From the NCBI GenBank assembly GCA_038883855.1, contig JAVZLH010000003.1, forward strand, positions 40,210 to 104,209: a DNA stretch of 64,000 nucleotides, in the 5' to 3' direction. Positions 1 through 64,000 of the stretch are shown here, piece after piece. The DNA is from Candidatus Bathyarchaeia archaeon. Lineage in GTDB: Archaea > Thermoproteota > Bathyarchaeia > Bathyarchaeales > Bathycorpusculaceae. A model generated the notes under the pieces. The model worked only from the letters and a program-made list of their open reading frames with translations, made no database searches and was not told the DNA's origin. The translations under genes and the position numbers were made by a program. Each line of letters starts with the position of its first letter. The first letter of the stretch is position 1.

Positions 1-162
1 TCCGCGGACATGGTTTTCGCGAAGGGAATGGGCTATGCTGAAACCTTAACGGAATATCAGCTCAATAAGCCGCATGCCTTACTTTTTAGAACAAAATGCA
101 ATCCGGTGGCAAACTTTTTCGGCGTGCCAAGGAATAAAAATGTTGCAAAGTTGATGCCCTAA
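1..162 (+). CDS. 3' end of a DUF89/ARMT1-like damage-control phosphatase (truncated by window)
   Basis: Frame 1 reads SADMVFAKGMGYAETLTE...LLFRTKCNPVANFFGVP...*, matching the DUF89 C-terminal pattern (AKGMG..E; AKC.PVA..LGV). The TAA abuts the next ATG at 163. Not in the ORF track. Confidence 0.75.
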   Translation, partial: SADMVFAKGMGYAETLTEYQLNKPHALLFRTKCNPVANFFGVPRNKNVAKLMP

Positions 163-2244
163 ATGAGGCTGCCAACAATAAGTTTGCGTCAAGAAGAGCT
201 TTCCCGTTTTGATGAAGCAATCAGAAAAGAGTGGCTTCTGACAAATGGGTTGGGCGGCTTTGCTTCCTCAACCGTCTTGGGAATAAACATAAGAAAATAT
301 CATGGTTTGCTTGTTGCAGCGCTTAGCCCTCCCGGAGAGCGCAGAGTTTGCCTTGAAAAGTTGGATGAGGAAATATGTGTAGGCAATAATACTTATCCGC
401 TCGGCGCCAACGAGTTCAGAGATGGAATTTTTCCGCGAGGCTACCTTTTCTTGAAAGAGTTTGCCATTAATCCTTTCCCAAAATATGTTTATGATGTGGA
501 AAATGTTGAAGTTGAAAAGACAATTTTCATGCCTAAAGAAAAAAACGCTGTTATAGTATTCTACAAAGTAGAGAACAAAAACGATTCCACTGTGAAAGTG
601 CGGGTTTACCCGTTAATAAACTGCAGGCATTTTCACGCGGTCACAGACAAGTGGAAGAAATCGGTAGAATTTCTTCAGAAAAGAGAGGGTTATGTTGCAG
701 AGTTAAGTGTTCAGTTTCCCAAATTGGTTTTTGTAATGAGAGCTACTGATGGGAAATACTATATTAAGGGAAAGTGGATTGAAAACATTTATTACCGCGA
801 AGAGGCTTCACGGGGCGAAAGCTGTTTCGACGATGTTTTTCAGCCAGGATACTTTGAAATGGATGCTAAAGCTAAAAGAATGGATAAGTTTGCAGTTATG
901 GTTGCAGCTGACAAAAATGGCGAAAATGCTTTAAGGGTTTTTGATGAAGCCCCAACAACTTATGATGTTGAAAACGTTCTTAAGGATGAAACGGAACGGC
1001 GAGAAAATTTCCTAGCCAGGTTTTATGAAGTTAACCCTAAGCTTTATGCTGCTGAATGGTTGAACTGGGTTGTTCTGGCAACAGACGCTTTCGTAGTTAA
1101 GGGTTCAAGTGAACAGCAAAGGTTTGTGATTGCAGGATACCACTGGTTCGAGACTTGGGGGCGAGACACCTTTATTTCCCTGCCAGGGCTTATGCTTGTA
1201 ACTGGCAGGTTCGAAGATGCGCGGAGAAGTTTTCTAACATTTAAACAAGAGGTTAAAGACGGTTTAATTCCAAATTTTGTTCCAGACCAGCCGAACCAAC
1301 CCGCCTACAATTCTGTTGACGCTACGCTTTGGTATGTGAACGCTGTTTTGCAATACTTGAAATACACCGGCGACTTTAAGTTTGTCAAAGAACAACTCTG
1401 GAACGAGTTAAAGACAATCTTTGAAAGCCACGTTAAAGGAGCAGCATTTGACATTCGCGTTGACGGCGACTGTCTGCTTCATCACGGACCACAGTTGACA
1501 TGGATGGACGCCATTGTAGACGGAAAACCTGTGACTCCGAGGGCTGGAAAGGCTGTTGAGGTTCAAGCATTGTGGTATAACGCTTTAAAAACCATGCAGC
1601 TCTTGGCAAATAGGTTCGGCGAAAAAAACGAAGCTGAAAAATATCTTCGGCTGGCTGAAGGCGCACGGAAAGCCTTCGTGGAAAAGTTTTGGGATTCAGA
1701 AAAGAATTGTTTGTTTGATGTAATAGGCGAAGGTGAAAAAGACGCGTCTGTGAGACCTAATCAGATTATCGCAGTTTCTTTGGATTTCACGATGCTTGAC
1801 ATCGCCAAAAAGGAGAAAATTGTTGATGTTGTTCACCGTGAACTTTTAACGCCTTACGGCTTGAGGACACTTGCAAAAAGCGACCCAAAATATGTTGGAG
1901 TTTATGAGGGCGACCGAAGAAAACGAGACATTGCATATCACAATGGAACTGTTTGGGCTTGGCTGCTTGGACCCTTTACAACCGCCTTTTTGAAAACTAA
2001 GGGCTACGTGGAGCATAGACGTGAATACGCTTTAAAGAACTTCCTTCCGCCTCTTTTCACAGAACAAGTTTACAGGGCTGGTCTTGGAACGATAAGCGAA
2101 GTTTTTGATGGAGACCCCCCGCATATGCCAAGAGGATGCATAGCTCAAGCTTGGAGTGTTGCAGAACCGTTAAGGGCTTATGTGGAAGATGTGATGCAAA
2201 CGCGGCCAGCTCACGAAAAAGAAATTTTGCAAAGTTTAGGTTGA
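163..2244 (+). CDS. archaeal-type glycogen debranching enzyme (amylo-alpha-1,6-glucosidase)
   Basis: EWLLTNGLGGFAS N-terminus, AGYHWFETWGRDTFIS, YNSVDATLW, LTWMDA, YHNGTVW and QAWSVAE motifs. Confidence 0.92.
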   Translation: MRLPTISLRQEELSRFDEAIRKEWLLTNGLGGFASSTVLGINIRKYHGLLVAALSPPGERRVCLEKLDEEICVGNNTYPLGANEFRDGIFPRGYLFLKEFAINPFPKYVYDVENVEVEKTIFMPKEKNAVIVFYKVENKNDSTVKVRVYPLINCRHFHAVTDKWKKSVEFLQKREGYVAELSVQFPKLVFVMRATDGKYYIKGKWIENIYYREEASRGESCFDDVFQPGYFEMDAKAKRMDKFAVMVAADKNGENALRVFDEAPTTYDVENVLKDETERRENFLARFYEVNPKLYAAEWLNWVVLATDAFVVKGSSEQQRFVIAGYHWFETWGRDTFISLPGLMLVTGRFEDARRSFLTFKQEVKDGLIPNFVPDQPNQPAYNSVDATLWYVNAVLQYLKYTGDFKFVKEQLWNELKTIFESHVKGAAFDIRVDGDCLLHHGPQLTWMDAIVDGKPVTPRAGKAVEVQALWYNALKTMQLLANRFGEKNEAEKYLRLAEGARKAFVEKFWDSEKNCLFDVIGEGEKDASVRPNQIIAVSLDFTMLDIAKKEKIVDVVHRELLTPYGLRTLAKSDPKYVGVYEGDRRKRDIAYHNGTVWAWLLGPFTTAFLKTKGYVEHRREYALKNFLPPLFTEQVYRAGLGTISEVFDGDPPHMPRGCIAQAWSVAEPLRAYVEDVMQTRPAHEKEILQSLG

Positions 2245-3273
2245 AACTGCTTTTCTCATGGTTTCTGCTGCTGTTTCTGGTGTGACGGTGTTTATGTATA
2301 CGCCTGTGCTTTTTTCGAAGCCTGCCCAAATGGCAAGTTTTGGGTAAACCTCCAAATGCCAATGGTAATGTTCGCGTGCATCTTTATTCACAACCGTGTG
2401 AAAACCGTAATTGTAGGGCGGGTCATTAACTAGCTCCTTTAATGCTTTAAAACATGTTTTCATTGTTTCAGCGAAGGTTTTCACTTCGGCTTGCGTCATC
2501 TCAAGAAGCGTGATTTGATGTCTTTTTGGAATTATCCAGAATTCCATTGGGTTAACGCTTGCGTAGGGAGCAAAAACCACGAAATGCGAATTTTCTAGAA
2601 TGAGCCGTGGCCCTTCCCGTTCCTTCTCTAGGATTTCGCAGAATATGCATTTCCCGTTTTGTTTCCAGGACTTCTTGCTTGCTTCCAATTCTTCTTTCAC
2701 GAGCCGTGGGATGAAGGGAGTAGCGATTATTTGGCTGTGGGCGTGGGAAAGCGAAGCTCCAGCTTCGAGACCGTGGTTGCGGAATATAGACACGTAACGC
2801 ACATAGGGCTTCGATGAAAGTTCGCGTAATCTATCCAAATAGGCGTTTATAACGTGCACAAGCTGCGGAATCTTAGCGTCTGAAGGATGCTCATCATGCA
2901 CAGGCGACTCTATCAGAACTTCATGATGCCCAACAGCATCCGCCAAAACGCCGCCTTTCACACTTTGTTTTTTGCTGGTTTTCTCTTTCGGCGGAGTGAA
3001 AGCCGGAAAGAGATTCGGGAAACAGCGAATAACCCAGTTCTCATGTCTAAAACCGTTTTCATCTTTTGTTTTTTCAATTTTTCCGTCAGATTCAAGGTAA
3101 ACAAGAACAGCCGGCGGAGTCATGTGCTCGTTTCCAGGACAAAAGGGACAAACGCCGGTTCTGGTTTGGGTGATTTCTTTTTTGGCGAAGTCTGTTGGTC
3201 TGCGGCTGCGTTCAGTGGCTATGACAACCCAGCGATCAAGCAGATAATCTTTGCGAAGTTCGTTGTATGTCAT
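2236..3273 (-). CDS. galT: galactose-1-phosphate uridylyltransferase (HIT family)
   Basis: ELRKD..WVVIATERSRRP, CPFCPGNE and GASLSHAHSQ (HxH) motifs. Start set at ATG 3273 (MTYNELRK). Confidence 0.9.
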   Translation of the reverse strand: MTYNELRKDYLLDRWVVIATERSRRPTDFAKKEITQTRTGVCPFCPGNEHMTPPAVLVYLESDGKIEKTKDENGFRHENWVIRCFPNLFPAFTPPKEKTSKKQSVKGGVLADAVGHHEVLIESPVHDEHPSDAKIPQLVHVINAYLDRLRELSSKPYVRYVSIFRNHGLEAGASLSHAHSQIIATPFIPRLVKEELEASKKSWKQNGKCIFCEILEKEREGPRLILENSHFVVFAPYASVNPMEFWIIPKRHQITLLEMTQAEVKTFAETMKTCFKALKELVNDPPYNYGFHTVVNKDAREHYHWHLEVYPKLAIWAGFEKSTGVYINTVTPETAAETMRKAVST

Positions 3274-3544
3274 TTTGAATTCCAACAAGCATAGGATATG
3301 TTTTAACAAGATTTAGAGTTTTCCAACATTTTTTGGTTTGAAAAACAGCCAATACAGGATACCCCCCTCTAGATTTTCAGCATAAGCCGTCTTGTAAAGT
3401 CTAAAATGTAAATTTGAGGTTTGCAGTTAGTCCCTATCAACATCCTATGCACGCACAAAAGTGTTAACGAGACTTGATGGAAAGATGTTTGAAGTTATTG
3501 GAATAGTTCTAGTTACTACGGATGGATAAAAAGAAAGGAGGGTT

Positions 3545-3803
3545 GGCGATTTTAATTGTTCTATGAGCGTTCAAACTAAGATTTCTGGCGGCATCATGGT
3601 CTTTCGCATACAAGCTCCAGTAATCCACACCGTTTTCTGGCATGACGCCGCTCACAATGCCCTTCCCTTCTTATGTTTTCAGCGTCATGAACCCAAACAT
3701 ACCCGTTAGTATTAACATCCACATTCCGTCCAGCAGAGTCCCCCATTTCAAACCGGAATCCGCTTTCAGAAACTCCCCAAAGGAAGCTTTTAGGAAACCC
3801 CAA
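3545..3803 (-). pseudogene. GH1 beta-galactosidase/beta-glucosidase N-terminal remnant (frameshifted, truncated)
   Basis: FPKSFLWGVSESGFRFEMG..VWVHD, then after a frameshift near 3665 GIVSGVMPENGVDYWSLYAKDHDAARNLSLNAHR, resembling archaeal CelB/LacS N-termini. The rest of the gene is absent. Confidence 0.8.
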
Positions 3804-3843
3804 AGGTATCCTCCATAGCTATTATTGGCTTTCTAACTAAAAA

Positions 3844-4162
3844 GGCGGTGGGTCACTGAGGTTCAGCGCCCAGAATCCGCATAACCCCAAAGCCCTACAC
3901 TCGTACCTGCACCCCCTTGAGCGCCGAACGTCCAAGCTTAGGTTGCTCCCTCCCGGGCCTAGCCAGTTTCGCCTGGCAAACGTTGAAGACAGCTTCCCTA
4001 CGGAAGCCGCTCAACGACCGCCGACTCCAAGGGACAGGTAGTCTTCGCTTCGGGAGTAAGGGGTTTAAGCAGCCACGGGCGCCTCAGCCTCAGCTTTCGG
4101 CCCGTCGTATAGAGGGTTTACGGTTCAGGGGACCCCTAGCCCCCCGCCTAAGACCCACCGCC
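3844..4162 (-). ncRNA. ffs: archaeal signal recognition particle (7S) RNA
   Basis: GC-rich 319-nt segment closed by an 11-bp terminal helix (GGCGGTGGGTC/GACCCACCGCC). Contains a helix-8 motif CUAGGCCCGGGAGGGAGCAACC, a helix-6 GUAG tetraloop hairpin and an Alu-like 5' domain. Confidence 0.93.
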
Positions 4163-4187
4163 CAAAACATTCATGAGTCAACAAAAC

Positions 4188-4200
4188 CTATAAAAGTTTA
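4188..4200 (-). promoter_or_regulatory. BRE/TATA promoter of the SRP RNA
   Basis: TAAACTTTTATAG on the minus strand, with the TATA element about 26-33 nt upstream of the RNA 5' end. Confidence 0.6.
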
Positions 4201-4224
4201 TGTGCATTGTAGCTGTTGGACTGT

Positions 4225-4551
4225 TTAGATTTTTTTGAGAGAGTTGTCAAGCCACTCCATATAAGCCTTATAGCCTTTTACAACAGGCAAAGCAATGATT
4301 TCTGGAACCTCATAACTGTGTAAAGTCTTAACCCGCTTAGACAATTCATCAAACAAGTTTTCGCGAGATTTCATTAAAAGAACGTATTCCTCTGCCCTAT
4401 CAATTTTTCCAGTCCACCAGAAAAGTGAGTGCACGGGACCTATTATGTTGGCGCACGCAATTAACCTTTCATTTAGTAGGCTATTGGCGATTTTCTCGGC
4501 TTCTTCCTTGCTTGATGTTGTCACTAAAACAACTATGTGGGTCTTCGTCAA
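4225..4551 (-). CDS. cutA: divalent-cation tolerance protein CutA
   Basis: VVLVTT..EEAEKIA..LL.ERLIACANI, SLFWW.GKI and LHSYEVPEIIAL. Confidence 0.92.
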   Translation of the reverse strand: MTKTHIVVLVTTSSKEEAEKIANSLLNERLIACANIIGPVHSLFWWTGKIDRAEEYVLLMKSRENLFDELSKRVKTLHSYEVPEIIALPVVKGYKAYMEWLDNSLKKI

Positions 4552-4906
4552 GAATTAGCACTCTCCAAGTAAGCCTGTGCAACAGTCAAGCTTATCTTGA
4601 TTAGCGAGAAAATGTTTAAACTTTACTAGCTGAGGGTTTTCGCGTTTTAGGTTTCGAGAGGTTGGTAAGGCATAATAAACAACGCTTTGTGTCCTTACCC
4701 CGCGTTCTGTTGGCGGCATAACCCAATTAGGCGGCACCATCAATCCACACCTTAAGATGCCCAGAATTTAAGAAAAAGGAAGAATAGCGGAGAATGCTAA
4801 AACCTAGCTAAAAACAGTTTATGGCTGGTCGGCATCAGCGATGACGTTTCATTTAGAAAGCCTAGAACTTAGCAGAGAAAGGAGGAAGTTAACCTATTTT
4901 CTTCTT

Positions 4907-5936
4907 TCAGCCGAAGAACACGCTTGCCATGTTGTAAAGCTCCAAATCCACAGTTTTACGCTTGCCAACGACATCGTTTAAAGGAACTGAAACTATCCTG
5001 TTCCCTTGAAGAGCAACCATAAACCCAAACTTTCCTTCGTGGACAAGGTCGATGGCTGCCACTCCGAATCTTGTGGCCAATATTCTGTCAAATGGTGTTG
5101 GAGAGCCTCCGCGTTGCAGATGCCCCAAAACAACAACCCGCGTTTCTATGCCTGTGCGTTTCTCAATTTCCTTTCCGAGATAGTAGCCGATTCCACCGAG
5201 GCTTATGTGACCGAACTCGTCTATGCTCTCGCTGTAAACAACTTCCGTTCCGCCTTTCGGCTTGGCACCTTCAGCCACAACAATTAAGCTGAAGTTTCTA
5301 CCCCGTTTCTGCCTACGCCTAATGTATTCACAAACTTCTTCTATGTCGAAGGGCTTCTCTGGAATCAAAATCACGTCTGCACCGCCAGCAAGCCCAGTCT
5401 TTAGGGCGATGTGACTCGTGTATCTTCCCATAACCTCTAGAATCATAACCCTATTATGGGCTTCTGCTGTGGAATGAAGCCTGTCAAGGGCTTCAGCGGC
5501 TATGGTAACAGCCGTATTGAAACCAAAAGTGTAGTCTGTGCCAACCAAATCATTATCAATGGTTTTTGGGACGCCGACGCATTTCAGTCCAAAATCACCC
5601 ATTTTGTGGGCTACGCTTAAAGTGTCGTCGCCCCCTATGGTGATAACGGCCTCCAGCCCAGCAGCTTTAGCGTTTTCAACAATTTTTTCTGGTCCCTTTT
5701 CGCGTTTTGAAAGGATTTGTTCTCGAAGTTCCAAGGATGGAGCCTCCGCGGGGAAGGATGCCTGAAACAGCGTCTAAATCTAACTTTTGAAACTTACTTT
5801 CAAGTAGCCCGCGCCACCCATCCCTTATGCCGACAATCTCATCATTGTAGCATTGAATTCCCTTTCTTACAACAGCACGTATAACTGCGTTGATTCCAGG
5901 CGCGTCTCCGCCGCCGCTTAAAATTCCAACTTTCAT
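4907..5936 (-). pseudogene. pfk: 6-phosphofructokinase, PPi-type signature (group III), split by a 1-nt insertion
   Basis: N-part GILSGGGDAPGINA..GGSILGTSRTNPF and C-part GGDDT, PKTIDND, EVMGR, LGHLQRGG. Removing one base from the T4 run at 5705-5708 restores one ORF. GGDD plus PKTIDND is the PPi-specific signature. Confidence 0.85.
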
Positions 5937-6795
5937 TCAGGGCATCCTCCTCAAGCTTTCCTGAACTTCCAAACTCTTTCGGCGAGTTTGCCAGAACTTC
6001 GCGGACGGCTGCTGTGAAGGCAAGTCGCAAGTCAGTGTCAATGTTAATCTTTGAGATTCCCATGGAAATCGCCTTTTTTATATGTTCTTCCGGTATCCCC
6101 TTAGCCCCAGAAAGTTCAGCGCCATATTTTGTGGCTTTTTCAATTATCCACGCTGGCACGCTTGAAGCACCATGCAAAACAAGAGGTATATCAACCTTTT
6201 TAGCTATTAGCTTCAATCTTTCGAAGTCAAGCTTGGCTTCGCCCTTAAACTTGTAGGCGCCGTGGGAAGTGCCTATGGCAACAGCCAAAGCGTCAACGCC
6301 AGTTCGCTTAACGAATTCTTCCGCCGCATCTGGGTCTGTTAGAATGGCTTCTTTCTCTTCAACAGTTTTCTCCTCAACGCCAGCAAGCCTTCCAAGCTCA
6401 GCCTCAACAGAAACACCTTTAGAATGGGCAAGGTCAACAACACGCTTTGTAAGGGCAATGTTTTCCTCAAAACTTAGAAAGGAACCATCAATCATGACCG
6501 AAGTGAAGCCCGCTTCTATACATTTGGAAACTGTTTCAAAGTCTTCGCCGTGGTCAAGATGCAGGGACATGGGCACTGGTGTGTTTTCCGCTGCTGTCCT
6601 AACAATTTTTACTAAGTAAGCTAAACCAGCGTATTTTATGGCGCTCGGCGTGACTGCAACTATAACTGGAGACTTTTCTTCAACAGCAGCTTCCGTAACC
6701 GCTAAGAAACTTTCAAGGTTTTGAATGTTGAAGGCGCCGACTGCGTAACTATTTTTTCTCGCAGGTAAAAGTAGTTCACGGTTTGTTACAAGCAT
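5842..6795 (-). CDS. fba: class II fructose-1,6-bisphosphate aldolase (C-terminus apparently damaged)
   Basis: YAVGAFN, LHLDHG, SVMIDGS, AIGTSHGAYK, LVLHGAS and KINIDTD motifs. The last helix is missing and the ORF reads into pfk (see findings). Confidence 0.88.
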   Translation of the reverse strand: MLVTNRELLLPARKNSYAVGAFNIQNLESFLAVTEAAVEEKSPVIVAVTPSAIKYAGLAYLVKIVRTAAENTPVPMSLHLDHGEDFETVSKCIEAGFTSVMIDGSFLSFEENIALTKRVVDLAHSKGVSVEAELGRLAGVEEKTVEEKEAILTDPDAAEEFVKRTGVDALAVAIGTSHGAYKFKGEAKLDFERLKLIAKKVDIPLVLHGASSVPAWIIEKATKYGAELSGAKGIPEEHIKKAISMGISKINIDTDLRLAFTAAVREVLANSPKEFGSSGKLEEDALNESWNFKRRRRRAWNQRSYTCCCKKGNSMLQ

Positions 6796-6807
6796 AGTTT
6801 CCCTTTC

Positions 6808-7056
6808 TTATAATATTAATTCAATTAAAATACTTAGAATCTTCTGATCTAAAACAACTTGTTCTTCGTCAATATCAACTAAAGGCAAGTTCATCTTAGT
6901 TAAGGGATAGGGTGTGATTTCAAAATCATATATTCTTCTAGGTCCTGCGTCTTTAGGCTGTTTCAGTTCAAGAAACGCCGGTAGAAGCATGATGAGAATA
7001 AATGTGGATATCTCCAGAAAGAGCATAAGCATTGTTGAAGTCGGATTCGGAGTCAT
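6808..7056 (-). CDS. small hypothetical membrane protein
   Basis: One hydrophobic segment followed by LPAFLELKQPKDAGPRRI; co-oriented with the GT2 gene. Confidence 0.5.
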   Translation of the reverse strand: MTPNPTSTMLMLFLEISTFILIMLLPAFLELKQPKDAGPRRIYDFEITPYPLTKMNLPLVDIDEEQVVLDQKILSILIELIL

Positions 7057-7072
7057 CCTTCAGACAATTGCC

Positions 7073-8356
7073 CTAATTCATAATATAACAGTTTCCATTT
7101 CCAGAATGGGGGGTTACTCCAGCAGTAGTTACCCTTTCTTTTAAAGATTTTAGAAAACAATATGTCAACAAACGCTATTAGGCATATGCACATGTTGTAT
7201 ACAAAATATAAAGATCATCAATGGAATTAGCCATTGGGCTCTTCTTCGGTTGTCTAAATAAGCGCCAATTCCAACTTCAAAAAAGGGTGCAAAGTTGCCT
7301 ATAAAGCTGTATAGAAAAACTGGGATGAAAGCCCAAAGGGCTGTTAGCCATTGAGAGGATTTCAAAAGTAAAAGCGGAATTCCCACAACCCAAGAAAGCA
7401 TGACCAGAAGAGGCATAATATATATAACAAGAGTAAGCCGTCAATTTTCTCTTTAAGTTTTAGGTTGCTGCTCTTTAAAACTTTAAAAGAATGCTTTATT
7501 GCGCATTGCATATGCCCTTTAGCCCACTTGTACCTTTGCCTCCAGTAGGTACGCCAGTTCTCAACAGCTTCTTCGTAGCATTCGGCATCGTTAACATACC
7601 GAATCTTATAGCCAGCAAGATAAACACGAAAAGTTAAGTCGGTGTCCTCAGCCAAAACGGATTCATCCCATCCTCCTAAAGACCTTAATAGGTCGTGTCT
7701 GAAGCCTCCAACTGTTCCGCCGAACTGCGGTATAAGCCCGAGAATATCCCGCGCATTCTGGTCAACAAGATATCCGCCTATCCTTTCAAGCGCTACAAGT
7801 CTTGTAACCACGTTTTGGGGGTTCATTCAACACAATAATTCTGCCTTGAACAGCTCCAACTTTTGGGTCTGCAAACTCTCTCGTGAGTTTTTTCCAAAAT
7901 GTCTCTTTGAGGGTAATAATCCGCATCAAAACACATGATGATTTCATGTTTAGCGTGTTTAAGTCCAGCGTTAAGTGCAGAGGCTTTACCTCGACCTCCT
8001 TCATGTTGATTTCTATGCACCACATTGATGAAGTTATATTTCTTTGAGTATTCTTCTGCAATTTGTCCGGTGGCATCTGTTGAAGCATCATTAATGGCTA
8101 TAACTTGTAATTTGTCTTTTGGATACGTCAGCTCGGTCATCCTTTTGAGAATTCTTCCAATAACTTTTTCCTCGTTTAGCGCAGGGATTAAAATGGAAAC
8201 AGTGGGCTGACAGATAGTGTCTACAACATTAGTACCTTTTTTATTTTTACCCGTATTCTTAATAACAGTTATAACAAAAATGTAGTGTCTGACGAGAGAG
8301 GCAACCATTAAGACTACTAAAATGACGAATACTGCTTCTAAAAATTCAATAAGCAT
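7073..8356 (-). pseudogene. family 2 glycosyltransferase (cellulose/PNAG synthase-like), multiply frameshifted
   Basis: Consecutive ORF pieces give VSILIPALNEE, NDASTD, GKASALN, FDAD, AEDTDL and RQRYKW (QxxRW-like), then TM helices and a terminal TPHSGNGNCYIMN*. Shifts occur at T6 7888-7893, G5 7817-7821, the TA repeat near 7420, and further sites near 7205 and 7115. Confidence 0.85.
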
Positions 8357-8763
8357 GCTTATGCCTCAGATTCTCCCTTGAAACGGCAAAAATGGTTAGA
8401 CTCACAGACCAAAAGGAGACAAACCATATGAGATTTAAAAACGGATTGAGAATCATGTATAGCACCTCAAAAGAGCTAAAAAAAGTATTCAGCGGCAGCG
8501 ACAGCAAACATAATAAAGAGGCTATTCCAAATCAAGCAAATAACATTTCCCAATAACAACATGCACAGTTTCTTTGTCAATGTCCCATCCAGAGGAAAGG
8601 TGAGAAGGGTGTAAAGGATGTTGAAGATTAAGAGCGTGGATGTCAATTCGGTGCTTGTGCGAAAGAAAAATGAGAGTGCAAATGAAACCATTATTCCGAC
8701 AAAAATGCCAAACGTTAAATGGTCTGTTCTGAAACCGCCTTTCTTCATTTTCATTTGCAACAC
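8346..8763 (-). pseudogene. hypothetical membrane protein, frameshifted at an A7 run
   Basis: Removing one base from A7 (8478-8484) extends the hydrophobic ORF (SSFEVLYMILNPFLNLIWFVSFWSVSLTIF...) to a TGA overlapping the GT2 start. Confidence 0.6.
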
Positions 8764-8848
8764 GACTTCCAGAGCTTTGTTATAGAAGATTATATAAAAA
8801 GCTTATACAGAAACCTTAAAATTTACGCAAAAACACGCGATCAAAATG

Positions 8849-9463
8849 CTAAGTTGTCTCCGACTTAAGCACGATGCTGTCTATCACTTTGCATAGAACT
8901 TGAAAAACTTCTTCGGGTGTCAAGTTATCAGTGTCCAAAACTAGGTGAAAGGGCGAAAAATCTTCCCCGAGGTCGAAACCGTAAAGCTTTTTGTAAATGT
9001 TTTTTGTTCCCTCTTCTTTTCTTTTTATGGCCTCTAAGGCTTCTTGAACAGTCACGCCATCCCTTTTAGCTATTCTCTCTGCTCTCTTCTGAAGGGAGGC
9101 TTCAAGCCATATTTTGAAACCCTTCTTTAAAAGCCAAGGCATAGCCCAACTGTCTAAAACTACATTTCCTTGCTGTGCTAGCTCCATCAGTTTTTTGTCA
9201 ACTGCTTCATCAAATTTTGGGTTATTTTCCCTTTCTTTTATAAAACGTATGCCTTCTTCGCTTTCCCACCATCCGCGTTTAAAAGGCTCGTGGCCTTTTT
9301 CCGCAGCTAGTTCTTTCAGCGCTTCGCCGCCAGAATAGTATTTCAGTCCATATCTTTCTGCAAGCTTTTTAGCTACAGTGCTTTTTCCACTCCCAGCCAT
9401 CCCTGAAATGCAAATGACAAGCGGTTCTTTGGTTGCTTTTCTGGATTTTCCATCAACAGTCAT
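8849..9463 (-). CDS. cmk: cytidylate kinase (archaeal type)
   Basis: ICISGMAGSGKST P-loop, RAERIAKRD, and position after rpl34e. Confidence 0.88.
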   Translation of the reverse strand: MTVDGKSRKATKEPLVICISGMAGSGKSTVAKKLAERYGLKYYSGGEALKELAAEKGHEPFKRGWWESEEGIRFIKERENNPKFDEAVDKKLMELAQQGNVVLDSWAMPWLLKKGFKIWLEASLQKRAERIAKRDGVTVQEALEAIKRKEEGTKNIYKKLYGFDLGEDFSPFHLVLDTDNLTPEEVFQVLCKVIDSIVLKSETT

Positions 9464-9481
9464 CAGTGTTCCTCAATTGTT

Positions 9482-9751
9482 TTACATTGTTCTCGCCGTT
9501 TGCTTTAAAGCGTTTTTTAGGCAGTTATGACAAACTTGCCCAGCATAAGGACGCCAAACTCTTCTTCTGCTTAGGTTTTGCTTGCTTGTTTCCGACGAAG
9601 TTAAACGTGGAAATCCCGCTATTGGCTTGCCGCACAGAAAACACGAAGGACCTCGTGGTTTTTCCTTTTTAAAGTATACTTTGTTTTCCCCGCCAGGCAA
9701 GGATTTTTCTATGCGCCTTCTGCTTCTTGTGCGTAAATGAGGTTGCGGCAA
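9482..9751 (-). CDS. rpl34e: 50S ribosomal protein L34e
   Basis: MPQPHLRTRS..LPGG, CxxC, RPYAGQVCHNC. Confidence 0.92.
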   Translation of the reverse strand: MPQPHLRTRSRRRIEKSLPGGENKVYFKKEKPRGPSCFLCGKPIAGFPRLTSSETSKQNLSRRRVWRPYAGQVCHNCLKNALKQTARTM

Positions 9752-9763
9752 ACTCTCATCCTC

Positions 9764-10210
9764 CTATTCAATGGGCAACATACCCAAAAGTCTAGAGGAA
9801 AGTACTCCAAAAAGCAAGGAACAAATCATGTACCAGTAAATGAATGGTATTCCGCCGATTCCAGGTATATATGCAACATTTCCGCTATACATAGGCATTA
9901 ATATTGGCCAAATTATGAAGTAAATTGGATAAATTCCGAATAAAACTAGTTGCGGTTTAAGTAATTTCTTTTGCATATTCATAATCTGTGGTTCTTTCTT
10001 TTTTATTTTCTCCATTAGCTTCTTGTCCTTTGTGCGCATTGCTTGAGTCAATTGAGCTTGGTATTCAGCGATTTCTTTTTGCATCATCCTATATTGCTTC
10101 CAGCCAACAAACCTGCTTATCAAGAGGCGGTTAAGGGAAGACACTGCAAAGGAAATAGCTAGACTGATTAACATAACCTCTATTGTAGCCATGGGTATTC
10201 CAGTACTCAT
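9764..10210 (-). CDS. EMC3/TMCO1 family membrane protein (DUF106)
   Basis: TM, coiled coil, TM architecture with WYMICS motif; conserved position between secY and rpl34e. Confidence 0.85.
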   Translation of the reverse strand: MSTGIPMATIEVMLISLAISFAVSSLNRLLISRFVGWKQYRMMQKEIAEYQAQLTQAMRTKDKKLMEKIKKKEPQIMNMQKKLLKPQLVLFGIYPIYFIIWPILMPMYSGNVAYIPGIGGIPFIYWYMICSLLFGVLSSRLLGMLPIE

Positions 10211-10299
10211 GGTATTTCACCTTTCTGCGCATACAAACTTGCTTAATTGCTTTTGTTTAAGTCCAGTTAATAACTATTTTTGCTTCTAGGCTCACAGTT

Positions 10300-11739
10300 T
10301 TATTCTCCAAATATTCTGCGGAAAGCTGGATACATTTCGGCGGCTCTTTCCCTAACCAAAATTTCGTAATACTGATATATTATACCAACAGAAAGCAGAA
10401 TGCCCATTCCTGAACCGAAAACTCCTAGAAAATCTGAAATACCAGCAATCAGTCCTACAATTATTCCGCCGAGAACTGTAACTGCTGGAATGTAACGCTT
10501 AAGAATGGATTCAATAGCCTTTTCAGAGCGTCTGTATCCAGGAATTTGCATGCCGGCATCGACCAGTTGCTTAGCCACGGTCGATGGTCCTAAACCGCCA
10601 ACCTCAAGCCAAGTAAGCGAGAAAATAACACAGAAAACAACGAGAATCGTGAGATAACCCAATGCTCGATCTGGACGGGCAGCAACATCTGCAAGGCTAT
10701 GCGGTGCTGTAACATAATAAACAAGGCCTCCAACAGGCTCGAGACTGGGCGTGCTACCCTCTGTGTTCCATCTAAACTGCCCTAAAATGTCAATCCAGAG
10801 TATTCCGGTTCCATTCTCTCTTTGACCGCCAAACGTGCTCCAGAAGAGCTGCGAGAAGATGAAGATGTTGGCGAAGAGAGCAGATGCGAAAATTACTGGC
10901 AAGTTGGATACGTATAGAAGTTTTATTGGGTATCGGCTTCTGAAACCTCTGTAACCAGCATAAGATATGGGTAGTTCAACTCTTACACCTTCCATGTAAA
11001 TTATCACCAAAAAGGCTGCTATTGTAGCTATAAAACCTATCAAAGATGGATAGTTTCCCCTTAATAATAAGCCTGTCGCTGGTTTTCCGCTCATTATTGT
11101 TTGCGCTAATGCCACAAAAATTCCATAACTACCATATTCATCAACCGGTGGAGAGGGGTTAAAACATGCAAGGAATATTTGTTGTGCTACACCAGCCATT
11201 ATAAAAAGGCTTATTCCACTGCCGAACCCCCATCCCTTTTGAACAAGCTCATCTAACAACTGCACGATAATTCCAGCAGCCACTAGTTGTAAGAAAACCA
11301 TTATTCTTATCGTGCTAGACAAATCACCGTACATTCCGCTGAGTATATAGGCTGTTGCCTGAACCCCTGTGAGAATTATGGCAAGAGCTTTGCTCGCTGT
11401 CGTGAAGAGGCTTCTGTCTTCTGGACGGGACATGTCGCATTCTATCATGGCTGAGCCAACTAAAAGTTGCAGTATTAATCCAGCCGTGACTATGGGACCT
11501 ATCCCCAGCTCCATGAGGGTGCCGTGGCTTGAAGCCCAAATTATTCTTAAAGCACTGAATCGTTCCTCTGTGGTTGAAGGTATGCCATATAGTGGGGTTA
11601 CTGCCATAACAAGGTATATTATCACAACTAAAGCTGTCCAGAACAGTTTCTCGTTAAACCGTACTCTCCGTTCTGGAGCCTTTACTTCTGGTAGAACCCT
11701 TGCAATTGGTTTGAACAGGTTTAGGAATCTGCCAGCCAT
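10300..11739 (-). CDS. secY: preprotein translocase subunit SecY
   Basis: GTLMELGIGPIVTAG, GSGISLFI, YPIKLLYVSNLPVI and GMQIPGYR. Confidence 0.97.
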   Translation of the reverse strand: MAGRFLNLFKPIARVLPEVKAPERRVRFNEKLFWTALVVIIYLVMAVTPLYGIPSTTEERFSALRIIWASSHGTLMELGIGPIVTAGLILQLLVGSAMIECDMSRPEDRSLFTTASKALAIILTGVQATAYILSGMYGDLSSTIRIMVFLQLVAAGIIVQLLDELVQKGWGFGSGISLFIMAGVAQQIFLACFNPSPPVDEYGSYGIFVALAQTIMSGKPATGLLLRGNYPSLIGFIATIAAFLVIIYMEGVRVELPISYAGYRGFRSRYPIKLLYVSNLPVIFASALFANIFIFSQLFWSTFGGQRENGTGILWIDILGQFRWNTEGSTPSLEPVGGLVYYVTAPHSLADVAARPDRALGYLTILVVFCVIFSLTWLEVGGLGPSTVAKQLVDAGMQIPGYRRSEKAIESILKRYIPAVTVLGGIIVGLIAGISDFLGVFGSGMGILLSVGIIYQYYEILVRERAAEMYPAFRRIFGE

Positions 11740-11749
11740 TGGTTGGTTT

Positions 11750-12217
11750 TCACTCTCCCTCTTTTTCTACCTCTTCCGTTAATTCCTCTTCTACTTCTTC
11801 TGTTAAAATTTCTCCACCAACTTCTTTTATCTTTTCAGCCGCCAACCTCGAGCACGAAGCCACTTTAACTATTAGCGGCTTTGTAATTTTTCCCGCACCA
11901 AGAAGCTTTGTATAGCCAAGGCTTGTTAAGTCTACGAGGAACTTTCCATTTTTCTCTCCAACAGAAATCTTCTTAACAATCTCGTCAAGTTTTCCAACAT
12001 TTATAGTTTTCACTTTTCTTTTCAAACTTTTAGGAGATGTAAAACCCTTTTTCCCAAAATATTCCGGTTCATACTTTATGACATAAGACCATAGATGTTT
12101 ATGTCGTCCGGCCTTTCGATAACCTTTGGACCCGGACTTTCTGTGTTGACCTACTCTCCCGTAACCTTGAGTCCTCGAACCCCGCTTTTTCCTGATTTTT
12201 CTAAGTTTATGAGGCAT
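11750..12217 (-). CDS. rpl15: 50S ribosomal protein L15 (uL15)
   Basis: RKKRGSRTQGYGR..HR, FGKKGF, KLLGAG. Confidence 0.95.
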   Translation of the reverse strand: MPHKLRKIRKKRGSRTQGYGRVGQHRKSGSKGYRKAGRHKHLWSYVIKYEPEYFGKKGFTSPKSLKRKVKTINVGKLDEIVKKISVGEKNGKFLVDLTSLGYTKLLGAGKITKPLIVKVASCSRLAAEKIKEVGGEILTEEVEEELTEEVEKEGE

Positions 12218-12220
12218 TTT

Positions 12221-12679
12221 TTAACCAGCTAATTTATCGATAGGTTTCTCTTCAGTAGCTCTTTTTAACCTTATTTCAAGCACACCATTCTTATATGTTG
12301 TACGCATTGTGGTTGGAATAACCTTTTCTGGAAGATTTAAGCTCTTGCGGTATTTGCGGTCCACAGCCTCAGCAGATAATATCAACTGTTTATTTTCTGC
12401 ACTGATTTTAAGATCTTCTATCTTGAAACCAGCCAGCCCTGCAACAACAACAATTTCATCTTTGTCTTCAAGGATGTCGATAAGAGGCTCTATCCACTTA
12501 TACTCTTTCACAGCGAGGCTTTTCGGAGCAAAATACCTATATGGATAAGCCCGCCATCTGCCCTTAGGATTCTTAGTTCGAAAAATTTTAGAAAAGTTCT
12601 TTCCGCGGGTTTCGCTACGTCTCGTTACAACATTGAATCGCTTCCGCGCTTTCTTGTTACTACGCCATCTCGCGCTCAA
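12221..12679 (-). CDS. Hsp20/alpha-crystallin family protein with basic N-terminus
   Basis: EPLIDILED.DEIVVVA.L.G...EDLKI, KYRKSLNLP and YKNGVLEIRL are typical of the alpha-crystallin domain. Confidence 0.85.
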   Translation of the reverse strand: MSARWRSNKKARKRFNVVTRRSETRGKNFSKIFRTKNPKGRWRAYPYRYFAPKSLAVKEYKWIEPLIDILEDKDEIVVVAGLAGFKIEDLKISAENKQLILSAEAVDRKYRKSLNLPEKVIPTTMRTTYKNGVLEIRLKRATEEKPIDKLAG

Positions 12680-12750
12680 TCAACGCTCCCTCGGATACAA
12701 AGGCATTTCAAAAGTAGCTATAAAATGTATCGGATAGAAAAACGTTAAAC

Positions 12751-13239
12751 TTATATCATCCGCTCTATAAGGTCGTTAACTTTTTCTCCTCGATAGCCAA
12801 GTTCACCGCCCATACCGTAGCTCTTCTTTATCTTTCCCTTAAAACCCTTCTTGGGTGGATGAAGCCTGAAAACGGGTTTAATATTTGGCAACTTCCAGTA
12901 TTCTGCACGACAGTTGAAAACAGCCTCTGCGAGATCTTCTAGGGAGTTATAACCAATTTTCTTGGCATATTCTTCGGTTAACTTCTTGTTTCCGACCAGT
13001 TCACCCTTTTCCTTTATTAGAAGATGCACTATTTCTCTAGAGGCCTCACCCCATGTTATGAAGCTTTGCGCGGTTTTCAACATTCCAAGAAATGACGACC
13101 TATTATCAATCAGTATGGCGTAGTTGTTCCTTGTTAAATGGAGCATTTTTAGGGTTTCCCTCACCTCATTTGAGGCGCTTATAGTGCCGCGAACTCTTAC
13201 AACCGCCAAGCATTTTCGTTCTTCGATTTTCTCGTCCAA
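12751..13239 (-). CDS. rpl30: 50S ribosomal protein L30 (uL30)
   Basis: AVVRVRG, ETLKMLHL, TWGE, FRLHPPKKG, GELGYRG. Confidence 0.95.
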   Translation of the reverse strand: MDEKIEERKCLAVVRVRGTISASNEVRETLKMLHLTRNNYAILIDNRSSFLGMLKTAQSFITWGEASREIVHLLIKEKGELVGNKKLTEEYAKKIGYNSLEDLAEAVFNCRAEYWKLPNIKPVFRLHPPKKGFKGKIKKSYGMGGELGYRGEKVNDLIERMI

Positions 13240-13881
13240 TTACCTCACCCAGTCCGTCGGAGTTATTAGGCTGTAGGTTTTCTTCAACGCATCAAAGACT
13301 GCGTATGCAAATGATGGAACAGTTCTCGTTGAACCATAACTCCTAGTCCAGCAATCTTTGATTCCGGCCAAACCTAAAATTATTTTTGCAACCTCGCTAG
13401 CAACTAGACCCAAGCCTCTCGGGCCAGGAACCATAACTATTTTTACACCGCCACATTTGCCTTCAACTTGGAAGGGCACCGAGTGAGGTTTACCACAACC
13501 ACACTCCCAACTTCCACAACCACGCCTAACAGGAACTAGGTTTAGGCGGGCGTCCGCAGCAGCCTTCTCTATGGCTGTTCGCACCTGACCTGCTTTCCCA
13601 GATCCTAAACCTATGTATCCGTTCCTGTTTCCAACAGCCACAATTGCCTTAAACCTTGATTTTTCGCCAGCATCTGTCTGTTTTTGAACTAAGTTTATGT
13701 TTATGACCTCCTCTTGAATGTCTGGGAGCAAAGCGTCAACAATTTGGGGTTCACGGATTTTATAACCGCCTAAAAAGATTTCTTCCATTGAGGTGATTTT
13801 GCCTTCTTGAATCATTTTTCCAACGCGGGTTTTGGGAACCCATTGCTCCAAACTTTCAGCCGTTTTACCTTCCGCTGTCAA
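13240..13881 (-). CDS. rps5: 30S ribosomal protein S5 (uS5)
   Basis: [31 protein letters not shown]. Confidence 0.97.
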
Positions 13882-14486
13882 CTCTTTTTACCTCCACCCT
13901 CAAACTCAGCGATTATGGCTTTTTTGACCTCTTCAAAATGTTCTGGAAGACTTTCTGGTTGAAGCTTATTTGCCAGATACTTTGAAAATCGAAGATTGTA
14001 TTCTGCGGGGTTGGAAGCCAAATTTTTTGCATACTTTGCGATGTGTTCACCTTTCACTCGCTCTTCGTCTGGAAGTTTCTCCTCGCCATGGGGAATATTC
14101 ATTCCAGCATCTAACGCTCCCTTCAACACTGTTAGAACCCTTGAGCCCTTGGAAGGAAAGTGCAATCCAATGTCTAAAATTGCCTCGCTTACTCCCTTGG
14201 CTTTAGCCTTCAAACCGCATAAAAGCCCTGTCAAATAGGCTGTTGGAACGTTTCCTCTATGAGCCCTCCACCCATACTTTCTTGCCAGTTCTCTGCTATG
14301 CGCCGAAACCAAAACTTCATCGCCATGGGGTTTAGCGACAACAACTTGAGCAACAATGTTATTTAATGCGCCACGCACAACGAGACGGGGCTTGCCTGAA
14401 AGCGCCAAGGCCTTCCTCTTTCTATAATCTGTTTTTCCCTCTCTTCTCCGCCGAAATGGAACACAATAGCGTGCGTTCCGAGCCAT
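13878..14486 (-). CDS. rpl18: 50S ribosomal protein L18 (uL18)
   Basis: [31 protein letters not shown]. Confidence 0.97.
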
Positions 14487-14941
14487 CAGCGTTTCCTCCA
14501 GAGTCCATGTGCTTTAAGGTGACGTTCTAAATCAGCGACAGACGTGAATCTTCCACTGCTCGCCATTTTGTAGAGCTTCCGATAAGTTGCTTCTGTAATA
14601 ATTCTATTCGCCTTTAATTCACGAAGCCTCATCCTCAAAGCCCTAATCTTAGCCATCCAAGCATCCTTCTTGGAAATTTTAGAATGAAGTCCCCCGCTTC
14701 TACTACCCGGTCCACGCCGCCTTCCAACTTTCTTTTTCAAATGCACCGTTCGAGCTCTTGCTCGACTTACACCTTCCTCTGGTAGCGGTTTAATAATGCC
14801 TTCATGGATTAGTTTACGAATTTCCTCCCTTGTTATTGCAGTTTCAACATCGTCTATCCTTTCAGGGTTTATCCAAACCCTGTTTTGCCCAACTTTTAAT
14901 ATTTTGGCTGCAAGACGCCGCTGACTCTTTAGGCTCGTCAT
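14486..14941 (-). CDS. rpl19e: 50S ribosomal protein L19e
   Basis: [35 protein letters not shown]. Confidence 0.97.
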
Positions 14942-15480
14942 CCTTCTTTGGCACCGCCCTCACTTTTTCTTTCACTTTTCCGCTTTTTTCCCTGTTTTTT
15001 CTCCTTAGTCTTCTTTTCTTCTCCCTCTTCCATTTCCTCAGGCTTCTCTTCTAGTTTCTCCTTCTTCTCTTCAACTTTTTCCTCGACTTCTTTGGGGTTC
15101 ACAATGGTGATTTTCTTCTTCCTCGCCTCAGCAATGATTTTAAGTCTTTTTCTCTTACCAGTTGTGTGGGCAATGCGCACAACCTGAGTTTTGGGGTTAA
15201 CCTTCCTGATTTCATCGAGATTGTGCACCAGCACCTCTTCATAGCCTGATGGATGAAGACCTCTAGCAACTTTTGGTCCCCTATAGCCAACATTCACTGT
15301 TGGCGGCCAACCCTTGATTTTTCTTCGCATCTTGTTGTCTATGCCTTTTGGTTTGCGCCAATTCTCTTTTAAGCGAATGTACCGCCAGCTTTCTTGCCTA
15401 ACAAAGTTTGGCTTTTTCTTTTTGACGCGTTCCCGCATTTTAAGGGCTTTTTCTTTTGTTATTGCTTTCTGTTCCATCAT
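14938..15480 (-). CDS. rpl32e: 50S ribosomal protein L32e with charged C-terminal tail
   Basis: F.RQESWRY.RL..NWRKPKGIDNKMR, GLHPSG. Confidence 0.96.
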   Translation of the reverse strand: MMEQKAITKEKALKMRERVKKKKPNFVRQESWRYIRLKENWRKPKGIDNKMRRKIKGWPPTVNVGYRGPKVARGLHPSGYEEVLVHNLDEIRKVNPKTQVVRIAHTTGKRKRLKIIAEARKKKITIVNPKEVEEKVEEKKEKLEEKPEEMEEGEEKKTKEKKQGKKRKSERKSEGGAKEG

Positions 15481-16025
15481 GCTTCCATCCCTTCACTGCG
15501 CTCGTACACGTATATGCCGTCCAAGAAAACCCTCGGGTCCTTCCTTTTCACTTTAGTTGCTTGCTCGATGTTTGCTGCTGTTTGGCTTACGTCCTCAAGG
15601 TTTATGCCTTGAACTATTATGTCTTCGCTTTGAACCTTAATTTGCACGTCTCCGATGATTTTTGCCTTCCTTGGATTCCTCTCGCCAGTGAAATTTTCTA
15701 TTAAAACTACCTTGTCTTTAACCTTGACCGAAATTGGAAAATGAGAGAAAACTATCTTAAGTTTATACGAGAAACCTTTCCTAACTCCCGTAATCATGTT
15801 TTGGATATGAGAACAAACTGTGCCTACAAGAGAAGCCTCTTTTTTGCGTGGCCACTCAGCCCAAACTCGGATTGTTTTATCGTTAACCTCGATTGAAACT
15901 GGGGCTTTGGAAAAGTCGCGGGTTAATGTTCCCTTTGCCCCTTTAACCGTAACTTTTCTTCCTTCAACCGTCACTTCCACATCTTCTGGAACTTGAATTA
16001 TTCTTGAAATTTCAACAGCCTGCAT
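15477..16025 (-). CDS. rpl6: 50S ribosomal protein L6 (uL6)
   Basis: VKGAKGTL.R, HIQNMITGV, SHFPI, KDPRVFLDGIY. Start set at ATG 16025. Confidence 0.95.
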   Translation of the reverse strand: MQAVEISRIIQVPEDVEVTVEGRKVTVKGAKGTLTRDFSKAPVSIEVNDKTIRVWAEWPRKKEASLVGTVCSHIQNMITGVRKGFSYKLKIVFSHFPISVKVKDKVVLIENFTGERNPRKAKIIGDVQIKVQSEDIIVQGINLEDVSQTAANIEQATKVKRKDPRVFLDGIYVYERSEGMEA

Positions 16026-16038
16026 AGGATGACACCTT

Positions 16039-16422
16039 TCAATAGACAAATGCTAACAATCTACCTCCAATGCACTTTTCCTTAGCCTCCTTATGAGACA
16101 CCACTCCCTTAGGAGTTGAAACAATTAAGATGCCGATGTCCCTTGACGGAAGAAACTCTTTCTCCCATTTCTCAAATTCCTCTACTCTAACAGGGAAGCG
16201 TGGTTTTATAGCTCCACACTTGTTTATTCTTCCCAAAAGCTGAACCTTAAATTTCCCAGAACGCCCATCATCGATAAACTCGAACTCTCCAATGTAACCA
16301 TTTAACTGCATAATCCTCAACACTCGACCCAAAAGTTTAGAGGCTGGGCTAATCACGCATTCCCGCTTGTTTCGCATCTCATTATTTATGATTGTTGTCA
16401 AGCCATTTGCCAAAGTGTCCAT
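16039..16422 (-). CDS. rps8: 30S ribosomal protein S8 (uS8)
   Basis: [32 protein letters not shown]. Start set at ATG 16422. Confidence 0.96.
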
Positions 16423-16435
16423 GAAATTTTCCTCG

Positions 16436-16600
16436 CTATTCATATTTTTTGAAGCCAAGTTTTTTAGCTACTTCCCTAAAACAATGTCGACACAAATATA
16501 AATTATAACGCCTGATTATTGGTCCATAAGATCCACATCTGCTGCATGGCCTAGCACCCTTACCGTACTTTCTTTCTTTTTTAGGCTTATACTTAGCCAT
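16436..16600 (-). CDS. rps14: 30S ribosomal protein S14 (uS14, Zn-binding), 54 aa
   Basis: Hand translation gives [54 protein letters not shown]. It lies between rpl5 and rps8 and is below the ORF-track size cutoff. Confidence 0.95.
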
Positions 16601-16614
16601 ATAATGCTTCCCTC

Positions 16615-17154
16615 CTAGACAATTTCCACCCCTAACGCGTCTTTAACGAAAACCATGGCTTCTTCAGGTGTCAATACATGTCTTGCGCCAACCTTTGTCC
16701 CTTTAATTCGCCGCTCTTTAACTCGGTATCCAGGGCGGCCGAGGGTGACGCAGACATCCATCCCAAATATGCCAATGTCAGGGTCGTATTTTACACCTGC
16801 TATCTCTATGTGCTCCTTTATGCCAAAGGAGAAGTTGCCGTGCTTGTCAAAACTTTCCTTTGGAATTTTGTTATCGATTACTTGTAAAACTTTTTTTAAG
16901 AAATCTAGCGCCTTTTGCTTTCTAAGCGTAACTATGCAGGCTATCGGTTCGCCTTTCCTAATTCCGAAATCCCTGATTGTCTTCTTTGCTTTTCGTTTAC
17001 AGGGCGTTTGACCTGTTAAATCTTTCAAAACTTTTGCAGCCTTTTCTAGCGGCTCCCCAGACTTCCCGACGCTTATGTTAACAACAACTTTTCCAATTTT
17101 TGGTTTCAACATGGGATGTTCTTCCCATTTCTTCCGAATCTCATCTTCAGACAA
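16615..17154 (-). CDS. rpl5: 50S ribosomal protein L5 (uL5)
   Basis: [38 protein letters not shown]. Likely TTG start at 17154 after GGAGG. Confidence 0.95.
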
Positions 17155-17914
17155 CAGTAGCAACCTCCGGTATTGATATAAGTGGCTTTGTTTCACCTAA
17201 AGCGAAAACAAAGTTCAGTATTGTCTGGTAACGGCTGCCCTTCTCGTCTTCGATTACAACCAAGGCGTTCCTTCGCCGTTCACCTTTCGTTCTTTTAATC
17301 TCCACCACTTTGCCATGTTTCCCAATGTTTTTTCCACCAGTTATTATCGCCAAAACATTCTCTTTAACCTTAACATGTTCCAGGATCCGCCTATCTGGAA
17401 GACTTATCTTCAAAGTGTCTAAGGTTTCATAAACATCCTCTTGCGGATTTCGAGGATCTGCAACTTTCACTAGAATGTTTGAACCATCGTGGAGACCGAG
17501 TTGCACATGACCTTTTTTGACGCAGGTCTTATTTTCTATTCGACACAGCTTAAAGCTTGTTTCTTCCTTGCCAATCGGGTGAAGGATGAAACCTTTATGA
17601 GAAGGTAAAACGCGGAAAAAAGCGTTTGCTTCAGGTATTGCAATTACGTCCATAAGTCCCACAGGAAAATCGTCTTTTTGTCTAATTTTGCCATCTACAT
17701 AGACTTTGCCTTGTGAAACTATGAGTTTAGCCTCTTTCCTTGTCTTAGCAAACCCAAGGATGTCCCGCAGAACTATAGCTAGTGGTAAGCAATTTTCAAG
17801 GGAATGCGGCCCCGGAGAAGGTTTTACAGTCCACACAAACTTCTTTCTCGGAATAGGCCAGAATTTCGGAGCAGGTTTCCGCTTTAATCCTGTTGACCCA
17901 CCTTTTTTACCCAA
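17147..17914 (-). CDS. rps4e: 30S ribosomal protein S4e
   Basis: LKRKPAPKFWPI, PSPGPHS, FPVGLMDV, LHDG.N. Confidence 0.96.
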   Translation of the reverse strand: MGKKGGSTGLKRKPAPKFWPIPRKKFVWTVKPSPGPHSLENCLPLAIVLRDILGFAKTRKEAKLIVSQGKVYVDGKIRQKDDFPVGLMDVIAIPEANAFFRVLPSHKGFILHPIGKEETSFKLCRIENKTCVKKGHVQLGLHDGSNILVKVADPRNPQEDVYETLDTLKISLPDRRILEHVKVKENVLAIITGGKNIGKHGKVVEIKRTKGERRRNALVVIEDEKGSRYQTILNFVFALGETKPLISIPEVATVV

Positions 17915-17917
17915 AGT

Positions 17918-18499
17918 TTATTCCTTCCCCTCTTTTTTCTGGGCGATTTTCTGTTTTTTCTTCGTTTTTGTCTTAACCTCTCTTTCTTCAACCTTCTCAG
18001 TTTTTGCCTCTTTTTCCACAAGCTCTTTTGCGGTTTCTATTTCTCTCTCTCGCGATTTCTCCTCTTCTACAAGTTTTTCTTCAACTATTCCTCCTTTCAC
18101 TTCCACAGCTTTTTCCAATTCCTTACGAGCCACTTTTTTCCTTTCTAAAACCCCTTTTCTCCATTTGTCATCGAGGTTTAGCCGTGTAATCATAACTTTA
18201 GATGGATGAACTGGAACAAATATTGTGGATCCATCAACCTTTTCCCTCGTCAAACCTTCCACGTATATTCGGAATTTCTTCCTATCTACACGAGTGATTT
18301 TTCCTTCAAATCCCTTATGGTCTCCACGCATGACGCGAACTGTGTCACCGCTTCTCACGGGTATAGCGTTTACGCCATATTCGGCTTTAAGTTCAGGTGA
18401 AAGAGGGGCGGCTAAAAGCTTGTGGCGTATGTGGTCTGGTGCTTGACGCAGTATTTTTCTTTGTTTGGACGGTTTTGCCGATTGTTTTAGAGCTTGCAT
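17918..18499 (-). CDS. rpl24: 50S ribosomal protein L24 (uL24) with long Glu/Lys tail
   Basis: KPSKQRK, LAAPLSPEL, VRSGDTVRVMRG, VHPSKVMIT.L. Confidence 0.95.
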   Translation of the reverse strand: MQALKQSAKPSKQRKILRQAPDHIRHKLLAAPLSPELKAEYGVNAIPVRSGDTVRVMRGDHKGFEGKITRVDRKKFRIYVEGLTREKVDGSTIFVPVHPSKVMITRLNLDDKWRKGVLERKKVARKELEKAVEVKGGIVEEKLVEEEKSREREIETAKELVEKEAKTEKVEEREVKTKTKKKQKIAQKKEGKE

Positions 18500-18510
18500 G
18501 CTTTTTCACC

Positions 18511-18951
18511 CTATATTATTATGCTGGCGGCGCTCGCTATTCTCGGCCATCTTTCTGCCGCCTCCTTCGCTACTGGACCGCGAATTTCCGAACCTTTCAT
18601 TTCTCCGTCAGGGGTTATTATGACAGCGGCATTGTCTTCAAACTGAACCCATACACCGTCAGTTCTTCTGTAGGGTTTTCTCTGTCGTACGATAACAGCT
18701 TGGAAAATTTTCTTTCTCATGTCAGGGGTTCCATGCCTAACGGATACAATTACTCTGTCGCCCACAGCAGCAGAGGGGTAGCGCCGCAATTTCCCCTTAT
18801 AGCCCATAACTTGGACTAGACGTAGTTCTCTGGCTCCAGTGTTGTCAGCGCACTTTAACATGGAGCCTGCTGGCAGCCCCCTAGATATTTTTGGCCCATG
18901 TCCAAGCATCCCCTTCGCAACTAGAGCCCTCTGTTTAGCCTTCGCCGCCAT
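18511..18951 (-). CDS. rpl14: 50S ribosomal protein L14 (uL14)
   Basis: [36 protein letters not shown]. Start set at ATG 18951. Confidence 0.96.
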
Positions 18952-18952
18952 G

Positions 18953-19273
18953 CTATCCTTCCTCCTCATGTTTTTCGACAACAACAAATGACACGGTTTT
19001 GCTTATTGGACGGCATTCCGCTATTGTGACACGGTCTCCTTCTTTTGCGTTTATACATGGGGGATTGTGGGATGGTATACGGCTATATCTTCTCTCGTAT
19101 CTAAGAAATTTCGGAACGTAATGGAGATACTCGCGTTTCACTATAACTGTTTTGTCCATTTTTGAGCTTACAACAACTCCTTCCAAGATGCGCCCTCTTA
19201 TCGGAAGGTCGCCGTGGAATGGACAGTTTCTGTCGTTGCAGGATTCTTTGGGCTTTTTGAACGTTAAAGGCAT
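18953..19273 (-). CDS. rps17: 30S ribosomal protein S17 (uS17)
   Basis: [31 protein letters not shown]. Confidence 0.96.
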
Positions 19274-19554
19274 TACCATAACCTCCTAATGCGCTTTTTA
19301 AGGCGGTCTTCAGGTCTGCCTACAAGCAATTTACCATCAATTTCAACTATGGTTCCGTCAAAAAAATTGAAGCGGAAAACTGCTGTTTCTTTTACAACGA
19401 CCTTTCTTTTACCTTCATGTAAAATTGTAAAGGTATTTTTTGTTTCATCTATCACTTTGCCACATATCCCAACGTAACAGGGATGCTTACTTTTAGCAAC
19501 CGTAGCTTCAGTTCCAATAAACTCACATCGAACTATGTCTGGTGTCACCTTCAT
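19273..19554 (-). CDS. rnp1: ribonuclease P protein subunit Rpp29/POP4
   Basis: [29 protein letters not shown]; canonical position. Confidence 0.92.
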
Positions 19555-19784
19555 TTTCTTTTCCCCGCTGCTGCTTCGCCACTTTTAAGCTTTTGTTCAT
19601 GTTCTAGTGTTAATATTCGTGCAATGGTTTTGCGCAGCTCCTTTATTCTCCCAGGGTTTTCTACAGTGCCACCTGCCTTAATCATTGTTTTTAACCTTAA
19701 CAGTTCAGTTCTTAACTCGTTTAATTTTTTTAATCGCTCCTCAGAGGACATCTCTCGAATCTCTTTAATTCGCAGTACGGGCAT
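19551..19784 (-). CDS. rpl29: 50S ribosomal protein L29 (uL29)
   Basis: LRIKEIREMS.EE, ENPGRIKELRKTIARILT. Confidence 0.95.
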   Translation of the reverse strand: MPVLRIKEIREMSSEERLKKLNELRTELLRLKTMIKAGGTVENPGRIKELRKTIARILTLEHEQKLKSGEAAAGKRK

Positions 19785-19785
19785 C

Positions 19786-20454
19786 CTATTCCTCTGCCTC
19801 CCCCTCTTCCTCTTTCAACTCTCCAGACTTTTCTTCCACGACCTCTTCTTCCGATGGGATTTCTCCAATTATTTCGAGCTTGTCTGGAAACTTTGCGTCA
19901 GGGGGCATTATCCTAACTTTCACGCCAAATATGCCCGGTTTTAGTTGAACATGAACCTCAGCTTTCCGCATGTACTTTAAGGCTGGGTCTCCGCATTTCG
20001 GCAAGTATCCAGCACGGAACTTCTCGTACCTTGCCCTTTCAGTTCTCAGCTTTCCGCTTATGATTATTTCCGCACCGAGGGCCCCTGCTTCCATAACTTG
20101 GTTTAGAGCCCAAAAACCTGCACGCCTAAAATGTACTCCTCGCTGTAGCGCCGCTGCAACCCTTGAGGCTACAACATAGGCGTTTAATTCTGGAACTTCT
20201 ATTTCGGAAACAGAAATCTGGGGATTTGAAATCTTAAAATTCTCTTCTAAGATTGTTGCAAGCTCCCTTATTGTTTCCCCTCCGCGCCCTATCACTAGGC
20301 CTGGGCGCATCGCGTAAATTACAATGTGGGTACCTAAGGGAGTTTTGGATATGGCTACCCCACCGTATCCCGCTCTTTCAAGTTTCTTCTGCAAGAATTC
20401 GTCTATTTCCGCCTTCTTTATTGATTCTGTTATAAAACGTTTGACTATGGACAT
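19786..20454 (-). CDS. rps3: 30S ribosomal protein S3 (uS3)
   Basis: RAGYGG, KH motif RPGLVIGRGG, GAEIIISGKL, GVKVRIM. Confidence 0.97.
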   Translation of the reverse strand: MSIVKRFITESIKKAEIDEFLQKKLERAGYGGVAISKTPLGTHIVIYAMRPGLVIGRGGETIRELATILEENFKISNPQISVSEIEVPELNAYVVASRVAAALQRGVHFRRAGFWALNQVMEAGALGAEIIISGKLRTERARYEKFRAGYLPKCGDPALKYMRKAEVHVQLKPGIFGVKVRIMPPDAKFPDKLEIIGEIPSEEEVVEEKSGELKEEEGEAEE

Positions 20455-20942
20455 TACGCTTCTTCCCCTGTTTCTGGTTGCTCTTCCAAAGCTATTTCAA
20501 TGTGGCAGAGCGTTTCAAATTCAGGAGTTGCCCTTCCAAAAGCTCTTGGCGTATACCTTTTGACTTTGATTCCAGGATAAGCAGAGGCATGGATTATACG
20601 AAGTCTTTCAGTGTCTAGGCCTTTATACTCTGCGTTGGCCTCTGCACCTTCAAGCACCCTTAAAATGTACTTGGCTGCTTTTACGGGGTATCTGCCTGCG
20701 TAAGCTTTTTTAAGTCCGTGGCGGTGTCCAGCTTTCTTTTTGAACCTTCTAAAGGGAACGGCTGTTCTTTTTGCCATGACCTCTTTCAAAAATTGTTTCG
20801 CTTGAGTCAGCATCATACCTTTAATTGTTTTACATATCTCCCGCGCTGATTTAGGGGATACCCTAACCTCTCGTCCACTAACTTTCACGGTTTTTTCAGG
20901 GTCTAATTCCTCTTTCGCTATGGAGTATCCCCATTTTGGCAC
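20454..20942 (-). CDS. rpl22: 50S ribosomal protein L22 (uL22)
   Basis: VSPKSAREIC..IKGM, GRYPVKAA, PRAFGRA, HIEI. Likely GTG start at 20942. Confidence 0.95.
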   Translation of the reverse strand: MPKWGYSIAKEELDPEKTVKVSGREVRVSPKSAREICKTIKGMMLTQAKQFLKEVMAKRTAVPFRRFKKKAGHRHGLKKAYAGRYPVKAAKYILRVLEGAEANAEYKGLDTERLRIIHASAYPGIKVKRYTPRAFGRATPEFETLCHIEIALEEQPETGEEA

Positions 20943-20984
20943 TTTATGCGCGCTCCAACTGTGCAATTGAACAGCGTCATAGCG

Positions 20985-21000
20985 ATTTATAATGTTTTCC
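20985..21000 (-). promoter_or_regulatory. putative BRE/TATA promoter of the ribosomal superoperon
   Basis: GGAAAACATTATAAAT on the minus strand, about 45 nt upstream of the rpl22 start. Confidence 0.5.
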
Positions 21001-21099
21001 TTTAGCTTGAGCGTTTTCAGACAGAGTTAAGCCTTATAAACCTTAATTTTTAGTAAGAACATCTTCGTCACATAGGAGAAACACGAGATAGACGAGGCT

Positions 21100-21399
21100 T
21101 CAGCCATTTTTAGTTATGATTTATGAAAGAGTAAAAGAATTTCGGTTAAGGAAAGTGTTATGCCTACGAGTTGCAGATACTCGAAAGATTCTTCAGGAAT
21201 AGTCGCAGAGAATGCTGCCAAAGGCAAGGGTTCTATGATAGATACTACACTTCCTTTGGCAGATTCAAATCAAAACTTAGCGCATTCAAGTGACAGGGTT
21301 AACGCCTTAGGTGTTCAAAAGCAAATTTTCAAAAAATACCGGTGTTTCCCAAAGAATAGATGCTGCGGCAAGTAGGAGACAGCTCTTCTTTTGCTCCAT
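21100..21399 (-). pseudogene. EamA/DMT transporter remnant (N- and C-terminal fragments only)
   Basis: MEQKKSCLLLAAASILWETPVF... followed, in another frame, by FESAKGSVVSIIEPL..AAFSATIPEESFEYLQLVGITLSL, the typical DMT C-terminal pattern. Confidence 0.6.
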
Positions 21400-21520
21400 G
21401 GTTTAGTAACAACTTGCTTTAATTTAGATAATTGATGGGCAGCCCTTTACGTATTTTGCGATTCGTTTATGTCTAACTTCCAGAGTTAATGGTATCCGAA
21501 GTTAAAGTGAGGGTGAATAA

Positions 21521-22588
21521 TTGGTTGTCAAAAATGAGCATATAACCATGTTGCATGGTGCCGGCGGAACAGTCATGCATGACCTTGTCAAAAATTACAT
21601 TGTAAAATACTTTGGCGCCACAACCGACTTTGAGGTGCCACTTGAAGCTTTAGATGACGCGGCTGTTGTTGGCGATGTGGTTCTTAAAAGCGACTCTCAC
21701 GCAGTTAAGCCCATTTTCTTTCCAGGCGGGGATATTGGACGCTTAGCTGTTTCCGGCACCGTTAATGACATTGCGGTTTTAGGAGCTGAGCCTTATGCCT
21801 TGGCTTGCGGTTTTGTTTTGGAGGAAGGCTTAGCCATGGCTGATTTTGAAAGAATTTTGGCTAGTATGCAGCAAACATGTAAGGAAGCAGGTGTTAACAT
21901 AGTTACTGGTGACACCAAAGTTGTGGAAAAAGGAAGCCTCGGTGGCTGCATAATAAACGTTTCTGGAATTGGCAAAAGAACAGCGGCCTTAGAAAGAAAC
22001 ATTAAGATTGTTAAACGTTTCAGGAGTGATTTTAAAGCACGCTGGATTTTGGACTCAAACTTGCGGGCTGGTGACAAAATAATTCTCTCGGGAACAATCG
22101 GCGACCATGGACTGGCGGTTTTATCTGCACAAGAAGGATTAAGCTTCGGAAGCGGCATAAAGTCAGATGTGAAGCCTCTAAATCGCTTAATCCAAAGTTT
22201 GCTCTCAGAAGTTGGCGGAGTAATTGCCATGAAAGATCCGACACGTGGCGGTTTAGCTGATGCTTTAAACGAGTTCAGTGAGAAATCCCAAATAGGCATA
22301 CTAATTCATGAAAACAAGATTCCAATAAGAGAAGATGTGCGAGCAGCATGCGAAATGCTTGGTTTAGACCCGCTTGAAGTTGGAAACGAAGGAAAAATAA
22401 TCATAGGAGTTATTAGAGAAAAAGCGGGTGAAGTCTTAAAATTCCTTAAGGAGACGAACGAGGGAAAAGAAGCAGAAATCATAGGCGAAGCCACTGCAGA
22501 CTTTAGCGGTGTGGCTATGCAAACTATTGTCGGCGGCAAAAGAATTATTTCTAGACCATTAGGAGACCCCATTCCGAGAATATGCTAA
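21521..22588 (+). CDS. hypE: hydrogenase maturation protein HypE
   Basis: HGAGG, P.FFPGGDIGRLAVSGTVND, TGDTKVV, DPTRGG, C-terminal PRIC. Confidence 0.96.
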   Translation: MVVKNEHITMLHGAGGTVMHDLVKNYIVKYFGATTDFEVPLEALDDAAVVGDVVLKSDSHAVKPIFFPGGDIGRLAVSGTVNDIAVLGAEPYALACGFVLEEGLAMADFERILASMQQTCKEAGVNIVTGDTKVVEKGSLGGCIINVSGIGKRTAALERNIKIVKRFRSDFKARWILDSNLRAGDKIILSGTIGDHGLAVLSAQEGLSFGSGIKSDVKPLNRLIQSLLSEVGGVIAMKDPTRGGLADALNEFSEKSQIGILIHENKIPIREDVRAACEMLGLDPLEVGNEGKIIIGVIREKAGEVLKFLKETNEGKEAEIIGEATADFSGVAMQTIVGGKRIISRPLGDPIPRIC

Positions 22589-22597
22589 AAAGGCTCA

Positions 22598-22816
22598 TTA
22601 TTTTGAGCTTTTCCATAAATCTGAAACGCGACCAGCCTTCACGAGTTTCCACTTGCCAAAAAAGTCCTTCTTATAAAAATGGTACAAGCCACAATGGGTG
22701 CACTGCATAATCCGCCTACCCTTTTCGAAGTCAACCTCATACAGTACTAAAGGCGAACCGCAATCAATACATACACCAGTGTAAGTTCTGTCATGTTGAG
22801 CGCTCATTTTCAGCAA
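22598..22816 (-). CDS. small Zn-ribbon protein
   Basis: CIDCG...CTHCG pair. Confidence 0.65.
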   Translation of the reverse strand: MLKMSAQHDRTYTGVCIDCGSPLVLYEVDFEKGRRIMQCTHCGLYHFYKKDFFGKWKLVKAGRVSDLWKSSK

Positions 22817-22891
22817 ACCTCTATCCCAAGTGAGACATACTACTGTTTAAATTTTTAACATGTAAAATAAAAAGTGGTGCAACTGTTAAGT

Positions 22892-23503
22892 TTATGGCGG
22901 AGACGGTGCGGGCTGCGTCGCGGTTGGTTGAGCGGTCGTTGTTTTAATAGAGAAGAATCCGACGGCGATAAGTATCCATGAAATCCAAATAAGTATAAAA
23001 CCCACGAAGATTATTGTTAGCACAGCGCCTATCAGCCAAAGCAAACCCGCAGTTCCAAAAATTTTTTCGCCAGATCTTGCTGAAAGGCTGTCTAATGATT
23101 TTCTAACGAACACCGCTGAAACAATGACAAATATGAAAAGTATAACAAAGGCTACGAGGATGTACCCGATAAAGGTCCAGAGGTTGTTCATATCCATGAA
23201 ATAATTTTGAATTGCAAACGGGTTAGATATGTCCAGTCCGGAAATCGCCATCATAACCATTGCCACTAACACTGCAAAAAACGCCACCACGCCCACTATT
23301 AGTGCAATGAATCCATAGAGGGCATTGTTGAATATGCCGCTTTCTTGGTAGTGGTCTGCAAAGCCCTTCAAAGCAATCAAAACCAGTATGATGCCGACGA
23401 GACACAATAAAAGTGTGGGACCTGCTGCGAAGAAACCAAGAAAACCGATGACCAGCAATATAGCGCCTACGCCGCCTAATGTCTTACTCGATTCGATACT
23501 CAT
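22892..23503 (-). CDS. DUF996-like membrane protein
   Basis: KTLGGVGAIL, IALKGFADHY....IF.NAL and F.TAGLL..IGAVL.II pattern; multiple TM helices. Confidence 0.75.
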   Translation of the reverse strand: MSIESSKTLGGVGAILLVIGFLGFFAAGPTLLLCLVGIILVLIALKGFADHYQESGIFNNALYGFIALIVGVVAFFAVLVAMVMMAISGLDISNPFAIQNYFMDMNNLWTFIGYILVAFVILFIFVIVSAVFVRKSLDSLSARSGEKIFGTAGLLWLIGAVLTIIFVGFILIWISWILIAVGFFSIKTTTAQPTATQPAPSPP

Positions 23504-23604
23504 CTAATAAACCTCGATGATTGGTTTTGCATCTTTCTAGATAAAAAGCTTTTCCACGAAGCTTTAGCTCACTCTTTTAAAGCGAATCTTCTTAAAGTTC
23601 ACAT

Positions 23605-24693
23605 TTATTTTGTTGCCTTTGCCCATATTCTGCATGTGCCTTCTATGCTTACCATGCAGGCTCCTCTCGGCTTTTGCGGAGTACACGCCTTCATAAAAAG
23701 CGGACATTCTGTTGGCTTAATTTTGCCAATCATAACCAAGTGGCATTGGCACCCTGGCAACAAGTCCTTACCAAACTTGATTTTGACATCGAACTTTTCT
23801 CGTGCATCGTAGTAGGCAAATTCTTTTTTAAGTTTCAGCGCGGAGTTTGGCAATATGCCCAAACCCCGCCAGCCTCCCTCGACGGTTTCAAAAGCCTCCT
23901 TCATTAGTTGTTGCGCTTTCAGATTTCCTTCCGGGCTGACTGCACGTGTGTATTCGTTTTCTAGACGTGCTTTTCCTTCTCTGAACTGTTTAAGAATCAT
24001 ATATATAGCGAATAATACGTCTAGGGGTTCGAATCCAGCTACGACTGTTGGCATCCGATACGCTTTCGGAAAAATTTCGTAAGGTTTTAAGCCAATAATT
24101 GTGCTTACGTGACCAGGCGCAATAAAACCGTCAATGTGCAAGTCACCTATCCCTAAAAGAAGCTCCATGGCTGGTGGGATAAGCCTATGCGAAACCAGAA
24201 AACTGAGGTTTAAGGGCGGTTTGTGTAAGACTTCAGCTGCCGTGGATGGAGCAGTGGTTTCGAAACCTATGGCGAAAAACACGAATTCCTTGTTTGGTTC
24301 TTGCCTAGCCATTTTAACCGCGTCACCAACGCCGTAAACAACTCGAACATCAGCCCCGTCAGCTTTAACATCCAGCAAAGAGCCTTCAGAGCCTGGAACT
24401 CGCAGTGCATCACCAAAACATGTGACTGTAATGCCTTTTTTGGCTAGGCGGATCGCCTCGTCGATTTCAGAGGCGGGAGTCACACAGACTGGGCATCCTG
24501 GTCCAGCAATTACTTCAACCGTGTCGGGTAGGAGGTTTCGAATCCCAAAATGTGTTATGGTCCATTCATGTGTGCCGCAGACATGGCATATTTTCACGGT
24601 TTCTTTTTTCGGAGCGATTTCCCGAATTTTTTCTGTTACACGTTTCGCTGTTTCTGGATCTCTAAATCTTAACTTTTCAGTCATTTTCGTCAA
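23605..24693 (-). CDS. hypD: hydrogenase maturation protein HypD
   Basis: CGTHE, GPGCPVC, GFETT, PGHVS, CMVS.EG.C. Confidence 0.96.
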   Translation of the reverse strand: MTKMTEKLRFRDPETAKRVTEKIREIAPKKETVKICHVCGTHEWTITHFGIRNLLPDTVEVIAGPGCPVCVTPASEIDEAIRLAKKGITVTCFGDALRVPGSEGSLLDVKADGADVRVVYGVGDAVKMARQEPNKEFVFFAIGFETTAPSTAAEVLHKPPLNLSFLVSHRLIPPAMELLLGIGDLHIDGFIAPGHVSTIIGLKPYEIFPKAYRMPTVVAGFEPLDVLFAIYMILKQFREGKARLENEYTRAVSPEGNLKAQQLMKEAFETVEGGWRGLGILPNSALKLKKEFAYYDAREKFDVKIKFGKDLLPGCQCHLVMIGKIKPTECPLFMKACTPQKPRGACMVSIEGTCRIWAKATK

Positions 24694-24932
24694 CTATCTT
24701 TTTGTTCAATTTCAGCGGAGGCTTCAAGGATTTCGCTCCACAATTTCAACGTTTCATACGCTTCTTCTTCGCTTAAAACTTGGACGGCATAACCCGCGTG
24801 GACAAGAACGTAGTCGCCTATTTTAGCGTCTACAAGCGTCACGTTTACCTCCCTTAAAACGCCTTCTCCGAAGTCCACTTGAGCCTTATCATCTTTTATG
24901 CTTATGACCTTTGCTGGAATCGCCAAACACAT
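24690..24932 (-). CDS. hypC: hydrogenase maturation protein HypC
   Basis: MCLAIPA N-terminus and GDYVLVHAGYA. Confidence 0.96.
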   Translation of the reverse strand: MCLAIPAKVISIKDDKAQVDFGEGVLREVNVTLVDAKIGDYVLVHAGYAVQVLSEEEAYETLKLWSEILEASAEIEQKDS

Positions 24933-24979
24933 TATCCATCAAAAGAATAGCAATTTTACGGCAATAAATCAGTTATGGT

Positions 24980-27259
24980 TTAAAATTGGAAAAACCCACC
25001 TACAATTGCTTGACCAAAGGATAATCCGCCGTCGCCTGGTGGAACAACTTTATGGACAATAAACTTTAAACCAGCTTCTTCCACGGTTTTCCGCATATAG
25101 GAAGCCAATATTTCGTTGCACGCAGCCCCGCCGGAAAAACCAACCGTCTTAACATTGTTTTCTAACGCCTTTTCTATGGCCAGAGTGGCTAAGCCCTTAG
25201 CCAGGTAAGCATGAGCGGAGTAAGCCAAATCAGCCACACGCTGTCTCTTTTTGTTCTCAAATATTTCTAGGAGCAAATGCGTAGTGTCTAATTTGTCGCT
25301 TTTTATTATTGGGTTTAACTTCAAAACGTCTCTGCCTTTTGAAGCGGCTGATTCAAGTTTCATGGCTGGCTCGCCCTCATAGGTGCGTTCATAGCATATG
25401 CCTAACACAGCGGAAACAGCATCCAAAACCCTCCCACAACTGGTTGTTTCGATTATGTTGCTCCCTTTTTCAAGTTGGTGGAGAATTACTTGGATTTCGC
25501 TTTCGCCGTGGGGAAAATGCTGTTTATTCTGCAACAGCCAGTCTCTCACATCTGCTTTTTTGTAGAGTATTCCAGCCGCTATTCTTAGGGGATAACGTGT
25601 AGCCAAGTCTCCGCCTATTAAGGGTTGTTTTTCAAGGTGAGCTAAACGCTTAAAACTTGAGGATTCACTTGTACAGAGGAGGATTTCTCCACCCCATGCT
25701 CCGCCGTCGGCGCCGTATCCGTAACCGTCGCAGCAAACGCCCACAACCTCCTCCACATTATGCTCAACCATCAAGGCGGCTATGTGGGCGTAATGATGCT
25801 GCACTTGGATTAGTTGCCAACCGTTTTCTTTCGCCAAATTTTGAGCAAGCTTGGTTGTTGTAAATTTGGGATGTAAATCGCAAGCAACCATTTCCACTTT
25901 GCTGTTTGTTAAACGTATGAGGTGTTTTGTTGCGTTTTCTAGGAATTCTCTTGTTTCGACGTTTTCCACATCGCCTATATGTTGGGATATGAAAGCTTTG
26001 TTTCCAAGCAAAACACAGGCAGTGTTGTTCAGCTCTCCGCCCAAACCAACAACACAACGCATGGCTTTTTTCTTAAGCATTATAGGCGCGGGCGCATAAC
26101 CTCTGGAACGCCTAATAAAAACCGTGTCTTCGCTGTGCATCCGTACAACAGAGTCGTCGCATCTGTGGGCTATTTTTCGGTTGTGGAAGAGGAAGTAGTC
26201 AACGGTTTCTCCAAGCGTTTTTAACGCTTCTTCGTTTTCTTTTATTATGGGCTGGTTCGGCGGGTTGGCGCTTGTCATTACGAAGGAGGGGTCTTCCACT
26301 TTGTCAAAAAGCATGTAATGCAAGCCCGTGTAAGGCAACATAACTCCTACATTATGCAGTTCAGGAGCAACCAAGTCTGAAAGATAATAGTCTTCACTTT
26401 TGTTTAGCAGAACTATTGGGCGCGTATAGGAAACTAGCAACTCTTCCTCTTGTCTGCTCATTCGAGCGAACGTTTTTATCGCTTCCAAGCTTCGAGCCAT
26501 AATGGCGAAGGGCTTTTGTTTTCTATGCTTTACCCGTCTAAGCCTTGCAAGAGGTTCGTCCTTTAGGGTTGAGGCGGCAACATGGAAGCCGCCATAACCC
26601 TTAACAGCCACTATAAATCCTTCTGAAAGAAGCTTGCCAGCCTCCCGAACTGGGTCAACAGCCTCAATTAACTCGCCCTTTCTCGTTGTCAAGTAAACTT
26701 TTGGACCGCATTTTGGGCAAGCAACGGTTTGCGCATGGAAACGTCTGTTTAAGGGGTCTGTGTATTCCTTTTTGCATAAGTTGCACATTGGAAACTCTCG
26801 CATGGTCGTGTTTTCACGGTCATACGGCAATTTCTCGATGATTGTGAACCTTGGACCGCAGTCAGTGCATGTGATGAAGAAGTACTCGTATCTCGGTTTT
26901 TTTGGGTTTCTGAGTTCTTTTAGGCATTCGTTGCATATGGCTATGTCTGGAGGGATAACAGAGCCCGAAAGTTCTGCTTCCTCTGAACTTTTATAAATGG
27001 TGAACTTTTCATATTTCTCTTCGCCAATAACTTCTGTTGTGATGATGTCATAAATTTGGGCAAGAGGCGGCTTTTTCTCATTCAAATCACGCATAAAACT
27101 TTTAATGTCATCTTCTTCGCCTTCAACGAGAATTTCAACTCCCGCATCACCCCTGTTCCTCACATAACCTCTAAGCCCGTTTTTTACGGCTATGCGATAA
27201 ATGAATGGGCGGAATCCCACTCCTTGAACTATGCCAGCGACTTTAATCTTTAATTGCAA
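24980..27259 (-). CDS. hypF: carbamoyltransferase HypF
   Basis: GIVQGVGFRPF acylphosphatase domain, two Zn fingers, QHHYAH, PPGDGGLSFGQ. Confidence 0.97.
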   Translation of the reverse strand: MQLKIKVAGIVQGVGFRPFIYRIAVKNGLRGYVRNRGDAGVEILVEGEEDDIKSFMRDLNEKKPPLAQIYDIITTEVIGEEKYEKFTIYKSSEEAELSGSVIPPDIAICNECLKELRNPKKPRYEYFFITCTDCGPRFTIIEKLPYDRENTTMREFPMCNLCKKEYTDPLNRRFHAQTVACPKCGPKVYLTTRKGELIEAVDPVREAGKLLSEGFIVAVKGYGGFHVAASTLKDEPLARLRRVKHRKQKPFAIMARSLEAIKTFARMSRQEEELLVSYTRPIVLLNKSEDYYLSDLVAPELHNVGVMLPYTGLHYMLFDKVEDPSFVMTSANPPNQPIIKENEEALKTLGETVDYFLFHNRKIAHRCDDSVVRMHSEDTVFIRRSRGYAPAPIMLKKKAMRCVVGLGGELNNTACVLLGNKAFISQHIGDVENVETREFLENATKHLIRLTNSKVEMVACDLHPKFTTTKLAQNLAKENGWQLIQVQHHYAHIAALMVEHNVEEVVGVCCDGYGYGADGGAWGGEILLCTSESSSFKRLAHLEKQPLIGGDLATRYPLRIAAGILYKKADVRDWLLQNKQHFPHGESEIQVILHQLEKGSNIIETTSCGRVLDAVSAVLGICYERTYEGEPAMKLESAASKGRDVLKLNPIIKSDKLDTTHLLLEIFENKKRQRVADLAYSAHAYLAKGLATLAIEKALENNVKTVGFSGGAACNEILASYMRKTVEEAGLKFIVHKVVPPGDGGLSFGQAIVGGFFQF

Positions 27260-27339
27260 ACGTTTTCATCTCTTGATGTTTAGAAAAAGAACTTTTAACT
27301 TATACATTTCGAGAAAATGAAAACATCTTACCATTAATT

Positions 27340-27369
27340 TTTGGAAATAAAAAGAGAAAGAAAGAGGGG
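27340..27369 (-). terminator. putative pyrimidine/oligo-T terminator after etfA
   Basis: CCCCTCTTTCTTTCTCTTTTTATTTCC immediately after the stop codon. Confidence 0.45.
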
Positions 27370-28359
27370 CTAGGCTTTTTGTCCACGAACTTCGATGATT
27401 TTGTTTTTAAGCACTGGCACAATCTTAAACATGTCTTCAACTACGCCGTAATCTGAAAAGCTGAATATTGGCGCTTTCGGGTCTTTGTTTATTGCTATGA
27501 TTAGGTCTGAGTTTTTCATACCCATGACATGCTGGAAAGCGCCGCTTATGCCGAGAGCTATGTAAAGCTTAGGTTTAACAGTTTTACCTGATGAACCTAC
27601 TTGACGGTCTGCTGGAAGCCAACCCTTATCCACTATTGGACGCGAACATGCGAGCACCGCACCCAACATTTTCGCCAGTTCCTCAACCATAGGCATGTTA
27701 GATTGATCCTTTATTCCGCGGCCTATGCCTACAAGCCTCTCTGCGGCTGTTATGTCCACTCCGCCAGGCGGTGGGAGAACATACTGTATGAAACGTTTTG
27801 TTGTTATTTCTTCTGTTAGCGGAGATGGAACTTCAATTATTTGTCCGTTTGCTGGCGATGCTGGCTTTTGAGCTGTGAAGACTGCTTGGCGTACGGTCAC
27901 CATGTAGCTTTCGGATTTGCGAAGCTTTGCTTTTACATTTACTTTTCCACCGTACATTTGTCTTGTCACAATAAAACTATCGTCTTCGAAGGCTAGGTCT
28001 ATACAGTCCGTTGCGAGGGGAATATTCAGTAATGCCGCAAGTCTCGGAGCCAGCTCTAGACCGTAAGAGGTGTGTCCGATCATTGTTAAGCGCGGCTTAT
28101 GCTCCTTAATTAGTGGGGCAAGCACTTTTTGGTAGGCGTCAGAGTTGAAGTTCTCAAGCTTTGCATCTTCAACCAGTAAGACTTTTTTGGCGTATTCCGA
28201 CAAGGTCTTGGCGTGTTCTTTAACGTCTTTGCCAAGCAAAACAGCAGTTAGCTCTGCGCCAGTTTTTTCCGCTATTTCTCTTGCTTTGGTTAACATTTCA
28301 AAGGTTGTGTCCCGCATTTGCCCCTGTCTATGTTCGGCTAAAACAAACAGTTCTGCCAT
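27370..28359 (-). CDS. etfA: electron transfer flavoprotein subunit alpha
   Basis: GRG, SRPIVD.GW, QVGSSGKTVKP, GISGAFQH..GM, AINKDP.APIF. Confidence 0.95.
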   Translation of the reverse strand: MAELFVLAEHRQGQMRDTTFEMLTKAREIAEKTGAELTAVLLGKDVKEHAKTLSEYAKKVLLVEDAKLENFNSDAYQKVLAPLIKEHKPRLTMIGHTSYGLELAPRLAALLNIPLATDCIDLAFEDDSFIVTRQMYGGKVNVKAKLRKSESYMVTVRQAVFTAQKPASPANGQIIEVPSPLTEEITTKRFIQYVLPPPGGVDITAAERLVGIGRGIKDQSNMPMVEELAKMLGAVLACSRPIVDKGWLPADRQVGSSGKTVKPKLYIALGISGAFQHVMGMKNSDLIIAINKDPKAPIFSFSDYGVVEDMFKIVPVLKNKIIEVRGQKA

Positions 28360-28360
28360 T

Positions 28361-29149
28361 TTAAATCAGCCCCCTAGTTTTTAGAATTTCAACAATTTTG
28401 GCTGCGATTTCGTCTGGGCTTCCTTTGATAAACTCAGCTTGTTTTTCAACTGGTGGAACATACATTTCCTGTATGCTAAGCCATGAGCCAGCCACGCCAA
28501 CATCATTCTCTGTTAAGCCAATGTCCGCTAAACCCATCGCTTTTATTTCTTTCTGCATGGCTTTTCTAATGCCCATAATCGAAACGTAGCGGGGCTCATT
28601 TATACCCGTCTGAACGGTGAACAATGCTGGAAGCTTAACCTCCAACTGTTCTTCGAGACCACCCTCAAGTTCGCGGTTAACTTTAGCTAAACCTGTGCCT
28701 AACTCGATCTTTTTAACCATAGTCACGTGGGGTATGCCCAACAACTCCGCTAGGATTGGACCTACCATGGCACTGCCGTCGTCTCCTGCTTGTGCTCCAG
28801 TCAGTATTAGGTCGAAATGCAGAGTTTTAATTACACCCCAGAGAATTTTCGCGGTTGCAAAGGCGTCTGAACCCTCAAATTTCGGGTCTATTAAGTGTAT
28901 AGCTGTGTCTGCGCCGCGAGCAAGGCACTTTCTCAATGTGGAGTCTGCGTCTTTGGGACCCATTGTTATGGCTGTAACTGTTCCACCAAATTTCTCTTTT
29001 ATTCGCACAGCCTCTTCCAAAGCGTAGTCGTCCCACTCGTTGATGTCGAAGACAAGCCCGCTTTTGTCTATAGATTTGCCGCTGGCATCTATTTTCAGTT
29101 CTGCTTCTGCTGTGTCTGGAACATGTTTAACACAAACAATTATGTCCAA
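28361..29149 (-). CDS. etfB: electron transfer flavoprotein subunit beta
   Basis: IIVCVKHVPD, INEWD.YALEEA, INEPRY. Confidence 0.95.
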   Translation of the reverse strand: MDIIVCVKHVPDTAEAELKIDASGKSIDKSGLVFDINEWDDYALEEAVRIKEKFGGTVTAITMGPKDADSTLRKCLARGADTAIHLIDPKFEGSDAFATAKILWGVIKTLHFDLILTGAQAGDDGSAMVGPILAELLGIPHVTMVKKIELGTGLAKVNRELEGGLEEQLEVKLPALFTVQTGINEPRYVSIMGIRKAMQKEIKAMGLADIGLTENDVGVAGSWLSIQEMYVPPVEKQAEFIKGSPDEIAAKIVEILKTRGLI

Positions 29150-29524
29150 ACTACTTCACTCTCCAAGTGATTGAAAATCTGATTAACAATTCGTCAGCAT
29201 ATAGTTTTTGCTTTGCAAACGCGCTTTTAAATGTAAAAAGGTTAGGAGAATTCTTAATGCCTACAAGAATGGTGCATACAACACAGCCTAAAAAATGGAG
29301 AGCTGGGTTTTACGGTATCATTAACTACAATGGCGTTAGTTTTTTTGCTATCTATCTGGTCTGCTCTTAAGCCTAGCAGCTCTAGAGTTGCCACGCTCAA
29401 AACAATCGTTTCACGAACGCACAACTAACAATAACCACTAAACAAAAATACGCAAATAAATGGCAATAAAAATATTAACATTCAATACATTCCATTTTCT
29501 AGCGATATATAGAGTGTTGTTGGC

Positions 29525-31769
<2,245 letters not shown>

Positions 31770-31861
31770 TCCAAGCCCCTCATAGGTGGCTCAAGGTTTT
31801 AAAGCGAATTTAAACGAAGTAATAACTGAGCAAAAATATTATATAAAAGAGTTATGCCTTT

Positions 31862-31893
31862 TTTCGCAATTTTTCCTTAAGAAAATTGCGAAA
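31862..31893. repeat. 12-bp perfect inverted repeat between trxB and the nfn promoter
   Basis: TTTCGCAATTTT-N8-AAAATTGCGAAA, directly after the trxB stop. Confidence 0.7.
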
Positions 31894-32829
31894 TTATTCT
31901 TTGCGGTAGTATGGACGCCTGATGTAACCGTAGGCTTCTAAGGCGGCGGTTATGCCTTGCCCCACGGCTGTTCCAACCTGCTTAACAGGATGATTTGTAA
32001 CGTCTCCAGCAGCATAAACCCCTAGAATGTTCGTTCGCTGAAAAATATCCACCTTAATGTAACCTTTTTCATCAACCTCAACTCCAGCATCCTTAGCAAA
32101 CTGACTATTTGGAACCTCTCCAACTTGAACGAAAACACCATCCATATTTAACTCTGCGGTTTCTCCAGTTTTGTTGTTGAAAACCACCACTTTTTCAACA
32201 ACTTTTTCGCCCAGTATCTCCTTCACTTCAGTGTTCCACAAAATTTCCACGTTCGCCTTTTTCCTCAAATCTTTCACTAACGCCTCTTCAGCGCGGAACA
32301 CGTCTCGGCGATGAGCAATTTTTACTTCGGATACTATCCCAGCCAAGTATAGAGCGGTTATTACTGCCGAGTTCCCCCCACCAACAACGAGAACTCGTTT
32401 ACCCTTAAAAAAGGGGCCATCGCAAATTCCGCAGTAGCTTACTCCTCTCCCGCGAAATTCCTTCTCGCCCGGCACTCCAATTTCGCGATAATGGGAACCG
32501 GACGCGATTATAAGAGCTTTCGCTTCATAAACTCCACGGTTTGTTTTCACAATTTTTCTCTCGCCCTTCAAATCCAAACTTGCCACTGCTTCAAATTCGT
32601 GGATGGTTGCACCAGAGCTTCTGCATTGAGCCGCCATCTTCTGAGCCAGCTCCACCCCAGTTATGCTTTGAAAACCCGGGTAGTTTTCAATTATTGGCGC
32701 GTCGGCAACAGTGCCTCCTGCCAGCTTTTCATCTAAAACTAAAGTTTTTAGTCCACTTCTTGCACCGTAAATTCCAGAGGTTAAACCGGCAGCACCCGCG
32801 CCAATAATTATCAGCTCCCAATTTTCCAT
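31894..32829 (-). CDS. trxB: thioredoxin-disulfide reductase
   Basis: IIGAGAAG, IENYPG, GVSYCGICDG (CxxC), GGGNSA, YAAGDV. Confidence 0.92.
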   Translation of the reverse strand: MENWELIIIGAGAAGLTSGIYGARSGLKTLVLDEKLAGGTVADAPIIENYPGFQSITGVELAQKMAAQCRSSGATIHEFEAVASLDLKGERKIVKTNRGVYEAKALIIASGSHYREIGVPGEKEFRGRGVSYCGICDGPFFKGKRVLVVGGGNSAVITALYLAGIVSEVKIAHRRDVFRAEEALVKDLRKKANVEILWNTEVKEILGEKVVEKVVVFNNKTGETAELNMDGVFVQVGEVPNSQFAKDAGVEVDEKGYIKVDIFQRTNILGVYAAGDVTNHPVKQVGTAVGQGITAALEAYGYIRRPYYRKE

Positions 32830-33066
32830 GTTAAGCCAACTCTATCAACTATATCAATAGTTAAAGGGTGATGTTAAAATTATATAAATTACGGTTTATT
32901 TCTAGTGGATGAGTTATTTTGAAGCATGTGACATACGGTACTGCTTGCAGAAGGCAAATAACATCGATTAAGAAGTGCTGGTTTTCTTCCTCTCTTTTTT
33001 ATTTACTTAATAGAGGAAACGTATATCTACGGTGAGGCTTCAATTTTTAGTTGCTTGATTTAGGGG

Positions 33067-34152
33067 ATGAGTTTGCCTCGAAAATTTACATATTCTCGTG
33101 CTGGCGTTGACAGAAAACTGAGGAGGGAGTCGAAGAGGGCGTTGACAGTTTTGGAGAAAACCTACGGGTTTAGCTGTTATGGTGATGTGGTTCGGCTTCC
33201 CTACGGGAACATTTTCCCTTTTAGAGAAAACTGTTACCTAGACCTTGTTATTGAGGGGGTTGGCACAAAGGTTCTTTTGGCACAGTTAGCGGACAAATAT
33301 GACACCATCGGAATTGACGGGGTTGCTATGGCTGTTAATGATGTCATCCGTTCGGGCGCCCGACCATTAGCCGTTGCAGACAACATTCATGCCCAAGTTT
33401 CTGATCCCGTTTTGGTTCACGAGTGGATGAAGGGTATATTGAAAGGCGCTGAAGAAGCGAACTGTGTTGTGCCAAGCGGCGAAATAGGCGACGTGGGAGA
33501 TTTGATAAAAGGGTTGGCTGAGGGTAAGGGTTTTGACATGGTTTTTGCGGCGATAGGTGAAGTTGAAAGGGATAAGGTTATTTTTGGAAAGGATTTAAGG
33601 GCTGGCGATGTTGTTATAGGCTTGCGGAGTTCTGGAATCCACAGCAACGGGATTTCTCTTGCACGGAAAATTTTATTCAAGCATTGGGGTGGAAAATACG
33701 AGCCTTTCGACATTCCAGGAGGCTTTTACAGAGAGATAGTTTATGAGGTTTTGGAGCCAACTAGGATTTACGTTAAGCCGCTGTTAAAAGTAGCTGATGA
33801 GGTTAAGGTGAAAGCCGCAGTGCACATTACTGGCGATGCATACTTAAAGTTTGACCGTTTAATGGCGTTTTCGAAAGGTGTGGGTTTTGAGTTTGACAAT
33901 TTTAAGCCTCAGCCAATCTTTGAGTTAATCCAGAAAACTGCCTCGGAGCTTGGCGGAGTTTTAACCGATGAGGAGATGTTTAAGACTTTTAACATGGGTT
34001 GGGGTTTCGCAGTAGTTGTGGATAAAGAAAGCACGGATAGGGCTATGGATGTTTTGGATGGGGCTGGAGTGCACGCAGAGCAGATAGGGCTTGTGAATGA
34101 TTCTGGGAAAATAACAATTCGTTATAAGGGCAGACGATTCATTTTGAGTTAG
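33067..34152 (+). CDS. purM: phosphoribosylformylglycinamidine cyclo-ligase (AIR synthase)
   Basis: Y..AGVD, EGVGTK, GID.VAM.VND, SSGIHSNG.SLAR, HITG, EM..TFNMG.G. Confidence 0.92.
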   Translation: MSLPRKFTYSRAGVDRKLRRESKRALTVLEKTYGFSCYGDVVRLPYGNIFPFRENCYLDLVIEGVGTKVLLAQLADKYDTIGIDGVAMAVNDVIRSGARPLAVADNIHAQVSDPVLVHEWMKGILKGAEEANCVVPSGEIGDVGDLIKGLAEGKGFDMVFAAIGEVERDKVIFGKDLRAGDVVIGLRSSGIHSNGISLARKILFKHWGGKYEPFDIPGGFYREIVYEVLEPTRIYVKPLLKVADEVKVKAAVHITGDAYLKFDRLMAFSKGVGFEFDNFKPQPIFELIQKTASELGGVLTDEEMFKTFNMGWGFAVVVDKESTDRAMDVLDGAGVHAEQIGLVNDSGKITIRYKGRRFILS

Positions 34153-34212
34153 TGACTGTTTGCATCGTTAATGATGAAAGCGTTTAAATTTCCTAGAAAT
34201 CAAACTTAGCCT

Positions 34213-34464
34213 ATGAAATACCGTTTAAGAATAGAAGTGAGTCTAAAATCTGGGCACATCGACCCAGAAGGCGAAACTACAGCGCGCTTGCTGAAAGAGC
34301 TTGGTTACCACGTTAACGGTGTTAATGTGGGTAAGGTTTACACTGTTGTTCTTGAAGCTGGTTCCCGTGAGGAGGCTGATGTTAAGGCTGAGGAGATGTG
34401 CAGGAGGCTTTTGGCGAATCCAACTAAGGATAATTACAGGTTTACGATTGAGGAAGTGAAATGA
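34213..34464 (+). CDS. purS: FGAM synthase subunit PurS
   Basis: LK.G..DPEG, MC.RLLANP. Confidence 0.93.
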   Translation: MKYRLRIEVSLKSGHIDPEGETTARLLKELGYHVNGVNVGKVYTVVLEAGSREEADVKAEEMCRRLLANPTKDNYRFTIEEVK

Positions 34465-36836
34465 GCCTCTACATTCGAAGGAAAACTCCTTTCCCACTCT
34501 TCGAAATAAATTTGGCTGACGCTTCTGACGAGCAACTGCTAGAGATAAGCAAGGAGTTGGGAATAGGCTTAAACTTGCATGAAATGAAAGCTGTCCAAGA
34601 ATATTTCCGAAAGCAAGGGCGAAATCCGACGGATGTGGAGCTTCAAACCATTGGACAGACGTGGTCTGAGCATTGTTTTCACAAAACTTTTAAAGGCAAA
34701 ATAATGATGGATGGTAAGGAAATTGACGGCCTCCTCAAAACCTACATTATGAAGGCGACAGAGAAAATTAAGCCAAAATGGTGTTTCTCTGTTTTCGAGG
34801 ATAATGCGGGGATAATTCGTTTCGAAAGGGATTATGGAATAGCGGTTAAAGTTGAAACCCATAATCACCCATCTGCAATTGAACCGTTTGGAGGCGCTGC
34901 CACAGGCGTTGGCGGCGTTATACGCGACATCCTTGGGGTTTGGGCAGACCCCATCGCGTGCACTGACGTTTTGGGTTTCGGACCGTTGGATTTTGATTAT
35001 GAGAAACTGCCGTTTGGTGTTAAGCATCCGAAATATGTGTATATGGGTGTAGTGGCGGGTATAGGAAGTTATGGCAATAACATGGGAATCCCAACAGTGA
35101 ACGGCGCCATATACTTTGACGAGAGCTACACGGGGAATGTTGTTGTCTACTGCGGGTGTATCGGCATATTGCCACTAAAAAAATTCAAGAAAAACGCCAA
35201 GCCAAACAACGTGATAGTTTTGGCTGGCGGAAAAACTGGGCGCGACGGCATTCACGGCGTGACCTTCGCTTCAGCGGAGCTAACTGAGAAATCGGAGGAA
35301 GTTTCAAGACCAGCGGTTCAAATTGCGAACCCCATCGAAGAGGAGAAGCTGAAAAGGGCAATAATCAAAGTTCGAGACCTCGAACTTGCCTCTGCAATAA
35401 CCGATTTGGGTGGAGGCGGACTTTCATCTGCTGTTGGCGAAACTGCTAAGAAGTTTGGCTGTGGAGCTGTTGTTTGGCTTGAAAAAGTTCCTTTAAAGTA
35501 TGCTGGTTTGGCGCCTTGGGAAATTTACGTTTCCGAATCCCAAGAAAGAATGCTCCTTATAGTGCCCAGTGAAAATCTTGAAAAAGTTTTGGAAATCTTC
35601 AACGAAGAGGATGTGGAAGCCACAGCCATAGGAAAGTTCACCGCTGACAAGGTTTTGAGAATCTTTTACTGTGATGAAAAGGTTGCTGAGGTTGACATCC
35701 CATTCCTTTTTGAACCGCCAAAAGCCATTAGAAAAGCAGAGTATAAACCCTCAAGTTTCGAAGAGCCAAATTTCCCAATTCCAGAAAACCTAACTGAGAC
35801 ACTCATGCAGATTTTGGCTTCGCCGAACATTGCAAGCAAAGAAAGCGTGGTGCGCACCTACGACCATGAAGTGAAGGGAAACACCGTGCTTAAACCTCTA
35901 CACGGAGAACATGGAGGTCCAAACGATGCAGCAATCATAAAACCGCTTAACGATTCTTGGAGGGGCTTGGTTATTTCATGTGGAATGAAACCGCGTTACG
36001 GCAAAATTGACACTTATTGGATGGCGGCTTCCGCCCTAGACGAGGCGATAAGGAATAATGTTGCTGTCGGCGGAAGAAGAATAGCTTTACTGGACAACTT
36101 CACCTGGGGCAACCCTGAAAAGCCCGAAAGGCTTGGAAGCCTCGTTAGGGCTTGCGAAGCGTGTTATGATTTTGCAACAGCTTTTGGCACGCCGTTCATC
36201 TCGGGAAAGGACAGCCTATACAACGAGTCTCCGCTGGGTCCTGTGACGCCTACGCTTTTGATTACGGCTGTTGGGATAATTCCAGATGTTCGCTTGGCGG
36301 TTTCTGTTGATGTGAAAGAACCCAACGACTTAATATACGTTGTTGGCGAAACTTTCAAGGAGCTCGGCGGCTCTGAATATTATAGGCTGAAGGGTTTTAT
36401 AGGAAAAAATGTGCCTAAAGTTCGCCCCAAAAAAGCGAAGAAAACCTTCAAGGCAATTACTAAAGCCATCGACTTGGGGCTTGTTAAGGCATGTCACGAC
36501 TTGTCTGAGGGGGGATTGGCGGTGGCTGCGGCGGAAATGGCTTGTGCTGGCGGCTACGGTTTAGAGCTGGATTTGCGAAAAGTGCCGGGTGAAGCCTTAA
36601 ACCGTGATGATTTCATCTTGTTTTCTGAGTCGAACAGTCGTTTTCTTGTTGAAGTTTCACCTAAAGCCGAGAAGGAATTTGAGGCTTTGATGAGGGGAAA
36701 AGCTTACGCTAACATAGGGAAAGTCACTGAGGAAACGCGGTTGCGGATTAAGGGTTTGAAAGGAAAAATTGTTGTTGACGCTTCAATTGATGGTTTGCTG
36801 GCAAGTTGGAAAAGAACGTTAAGCGGCGGGGTTTAG
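34461..36836 (+). CDS. purL: FGAM synthase subunit PurL
   Basis: WSEHC.HK, KVETHNHPS, GAATGVGGVIRD, TGRDG, SESQERM, SGKDSLYN. Confidence 0.97.
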   Translation: MSLYIRRKTPFPLFEINLADASDEQLLEISKELGIGLNLHEMKAVQEYFRKQGRNPTDVELQTIGQTWSEHCFHKTFKGKIMMDGKEIDGLLKTYIMKATEKIKPKWCFSVFEDNAGIIRFERDYGIAVKVETHNHPSAIEPFGGAATGVGGVIRDILGVWADPIACTDVLGFGPLDFDYEKLPFGVKHPKYVYMGVVAGIGSYGNNMGIPTVNGAIYFDESYTGNVVVYCGCIGILPLKKFKKNAKPNNVIVLAGGKTGRDGIHGVTFASAELTEKSEEVSRPAVQIANPIEEEKLKRAIIKVRDLELASAITDLGGGGLSSAVGETAKKFGCGAVVWLEKVPLKYAGLAPWEIYVSESQERMLLIVPSENLEKVLEIFNEEDVEATAIGKFTADKVLRIFYCDEKVAEVDIPFLFEPPKAIRKAEYKPSSFEEPNFPIPENLTETLMQILASPNIASKESVVRTYDHEVKGNTVLKPLHGEHGGPNDAAIIKPLNDSWRGLVISCGMKPRYGKIDTYWMAASALDEAIRNNVAVGGRRIALLDNFTWGNPEKPERLGSLVRACEACYDFATAFGTPFISGKDSLYNESPLGPVTPTLLITAVGIIPDVRLAVSVDVKEPNDLIYVVGETFKELGGSEYYRLKGFIGKNVPKVRPKKAKKTFKAITKAIDLGLVKACHDLSEGGLAVAAAEMACAGGYGLELDLRKVPGEALNRDDFILFSESNSRFLVEVSPKAEKEFEALMRGKAYANIGKVTEETRLRIKGLKGKIVVDASIDGLLASWKRTLSGGV

Positions 36837-36838
36837 CT

Positions 36839-37657
36839 TTGAAAACCGAAGACGTCAAAATCTGCATTTTACGCGTAGGCGGAACAAACTGCGATGCAGA
36901 AACCAAACGCGCATGTGAAGAACTCGGTGTTCAAGCCCGCATAGTGCATGTAAACGAACTGTTCAAGAAAAAGAACTTGCTGGAATACAACGCCTTAATT
37001 TTTCCAGGCGGCTTTTCATATGGAGATTATGTGCGGGCTGGCGCCATATGGGCTAAGTGGATTATGGCAAAGTTGGAGAAGGAACTGAAAGCTTTTGTAG
37101 AAGAAAACCGCCCCATCCTCGGAATTTGCAACGGCTTTCAAGTTCTTGTCGAAGCTGGTTTGCTTCCAGGTTTTGAGGGAATAAGCCCCTATCCAGAGGC
37201 TGCTTTAGCAACGAATGTTCCACCGGGCTACAATTGCCGCTGGATTTACCTCAAAAACGAAAACAATGGAAAGTGTATTTTTACACGAAAAATTTCAGGT
37301 GGCAAGGTTCTTCGCATGGCAGTTGCCCATTCAGAGGGGCGTTTCATCTTCGCAAAGGAGAAGGAAAAACAGTTTTTGGAAAGGCTTTACGAGAACGACC
37401 AGCTTGTCTTCCGCTACTGCACGAAAAATGGCGAATATGCGGAAGGCAGTTACCCAGCAAACCCGAACGGTTCATTCCACGACATTGCTGGAATATGCAA
37501 TCCAGAAGGAACAGTTTTTGGTTTGATGCCCCATCCAGAAAGAGCGTTTTACTGGTGGCAGCAGCCAGACTGGACTAGGTATAGGCAGTTGCCGCAGTAT
37601 GGCGATGGAAAACTAATATTCGAAAGCTTAGTTGAACACTTAACCAAGAAATTTTAA
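36839..37657 (+). CDS. purQ: FGAM synthase glutaminase subunit PurQ
   Basis: GTNCD, PGGFSYGD, LGICNGFQ, NPNGS, MPHPER. Likely TTG start at 36839. Confidence 0.96.
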   Translation: MKTEDVKICILRVGGTNCDAETKRACEELGVQARIVHVNELFKKKNLLEYNALIFPGGFSYGDYVRAGAIWAKWIMAKLEKELKAFVEENRPILGICNGFQVLVEAGLLPGFEGISPYPEAALATNVPPGYNCRWIYLKNENNGKCIFTRKISGGKVLRMAVAHSEGRFIFAKEKEKQFLERLYENDQLVFRYCTKNGEYAEGSYPANPNGSFHDIAGICNPEGTVFGLMPHPERAFYWWQQPDWTRYRQLPQYGDGKLIFESLVEHLTKKF

Positions 37658-38554
37658 ATCCTTAAGCCGTGGAAGCCCAGGTCTAGCACCCATCTTCATT
37701 ATGCAACGGGAAGCCACAAAATTGCCCAACCGCCCACACTCGTAAAGGTTTTTGCCCTTAATCAAACCGTAAAGGAAACCAGCACAGAAGGCGTCCCCAG
37801 CACCAGTCGTGTCAACAACCTTAACCTTGAAGGCATCTATCAAATGATTTTCTCGCCCATCAGCCACATAGCAGCCTCTGCTTCCAAGTTTAACAGCAAC
37901 TATCCCTATACCTTTCTCCAGTAGGATTTTTGCGCCTTCCCGATAATCGGAAACGCTAGTTAGCAATTTGAGCTCGTTCTGGTTTGGCATCAAAACAAAA
38001 GTGCGCCTCATTATGGATTCAAGTGCATCAAAACCTTTTCTCGCGTAAAGCTCACCCGGGTCTAAGCTGACTTTAACATTTTCTGGGAGTGTGTCAACAA
38101 GCTTTTTCTGGGTTTGGAAAGATTTTTCTCCAACAAAGGATGTTAGGTGCAAAAATTTTGTGTTAAAGGCGTATTCCTTGTTTATTTCTTCAAATTCTAT
38201 TGTGTCATTCACGCCAGGGTCAACGTATAAGGCTCTTTCGCCCTTATCGTCCACGAAGCCCATGACTTTTCCGCTTCTGCCTCTTTTCGCGATAATTATT
38301 CCATCCGTGTCGACGCCTTCTCGGCGAAAATCTTGGATCAACATTCTGCCTTCACTGTCTTTGGCAACCTTCCCCATGAAGCCAACTTTGCAGCCTAGCC
38401 TTGCTAAACCCACTATTGTGTTGGCTGCTGAGCCGCCGCATGCCTCTTTAAAATCTTTTATGAAGCCTTCTTCTTCGGCTCCAGCTATCTTATTAACCCT
38501 AAAAAGTTTGTCAACGTTTAATGCTCCAAAACCAACAACATCAAAGCTTTTCAT
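37640..38554 (-). CDS. PfkB family carbohydrate/nucleoside kinase (EhaT-like)
   Basis: [30 protein letters not shown]. Confidence 0.9.
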
Positions 38555-39462
38555 TTAAACAACTCACGCAAATAAATTTTGTATTCGCCGAGTTTTCCGC
38601 CGTAGTTTCCAGCTGAAATTTTAACCACACCTTCAACAGTTAACGCTGCTTCTATGCCAGCCCTCATAGCCTTTTTCACAGCATCCAACGAAACGCCGTT
38701 TATCACTATTTCGGGGATGAAGCCGACGCCTTCAGGAACCTTGGATTCTCTGCCAAGCTTCTTTTTCAGCGATGGGCAGTATGGGTGGTTTGTCGTCGGT
38801 CCTATCCACGGATAGCGTGTTTCAGGCTTGGAGCCAGCGGAGCAAATGTCGAAGGGTGTTGTAACGCCTTCAACTTCATGTATTGCTTTTAGAGCTTTTT
38901 CACCCGCCTCTCTTAGGGCTTCTTTATCTTTGCACATTATCCAGAAGTTTGCGCCCATGACACCGCGGGCATAGCCTAAATAGCGTTCAATTATGAAGTC
39001 TGGAACCATTATGGGAACAACTATTACTTTGCGTCCATGCCGTTTTTCTGTCCATTCGTAGCCGTCTCCGCAATGCCCCACCCGTTCCATCATGTCAATT
39101 TTTCCTTCAGCTTTCGGCAACGCGTCATAAACTGCGGTGAAGGGCTTTACTAAAATGTCTTGGCGTATTCTGTAGGAAAGCTCGATTTCAAACTTTTTAA
39201 GAGAGTCAGAGAAGCCTTTCTTCTTGTCTATTCCGCCCCAGAACTGGATTAAGGCGCCTTTGCGCTTGTCAGGTGTTTCTCTTGCAGTTAGCCATTTTTC
39301 GATTCCGCCTTCCACTCTTCCAATAACTATGGAAGGGGTTGCTGTGGCGTCTTCAGCTGCTTTCCTCAAAGTTTCTTCGTCGTCTGCCGTTATAATTACG
39401 TGGCAGTAGATTCCTTCAAAAGCTTCTGCATAAGTGTCCTCTATGAGGATTTCTTTAACCAT
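38551..39462 (-). CDS. formylmethanofuran:H4MPT formyltransferase-like protein (divergent Ftr/EhaS paralog)
   Basis: [28 protein letters not shown]...V..AM.AGI and [11 protein letters not shown] are Ftr hallmarks, but the central segments differ from canonical Ftr. Confidence 0.88.
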
Positions 39463-40544
39463 TACCCAAGTCTCCCAATGGCTTCTCCTCTCACTTTTTT
39501 CCTGAATTCCGTGCTTTCTTTCGCCAGAACATCCATATTTTCGCTGGTTACTATTTTAACTTTGGGCAGTTTTTGCGGGTATAACTGGAGCAGTTTCTCG
39601 CGCAAGTTCGGGTTTACTGGACTTTTAGCCAGTGTTTCGCGGCTCCAATTTTCAACCAGCTCGAAGACTTGGTTTTTTCCAAACTTGCAGAAGATGTCTG
39701 CAACTGCTGCTGTGGTTAGGCTGGTTTCTGATAGGATGGCAATGTCAGCGTTTTTTACGGCGTATTGGTTGCCGTTGAAGGAAACCGTTAAACCGCCCCC
39801 GCCTTTAACAAGTTGGAAGGCTTCAACGTCTGTTATGCTGTCGCCTACATACATGACGTCGGAAAGCTCTATGTTGACTTTCTGCGCTGCATCCTTTACC
39901 GCTTCAGCCTTTTCAAAACCGCCTATAGGGTTAACTTCCTCTAAAATTTTCCTTGAAGCCATCACCGCCATTTCTTTCCAGAAAATCTCATCTAAACGCC
40001 TAATTGTTTCGCGGTCTCTTTTCGCAAAGTCTTCTATGGACTTTGCTCCATTTGGGATTTCAATGACGGGCATTTGCGCAATTTCCAGCGCCATCTTTCT
40101 GAGTTCAATTATTTCTTTTTCTGGCAGCACATACTTGTCGATGTTGACTTTTGTGCAGTAAGTGTTTTCGTATGGGAAGCCTATGGTTTGGCAAAGCGCC
40201 CTAATATAATGCTCGTAACTTGTGCTCACAATAAAGGCGTGGGCTACGCCCCGCAAATAATCTAGCGTTTCCTTAGTGTTTGCTATTAGAACTAGGCTTT
40301 TTGCAGAAAACTCCCGCATTTTCTCGTTTGAAACATCATAAGCCTTGAGAAAGGGAAGGATAAGCCTTAAAGTGTCTCCAGCCTTGTAACGCGATCTCTT
40401 AAAGACGTCTGCAAGAACATCATCGTATTTGCTGATTACCGTAAAGAGTTTGTCGCCGTTTGGAACAAAGTGGGCTGTCAGCTCGAAAGCATTATCGTTT
40501 TTGGATATTGGACCTTCACAGTCTGATATGAAGGCTTTCTTCAC
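39462..40544 (-). CDS. HAD-superfamily hydrolase, AF1437/EhaR-like
   Basis: Motif [29 protein letters not shown], motif IV GDSITD, SFNGN.YA. Confidence 0.85.
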
Positions 40545-41956
40545 TTTTTGCGCCTCAAACTTTCCATGTGCCCCATGCTTTTCGCTATGTGCTGTTTAGA
40601 GGCAATATCCGTCCGGTGCCAAAGAGCCCCGCCCTCTATGGCTTTTACTCCCTCCAACGATATTTGCCTAGCCTCTTCAATGCTGCTGCCAACTCCTAAA
40701 ACGCCGACAGCCCTGGATTTTAGGGCGTAGACTTTGCCATCGCGCAATTCCATGGAAGCAGGGTAGACGCGGATTTTATCACCATACTTTTTGGTTAAAG
40801 CATATGCTTTTGTTAGGTTGACTGGTGTTCCTATTTCGCTTTTATTCACAAGGTTTGGGAAAGCTTCGGCGTATCCGCCATAGTTTGGAGGAACTTTATA
40901 GGTTAAGACCGTTGCCGCCTTCTCTAGTTCAATGCGCGTTAGGTTTCCTTCCAAGATTTTGTAGCAAATATCAACGAAATCGTCTTTCAAAATTGGCAGA
41001 ATATTTATTATTTCAGGGTCTCCAGGACGGCTGTTATTTTCTAAGATTTTTGGCTCTTTGCCCGTATGCATAAAAGCCACGTAGAAGGGGACACCCCTAA
41101 AGCCAGAGGGATCGTTTGCTTTTTCTTTCCATTTTTCAAAAAGCGTATTTACTATTTGCAGTTCCTTTTCCCTATCTGCTTTCGTCATGAAAGGCAAAAA
41201 TTCGTCAACATCTTTGTAGGAGCCCATTCCACCAGTATTCGGTCCTTTGTCATCGTCAAAAGCACGTTTGTAATCCCTAGTTTCCGGTAGTGGAATTAGG
41301 TGTTTGCCGTCGCAGAAGGCTTGGAAACTAGACTCTTCCCCATCTATTTTTTCTTCAATTATAACTGCGCCATATTGGAAGTTTGACAAGAAATGTTCTA
41401 GGAGTTGTTCGCGGCTTGTGAAGTGGTCTCCCCAGACGCCCACACCTTTTCCAGCAGCGGGCTTGTCTGGTTTAACGACTGCCTCGTTTCGAAGTTCATC
41501 AAGCCAACTATAAACAGCTTTTTTCACAGCATCTTCTGTTTTGTAGTCTTTTGGGTCAAATATTTTGAAACGCGGATTAACTTCTGGAATGATTTCTTGA
41601 AAGAGCATTCGCTGCTGAACTTTGCTTGCTTCTATGGCATATTCCTTCTTTGGACAAATCATCGGTATACCAGTTCGCTCTTCCACAAGGTCGCGGACGC
41701 CGTCTATTATTGGCTTTTCCGAACCAACTATGCCGAAGTCCATTTTGTCTTTGTTTGCTTCTGCAAATTTGCAGATTTCTTCAACATTTAAATCTGGTAT
41801 GACAACATGTTTGGCGGCTTTTTCAACGTTGAATGGGTTGCGTTGTTTGTCTGCGATATACAATTCAACCTTGTATTTTTGACTTCTTGCAAACGCGTCT
41901 ACCATGGCGGCTTCTCTCGCCCCATAAGAAACTACGAGTATGCCAACCTTCTCCAT
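40541..41956 (-). CDS. purD: phosphoribosylamine--glycine ligase (GAR synthetase)
   Basis: VVKP....AGKGV, IEEKIDGEE.S, DYKRAFDDDKGPNTGGMGS, RPGDPE, RTDI. Confidence 0.93.
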   Translation of the reverse strand: MEKVGILVVSYGAREAAMVDAFARSQKYKVELYIADKQRNPFNVEKAAKHVVIPDLNVEEICKFAEANKDKMDFGIVGSEKPIIDGVRDLVEERTGIPMICPKKEYAIEASKVQQRMLFQEIIPEVNPRFKIFDPKDYKTEDAVKKAVYSWLDELRNEAVVKPDKPAAGKGVGVWGDHFTSREQLLEHFLSNFQYGAVIIEEKIDGEESSFQAFCDGKHLIPLPETRDYKRAFDDDKGPNTGGMGSYKDVDEFLPFMTKADREKELQIVNTLFEKWKEKANDPSGFRGVPFYVAFMHTGKEPKILENNSRPGDPEIINILPILKDDFVDICYKILEGNLTRIELEKAATVLTYKVPPNYGGYAEAFPNLVNKSEIGTPVNLTKAYALTKKYGDKIRVYPASMELRDGKVYALKSRAVGVLGVGSSIEEARQISLEGVKAIEGGALWHRTDIASKQHIAKSMGHMESLRRKK

Positions 41957-41972
41957 TTAAAGCACCCCTTAG

Positions 41973-43493
41973 TTAGGGAGTTAGGTTTTCGGCAAGCTCC
42001 GCCATCTCGTAAAGCCTCTCAGTTTCTTTGTATCCTGCAAGGAAGCGTTTCTTCATTTCATCCGCTATTTTCTGAGCGAAAGGCGTCGGATACTTGCCAG
42101 TAACGCATCCGAGGCATAATTGGTCTTGTGAAAAGCCCGTTGCCCTAACAAAGCTTTCTATGGACTGGTAACACACCGCATCCGCGCCTATTATTCTCGC
42201 TATTTCCTCAGCATTGTGTTTTGCACCTATTAATTGGCTGTAGGTTGACATATCAATGCCATAGAAGCAGGGACCAATGATCCTTGGGAAAGTGACGAAA
42301 ACATAAACTTTTTTGGCACCCATCCTTCGCAGCTTCTCAACCACAACTTTTGTTGTGTCGCCGCGAACTATACTATCGTCGGTTATTATGACACGTTTTC
42401 CCCTAACTTTTGGCGCTAGAATGTTAACCTTCTTATCTATTGTCGCGTACCGTTCCTTATTGAGGAGGATGAAGGCTCGTTCAGTGACGTAACGGTGTCT
42501 GCGGGAAGCCCTCTCCCACTTTAACCCAGACTCTTCATGAACACCAAAGGCGGAATCATCACCAGTTTCAGGCATAGAAAGTATCATGTCAGCGTCCTTA
42601 ACTATGTCGGGGTTTTCTCTAGCAAGATTCCTTCCAAACCCCTCACGTATTTCATAAACATATCTATCGTCAAATCTTGAGTCTGGCCTGGCGAAATACG
42701 CAAATTCAAAGGCGCAAAAAGCTTTTTGCGCTCCTTTTACAAGCTGTTCCCTTTCAAATCCTTCTTTGGAAACTTTCACAAGCTCGCCCGGTTCAAGTTC
42801 AAAATCCCTTTCTAAACTGTTTATGTCCAGACCCGCGGTTTCTGAAGAAAAGGCGTACGTGGTTCCGTCGGTGCTGTGTCCAGCGCATAAGGGTCTTATT
42901 CCATGCGGGTCTTTGAAGGCGAAGAGTTCTCCTTTATTCGTTATGCCGGCCACAGAGAAGGCTCCATCCATTTCTTGCATACAGTTTTTTACAGCTTTTG
43001 CAATATCTTTGTTTTTTGCCAGTTCGATTAGGAGTTTGCGGCATATTAATTCTGCATCCGATTGGCATGAGTAATCTCTGAAATGCTTGCTTATTTTCTT
43101 TTTCAGTTGAAAGACGTTTACGATGTTGCCGTTGAAGGAGATGGCGAGTTTTAAACCGTTTTTTGAAGCGGTAATGGGCTGTGTGCCTTTTATTAACGAT
43201 TTCTCATCCGACTTTCCAGATGTTGTGTATCTTACGTTTCCCATACCTATAGATCCTGGCAAACGTCCAAACCATTCCTGGATAGAGCTTGTTTTTATTT
43301 TTGGGACGAGGTCCAATCCCTTGTAAACGAAAAATTTTCCCCATTCATATGTGAGGAAACCGTGGGATTGATGTCCCCTGTGATTTTGCGCTCTTAAACC
43401 CCAGTATATATAAGGGAATACGGGCTGATTAGAGAAGTTTATTGCAGCAAATACTCCGCATGCTATTTTTAATTCCTCACCCATACTCGACAA
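41973..43493 (-). CDS. purF: amidophosphoribosyltransferase
   Basis: Propeptide then CGV, HRGHQS.G, RYTTSG, NGN, DPHGIRPL, C.FE..YFARPDS, DDSIVRG.T, PCFYGID. Confidence 0.95.
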   Translation of the reverse strand: MSSMGEELKIACGVFAAINFSNQPVFPYIYWGLRAQNHRGHQSHGFLTYEWGKFFVYKGLDLVPKIKTSSIQEWFGRLPGSIGMGNVRYTTSGKSDEKSLIKGTQPITASKNGLKLAISFNGNIVNVFQLKKKISKHFRDYSCQSDAELICRKLLIELAKNKDIAKAVKNCMQEMDGAFSVAGITNKGELFAFKDPHGIRPLCAGHSTDGTTYAFSSETAGLDINSLERDFELEPGELVKVSKEGFEREQLVKGAQKAFCAFEFAYFARPDSRFDDRYVYEIREGFGRNLARENPDIVKDADMILSMPETGDDSAFGVHEESGLKWERASRRHRYVTERAFILLNKERYATIDKKVNILAPKVRGKRVIITDDSIVRGDTTKVVVEKLRRMGAKKVYVFVTFPRIIGPCFYGIDMSTYSQLIGAKHNAEEIARIIGADAVCYQSIESFVRATGFSQDQLCLGCVTGKYPTPFAQKIADEMKKRFLAGYKETERLYEMAELAENLTP

Positions 43494-43596
43494 TAAGAAG
43501 GCCTGTATTTATCAGTTTTTATAACATTTTTAACTAAAAATGCACTTATCCTAAAGTTAATTGAAAAGCATGTTTAACAAGGCATTTTCCGTCTGC

Positions 43597-44031
43597 CTAT
43601 TCCACCGCGCTTGAAGTTATAGTTAACTCCGCGTTTGGAACCACGTGAATCCACCAGTCTAATGCTGTGAAGGAATCGTTGTAGTAGACTATGAGCCTTG
43701 CAACTGAGCCTATAGGCGCGTCACATGGAACCGTGCCATTCCACGTTAAAGTTTTACGCTGATTTGATTCAAGAGTCAAGATTTGAGGTATCCCACTCCA
43801 AGTCCACAATTCGCCTTCAAAAGCTATGTTAACATACCATGTGCCAACACTTTGTCCAGTGTTTTTAAAGTAAATCTTGACAATAAAAGTCTCACAAGGA
43901 GTTTTGTCGACAACACCTTTGCTGCAGCAGGCTAAACAAACCAGCTGCTGACCATTAGAACCCGAAGCTGCGAAAAATGCCATAATTATTAACGTAGCTA
44001 CTGCAAGAGTGAACAGAATAATCTTTTTCAT
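43597..44031 (-). CDS. hypothetical secreted protein
   Basis: Signal-peptide-like N-terminus followed by a beta-rich, Trp-rich domain. Confidence 0.6.
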   Translation of the reverse strand: MKKIILFTLAVATLIIMAFFAASGSNGQQLVCLACCSKGVVDKTPCETFIVKIYFKNTGQSVGTWYVNIAFEGELWTWSGIPQILTLESNQRKTLTWNGTVPCDAPIGSVARLIVYYNDSFTALDWWIHVVPNAELTITSSAVE

Positions 44032-44564
44032 TTTTGATTACCTTCTTCTATAGAATATACTTAGAAAGTCTGTTTTATCCGTTCTGCAAAATACTTCTAT
44101 AACAAAAAAATAGAAGTTTCGAGAGCATTCCAGATAACAGGTCATAAATCGTATCGTAGAATAGGATGGAAATATTTTCACCTGCAAACTCTTTCTTTTT
44201 CTATTTCTTGGAAATAAAACAATTTATTCTATTCTAATCTCTAAATGTCAGCAAACTAAAAGAACGTCTTAAACCTATGCTGATGTGCCATTTATTTGTC
44301 CAACCATTTGATGGTTTCAATTCTTTCTTCTCTTTCTTGATTTTGATTTTTGGACGGTTTTCTAGTCTAAACACGTCCAGAGTCAATTTATTGATTTCTC
44401 TTTAAACCGAATCATGTTCTTTGATATGCCTAAACAGGTCTTAACATCAACCGTACCGATCTTATTGAATACCGTCAATGCTGCACGCAAAGTATCGACG
44501 AATGGAAAATTTTATAAATGATAATGGGTATAATATTTGGCAATCGAAAAGGGGAGGAAGAATA

Positions 44565-45755
44565 ATGGCGAAAATGAAGTATTTGGCAGCATGGCCGGGT
44601 AGACTTGAGGTTCGAGAATGCGATATTCCAGAGCCAAAAGAAGGTCAAATACGTGTAAAAATAGAGTACGGTGGAATTTGCGGCACAGACATACACGTCC
44701 TCGAGGAAGGGTTCGGTCCCCATAGAATTAGTGGAGCAGCAACTTACCCGCTAGTGTTAGGGCATGAGTACTCTGCTGTTATAGACAAGAAAGGGCCAAA
44801 AGCAGATGAAAAGATGTTCTACCATACAGAAAAAATTCCAGAGGTAGGGGACCGGGTTTATTACGGCGTAGACTACTACAACTACATGAGTCCTTTCACA
44901 ATACGTGGCGCTGGTCAATGGGGAGGCCAATGGTTTTACGGTTTCTGTCCAATTGAAATGGGAGTGCGTGGTGCATGGGGTCAATATGTTATCCTTGAAC
45001 CTTACACCCATATCTGGAATATGAGCGAAGTTTCAGCCGAAGCCACAACGTTTGCCGAAATAAACACCGTTGGGCTTAGACAAGTCAACAGAGCTCTGAC
45101 GATGGCATCGGTATCCAGTTTTGATAGAGAGTTTGAGCTAGGAAATGCTTTGGTTTTGATATACGGTGCTGGACCAATAGGCAATGCCGTCCTTCTCAAC
45201 GTAAAACGCCACATGCCACTATCAGAAGTGATTCAAGTGGACCTGAATGACCATAGATTGGAAGTTGCAAAGAAAAATGGTGCGGACTATACAATTAATG
45301 CTAAAAAAACTACGCCCGCTGAAAGAGAAGAAATAATAAAGGACATAGCCACAAGGAAACCGAGACCAGACCTGGGAAGCGCGTGGGGAGTGGACATAGT
45401 ATTTGATTGTACAGGAAGGAACGCAAATGACGTGATTCCAGAAGGCATAAAAATGTGCAGACCTGGAGCAATTTTCATCGAAACTGGAGCATACGTCTTT
45501 AAGACAACCGGAACATTCACTTTGGATCCTCATGAATTCTGCACCAGAGAAATCATCATTACCTCCGGCTGGGCATACCCATTCTCCACAATAGACGAAT
45601 CCCTGAGGATGTTGCTGAAGGACAAAGATCTGCAAAGAAAATATGCTGCAATGATAACCCACAAACACGCTCTTGACGAGGGAATGGAAGCAATAAAATC
45701 AGCCATGCCACCGAGGTATGAGGGAGTAAAACACGTTTTTGACCCGTGGAAGTAA
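44565..45755 (+). CDS. zinc-binding alcohol/polyol dehydrogenase (MDR family)
   Basis: GICGTD, LGHE, GDRV, GAGPIG, DIVFDCTG. Start ATG 44565 follows GGAGG. Confidence 0.88.
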   Translation: MAKMKYLAAWPGRLEVRECDIPEPKEGQIRVKIEYGGICGTDIHVLEEGFGPHRISGAATYPLVLGHEYSAVIDKKGPKADEKMFYHTEKIPEVGDRVYYGVDYYNYMSPFTIRGAGQWGGQWFYGFCPIEMGVRGAWGQYVILEPYTHIWNMSEVSAEATTFAEINTVGLRQVNRALTMASVSSFDREFELGNALVLIYGAGPIGNAVLLNVKRHMPLSEVIQVDLNDHRLEVAKKNGADYTINAKKTTPAEREEIIKDIATRKPRPDLGSAWGVDIVFDCTGRNANDVIPEGIKMCRPGAIFIETGAYVFKTTGTFTLDPHEFCTREIIITSGWAYPFSTIDESLRMLLKDKDLQRKYAAMITHKHALDEGMEAIKSAMPPRYEGVKHVFDPWK

Positions 45756-46017
45756 AATAGAAACCCAACATCTTCCTTTTTTTATATAATACCTTAATTT
45801 TTGTTAAATTTCTTTTATACTAAAAATTACCAAACTATCTTTAAATTCAAATCTAATCTTTAGGTTAGTCTATCGTTGACATCAAGGTAAAAGTACTTCC
45901 TAGAAAAGCGGCAGTTTTAAAACATTGTCGATCGCTTACAATATATAAGTAAAGTTAATTAATGTGGAGGGAAACTTTTTATTTTCCCAAGTTAACTAGT
46001 CCCAAAGGGAAGGTATA

Positions 46018-47178
46018 ATGGACTTAATTGGATACGAAAGAGATGACGGATCTGTAGGTGTACGCAACCATGTGCTAGTGCTTCCTTCTGTGGCATGCGC
46101 GATGGAAGTTGCAATGCGTGTTGCCAACCAAGTGGAAGGGGCGAAGGCTCTCATTCACCATCAAGGGTGTACTCAAATGGGATTAGATCTTGAGATTACG
46201 CAACGTACACTGGCTGCTTTGGGTAGAAACCCAAATGTGGGAGCTGTCCTAATAGTTAGCCAAGGTTGCGAAAGTGTATCCGTAGAACGATTAGCTGACG
46301 ACATCGCCAAAGTTGGAAAGCCCGTTGAAATAGTAACAATTCAAGAGTTAGGAGGAGTTGTTAAAACAGTAGCGCGCGGCGTTAGCATCGCAAGAAAGAT
46401 GGTGCAAGAAGTCTCTCAAATCAGGAGGAAAACTTTCGATGTGAGTGACTTAACTATAGGTATTAAGTGCGGTGCGTCTGATGCAACATCTGGTATAGCT
46501 TCAAATCCAGCGGTTGGGGTAGCGTCGGACAAAATCCTGAATAATGGAGGAACTGTGATTTTCGGTGAAACTACTGAATTAATAGGAGCTGAGCATATAA
46601 TAGCTAAGAGAACTGTTAGTGATGTGGTAAGTAAAAAAATCTATGAAATTGTTGAAAGGATGGAGAACAGGGCAAAGGAGGTTGGAGTAGACATGAGAGG
46701 TACACAACCAACCCCAGGAAACATAAAGGGAGGGTTGACAACAATCGAAGAAAAGTCTCTAGGAACTATACGCAAAGCTGGGACATCCTTAATACAAGGA
46801 GTACTTGAATACGCTGAAAGCCCAAAGGGAAAAGGACTATATGTAATGGATACTCCTGGAAGAGAACCTGAGGCATTGACGGGATTTGTTGCAGGAGGAG
46901 CGCAAATATTATTATTTACAACTGGAAGAGGTGCAACACAAGGATATCCTATTGTACCTGTTATCAAGATAACCGGAAACTCAGAGACTTATAAAAAAAT
47001 GATCGATGACATTGATATAGACGTAAGCTCTATTATTGAAGGAAAAGAAACAATTGAGGAGGCGGGTAACCGAATATACCTCGAAATTCTAAAGGTAGCT
47101 TCAGGCAAAAAAACTAAAGCTGAATCTTTTGGGTGCGCAGAACCCGCGGATATTTACAGAATTGGACACACTTTTTAA
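46018..47178 (+). CDS. UxaA/GarD-family dehydratase, catalytic (C-terminal) subunit
   Basis: GY.R.DG.VGVRNH, HQGC, NPNV, GCE, KCGASD..SG..SNP, GETTE, PGN..GGLTTIEEKSLG, FTTGRG. Confidence 0.9.
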   Translation: MDLIGYERDDGSVGVRNHVLVLPSVACAMEVAMRVANQVEGAKALIHHQGCTQMGLDLEITQRTLAALGRNPNVGAVLIVSQGCESVSVERLADDIAKVGKPVEIVTIQELGGVVKTVARGVSIARKMVQEVSQIRRKTFDVSDLTIGIKCGASDATSGIASNPAVGVASDKILNNGGTVIFGETTELIGAEHIIAKRTVSDVVSKKIYEIVERMENRAKEVGVDMRGTQPTPGNIKGGLTTIEEKSLGTIRKAGTSLIQGVLEYAESPKGKGLYVMDTPGREPEALTGFVAGGAQILLFTTGRGATQGYPIVPVIKITGNSETYKKMIDDIDIDVSSIIEGKETIEEAGNRIYLEILKVASGKKTKAESFGCAEPADIYRIGHTF

Positions 47179-47197
47179 TGATAAGGAAGGGAATTGT

Positions 47198-47473
47198 ATG
47201 GGAAAAGCAATAGTAATCGATCCTAAGGATAATGTCGCAACAGCATTAAGCGAAATTAGCTCAGGGGAAGTTGTTGAAATAAAGATAGGAAAAATCGTGA
47301 AAAATATCCAGGCAAAAAACACTATACCTTTTGGGCACAAACTCGCAATAAAAAGAATAGAAAAAGGAGAAGCTGTAATAAAATACGGAGAAGCAATAGG
47401 CAAAGCTACGAGAACAATAGAAGAAGGAGAACATGCACACATACATAACATAGAAAGCACACGAGGCCGATAA
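47198..47473 (+). CDS. UxaA-family SAF-domain small subunit
   Basis: DNVATAL, IPFGHKLA, VIKYGE.IG.A, GEH.H.HN. Confidence 0.9.
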   Translation: MGKAIVIDPKDNVATALSEISSGEVVEIKIGKIVKNIQAKNTIPFGHKLAIKRIEKGEAVIKYGEAIGKATRTIEEGEHAHIHNIESTRGR

Positions 47474-47669
47474 AATGGCCACAAAAATTTGCTTCGCTTT
47501 ACAAGCGAGTTTGACAGCATCAAACCATGTCTTCGGTGGTCATCTGAAAAGAAAAAGTCAATTGACTCCTCATGCAATTACTTTTTATTCGGCAAGTTAT
47601 CAAAGTAAAGAAAGAGATGCATGTGCAATGCATTCACCACTATACTTTAAATTTGGAGGAAAATAAAAA

Positions 47670-48890
47670 ATGGATTTGAGAGAGAAATTGAATTTACATA
47701 TATCAGAGATAAAAAAAGCACTGTTTGGTATGGATGAAGTAATAAAAATTTTTTGTCTTACAAAAGCAGTTGGTCTCTCCACTCTACTTCTAGGGGATCA
47801 TGGAGTAGCAAAATCCGATCTATTCCGGAAATGGTCTATTAGCTGCGGACTTGACTACAGGATTGTGACAAGTTCTGAGGTTGATGAAGGGCTTTTAGCC
47901 TATATAGATCCTGCTCATTTCAGAAAATATAACGAGGTTAAAATGAGACCTGGTGAACTAATGCTCAGGGACCACATATTAATTGATGAATATTTCTTGT
48001 GGAACAATAAGTACCGAGCAAAACTTCACCAGCTTCTGGAAGAAGGGACATATGCTGGATGTAAAGTCCAAACTAAAGCATACACATTTTCTTCAACTCC
48101 ACTAACCGAATATTACGCTGGGCAAATTTCCGACGTTAACATTGCAACCCAAGATCGGATTGATACGGTTCTTCTCATGTTCCAACCTGACATTACTTCC
48201 ACCGAAAAGCTTCTTAGGAAGTTTTCGGAGCAAGGTGCACATGAAGACGTCCCCCAGGAAAAATATACGCCAAAGCAAGTCATCTCATGGGATGATTATA
48301 TCCAAATGAAGAAAGAAATTCTAAAAGTAGAAATACCGCCAGAAACTGCTAGATGGCTTATTCTTTTCGCTGAATCTATGTCTTCTTGTAAATATGTCAA
48401 TTCTAAGTTTGGTGTATCGAAAGCTGAACTGCGAAAATTGTGCCGGGGATGTAACGAGCAGGAGAATATTTGTTCCCGAGTAGCAATCAGCAAACCTAGG
48501 TTTATACGAGCTACTGTATTACTAGCAAAGGCGATTGCTTGGTTTAATAAGAGAAATTTTGTAGACGTTAGTGATGTGCGAGAAGCTATAAAGTATACTC
48601 TACCACATCGACTTGTATTTCTAAGACGAGAAAGAAATATTCAAGAAGCATTTAGTTATGTAAACAGATTAGTTGCAACATTTGATGAGGAGTATGATAA
48701 CTGGAAAAGCAGAGGGATATTTCAAACGTTGGAAGCCATTTCAGCAAATGCCAAATCTTATGGCGAAAGGCAATCTGAACAAGAGTTAGTTGATAAACTT
48801 TTGGTAGAAACTCAGGAGTGCTTGCCGATTAGCAAATATGTTACTGAAACCATTAAAAATCTAGAAATACCGACGAAATACGATAATTAA
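47670..48890 (+). CDS. MoxR/RavA-like AAA+ ATPase
   Basis: LFGMDEVI, Walker A GDHGVAKS, Walker B ILIDE, A..DR, KYTLPHRL lid. Confidence 0.8.
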   Translation: MDLREKLNLHISEIKKALFGMDEVIKIFCLTKAVGLSTLLLGDHGVAKSDLFRKWSISCGLDYRIVTSSEVDEGLLAYIDPAHFRKYNEVKMRPGELMLRDHILIDEYFLWNNKYRAKLHQLLEEGTYAGCKVQTKAYTFSSTPLTEYYAGQISDVNIATQDRIDTVLLMFQPDITSTEKLLRKFSEQGAHEDVPQEKYTPKQVISWDDYIQMKKEILKVEIPPETARWLILFAESMSSCKYVNSKFGVSKAELRKLCRGCNEQENICSRVAISKPRFIRATVLLAKAIAWFNKRNFVDVSDVREAIKYTLPHRLVFLRRERNIQEAFSYVNRLVATFDEEYDNWKSRGIFQTLEAISANAKSYGERQSEQELVDKLLVETQECLPISKYVTETIKNLEIPTKYDN

Positions 48891-48936
48891 ATTCTTTAGA
48901 ATATCTCTTAAGCATGTTTAAAATTAAAATTTAAGT

Positions 48937-49857
48937 GTGACTTTGATGGAAGGTATATTAGGCATCGAGATGTTAGATTCCGAAGAAATCGTTCTCATAA
49001 CTCCAGATAAGGTAGCCCAGATAAGACAAGAAATAAAAGATAGTCTAATTAAGTGCAGAAGAATATGTAATCCTATCAGTCCCAGAATGCGTTTGGTGTT
49101 TCATGTTCATCCTGAAGAAAGATACGAAAGCGACGTGGGTGTTCTTAAAATTCTGACACCTGTTTGGAGAGGAAAAACTTTTACAGAAGCAGTAATAATG
49201 CATGAACTTCTACGTTGGTGTATATATCCAAAAGATAAACATAGATTAGAGAAGGATATATTAACTGCGAGAAGGATGTTGGCCAAAGAATTGTCTTTCA
49301 AACCCAAGAAAACAAATTCGCTATACGACGATGATTGGACAGGTTTCGGGTATACTCTCAATGAGTTAGCGTTTGCGGCAGATATGTTAGGCCGTTATTT
49401 AGTTAATCTTCATTTATATTATCATTATAATGATTTGTGGAATAAAATATGGCATTATTTCCATCCAGATGCCGCATTTCTTAGTAGCAGCAGGTGGCCA
49501 CCTAAGATCGACTATATTCGTCTTTTGTACTTAGTTACGTATCCAAAGTTGATGCCTAATTTACAAAAAATAAATCTGAATGTCGCTGAGATAGAGTCAG
49601 ATTCAAGAAAAATAGCGACTCTCATTGAGAAAACCCGAAAAGGGGAGATGAGCAAAGCATTTGCTTTAAAAGAACTAACTAAGATAATTCATAAATACCT
49701 AAAAAGGATGGATGAAGAAAGAAGGAATAAAGGAAACGGATTTGATCAGGAGAATACACCCAAATGTCCACGATGTGGAAGTGAAGAATTTGAGATAGTT
49801 GCATACCAAGACGAAAAAACAGGTAGCTGGATCACTTTAAAAGAGGGTTCTACTTGA
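48937..49857 (+). CDS. hypothetical protein with degenerate HExxH motif and C-terminal CxxC
   Basis: VIMHELLRW..YP and a downstream D...N, resembling VWA-associated metallopeptidase-like domains; ends with CPRCG. Confidence 0.65.
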   Translation: MTLMEGILGIEMLDSEEIVLITPDKVAQIRQEIKDSLIKCRRICNPISPRMRLVFHVHPEERYESDVGVLKILTPVWRGKTFTEAVIMHELLRWCIYPKDKHRLEKDILTARRMLAKELSFKPKKTNSLYDDDWTGFGYTLNELAFAADMLGRYLVNLHLYYHYNDLWNKIWHYFHPDAAFLSSSRWPPKIDYIRLLYLVTYPKLMPNLQKINLNVAEIESDSRKIATLIEKTRKGEMSKAFALKELTKIIHKYLKRMDEERRNKGNGFDQENTPKCPRCGSEEFEIVAYQDEKTGSWITLKEGST

Positions 49858-50879
49858 AAGTTAGGGTTCGATGTTGCAAGTGTGGGTGGGAATCGACTGG
49901 AGAGATAAATCTTTCTCCACTAGACGTTCTTGCACCAAAAGAACCTAACCTCAACCTTGAGGATCAGAAACAGCAAATTCAGAACCTTCTAGGTACCGCT
50001 ACGGGAGCCTCTGATAGTGGAATAAGGAATCCAGACATTAAGGTCACTAAAGAAAGTGATATAGAGGAGGATGAACTCAATGAAATCTACGATTTCATAC
50101 TGCGCGATATAGTTTATACTAACGATAGGAGATTATCCACTGGAGATAAATACAAAATATCCGCTGTCCCATGGAGAATGGGTGATCAATTCAAGGATGT
50201 GGATATAACCTCTTCAGAAGTAAAGGCGCTAGGAATTGAGGACTTAAGATGGATACCTGGATTTAGTCTTCAGGTTAAAGAATACGATTTTGTCAAATCG
50301 AATGACAAAGAAATGTTGAGGGGATCGAGATTTATCGTTTTTCTTGACGTCTCTGGCAGTATGTTTGCAGAGGGTTCTATGGACAGACTGCCTTACGCGG
50401 GGATGCCTAAATCGATGCCGAAGACAAAGATAGGTAAGGCATTACTAATAGCTGAAAGAATTTATCAATTATGCAAACGTTTAGATGTGGAGTTTAATCT
50501 GGCAGTTTTTTCGGACACGGCGGCTAGAATACCTGCCGATAAGTTAGATACTTTTTTCAACCTAACGTTTTCCCCCGGTCTATTTGCTGGAGGAACAACC
50601 TTATCTAAGGCTCTGTCTTTGTATACTAGCAAGGAATATAAGAATAGCAATCTGTTAATTATAAGCGATATGGATTTGGCTGATGCGGAAAAAACTAAGG
50701 ATCAAATAAAAAAGATAGGCAGGGTAACCAACTCTTTCAAAATATTGCTTTTTCCGAGTTCTCCACGTGCGCATACACCTGTTCAGTTTGAAGATCTTAA
50801 ACGTGAACAACAGCGTAAAGTCAAGAATATATTTTCAGGCTACAATGTCAAAATTTTGAGGATTTACTTAACTAAATAA
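49854..50879 (+). CDS. von Willebrand factor A (VWA) domain protein
   Basis: MIDAS LDVSGSM, GGT, IISD; N-terminal CCKCG. Confidence 0.82.
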   Translation: MKVRVRCCKCGWESTGEINLSPLDVLAPKEPNLNLEDQKQQIQNLLGTATGASDSGIRNPDIKVTKESDIEEDELNEIYDFILRDIVYTNDRRLSTGDKYKISAVPWRMGDQFKDVDITSSEVKALGIEDLRWIPGFSLQVKEYDFVKSNDKEMLRGSRFIVFLDVSGSMFAEGSMDRLPYAGMPKSMPKTKIGKALLIAERIYQLCKRLDVEFNLAVFSDTAARIPADKLDTFFNLTFSPGLFAGGTTLSKALSLYTSKEYKNSNLLIISDMDLADAEKTKDQIKKIGRVTNSFKILLFPSSPRAHTPVQFEDLKREQQRKVKNIFSGYNVKILRIYLTK

Positions 50880-51164
50880 GCTCTAGTTTCACTCTAAATG
50901 CCCATTTTAAAACTGCATTTCAAGTTAGGTGTCTAACATTTAAAATTTAACTTATCATGCTCTAGGTGAACGCAAATTTGCTTAACTTAGAAGTGGGCCC
51001 CATCAGCACCTCTTCGGCATAAACCTTTTCAAAAGTTGTGTTTTAACCCGCGCAGTGTTTAACAAATACTCGCGACTGTACCCAGAATCATTAAGTGCGT
51101 GTCTTGGTTAAATGGCCATTTAATAAAGTTAAAAAATGGGAAAAATGGGGGAAAGGGGTGGGGG

Positions 51165-51998
51165 TTATTTTTCCGTTTTCGGAAGACTGGGCCTAATTAG
51201 GAAGTCGTAGAAGTACGCAGCGATGACGCCGCCAACTATTGTGGAGATAGTTGGAACCCACCAGAGACCTCTGGAACCTGGAAAAGCCATTTCACCCCAT
51301 CCCATTAGGTAAGCCCAGATTCTTGGGCCTAAATCTCGAACTGGGCCAAATGCACACATGCCGATAGGTGCCTCAATAGCGATCCCTATGGCAATTACAA
51401 GTCCAATGATGACCGCTGCACCCAAGCCACCTGGTCGCCCAGGATTCCTTTCGTCAATCAAAGCGAAAATCATTAGCACCAAAAAGAAGGCCATTGCAGC
51501 TTCTGCAAAGAAATACAGCGCTGGAGGTATGATGTCGTAGGACCACCCCATAGCTGACCTAATCGCTGGATGCGGACTGCTACAGTAGAACAACATTCCA
51601 CTGAGTTCACTGCCCACCTGACCCCGTACTATCCCCATTTTTGTTTCAAAATCTACAATGTAGGGTTCCCACATGTAGTATACTAGCGCTCCACCACCTA
51701 TTATCGCGCCTATCAATTGAGAGATCATGTATGCAATGCCATCTTTCACGGGCATCTTTCTACGCAGCATCATTGGGATTGTTACTTGCCAGTTAAGTTG
51801 TGCGCCTGAAATGCTTCCAACCAAATAAACGGCGAAAGCCACCGCTCCTCCCCAAATTAGTCCAACGGCCCATAAGTTGTAGAGATTAACAGCACCCAAA
51901 GCTACTCCGCAGACTACGCTGGAGTTTCCGATGAACAGCACAAGGGCGATTCCAACGAATTCAGCAAAGCATCTTTTTCCTAAATTTGGCGAACTCAA
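51165..51998 (-). CDS. MIP/aquaglyceroporin (GlpF-like) channel with non-canonical NPA motifs
   Basis: AEFVG, ISGAQLNWQVT, GlpF-like loop C, FFAE, GPVRDLGPR, WWVP...G. Likely TTG start at 51998 after GGAGAGGAG. Confidence 0.88.
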   Translation of the reverse strand: MSSPNLGKRCFAEFVGIALVLFIGNSSVVCGVALGAVNLYNLWAVGLIWGGAVAFAVYLVGSISGAQLNWQVTIPMMLRRKMPVKDGIAYMISQLIGAIIGGGALVYYMWEPYIVDFETKMGIVRGQVGSELSGMLFYCSSPHPAIRSAMGWSYDIIPPALYFFAEAAMAFFLVLMIFALIDERNPGRPGGLGAAVIIGLVIAIGIAIEAPIGMCAFGPVRDLGPRIWAYLMGWGEMAFPGSRGLWWVPTISTIVGGVIAAYFYDFLIRPSLPKTEK

Positions 51999-52358
51999 CT
52001 CAAAGCTCCTCTCCTTCCACTTTAACAAACGTTCTACATTTTTCGTGTATGACGTATAAAAGGTTTTCCTAATATCTGATGTTGACCCAGAATTTTTGGC
52101 TTTCTTTGATGTTATATAAGACTCCAGCGGCATATTTTGGCAGATTTCGTCTTTACGTTTGTTTTGTTCTACCTCTCCAATCTTTCCCTTTATTACATTT
52201 GTTCTTTTTCTAACAATAGGGTTTGAGTTTGCCACCGCTCTGCTCTGATTATGCCTTCGTAAATCCCTTTAAAATAAGATAGCCAGTACAACGATTGCAA
52301 ATAAATTGCTGTGTGTGTACTAATTATTTTTCAGTCTTCAGCTTTATGGGAATAGAAG

Positions 52359-54437
52359 TCACTCAATGGCCGAAATAACTATTTCTGTGATATCCTTTAC
52401 TGACAGCTTGTCATCTAACCCCTCTTCTTTGGCAGCTTCTTCGAGCATAATTAAACAAGAAGGGCATGCCACTGCCAGAATGTCAGCACCAGTTTCATAT
52501 GCTTCTCTAACTCTTGACCTGCTGGGGCTTCTCTCGTTTTCGGTTATTAAGCCGCATCCAAAACCTGTATAACAGTTTCCACTTCCTCCTCCGCAACAGA
52601 AAGAGTTTTGTTTGTTCCTTTTCATCTCGACAATGTTGATTCCCGGAATAGCTTCCAAAATGCTTCTTGGAGCTTCATATTCATTGTTCCATCTGCCCAA
52701 AAAACAGGGGTCATGATATGTTACGCGCTTGTGGACCGCTTTTTCGCGGAATCTAAGCTTTCCGTTTTGGATAAGCTCCCAGAGTAGTTGTGTATAATGC
52801 TTCACGTCAAACCCGCCACCAAAATTGCCATAACAGTTCTTCATAACATTGTAAGAGTGAGGTGACAGGGCAACAATTTTCTCAACATTTAGCCCTTTAA
52901 ATAACTCTACGTTAGACTTAGATATGTCCTCAAATAAGCCCGCCTCACCAACCTCGTATGCCTCACTGCCAGAACAGCTTTCATGTACGCCTAGAATTCC
53001 AAATGAAACCCCTGCCAAAGACAATATTTTTGCTAATGTTTTTGCCACAATCTGAGCTCTTGGATCATATGAACCCATGTCGCCTACATAATAGAGAAAC
53101 TCTACACCAGGTTTATATCTAGGTACATTCGCATCCGCCCAGCCATCCCTTTTTGCAGGGGGCAACCCGAAAGGATTTCTGTATTTGTAAATGTTCTCCA
53201 ACATGTCTTTGACTTTAAGCGGCAAACGGCCATCTTCAATGCTTTGCGATCTAAGTCTTCTACAAATTTCGGCGCTGTCAACATTAACAGGGCAGGAACT
53301 CTTGCACGCCTTACAAAGAAGGCAAAACCACGATAATGATTTAGCGTTTTCCACACTCTCAGTTATTGCGGTCAATCCTACGCCCATAGGTCCTCCATAT
53401 ACTTTTCCGCCCCACACATTCGCACTAATGTCCCAAATTGGACACATAACTTGGCATCGTCCACACTTAATACAAAGCAACTGTTCTTTTAATACCGGGT
53501 CTTTTGCGGCTTTTATTCGCCCACCATCATAAAGTATCACGTGAACTTTCTTAGGTCCATGAACACCATAAACTCTATAATACTCTATGTCTGCTGTACT
53601 ACTAACGCCGCTAATTACATTGACGTAAGTTGGTGGATATAACCCGGCATATGCGCTCTGCACCATCAGTTGTAAGATGGCGTCTTTAAATGTTGGCATA
53701 ATTTTGTCAACACTCGCCACTATTATAAGGACCGGTGGAAGAGCAGCTACGTTGCTTATGTTGCCTTCGTTATGTACAAGGAACACAGATCCTGTATCCG
53801 CAGCAATAACATTTGCTCCGGTGATTCCAATATCTGCGTTCACGAATTTTTCTCTGAGAAACTCTCTAACATAACTGACTAATTCCTCATGTTTCGCCTC
53901 CTTGCTTATCGGCAACCCTATGTGTTGTCCAAGTAATTGTGATGCCCGCTCCCTGCTTATATGAATCGCCGGAGATACAGTGTGCATCGGTTTTTCTTTG
54001 GATATCTGTATTAATAACTCTCCTAGATCAGTTTCATAAACCTCGTGTCCTTTTTCAGCTAGATGTCCACGCAACGAAATTTCGTCGGTTACAAGTGATT
54101 TGGATTTTACAATTATCTTCTTTCCTTCGCCAATGATCTTATTAATAATTTCCACGGCTTCTTCTGGGTTGCTTGCAAAGTATGCATGTCCACCAATAAC
54201 AGTTATACTCTTCATCGTTTGATCGATGTAGTATTCTAGATTGCCCAGAACCTTCTCTCGGGTAGTTCTAACGTATTCCGCTATTTCAGCATGTTCTCGT
54301 AACCTACTTAAAGACATATCTACAGCATTGGTGAAATTGATTATCGCCCTTGTAATGCCCACCTGAAAATCTGAATCATTTTGCGCTTTCATAATCCACT
54401 CGGCAATTTCCTCAACCCTCATTTCCTCAAGCCTCAT
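52359..54437 (-). CDS. LUD (LutB-like) + 2x[4Fe-4S] + CCG-domain oxidoreductase fusion
   Basis: KSKSL..EI, ETDLGE, GITGAN, NEGN, GVHGP; CIKCGRC..CP and CLLCKAC..CP; TYHDPC.LGR, CCGGG, ACP.C. Confidence 0.88.
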   Translation of the reverse strand: MRLEEMRVEEIAEWIMKAQNDSDFQVGITRAIINFTNAVDMSLSRLREHAEIAEYVRTTREKVLGNLEYYIDQTMKSITVIGGHAYFASNPEEAVEIINKIIGEGKKIIVKSKSLVTDEISLRGHLAEKGHEVYETDLGELLIQISKEKPMHTVSPAIHISRERASQLLGQHIGLPISKEAKHEELVSYVREFLREKFVNADIGITGANVIAADTGSVFLVHNEGNISNVAALPPVLIIVASVDKIMPTFKDAILQLMVQSAYAGLYPPTYVNVISGVSSTADIEYYRVYGVHGPKKVHVILYDGGRIKAAKDPVLKEQLLCIKCGRCQVMCPIWDISANVWGGKVYGGPMGVGLTAITESVENAKSLSWFCLLCKACKSSCPVNVDSAEICRRLRSQSIEDGRLPLKVKDMLENIYKYRNPFGLPPAKRDGWADANVPRYKPGVEFLYYVGDMGSYDPRAQIVAKTLAKILSLAGVSFGILGVHESCSGSEAYEVGEAGLFEDISKSNVELFKGLNVEKIVALSPHSYNVMKNCYGNFGGGFDVKHYTQLLWELIQNGKLRFREKAVHKRVTYHDPCFLGRWNNEYEAPRSILEAIPGINIVEMKRNKQNSFCCGGGSGNCYTGFGCGLITENERSPSRSRVREAYETGADILAVACPSCLIMLEEAAKEEGLDDKLSVKDITEIVISAIE

Positions 54438-54811
54438 TACTTTTCATAACGAAACTCGGTTCCATTCTTCAACTGTTGTTACTTTTTCTTTCTTTTAAAT
54501 TTTTGTGCTTCTTTAAGCACCATTGATGCATATCTCTGTATGTATTCTTAAGCGCACGCTGATATCCACTTAATGGCCTTTTCGACTTTTTGCCAGACGT
54601 TAGAGCTCTTTATATGCTTGTTTGTCATTATAGTTTGTTGACTGCGCGGCATAGAGTTGCGTTAGTTTTGTTTTTAAATTCTTTATGCAGCAGAATTAGT
54701 GTTTTTAACTATTTGATGAATGCGAATGTTTGGTTTATGAAGTAGTGGGATGAGGCTTGGGAAAATGTGTTTCTGGAAGTTGAAGCTTACGGTACTTAAA
54801 GTAGATGACCA

Positions 54812-55075
54812 TTACCCGCCAGCCATAAGAGTTAAAAATATTATTTCAGCGTTATCTTCAACTTTTGCTGAAATATCTGAAAATCTGCCATTAACTATAA
54901 CTCTACATTTGTCTATGGCTTCCATTATACCAAGTCTTCCCTCACCCTTAAACTTCTCATCCATTAGCTTTAATATAACATCTTTTATGGTAGATCCCTC
55001 ATTTACCTCAACCTTTATGTTAGGACCAAACTTTTCACGAAGTGCTCCCACAAATTTAACAGCTACTTGAAGCAT
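54812..55075 (-). CDS. MoaD/ThiS family sulfur carrier (SAMP-like)
   Basis: VKFVGALRE, IVNG, C-terminal AGG; divergent from AOR. Confidence 0.85.
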   Translation of the reverse strand: MLQVAVKFVGALREKFGPNIKVEVNEGSTIKDVILKLMDEKFKGEGRLGIMEAIDKCRVIVNGRFSDISAKVEDNAEIIFLTLMAGG

Positions 55076-55701
55076 AGTTTAAAATTTCGCAAAGCATTTT
55101 ATAAGTTTTTTCATAAGAATTTGTTAAAAGTTCTGTTGTATAGTTAAAAGAGCCGTTGTTGCGCGGTGCTTTTTGCTTTTGGTTAAGAGGATCATACGGT
55201 TGATACTTAAACTTCGTCAACTCTCGATTCCGTTAAGGGCTCATAGGGAAAGCGGTTAGATTTAAGTTTTTATTCTGCTTCTCAGCTATTCTGAGAGATG
55301 TTGTGCGGCGCCGAAGCATTCTCATTGAGTTCATGGACAATAACTTGTTGCTACACATAAAGGCTGTGAAGAACCAAATCCTCAAAGAAGCTTTTGAATG
55401 CTTTAGGAACAGTTCTACTCCCATAGTCTAAACCACCCTCATAATGCTGTTAGAAACCTTCCTCAAGCCCGTCTAAATTCTTTAACCACCTTAATAGAGA
55501 CATTAGAGAAGACGCGGACTATCCGAACACGCCTCAAAGTGTGAGTGAGCATACATCCGAAGACATGAAAGAAGCAATTATTATTATCAGTAAGCAAAAA
55601 TAGCAAAAGCCTAATGAGCCCAATTTAACATGTTAGTGAGAAAGTTTTAAATATTTTACGAACAATAAGATAAAAACACAAAGTTAATAGGGAGGATAAA
55701 G

Positions 55702-57582
55702 ATGAAAATTGGAGGATACGCAGGAAATATACTCAGAGTTAATCTTTCGTCGAAAAAAACTAAAAAAGAGCAATTAAATCCCGATGTCGCTAGGAAGTTC
55801 TTGGGAGCTCACGGGTTAGCTGCATACTATCTGTTTAATGAAATACCCGCGCGAGTACCTGCGTTCAGCGAAGAGAACAAGTTCGCTATATTTAATGGTC
55901 CGCTTATAGGAACAGATGCTCCAAGCTCTGTAAAGACGAATGTTGCGACAAAATCACCGCTAACGGACGGCTGGACGGATGGTAATTTTAGTGGCACTTG
56001 GGGAATAGAATTAAGGAAGGCAGGATATGACGGTATTATCATTGAAGGCAAAGCTGAAAAGCCTGTTTATCTACTCATTGAAGACCAAGAAGTTAAGTTA
56101 CTTGATGCGTCCAAGCTTTGGGGTGCAAATACCTTTGAAACTATGAGACTGCTTAAAGAGGCGCACATGACTGATCGTGAACCTAAAGTTTTATGCATAG
56201 GTCCTGCTGCTGAAAAACTAGTTCTAACCACAACAACTATGGCAGAAGTTAGAGCTGGTGGACGTGGAGGTACGGGAGCTGTTCTAGGTTTCAAAAAATT
56301 GAAGGCTATAACCGTTATAGGTCATGGAGAAGTCTCGCTTGCTGATCCTGACAAGTTCGAAGAAGCTAGGAAAAATGCTGTGAATAAATTATTAAAAAGC
56401 CCCATAACGGGCACTGGTGGTAGTCACCAAATGATGGGAACTTCAAGTATTGTAGCAGGAGTGAACGCTGCAGGAGCTTTGCCCACAAGAAACTTCCAAA
56501 CGGGCGTATTTGAGGCTGCTGATGAAATTAGCGGCGAAGCATACAAAAATAATTTATGGCAAGGCGGCACCAGACGTAGACCATGCCCGAAATGCATAAA
56601 CATGTGCACGCACGTGTCAGTTATTGAAAAGGGCAAGTGGGCTGGAGTCGTGGATGAAGGTCCAGATTATGAGAACATAGTATTACTTGGTTCTGATTGT
56701 GGTGTTGGAGACAGAGAAGCTATAGCCACTGCCGAGTATCTAAGTGATTACTATGGTATCGACGGCATTTCAGTTGGAAACACCATAGGATTCCTTATGG
56801 AATGTTATGAGAAAGGACTAATATCCAAGGACGATACAGATGGCATAAATCTCCGATTCGGTGATGCAGATGCAATGATAGAAGCTCTCGTTAGGATTAG
56901 TACGAGAACAGGAAAACTCGGCGAACTTGGGGCCCTCGGTGTAAGAAGAGCCGCTGAGAAAATAGGAAAGGGCTCAGAAAAATTTGCGATGCATGTTAAA
57001 GGGTTAGAAATGCCAGCATATGATCCAAGAGCTGCATTTGGTATGGGCCTCTGCTACGCAAGATCTGATAGAGGTGCATGCCATTTGAGACCTTGGACAT
57101 TTGGGGCTGAATGTTTAGGCTTAGCTCCGGCGCAGGAACCATTCTTACCCTACAGCATAAATGGTAAGGGCCGTTGGGTCAAAGAACAAAATGATATAAT
57201 TTCGGCGTTTAACTGCTCAGGCTTATGTCAGTTCGTGGCTTTTGGTCTAGATGCTGTAGCTGATGTTGTTGCAATGGTTAACGCAGCGACCGGTTTTGAA
57301 TTAACAACAAACGAATATTTGAAAATCGGGGAGAGGGTACACAACTTAACAAGGGCATTCTGGTTCAGAGAGATACCAGACTTTGGAACAAAGTATGATA
57401 TGCTACCTTGGAGATGTCTCCATGAACCCTTACCGGAGGGTCCTGCAAAAGGTAAGACGGTGCCTTTAGAGCCTATGCTAAGGGAATATTATGAAGCCTC
57501 TGGCTGGGATAAAAACGGTAAACCAACAAAAACTAAGTTACTAGAATTAGGTTTAGACTTTGCAGCGCAGCAAATATACTAA
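55702..57582 (+). CDS. aldehyde:ferredoxin oxidoreductase (tungstopterin AOR/WOR family)
   Basis: GYAG.ILRVNLS, KSPLT, AGYDGIIIEG, GR.G.GAV.G.K.LKA, CPKC...C, PDYE, GID.IS, KGLE.PAYDPR, RGACH. Confidence 0.93.
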   Translation: MKIGGYAGNILRVNLSSKKTKKEQLNPDVARKFLGAHGLAAYYLFNEIPARVPAFSEENKFAIFNGPLIGTDAPSSVKTNVATKSPLTDGWTDGNFSGTWGIELRKAGYDGIIIEGKAEKPVYLLIEDQEVKLLDASKLWGANTFETMRLLKEAHMTDREPKVLCIGPAAEKLVLTTTTMAEVRAGGRGGTGAVLGFKKLKAITVIGHGEVSLADPDKFEEARKNAVNKLLKSPITGTGGSHQMMGTSSIVAGVNAAGALPTRNFQTGVFEAADEISGEAYKNNLWQGGTRRRPCPKCINMCTHVSVIEKGKWAGVVDEGPDYENIVLLGSDCGVGDREAIATAEYLSDYYGIDGISVGNTIGFLMECYEKGLISKDDTDGINLRFGDADAMIEALVRISTRTGKLGELGALGVRRAAEKIGKGSEKFAMHVKGLEMPAYDPRAAFGMGLCYARSDRGACHLRPWTFGAECLGLAPAQEPFLPYSINGKGRWVKEQNDIISAFNCSGLCQFVAFGLDAVADVVAMVNAATGFELTTNEYLKIGERVHNLTRAFWFREIPDFGTKYDMLPWRCLHEPLPEGPAKGKTVPLEPMLREYYEASGWDKNGKPTKTKLLELGLDFAAQQIY

Positions 57583-57860
57583 TCCTTTTTTTATTTTTAA
57601 CAAGTCTACTTAGCTTAAATTTTTCCGTTTCTTCAGTTCTGTTGTGACCCATCTTTCCTGGTTTTCGGTTTGCAAATTATTTTTCTTTCACCCACATTAG
57701 TCTTAACTACCGCAGAACGAGTCCCCTCTAATTAAATGAAGTAATCCATTTAGGTCGCGATGAGAATCTTTCAAAAGGAATTACGGCTAATTTATTTTAA
57801 CCAATACAAATATTTTGGGAAGAGTAAATGATTTACGTTAACAGGATTGAAAGCATCTTT

Positions 57861-58748
57861 TCACTGTGAATACTTTAGAACAATCTGCAATAACATGAGC
57901 ATGATACTCTGCGCTAGAATACCACCTATAAGAGATGGGAGAATTTGAGAGCCGAAAGCGGTTGTCCCAACAACTATGGAAAGGACGCCGTTTCGAAGAG
58001 TAGTTGCTATTCCGATGGCAACAGTTTGGGGTTTTCCAAATTTTCTAGTTAAAAAATAAGAGCCGGCGAGAGCTACGACTAGAAGCGTGAATATCAGAAC
58101 GGTTAACATCCCAAGCTCTAACACATTCTCTATTAACTGCACTCCACCAGATATAGACCCCCATAATATAAGGAGCATTAGTAAAATAGATATTTTGAAT
58201 CTATGGAGAACCAACTTTTTTGTAACTTGCGGAAACTTTCTCTGAAAGAGAAAAGCCAATAGCGCAGGCAGAAAAATAAGTTTAGAAAGATCAAGAACCA
58301 TCGAAATTAAATTTAATTGAATAACTCTACCTATTACCAAGAACATGGTTAAAGGGAGAGTGAATACGGATAAGAAGGATCCAACCGTTATAATCATAAG
58401 TGCTAACTCCAAGTCGCCATTAAGGTGCTTTGCCCAGAAAGCTGAGGCAACAGCAGGAGGTGTGCTCAAAGTCAATAGAACACCAGCAAAAGTGATCGGG
58501 TTAAGAAAACCCACTGAAAGGGATAATAAAGGCGTTAAAATAAATACAATTAACAGGGATAAAAGTAATAGTTGAGGACGACGCAAAAAATCGAATAATT
58601 TCTTCGGATAAATCTCGAGTGACGAAAAAAACATAAGCAGTATTAACACGTATGAAAGATATGGGCTCAAAAGCGCTCCTATTTGTGGAAGAAAAAACCC
58701 TAGCAGAATACCTACCAAAATTACTACAAGAGATACCTCTGCCCGCAT
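57861..58748 (-). CDS. bile acid:sodium symporter (BASS) family transporter
   Basis: L.LLMF.S.L, TP, PPAVAS..W....NGD.ELA, T.LRNG; many TM helices. Start set at ATG 58748. Confidence 0.8.
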   Translation of the reverse strand: MRAEVSLVVILVGILLGFFLPQIGALLSPYLSYVLILLMFFSSLEIYPKKLFDFLRRPQLLLLSLLIVFILTPLLSLSVGFLNPITFAGVLLTLSTPPAVASAFWAKHLNGDLELALMIITVGSFLSVFTLPLTMFLVIGRVIQLNLISMVLDLSKLIFLPALLAFLFQRKFPQVTKKLVLHRFKISILLMLLILWGSISGGVQLIENVLELGMLTVLIFTLLVVALAGSYFLTRKFGKPQTVAIGIATTLRNGVLSIVVGTTAFGSQILPSLIGGILAQSIMLMLLQIVLKYSQ

Positions 58749-59029
58749 GTTATTCACAATGGACGGTAAATTTTTATTTTTTGATATAAGGCTTTCGAGC
58801 TGAAAATACCTTAACCTAAGGATAAAAAACGGTTGCAAAATTAGTTCTGGTTTATCTCGGTTGGAAAAATTCGCTAGGATCGTGATTTTCACTGAAGAAA
58901 AAGATGCATTAATGCTTTGAAGAATGGATAGGTGAGAATATATTCAAATTAGAGAAATTGCAAGCGTGTAGAATCTTTGTAGGAGGGGTTGCAGATTGAC
59001 AAACCACATTGATTCGAAAGAACTGAAGG

Positions 59030-59215
59030 TAGATACCGTGTGGTTCTTCAAGTACATCTTCAGGGGCATCTTGGTGATACAGTGACAATTGCTGAAAGAC
59101 AGTTTGGTAGAAGATGTCTTAAGCTCATAAGGGATTAATGGGAAAAAGCTCTGCTCGTTTAGCGATGCTGGCTGTTTCAGCTTCTATCCTAAGAAAAGGC
59201 TTGCAGCCAAAAAGG
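59030..59215 (+). pseudogene. DegT/DnrJ/EryC1/StrS PLP aminotransferase remnant
   Basis: VVLQVHLQGH.GD..TIAE, then after a frameshift LVEDVLSS*GINGKKLCSFSDAGCFSFYPKKRL, a degraded copy of the family motif VHLYG..EDAAQ..G..GCFSFYP.K.L. Confidence 0.6.
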
Positions 59216-59389
59216 AGGATATCAAAGGCATCACTGGGTCTGTGACCTTGTGGTTAAGAAATAAGCTATGCTTTTGAGGGTTTTCAGGTCGAGCTTTGTT
59301 CCAGCAGATCTTCCTAGCAACTTTAAGCCAAGTACGAACAACATTAAAATTCAAGCTCTTAAAGTTATGGAAAAAGCAAACGATTTTGC

Positions 59390-60409
59390 TCAAAAAATCG
59401 GCAGCATTCTACCGATTCCTTTAGCTTTAGCCCTCTTGTATACTTGGAAGGCTAATGAAATATCTTCACTAGCATAGCCCGTTAAAACGCACAAAATTTT
59501 CTCAGTCTTAGATTCTCTACCGACTTTTTTCAATGCCATTATTTCTCCTAACTCGGCGTATATATCTTTGTCAGACAACATTCCTTTTGAGAAAAATGTT
59601 GCAAGTGTTCCAGTATATTTAACTTGTTCTCGATTATCCACTATGATTTTATCCATCGATGTGATTAAGTCGTAGTCTACTTCTTGGAAAGTTCCTAAAG
59701 AACATATTAAACATCCATCATCATTATCAAACCATTCCTTCTTTATTAAACCTTCATTTGCCGTTGTCACAGTTACTATAACATCACTATCCTTGATCCC
59801 ATTTTTTATGCTTCCTACGCCCTCTATTTCCAGATCAGCATTTTCATTCATATCCTTTATGAATTTTTCTTGTACAGACTTTCTAATGTCAAATACTTTA
59901 ACTTTCTCGATTTTTAATACCTCTCTTAACGCCAATAATTGATATTTACTCTGAAAGCCAGCACCTACTATGAAAACATTGCTTGAATTCTTGTTAGTTA
60001 AATACTTAACAGCTACTGCTGTAGCGGCTCCGGTCCGCATACCTGTTAGTAAGTTTCCACTGATGATAGCCATGGGAATAAATGTCTTCGGGTCATTTAA
60101 TATGATTATGGAAAATAAATAGGGAAGATTTAATTTATAATTATCGATGCTGCCTCCTATCCACTTTACCCCACACACTTTGTCCGAGTCAACATAGGCC
60201 GGCATTACATCGCCGTCACAATTATAGCCAAAAGGCCGCATATCGAGAAATAATTTAGGCGGCAATACATCCTTGCCTTTTTCATGAGCTAAAAATGCGG
60301 CCTCTACGATATTTATAACTTGTTTCATTGTTATATTTGTATGTTCAACATCACTTTCTGATAAATATAAGATTTCTTTTCTCAATCCTCGTCCCTCTAA
60401 CCGCGCCAA
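59390..60409 (-). CDS. ornithine cyclodeaminase/mu-crystallin family protein (archaeal alanine dehydrogenase-like)
   Basis: LPPK, MPAY, GVKW, ILNDP.T..P, LT.MRTGAA.A, GAG.Q, AELGEI, GR.S, TG.A.ED. Confidence 0.9.
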   Translation of the reverse strand: MARLEGRGLRKEILYLSESDVEHTNITMKQVINIVEAAFLAHEKGKDVLPPKLFLDMRPFGYNCDGDVMPAYVDSDKVCGVKWIGGSIDNYKLNLPYLFSIIILNDPKTFIPMAIISGNLLTGMRTGAATAVAVKYLTNKNSSNVFIVGAGFQSKYQLLALREVLKIEKVKVFDIRKSVQEKFIKDMNENADLEIEGVGSIKNGIKDSDVIVTVTTANEGLIKKEWFDNDDGCLICSLGTFQEVDYDLITSMDKIIVDNREQVKYTGTLATFFSKGMLSDKDIYAELGEIMALKKVGRESKTEKILCVLTGYASEDISLAFQVYKRAKAKGIGRMLPIF

Positions 60410-60438
60410 TTAAAGAAGAAATTAATTAAAGAAGTTAA

Positions 60439-61818
60439 TTAGAGAATATTTCCAGGATTCAAAATATTATTAGGGTCAAACAGCTCCTTAATCTTCCTCA
60501 TATCCTCCAGTTGTTTCTTGCTTAAATATTTAGGAAGGTATTTTTTCCTTATTCGCCCTATTCCATGTTCACCTGATATAACACCGCCGAGACTGACAAC
60601 AATATCATATATCTCATAGGAAATTTTCTCAAGGTCTTCGCGTCTAATACCTCCCGCTCTTTCATCCAAGATGTGAGGGTGTAAATTGCCGTCTCCTACA
60701 TGTCCGTATGCTGGAAGAACTATCCCGTATTTTTTGGCAAGCTTTTCTAATTCGTCTAGAAGCTTTGCCATGTTGGCTGGTGGAACGGATACATCCAGCA
60801 CATCCAATGTATACTCCGTTGTTTCACCAATCTTACTTCGCACATCCAATATAGCCTTTTGCTGTCGTTTTCCTTCCTCTATCAAAGTTTCATGAGCTCC
60901 ACATTTGCGGCATATCTCATCTATCTTCTCAGCGACAGCATATACTTCTTCTTGGCTATTTTCTGCGACTATAATTATAAGGAAAGCTTCCCCCTCAGGC
61001 CACTTTCGGCCAAATCCTATCTCCTTCACCGCTTTTTCCACCGCTTCTCTCTCCACGTACTCTATGCCTAATGGCGTAACTCCTTGTTGCAATATAAGAG
61101 GCACGCTTTTTACGGCATCATATCTGTTCTTAAAGGATACTATCAGTGTCGCATCAGCTTTGGGTCTGGGTCGCAGGCGCAAAATTGCCTTAGTTATAAT
61201 GCCGAGCGTACCTTGACTTCCTATAAACAATTGCATTAAATCATATCCTGTCGCATTTTTAAGCAACTTTCCACCATAGGTTACAATCTCCCCTGTGGGT
61301 AGTACGACTTCTAAGCCCTTTACATAATCCCTAACTACACCGTATTTAACACATCGGGCTCCTCCCGCATTGCATGCTATGTTTCCTCCAATGGTAGCTG
61401 TTTCATCTCCTGGATGGGGTGGGAATGAAAGACCGTGTTTCGCGGCTTCCTCATCAATTTTTGAAAATGGTACTCCGGCTTCAACGACGGCCATCATGTT
61501 CTCAGTGTCTATCTCTAATATTTTGTTAAGCCTTTCCAAGGAAATGACTATGCCATCCTTTGTGGGAATGGCGCCTCCCACCAATCCTGTTCCAGCACCT
61601 CTCGGAAAGACAGGAACTTTCAATTCGTTGGCAAGCTTCAAAATTTCGGAAATCTCCTGAGCACTCCCAGGTTTAACCACCACAACACGCTCAGCAGGCT
61701 TAGGACGAACCGTTTTCTCGGTTTCATCTCTCAAATAGTTCTCAATTTCGTCCAGCTTAGTCATTACCCATTCTTTTCCAACGATCCCTTCTAATTTAGA
61801 AATAATTTCAGTGTTCAT
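60439..61818 (-). CDS. FAD-linked 2-hydroxyacid oxidoreductase (GlcD/D-lactate dehydrogenase family)
   Basis: PRGAGTGLVGGA, TIGGN.A.NAGG, KYG..RDYV.GLEVVLP.G, GH.GDGNLH, GEHGIG, FDP.NILNPG. Confidence 0.93.
   Translation of the reverse strand: MNTEIISKLEGIVGKEWVMTKLDEIENYLRDETEKTVRPKPAERVVVVKPGSAQEISEILKLANELKVPVFPRGAGTGLVGGAIPTKDGIVISLERLNKILEIDTENMMAVVEAGVPFSKIDEEAAKHGLSFPPHPGDETATIGGNIACNAGGARCVKYGVVRDYVKGLEVVLPTGEIVTYGGKLLKNATGYDLMQLFIGSQGTLGIITKAILRLRPRPKADATLIVSFKNRYDAVKSVPLILQQGVTPLGIEYVEREAVEKAVKEIGFGRKWPEGEAFLIIIVAENSQEEVYAVAEKIDEICRKCGAHETLIEEGKRQQKAILDVRSKIGETTEYTLDVLDVSVPPANMAKLLDELEKLAKKYGIVLPAYGHVGDGNLHPHILDERAGGIRREDLEKISYEIYDIVVSLGGVISGEHGIGRIRKKYLPKYLSKKQLEDMRKIKELFDPNNILNPGNIL
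61466..61592 (-). repeat. 127-bp exact repeat, copy 1 (inside GlcD paralog 1)
   Basis: Identical by direct reading to 63874-64000. Confidence 0.9.
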
Positions 61819-61850
61819 CTTCCATCCCTAATAATTTAATCCTTTTTAAA

Positions 61851-62192
61851 CTAAAAGGCAGGTCCGTCGAAATAAACATAGAAGACGCAATCTTCGGGTG
61901 CGTCAAGAGGACCGTGCTCCACACCTGCAGGTGTGAAGAAGTACATGCCTCGTTTAATCTCATTCCCCTTATCATCGACAAGCTTTCCATCAAGCACTAT
62001 GATATGGTGGTTTGAAGGATGCTTATGCTTGGGTTCACGAAAACCCTTGTCAAACTTAACTATCGCCGCCATAGCTCCTGTCTCATCATTAACATGTAAT
62101 GTTTTAATCCAAGCTCCCTTTGGGAACTCTTCAATGGGCTTCCAACTTATTTTGCTAGGATCGATAACTTCTGTATTCTGCAATGAATTCAC
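61851..62192 (-). CDS. ChrR-like cupin domain protein
   Basis: W.P...PKG..IK.L, P.H.HP..H..VLDG, G.Y...PAG.EHGP. Confidence 0.82.
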   Translation of the reverse strand: MNSLQNTEVIDPSKISWKPIEEFPKGAWIKTLHVNDETGAMAAIVKFDKGFREPKHKHPSNHHIIVLDGKLVDDKGNEIKRGMYFFTPAGVEHGPLDAPEDCVFYVYFDGPAF

Positions 62193-62837
62193 CTTTTTCG
62201 TTTTTAAATGATACGATGGCTTATAAATTTTTTGTACGTTATTTGAAGATAAGAATGCTTGACTATGAGAGTTTTATTTGCTTATGGACTTAATGGTGAT
62301 GTTTAGCCCAAACTAAGGTATTTTTATCGCTGATCTTAACGAATGCTCCACCAGAGTCATGAAAGCTAACCAGTCTTTTAGAGGCATGTTCAGCCTCTCT
62401 AGACTATTAATCGTGCAGTACGTTTTATAACATCCGCAAAACTGGTAGGTTTCCACATGTAAGTTCGAACAGACCAGTTGCCTCAAGTAATGTCCCTCCA
62501 TTTACATCGCCAACGGGCAATGAGCAAATATTATTTACCTAACAAGTTGAACAATATCTGTATTCATGTTACTACTAACAATTAGAAATGATTGCTGTAT
62601 TTAGCCAATTGTGGCAGTCAACGTCCATGTAGGCCAAAGAAACTGTAAGGACTGAATAAGCAATAACACTATTATATCTAGGCGCGTGGATAACCTTCTC
62701 CTAAGAAAAACACGACAGATGGTTCACTAAACATAGTACGATCCTAAAACAAGTCGCGTTGCATATTTTTAATACCTTACAATTGGGCAAAACCAAACGT
62801 AAGGTCAGAAAAATAGTTTTCCATAAGCGTGTACACA

Positions 62838-64000
62838 CTACTCAGGGATGATGCATCCTGGATTAAGTATATCGTTTGGGTCGAAAACCTTTTTAATTTT
62901 TTTCATAAGCTCTATTTGTTCTTTGTCTACAAGTTTTGCGAAAATTTTCGTATGCGTTTTCCCTAATCCATGTTCTCCTGACACAACCCCTCCTAACTCT
63001 TTATTCAAGCAGTAGATTTCCTCTAACATCTTCTCGCGGTCTTCTTTTCTCGGCCCTGCGCTATTTTCGTCTAGTATAAACACATGCAAGTTACCATCAC
63101 CTGCATGCCCAAGAAAAGGAATACGCGCATTGTATTTCTTTCCGATATCTTCCAACTTGTCCAGAAATTTAGCCATGCTAGCTCTGGGTAAAGTTATGTC
63201 TAGAAGATCGATTGCGGCATCTTTTATCACAGTATACAAATTGCTTCTTATAGCCAGCAGATCTTCTTGTTTTGGAATGTTTGTTTCAATTAAACCATCA
63301 ACAGGATCATATTTTTCGCAAATTTTATAGATTGTGTCGGCTGTAATGTATGCATCTTTTTCACTATCTCCTGTAATGATCATATAAAGAAAGAAGTCCC
63401 CACTTGACATAGGCCAACGTTTTCCAATTCTCTTTGCTGAGCGTTCCACAAAGTCTCTCTCCATATATTCTATGGCTAAAGGCGTTATATCCTCCTTTAA
63501 AATTGCAGGCACGGTTTCTATGGCTTTATGTCGGTTGGCATAGGCTACAACGATTGATGCCAGGGTTTTAGGTTTTGGATAAAGTCTAACAATTACTTTT
63601 GTTATAATTCCTAAAGTTCCCCCGCTTCCTATTAATAAGTGTAGGAGACTGTACCCTGACACGTCTTTGTAAACTTTTCCCCCTAGTGTTAATATTTTCC
63701 CTGTGGGTAGTACGACCTCTAAGCCCTTTACATAGTCTCTTAAAACTCCGTACCTAATACATCTTACACCTCCAGCATTACATGCCGTAACACCTCCAAT
63801 TTGAGCGCTCTCCTCGCCGGGATGAGGTGGGAACCAAAGACCGTATTTCTCAGCCTCCACGTTAAGAACCGAGAATGGTACTCCGGCTTCAACGACGGCC
63901 ATCATGTTCTCAGTGTCTATCTCTAATATTTTGTTAAGCCTTTCCAAGGAAATGACTATGCCATCCTTTGTGGGAATGGCGCCTCCCACCAATCCTGTTC
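62838..64000 (-). CDS. second GlcD/D-lactate dehydrogenase family FAD oxidoreductase (5' end beyond window)
   Basis: Same motifs as 60439-61818 (NAGG, RDYVKGLEVVLPTG, GHAGDGNLH, GEHG, FDP..ILNPG). Confidence 0.92.
   Translation of the reverse strand, partial: TGLVGGAIPTKDGIVISLERLNKILEIDTENMMAVVEAGVPFSVLNVEAEKYGLWFPPHPGEESAQIGGVTACNAGGVRCIRYGVLRDYVKGLEVVLPTGKILTLGGKVYKDVSGYSLLHLLIGSGGTLGIITKVIVRLYPKPKTLASIVVAYANRHKAIETVPAILKEDITPLAIEYMERDFVERSAKRIGKRWPMSSGDFFLYMIITGDSEKDAYITADTIYKICEKYDPVDGLIETNIPKQEDLLAIRSNLYTVIKDAAIDLLDITLPRASMAKFLDKLEDIGKKYNARIPFLGHAGDGNLHVFILDENSAGPRKEDREKMLEEIYCLNKELGGVVSGEHGLGKTHTKIFAKLVDKEQIELMKKIKKVFDPNDILNPGCIIPE
63874..64000 (-). repeat. 127-bp exact repeat, copy 2 (runs to window edge)
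   Basis: Identical to 61466-61592. Confidence 0.9.

What the first reader, a model, noticed from the sequence alone, without database searches (positions are those of the whole stretch)
37640..43493. HAD phosphatase + Ftr paralog + PfkB kinase coupled to purF-purD: candidate new GAR-formylation (PurN/PurT replacement) system
Seen in sequence: purF-purD is followed by three genes joined by overlapping stop/start codons (GTGA at 40541-40544, TAATG at 39460-39464, ATGA at 38551-38554). They are an AF1437/EhaR-like HAD hydrolase, an Ftr-like formyltransferase and a PfkB kinase. The convergent operon is purM-purS-purL-purQ, so steps 1, 2, 4 and 5 of de novo purine synthesis are all here. The only missing step is step 3 (GAR to FGAR, PurN or PurT), and a formyltransferase sits in that slot. 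Established: Ftr moves a formyl group between H4MPT and the primary amine of methanofuran, and GAR is also formylated on a primary amine. From memory (needs checking): the same trio ends the Methanothermobacter eha operon as function-unknown ehaR/ehaS/ehaT, and some H4MPT-using archaea lack recognisable purN/purT. Inference: the trio formylates GAR from formyl-H4MPT or formyl-MFR. One possible route is dephosphorylation (HAD), formylation (Ftr-like) and rephosphorylation (PfkB); alternatively the HAD and kinase recycle side products. If correct, EhaRST are purine enzymes rather than hydrogenase subunits.
Basis: partly seen in the sequence, partly recalled or inferred. Interest (0 to 1): 0.92.

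Follow-up and report, generated by a model that had tools for sequence, protein, structure and literature searches.

The report
Candidate third GAR formyltransferase system
A second, distinct copy of a methanogen-type formyl-transfer enzyme, with a phosphatase and a sugar kinase, sits in purine-synthesis operons of archaea that lack the two known enzymes for the third purine step, so it probably fills a gap open since 2011.

Summary
In detail: purF-purD-HAD-Ftr-PfkB with overlapping stops and starts, convergent with purM-purS-purL-purQ, in a 1.1-Mb Bathyarchaeia genome (85% complete) in which no PurN, PurT or PurH was found.

- **Paralog.** The Ftr is a separate clade ("FtrII", 100% SH-aLRT). 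32 of 41 relatives carry it beside a canonical Ftr.
- **Linkage.** purD abuts the HAD in 79 of 80 Bathyarchaeia loci. Asgard archaea have purF-purD-HAD-FtrII-PfkB-purL-purQ-purM or purD-FtrII.
- **Displacement.** In one Bathyarchaeia genus a PurN-like gene takes FtrII's place after purD. Another has a PurT-like gene and no HAD. One genome lacks purD and all four.
- **Complementarity.** Of 140 purD+ Thermoproteota, 112 have PurT-like or PF00551 without the HAD, 23 the HAD alone, 2 the HAD with PF00551, and 3 none.
- **Fusions.** The HAD occurs fused to PurN-like and PurT-like domains elsewhere.
- **Against.** 8 of 22 purD+ FtrII+ Asgard genomes also have PurN, and three have FtrII without a detected HAD.

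Best reading (0.65): FtrII formylates GAR from formyl-H4MPT or formyl-MFR, and the HAD and PfkB are co-functional. Their exact role, including a dephospho shunt, is inferred. There is no biochemistry, and I found no prior publication.

The parts
41973..43493 (-). purF, amidophosphoribosyltransferase (step 1), first gene of the operon
   Evidence: TIGR01134 314 bits over the full length, below the cut-off of 350. GATase_6/7 domains.
40541..41956 (-). purD, GAR synthetase (step 2). Its stop overlaps the HAD start (GTGA).
   Evidence: TIGR00877 268 bits, below 288. GARS_N/A/C domains. Overlap read.
39462..40544 (-). EhaR/AF1437-type HAD hydrolase with motif I DxEGP, motif IV GDSITD, and a conserved C-terminal tail ending ...VRGxxxGRLG
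   Evidence: PDB 1y8a E 1.9e-36. D8, E10, G11, P12, S107, S109, K212 and G234-D239 are invariant in 40 pur-linked homologues. purD is adjacent in 79 of 80 loci.
38551..39462 (-). FtrII, a paralog of formylmethanofuran:H4MPT formyltransferase and the candidate GAR formyltransferase
   Evidence: PF01913 and PF02741. The only Ftr found in this genome. Falls in a clade split from canonical Ftr with 100% SH-aLRT. The Glu of the PEIVING motif is conserved.
37640..38554 (-). PfkB-family, ribokinase-like kinase, last gene of the operon
   Evidence: PF00294 189 bits. Ribokinase and ribose-1-phosphate-kinase models are all below cut-off. Nearest PDB entries are ribokinases and adenosine kinases. Adjacent to FtrII in 68 of the 75 loci that hold FtrII.
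33067..37657 (+). Convergent purM-purS-purL-purQ (steps 5 and 4)
   Evidence: TIGR00878, TIGR00302, TIGR01736 and NF002252 all above cut-off. purQ is convergent in 65 of 80 loci.
43597..44031 (-). Conserved 144-aa ORF upstream of purF, with no family match. Membership of the system is uncertain.
   Evidence: No Pfam or NCBIfam hit. Found upstream of purF in many Bathyarchaeia loci at 46-74% identity.

Best explanation
The five-gene operon encodes steps 1 to 3 of de novo purine synthesis. FtrII is a specialised paralog of the MFR:H4MPT formyltransferase. It has kept the formyl-transfer chemistry but takes the glycinamide amine of GAR (or of its riboside) as acceptor in place of methanofuran. 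The donor is N5-formyl-H4MPT or formyl-methanofuran. FtrII therefore does the job of PurN or PurT in archaea that use H4MPT rather than folate.

The EhaR-type HAD phosphatase and the ribokinase-like PfkB kinase belong to the same step.

**Shown here**
- FtrII is a separate paralog.
- It sits in the operon slot between purD and purL.
- It is displaced in situ by a PurN-like gene.
- It is complementary in distribution with PurN and PurT, and nested within purD-positive genomes.
- It co-occurs with the HAD even when the two genes are unlinked.
- The HAD is fused to other GAR-formyltransferase-type domains.

**Inferred**
- The acceptor and the donor.
- What the HAD and the PfkB do. My preferred guess, about 0.3 on its own, is a phosphatase/kinase pair working on the ribose 5'-phosphate of the acceptor and the product. 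ATP hydrolysis would then make a near-equilibrium formyl transfer irreversible.
- The trio at the end of the Methanothermobacter eha operon (EhaR, EhaS, EhaT) is the same module.
For: **Paralogy.** 32 of 41 relatives carry both a copy at 60% identity or more and a copy at 38-46%. A tree of 83 Ftr sequences splits 54 FtrII (Bathyarchaeia plus Asgard) from 29 canonical (both phyla) with 100% SH-aLRT.

**Chemistry kept.** 43 columns are conserved in both classes, including the Glu of PEIVING. A passage of PMC6926001 names the conserved, protonated Glu252 of FhcD as the oxyanion stabiliser. Taking the PEIVING Glu as its counterpart is my inference from the motif; FhcD was not in my alignment.

**Linkage.** purD abuts the HAD in 79 of 80 loci, and FtrII follows in 75 of 80. 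Asgard genomes G257 and G268 have purF-purD-HAD-FtrII-PfkB-purL-purQ-purM on one strand. G249 and G260 have purQ-purL-purF-purD-FtrII.

**In-situ displacement.** In genus g50 the operon is purF-purD-PurN-like. That gene's best NCBIfam model is PurN at 77 bits and its best PDB match is E. coli PurN at E 2.6e-12. No FtrII lies there, and the genome has only one Ftr.

**Alternation within Bathyarchaeia (64 genomes plus G000).**
- PurT-like occurs only in G047 and G155, which lack the HAD and, for G047, carry only one Ftr.
- PF00551 occurs only in g50.
- G034 lacks HAD, FtrII, PurT and PF00551, and also lacks purD.

**Thermoproteota sample (201 genomes).** Of 140 purD+ genomes: 45 PurT-like only, 66 PF00551 only, 1 both, 23 HAD only, 2 HAD plus PF00551, 0 HAD plus PurT, 3 none.

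**Asgard sample (121 genomes).**
- FtrII is in 22 of 76 purD+ genomes and in 1 of 45 purD- genomes. That one is a contig that nests among Bathyarchaeia in the tree.
- Among purD+ genomes without PurN (24): 14 FtrII, 3 PurT-like, 7 none.
- The HAD is in 20 of 23 FtrII+ genomes and 0 of 98 FtrII- genomes.

**Fusions.**
- PurN-like plus HAD: P0182, P0295 and P0296, only 35-36% identical to one another over 98% of the length.
- ATP-grasp plus HAD: P0204, P0212, L142, L143. hhalign gives 91% probability, E 1.1e-6, to the Bathyarchaeia PurT-like protein, against 3.4% to PurK.

**Own genome.** It has Mch, so it uses H4MPT, and two PurP, but no PurH and no PF00551.

**Literature.** The missing GAR formyltransferase is a stated open problem in exactly the groups said to carry a second Ftr or EhaS.
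Against: - There is no biochemical or genetic evidence of any kind.
- 8 of 22 purD+ FtrII+ Asgard genomes also carry a canonical PurN at 143-180 bits (fragments only in G267). FtrII is therefore not simply a replacement there.
- G249, G260 and G271 have FtrII but no HAD detectable with my query. The trio is therefore not obligatory.
- 7 Asgard and 3 Thermoproteota purD+ genomes show none of the candidates.
- FtrII passes the NCBIfam Ftr subfamily cut-off and keeps the catalytic Glu, so ordinary Ftr activity cannot be excluded. In this genome it is the only Ftr found, though the assembly is 85% complete and both same-genus genomes have a second copy.
- Formyl transfer from N5-formyl-H4MPT to a primary amine is slightly uphill: +4.4 kJ/mol to MYFR (passage of PMC6926001).
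- A passage of PMC10579436 treats free formate as the C1 source for purines in Methanothermobacter.
- Kin are not independent, so the Fisher tests overstate significance.
- I could not search Euryarchaeota genomes.
Confidence: 0.65

Rival explanations
1. Formate-supply module, analogous to PurU or Fhc. FtrII moves formyl groups from H4MPT to methanofuran or another carrier so that free formate is released for formate-dependent ligases. Those would be PurP for AICAR and a PurP paralog or another unknown ATP-grasp for GAR. The HAD and the PfkB serve that process or a salvage role.
For: - The genome has two tandem PurP genes and no PurH, so it needs formate for at least step 9.
- FhcD, an Ftr homologue, works in a formate-releasing complex (PMC6926001 passages).
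- One Asgard pur operon carries an oxalate/formate-family MFS transporter between purD and the HAD.
- A passage of PMC10579436 stresses formate for purine synthesis.
Against: - No hydrolase of the FhcA/FwdA type is in any of the operons examined.
- This rival leaves step 3 without an enzyme.
- Two PurP copies also occur in G047, which has a PurT-like gene, while the trio-bearing G010 gave only one weak hit. PurP copy number therefore does not track the step-3 type in the 5 genomes examined.
- FtrII is displaced by a PurN-like transferase, not by a formate-producing enzyme.
Confidence: 0.12
2. Cofactor or precursor tailoring. The HAD, the PfkB and FtrII make or recycle a ribose-containing compound needed by the purine pathway. 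Candidates are a dephospho/phospho form of H4MPT, a methanofuran derivative, or ribose phosphates feeding PRPP. They would not formylate GAR themselves.
For: - The PfkB is ribokinase-like, with mid-range scores to ribose-1-phosphate kinases.
- HAD-PfkB pairs sit in Asgard pur operons with no formyltransferase beside them.
- In g50 the PfkB is co-operonic with FolD.
Against: - This does not explain why FtrII and a PurN-like gene alternate directly after purD.
- It does not explain why the HAD is fused to PurN-like and PurT-like catalytic domains.
- It does not explain the complementarity with PurN and PurT.
Confidence: 0.1
3. Ordinary Ftr isoenzyme. FtrII is a second MFR:H4MPT formyltransferase of the C1 pathway, and its place in pur operons only reflects co-regulation of C1 supply with purine demand.
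For: - It scores above the NCBIfam Ftr subfamily cut-off.
- The catalytic Glu and 43 shared columns are conserved.
- It is the only Ftr found in this genome.
Against: - There is a deep split from canonical Ftr, with class-specific indels next to conserved motifs.
- It co-exists with canonical Ftr in 32 of 41 relatives.
- It is restricted to purD+ genomes, whereas canonical-only Ftr occurs in 21 purD- Asgard genomes.
- It co-occurs tightly with the HAD even at 900 kb distance.
Confidence: 0.06

Closest known systems
PurN (folate-dependent GAR formyltransferase, PF00551)
   Same: The proposed reaction product (FGAR), the position in pur operons, and a distribution complementary to FtrII. A divergent PurN-like gene replaces FtrII after purD in one Bathyarchaeia genus and is fused to the same HAD elsewhere.
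   Different: An unrelated fold. PurN needs 10-formyl-tetrahydrofolate, and no PF00551 domain exists in this genome. Outside Bathyarchaeia, none of the 172 Thermoproteota sampled, PurN and PurT carriers included, has the HAD.
PurT (formate- and ATP-dependent GAR formyltransferase, ATP-grasp)
   Same: It fills the same step in folate-free archaea. It is mutually exclusive with the HAD in 201 Thermoproteota. A distant PurT-like ATP-grasp is fused to the HAD in metagenomic proteins.
   Different: An unrelated fold and chemistry (a formyl phosphate intermediate, recalled). It uses free formate rather than a carrier-bound formyl group.
Ftr / FhcD (formylmethanofuran:H4MPT formyltransferase)
   Same: The same two-lobe fold and the same Pfam domains. 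About 40% identity to the solved M. barkeri, A. fulgidus and M. kandleri enzymes (my estimate from the alignments), with the conserved Glu retained.
   Different: A separate clade. It has a 5-9 residue insertion near residues 77-90, 'PF--DIC' instead of 'PFPGGIC', and 'IPEIV' instead of 'VYEIV'. Its genomic context is purine genes, not C1 genes.
EhaR/EhaS/EhaT of the Methanothermobacter eha operon
   Same: The same three families in the same order: HAD, Ftr-like, ribokinase-like. This rests on passages of PMC3087415, JGI names and an Atlas cluster name.
   Different: Here and in 79 of 80 Bathyarchaeia loci the genes follow purD, not a hydrogenase operon. I could not place EhaS in my tree because no methanogen genome could be reached.
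PurP (formate-dependent AICAR formyltransferase) and PurU
   Same: Archaeal and bacterial solutions for purine formylations without, or around, folate. PurP is present here in two copies.
   Different: PurP acts at step 9. PurU only supplies formate. Neither is linked to purD in these loci.

Membership tests
Ftr (formylmethanofuran:H4MPT N-formyltransferase) | FTR and FTR_C domains over the full length | tested here: met
   PF01913 155 bits (residues 3-151) and PF02741 198 bits (residues 154-301).
Ftr (formylmethanofuran:H4MPT N-formyltransferase) | Score above the curated NCBIfam cut-offs | tested here: inconclusive
   Subfamily NF002554: 356 bits, above 297. Equivalog TIGR03119: 245 bits, below 293.
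Ftr (formylmethanofuran:H4MPT N-formyltransferase) | Conserved oxyanion-stabilising Glu (Glu252 in FhcD; the number 245 in M. kandleri Ftr is recalled) | tested here: met
   E251 in PEIVING is conserved in at least 90% of the sequences of each class, FtrII and canonical. Its role is taken from a passage of PMC6926001; equating the two Glu residues is my inference from the motif.
Ftr (formylmethanofuran:H4MPT N-formyltransferase) | Groups with the characterised-type (canonical) enzymes in a tree | tested here: not met
   The window protein lies on the FtrII side of a split with 100% SH-aLRT. Canonical copies from the same genomes lie on the other side.
Ftr (formylmethanofuran:H4MPT N-formyltransferase) | Catalyses formyl transfer between methanofuran and H4MPT | not testable with these tools
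   Needs an enzyme assay.
PurN / PurT (known GAR formyltransferases) | Formyl_trans_N fold (PurN) or PurT-type ATP-grasp fold | tested here: not met
   None of the three proteins has either domain. The claim is functional analogy, not membership.
HAD superfamily phosphatase | Motifs I-IV: nucleophile Asp, Ser/Thr, Lys, and an acidic pair | tested here: met
   D8-x-E10-G-P, S107/S109, K212 and G234-D-S-I-T-D239 are invariant in 40 sequences. Position +2 is Glu rather than Asp. That Glu occurs there in active enolase-phosphatases is recalled.
EhaR (named as a subunit of energy-converting hydrogenase A) | Encoded within, and part of, an Eha hydrogenase operon | tested here: not met
   It follows purD in 79 of 80 loci. 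The flanking genes in the window are pur genes. Sequence kinship with the family named EhaR is met.
PfkB ribokinase family | PfkB domain with the GAGD catalytic motif | tested here: met
   PF00294 189 bits over residues 6-295. 'TGAGDAF' is seen in the translation. The motif's role is recalled.
PfkB ribokinase family | Equivalog-level match to ribokinase or another named kinase | tested here: not met
   The best is TIGR02152 at 175.5 bits against a cut-off of 299.65. All 25 listed models are below cut-off.

The most novel reading that the evidence does not exclude
HAD, FtrII and PfkB form a three-enzyme, ATP-driven 'dephospho shunt' for purine step 3. The HAD removes the 5'-phosphate of GAR. 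FtrII formylates glycinamide riboside from the low-energy N5-formyl-H4MPT or formyl-MFR pool. The PfkB kinase re-phosphorylates only the formylated riboside to FGAR. One ATP then pulls an otherwise near-equilibrium transfer. The same HAD-kinase logic serves divergent PurN-like and PurT-like transferases. EhaR, EhaS and EhaT of methanogens would be purine enzymes whose co-transcription with Eha ties the anaplerotic supply of formyl-MFR to its anabolic drain.
Probability: 0.27. Interest if true: 0.93.

Novelty: categorically new. Interest (0 to 1): 0.88.

Why it matters
De novo purine synthesis is one of the best-known pathways. Even so, the enzyme for its third step has been unidentified since at least 2011 in Archaeoglobi, Methanobacteriales, Methanopyrus and ANME-1 (PMC3261824 and PMC9012536 passages). 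By my searches it is also missing in most Bathyarchaeia and part of the Asgard archaea.

If FtrII is that enzyme, several things follow:
- It would be a third, non-homologous class of GAR formyltransferase, and the first to draw on the H4MPT/methanofuran C1 pool.
- Thousands of genes now named 'Ftr', 'EhaR' or 'ribokinase' would be re-annotated.
- Three 'hydrogenase subunits' would be removed from Eha.
- Metabolic models and isotope-labelling interpretations for methanogens and uncultured archaea would change.
- Purine prototrophy in MAGs would gain a marker.

The question is now directly testable with three small soluble proteins.

Tried and rejected
- **First genome-contig query:** A 14-sequence alignment worked, but the best 80 loci were all Bathyarchaeia apart from one contig labelled Thorarchaeota. 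No handle in Euryarchaeota was obtained. Archaeoglobi, Methanobacteriales, Methanopyrus, ANME-1, Methanomassiliicoccales and the bacterial homologues (Thermodesulfobacteriota, Aerophobetes) could therefore not be profiled.
- **White 1997:** PMC179124 is not held.
- **Complex prediction of HAD with FtrII:** no verdict (score 0.00). This is not evidence either way.
- **The look-up of sequencing runs:** no RNA holder was listed, only two contig-level runs holding 0.10-0.15 of the words.
- **Context of the ATP-grasp-HAD fusions:** the neighbours are unrelated to purines.
- **Search for longer HAD fusions:** it gave one 682-aa protein. Its C-terminal half has no family match and looks like a read-through of non-coding or antisense sequence. 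I discarded it.
- **Context of stand-alone Asgard FtrII genes:** uninformative.
- **PurP paralog as the step-3 enzyme:** made less likely, but only 5 genomes were examined.
- **G012's PurT-family hit:** it is PurK.
- **Residue-level reading of which pocket (MFR or H4MPT) changed in FtrII:** not possible. The binding residues are in supplements (PMC6926001 SI Fig. S8) and in a paper not held. Supplements were closed.
- **Literature searches:** none found a paper linking an Ftr paralog, EhaS, or the HAD to GAR formylation. One search returned mostly noise.

Full report
**What is there.** The window lies in a 1.11-Mb, 24-contig genome that is 85% complete with 0.8% contamination. Close homologues are named Bathyarchaeia.

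On the minus strand five ORFs run head to tail: 41973-43493, 40541-41956, 39462-40544, 38551-39462 and 37640-38554. They are:
- PurF and PurD, both clear but below the NCBIfam equivalog cut-offs;
- a 360-aa HAD hydrolase;
- a 303-aa protein with both Ftr domains;
- a 304-aa PfkB kinase whose best named model is ribokinase, far below its cut-off.

purM-purS-purL-purQ converge on the operon from the other strand. The HAD is a relative of PDB 1y8a, AF1437 (E 1.9e-36). JGI names its relatives 'energy-converting hydrogenase A subunit R'.

**The genome's purine and C1 equipment.**
- Not found: PurN, any Formyl_trans_N domain, PurH.
- The best PurT-family hit scores 56 bits inside a 1102-aa frame.
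- Found: two tandem PurP and a purE on another contig, and methenyl-H4MPT cyclohydrolase.

So this is an H4MPT organism. It formylates AICAR with formate and has no recognisable enzyme for GAR formylation. The window Ftr is the only Ftr found. However, both same-genus genomes (93% complete) have a second copy, so its absence here may be an assembly gap.

**The Ftr is a true paralog.**
- Among 41 relatives, 38 carry a copy at 60-94% identity to the window protein (one of them partial, at a contig end).
- 34 carry a copy at 38-46% identity, and 32 carry both.
- A maximum-likelihood tree of 83 sequences separates 54 'FtrII' sequences (35 Bathyarchaeia, 19 Asgard) from 29 canonical ones (14 and 15). 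SH-aLRT is 100 on both sides (IQ-TREE quick search, LG+C20). I left out 8 near-duplicate or truncated rows.
- The two classes share 43 columns that are conserved in at least 90% of each. These include the Glu of PEIVING. A passage of PMC6926001 describes the conserved, protonated Glu252 of FhcD as the residue stabilising the oxyanion; equating the two is my inference from the motif.
- FtrII differs by a 5-9 residue insertion around residues 77-90, 'PF--DIC' for 'PFPGGIC', 'IPEIV' for 'VYEIV', and a handful of class-specific residues.

I could not say which substrate pocket these changes touch. The binding residues are given in supplements and in a paper that I could not read.

**Linkage to purine genes in Bathyarchaeia.** In 80 loci from GTDB species genomes (79 titled Bathyarchaeota/-ia/-ales), the counts are as follows:

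| Feature | Count |
|---|---|
| purD abuts the HAD | 79 (the other locus starts at a contig end) |
| FtrII follows directly | 70 |
| FtrII follows after a 1.0-4.8 kb insert | 5 |
| Cut off by a contig end | 1 |
| FtrII absent from 10 kb of downstream sequence | 4 |
| PfkB abuts FtrII | 68 of the 75 loci with FtrII |
| purQ converges | 65 |

In the four exceptions FtrII-PfkB lies elsewhere, and in the three loci that reach far enough it sits beside purQ.

**Linkage to purine genes in Asgard archaea.** This is not mere inherited synteny of one order. In a different phylum, sampled through the handle of one locus, the same genes occur in four arrangements:
- (a) G257, G268: purF-purD-HAD-FtrII-PfkB-purL-purQ-purM on one strand. 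The trio stands exactly between steps 2 and 4.
- (b) G249, G260: purQ-purL-purF-purD-FtrII.
- (c) G238, G250 and G272: purQ-purL-purF-purD-HAD-PfkB...purM, with purE, purB, purP and guaA confirmed in G238 by family scan. G288 and G280 show partial versions on shorter contigs. FtrII lies alone elsewhere, 900 kb away in G238.
- (d) G304, G245, G355, G330: purD, one small gene, then the HAD.

**Displacement and alternation within Bathyarchaeia.** I searched 64 genomes for PurT and for PF00551.
- *PurT-family hits at E 1e-20 or better* came from three genomes. G012's is PurK (444 bits). G047's is PurT-like (259 bits to the PurT model, against 84 to PurK), and G155's is 88% identical to it. G047 and G155 are two of only three Bathyarchaeia in the phylum sample that lack the HAD. 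G047 has a single Ftr.
- *PF00551* was found only in G080 and G111 (genus g50). There the operon reads purF-purD-PurN-like. That 278-aa protein's best family is PurN (77 bits) and its best solved relatives are GAR transformylases (E. coli PurN, E 2.6e-12). The N, H and D catalytic motifs are visible in the alignment. These genomes have only one Ftr, on another contig. They keep a HAD (49% identity), and near it a PfkB (37%) that overlaps a FolD gene.
- *The third HAD-less genome,* G034 (98% complete), has no FtrII, no PurT, no PF00551 and also no purD.

In short, the same slot after purD is filled by FtrII or by a PurN-like gene. A PurT-like gene appears where the module is gone, and everything is gone where the pathway is gone.

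**Phyletic patterns, Thermoproteota.** The sample is 201 genomes at 85% completeness or more; the same sampling call was repeated for each query.

| Group | Pattern | Genomes |
|---|---|---|
| purD+ (140) | PurT-like only (E 1e-55 or better) | 45 |
| | PF00551 only | 66 |
| | PurT-like and PF00551 | 1 |
| | HAD only | 23 |
| | HAD and PF00551 (genus g50) | 2 |
| | HAD and PurT-like | 0 |
| | none (two are purD fragments at contig ends) | 3 |
| purD- (61) | HAD (a fragment) | 1 |
| | PF00551 | 1 |

The HAD was found in 26 of 29 Bathyarchaeia and in 0 of 172 other genomes.

**Phyletic patterns, Asgard.** The sample is 121 genomes.
- 76 genomes are purD+.
- FtrII-type hits (47% identity or more, 240 bits or more) occur in 23 genomes. 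19 of these were placed in the FtrII clade of the tree.
- 22 of the 23 are purD+. The exception is G045, whose 3.6-kb contig nests among Bathyarchaeia in the tree and is probably mis-binned.
- Canonical-only Ftr occurs in 32 purD+ and 21 purD- genomes.
- Among purD+ genomes: 44 PurN only, 14 FtrII only, 8 both, 3 PurT-like only, 7 none. The odds ratio for FtrII against PurN is 0.13 (Fisher p 3e-4, not corrected for kinship).
- The HAD is in 20 of 23 FtrII+ genomes and 0 of 98 FtrII- genomes.

**Fusions.** A full scan of 1.84 billion representative proteins found 651 HAD relatives. Three among the best 150 are long.
- P0182 (599 aa) is a PurN-like domain followed by the HAD (PF00551 46 bits; best NCBIfam model PurN). 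Two more clusters with the same architecture, P0295 and P0296 (613 aa, with 11 and 33 members), are only 35-36% identical to it over 98% of its length. The fusion is therefore old and real.
- P0204 and P0212 (899 and 961 aa), and two metagenome ORFs at 83% and 56% identity, carry an ATP-grasp domain in front of the HAD. Its only named hits are PurT models, locally (E 2.5e-8; PDB PurT E 0.18). By hhalign it matches the Bathyarchaeia PurT-like protein at 91% probability (E 1.1e-6, 157 columns), against 3.4% for PurK. I call it PurT-like with reserve.

The HAD is thus tied to three unrelated kinds of (putative) GAR formyltransferase.

**The HAD and the PfkB.**
- In 40 pur-linked HADs all four catalytic motifs are invariant: D8-x-E10-G-P, S107/S109, K212 and G-D-S-I-T-D239. 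So is a C-terminal tail that ends ...R-G-x-x-x-G-x-L-G. This argues for an active phosphotransferase rather than a scaffold.
- The PfkB has the GAGD motif, and its nearest solved relatives are ribokinases and adenosine kinases.
- The pur-linked PfkBs of g50 and of Asgard find the window PfkB as their best match in this genome (37% and 35%). The only other paralog scores 26-28%.

What the two enzymes do is not shown. The HAD goes with every transferase type, usually abuts purD, and is fused to the transferase. I therefore place its substrate on the acceptor or product side (GAR or FGAR) rather than the donor side.

A phosphatase specific for GAR and a kinase specific for the formylated riboside would couple one ATP to a transfer that is otherwise slightly uphill (+4.4 kJ/mol for formyl-H4MPT to MYFR; PMC6926001 passage). 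It fits poorly with an ATP-using PurT-like partner and with FtrII genomes that lack a detectable HAD.

**Comparison with what is known.**
- Passages of Brown et al. 2011 (PMC3261824) state that no GAR formyltransferase can be found in two Archaeoglobi, four species they list as Methanomicrobiales (the names given are Methanobacteriales) and M. kandleri.
- Passages of Chadwick et al. 2022 (PMC9012536) add ANME-1 and call the enzyme 'as yet unidentified'.
- A 2023 systems study of Methanothermobacter still assumes formate (PMC10579436 passages).
- Passages of Kaster et al. 2011 (PMC3087415) argue that EhaS and EhaT are unlikely to act as formyltransferase and ribokinase because they are co-transcribed with eha.

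My seven literature searches found no paper that links an Ftr paralog or EhaR/S/T to GAR formylation. Subscription journals are mostly not held.

FtrII works, on this reading, like PurN. It is a member of the Ftr superfamily, but not of the canonical Ftr clade.

**Limits.**
- There is no assay, no mutant and no expression data.
- I could not reach Euryarchaeota or the bacterial homologues that the protein searches show in Thermodesulfobacteriota, Aerophobetes and others.
- The sampled genomes are related, so the counts are not independent events. I count at least three independent switches in Bathyarchaeia and four arrangements in Asgard.
- 8 Asgard genomes have both FtrII and PurN, and 10 purD+ genomes have none of the candidates.
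- Supplements of the cited papers were closed and may hold gene tables and binding-site residues that bear on these claims.

**Verdict.** The finding is real.
- Confidence that FtrII is the step-3 formyltransferase, with the HAD and the PfkB as co-functional partners: 0.65.
- Interest: 0.88.

Noticed in passing
window 43597-44031 (-): A 144-aa ORF with no Pfam or NCBIfam match lies just upstream of purF. It is conserved at that place in many Bathyarchaeia loci at 46-74% identity.
   Followed up: partly
window 40541-41956 (-) and relatives: PurD of the HAD-bearing Bathyarchaeia in the sample scores 206-270 bits to TIGR00877, below the cut-off of 288. PurD of the two PurT-like Bathyarchaeia scores 370-376 bits, and Asgard PurD beside the trio scores 440-450 bits. 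The Bathyarchaeia PurD has diverged for unknown reasons.
   Followed up: no
G000 contig C4, about 36355-38534: Two tandem PurP-family genes, 53% and 40% identical to an Asgard PurP. The same tandem pair is in G040 and in the PurT-like genome G047. The role of the second copy is unknown.
   Followed up: partly
L121 / L105 (G045 contig C231, 3.6 kb): A contig of a genome titled Thorarchaeota carries HAD-FtrII-PfkB-purQ at 63-75% identity to the window. Its FtrII nests inside the Bathyarchaeia clade, and the genome has no purD hit. The contig is probably mis-binned.
   Followed up: partly
L165 (G344:C59), about 7823-11859: Two MFS transporter genes sit inside an Asgard pur operon, on either side of the HAD. 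One is of the oxalate/formate antiporter / lactate transporter family (322 bits).
   Followed up: no
L132 (G111:C1) 4384-6292: In the PurN-like genus g50 the pur-type PfkB overlaps a FolD gene (335 bits). That genome has no PurP hit, which suggests a folate-type C1 branch in a Bathyarchaeon that still keeps the HAD and the PfkB.
   Followed up: partly
protein P0153 (alignment): A HAD-family representative (361 aa, named EhaR by JGI) has lost the motifs: NCEGS for DCEGP, GNDVSD for GDSITD, and no C-terminal RG...LG tail. It may be an inactive paralog.
   Followed up: no
HAD C-terminus, window 39465-39500 (-): The last 13 residues ([13 protein letters not shown]) are nearly invariant across Bathyarchaeia and recur in the PurN-like and ATP-grasp fusions. 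A conserved tail ending in Gly has no explanation yet.
   Followed up: no
protein P0413 (682 aa): An apparent long HAD fusion. Its C-terminal 330 residues have no family match and look like a read-through of high-GC non-coding or antisense sequence on a 3.4-kb contig. Probably a gene-calling artefact.
   Followed up: yes
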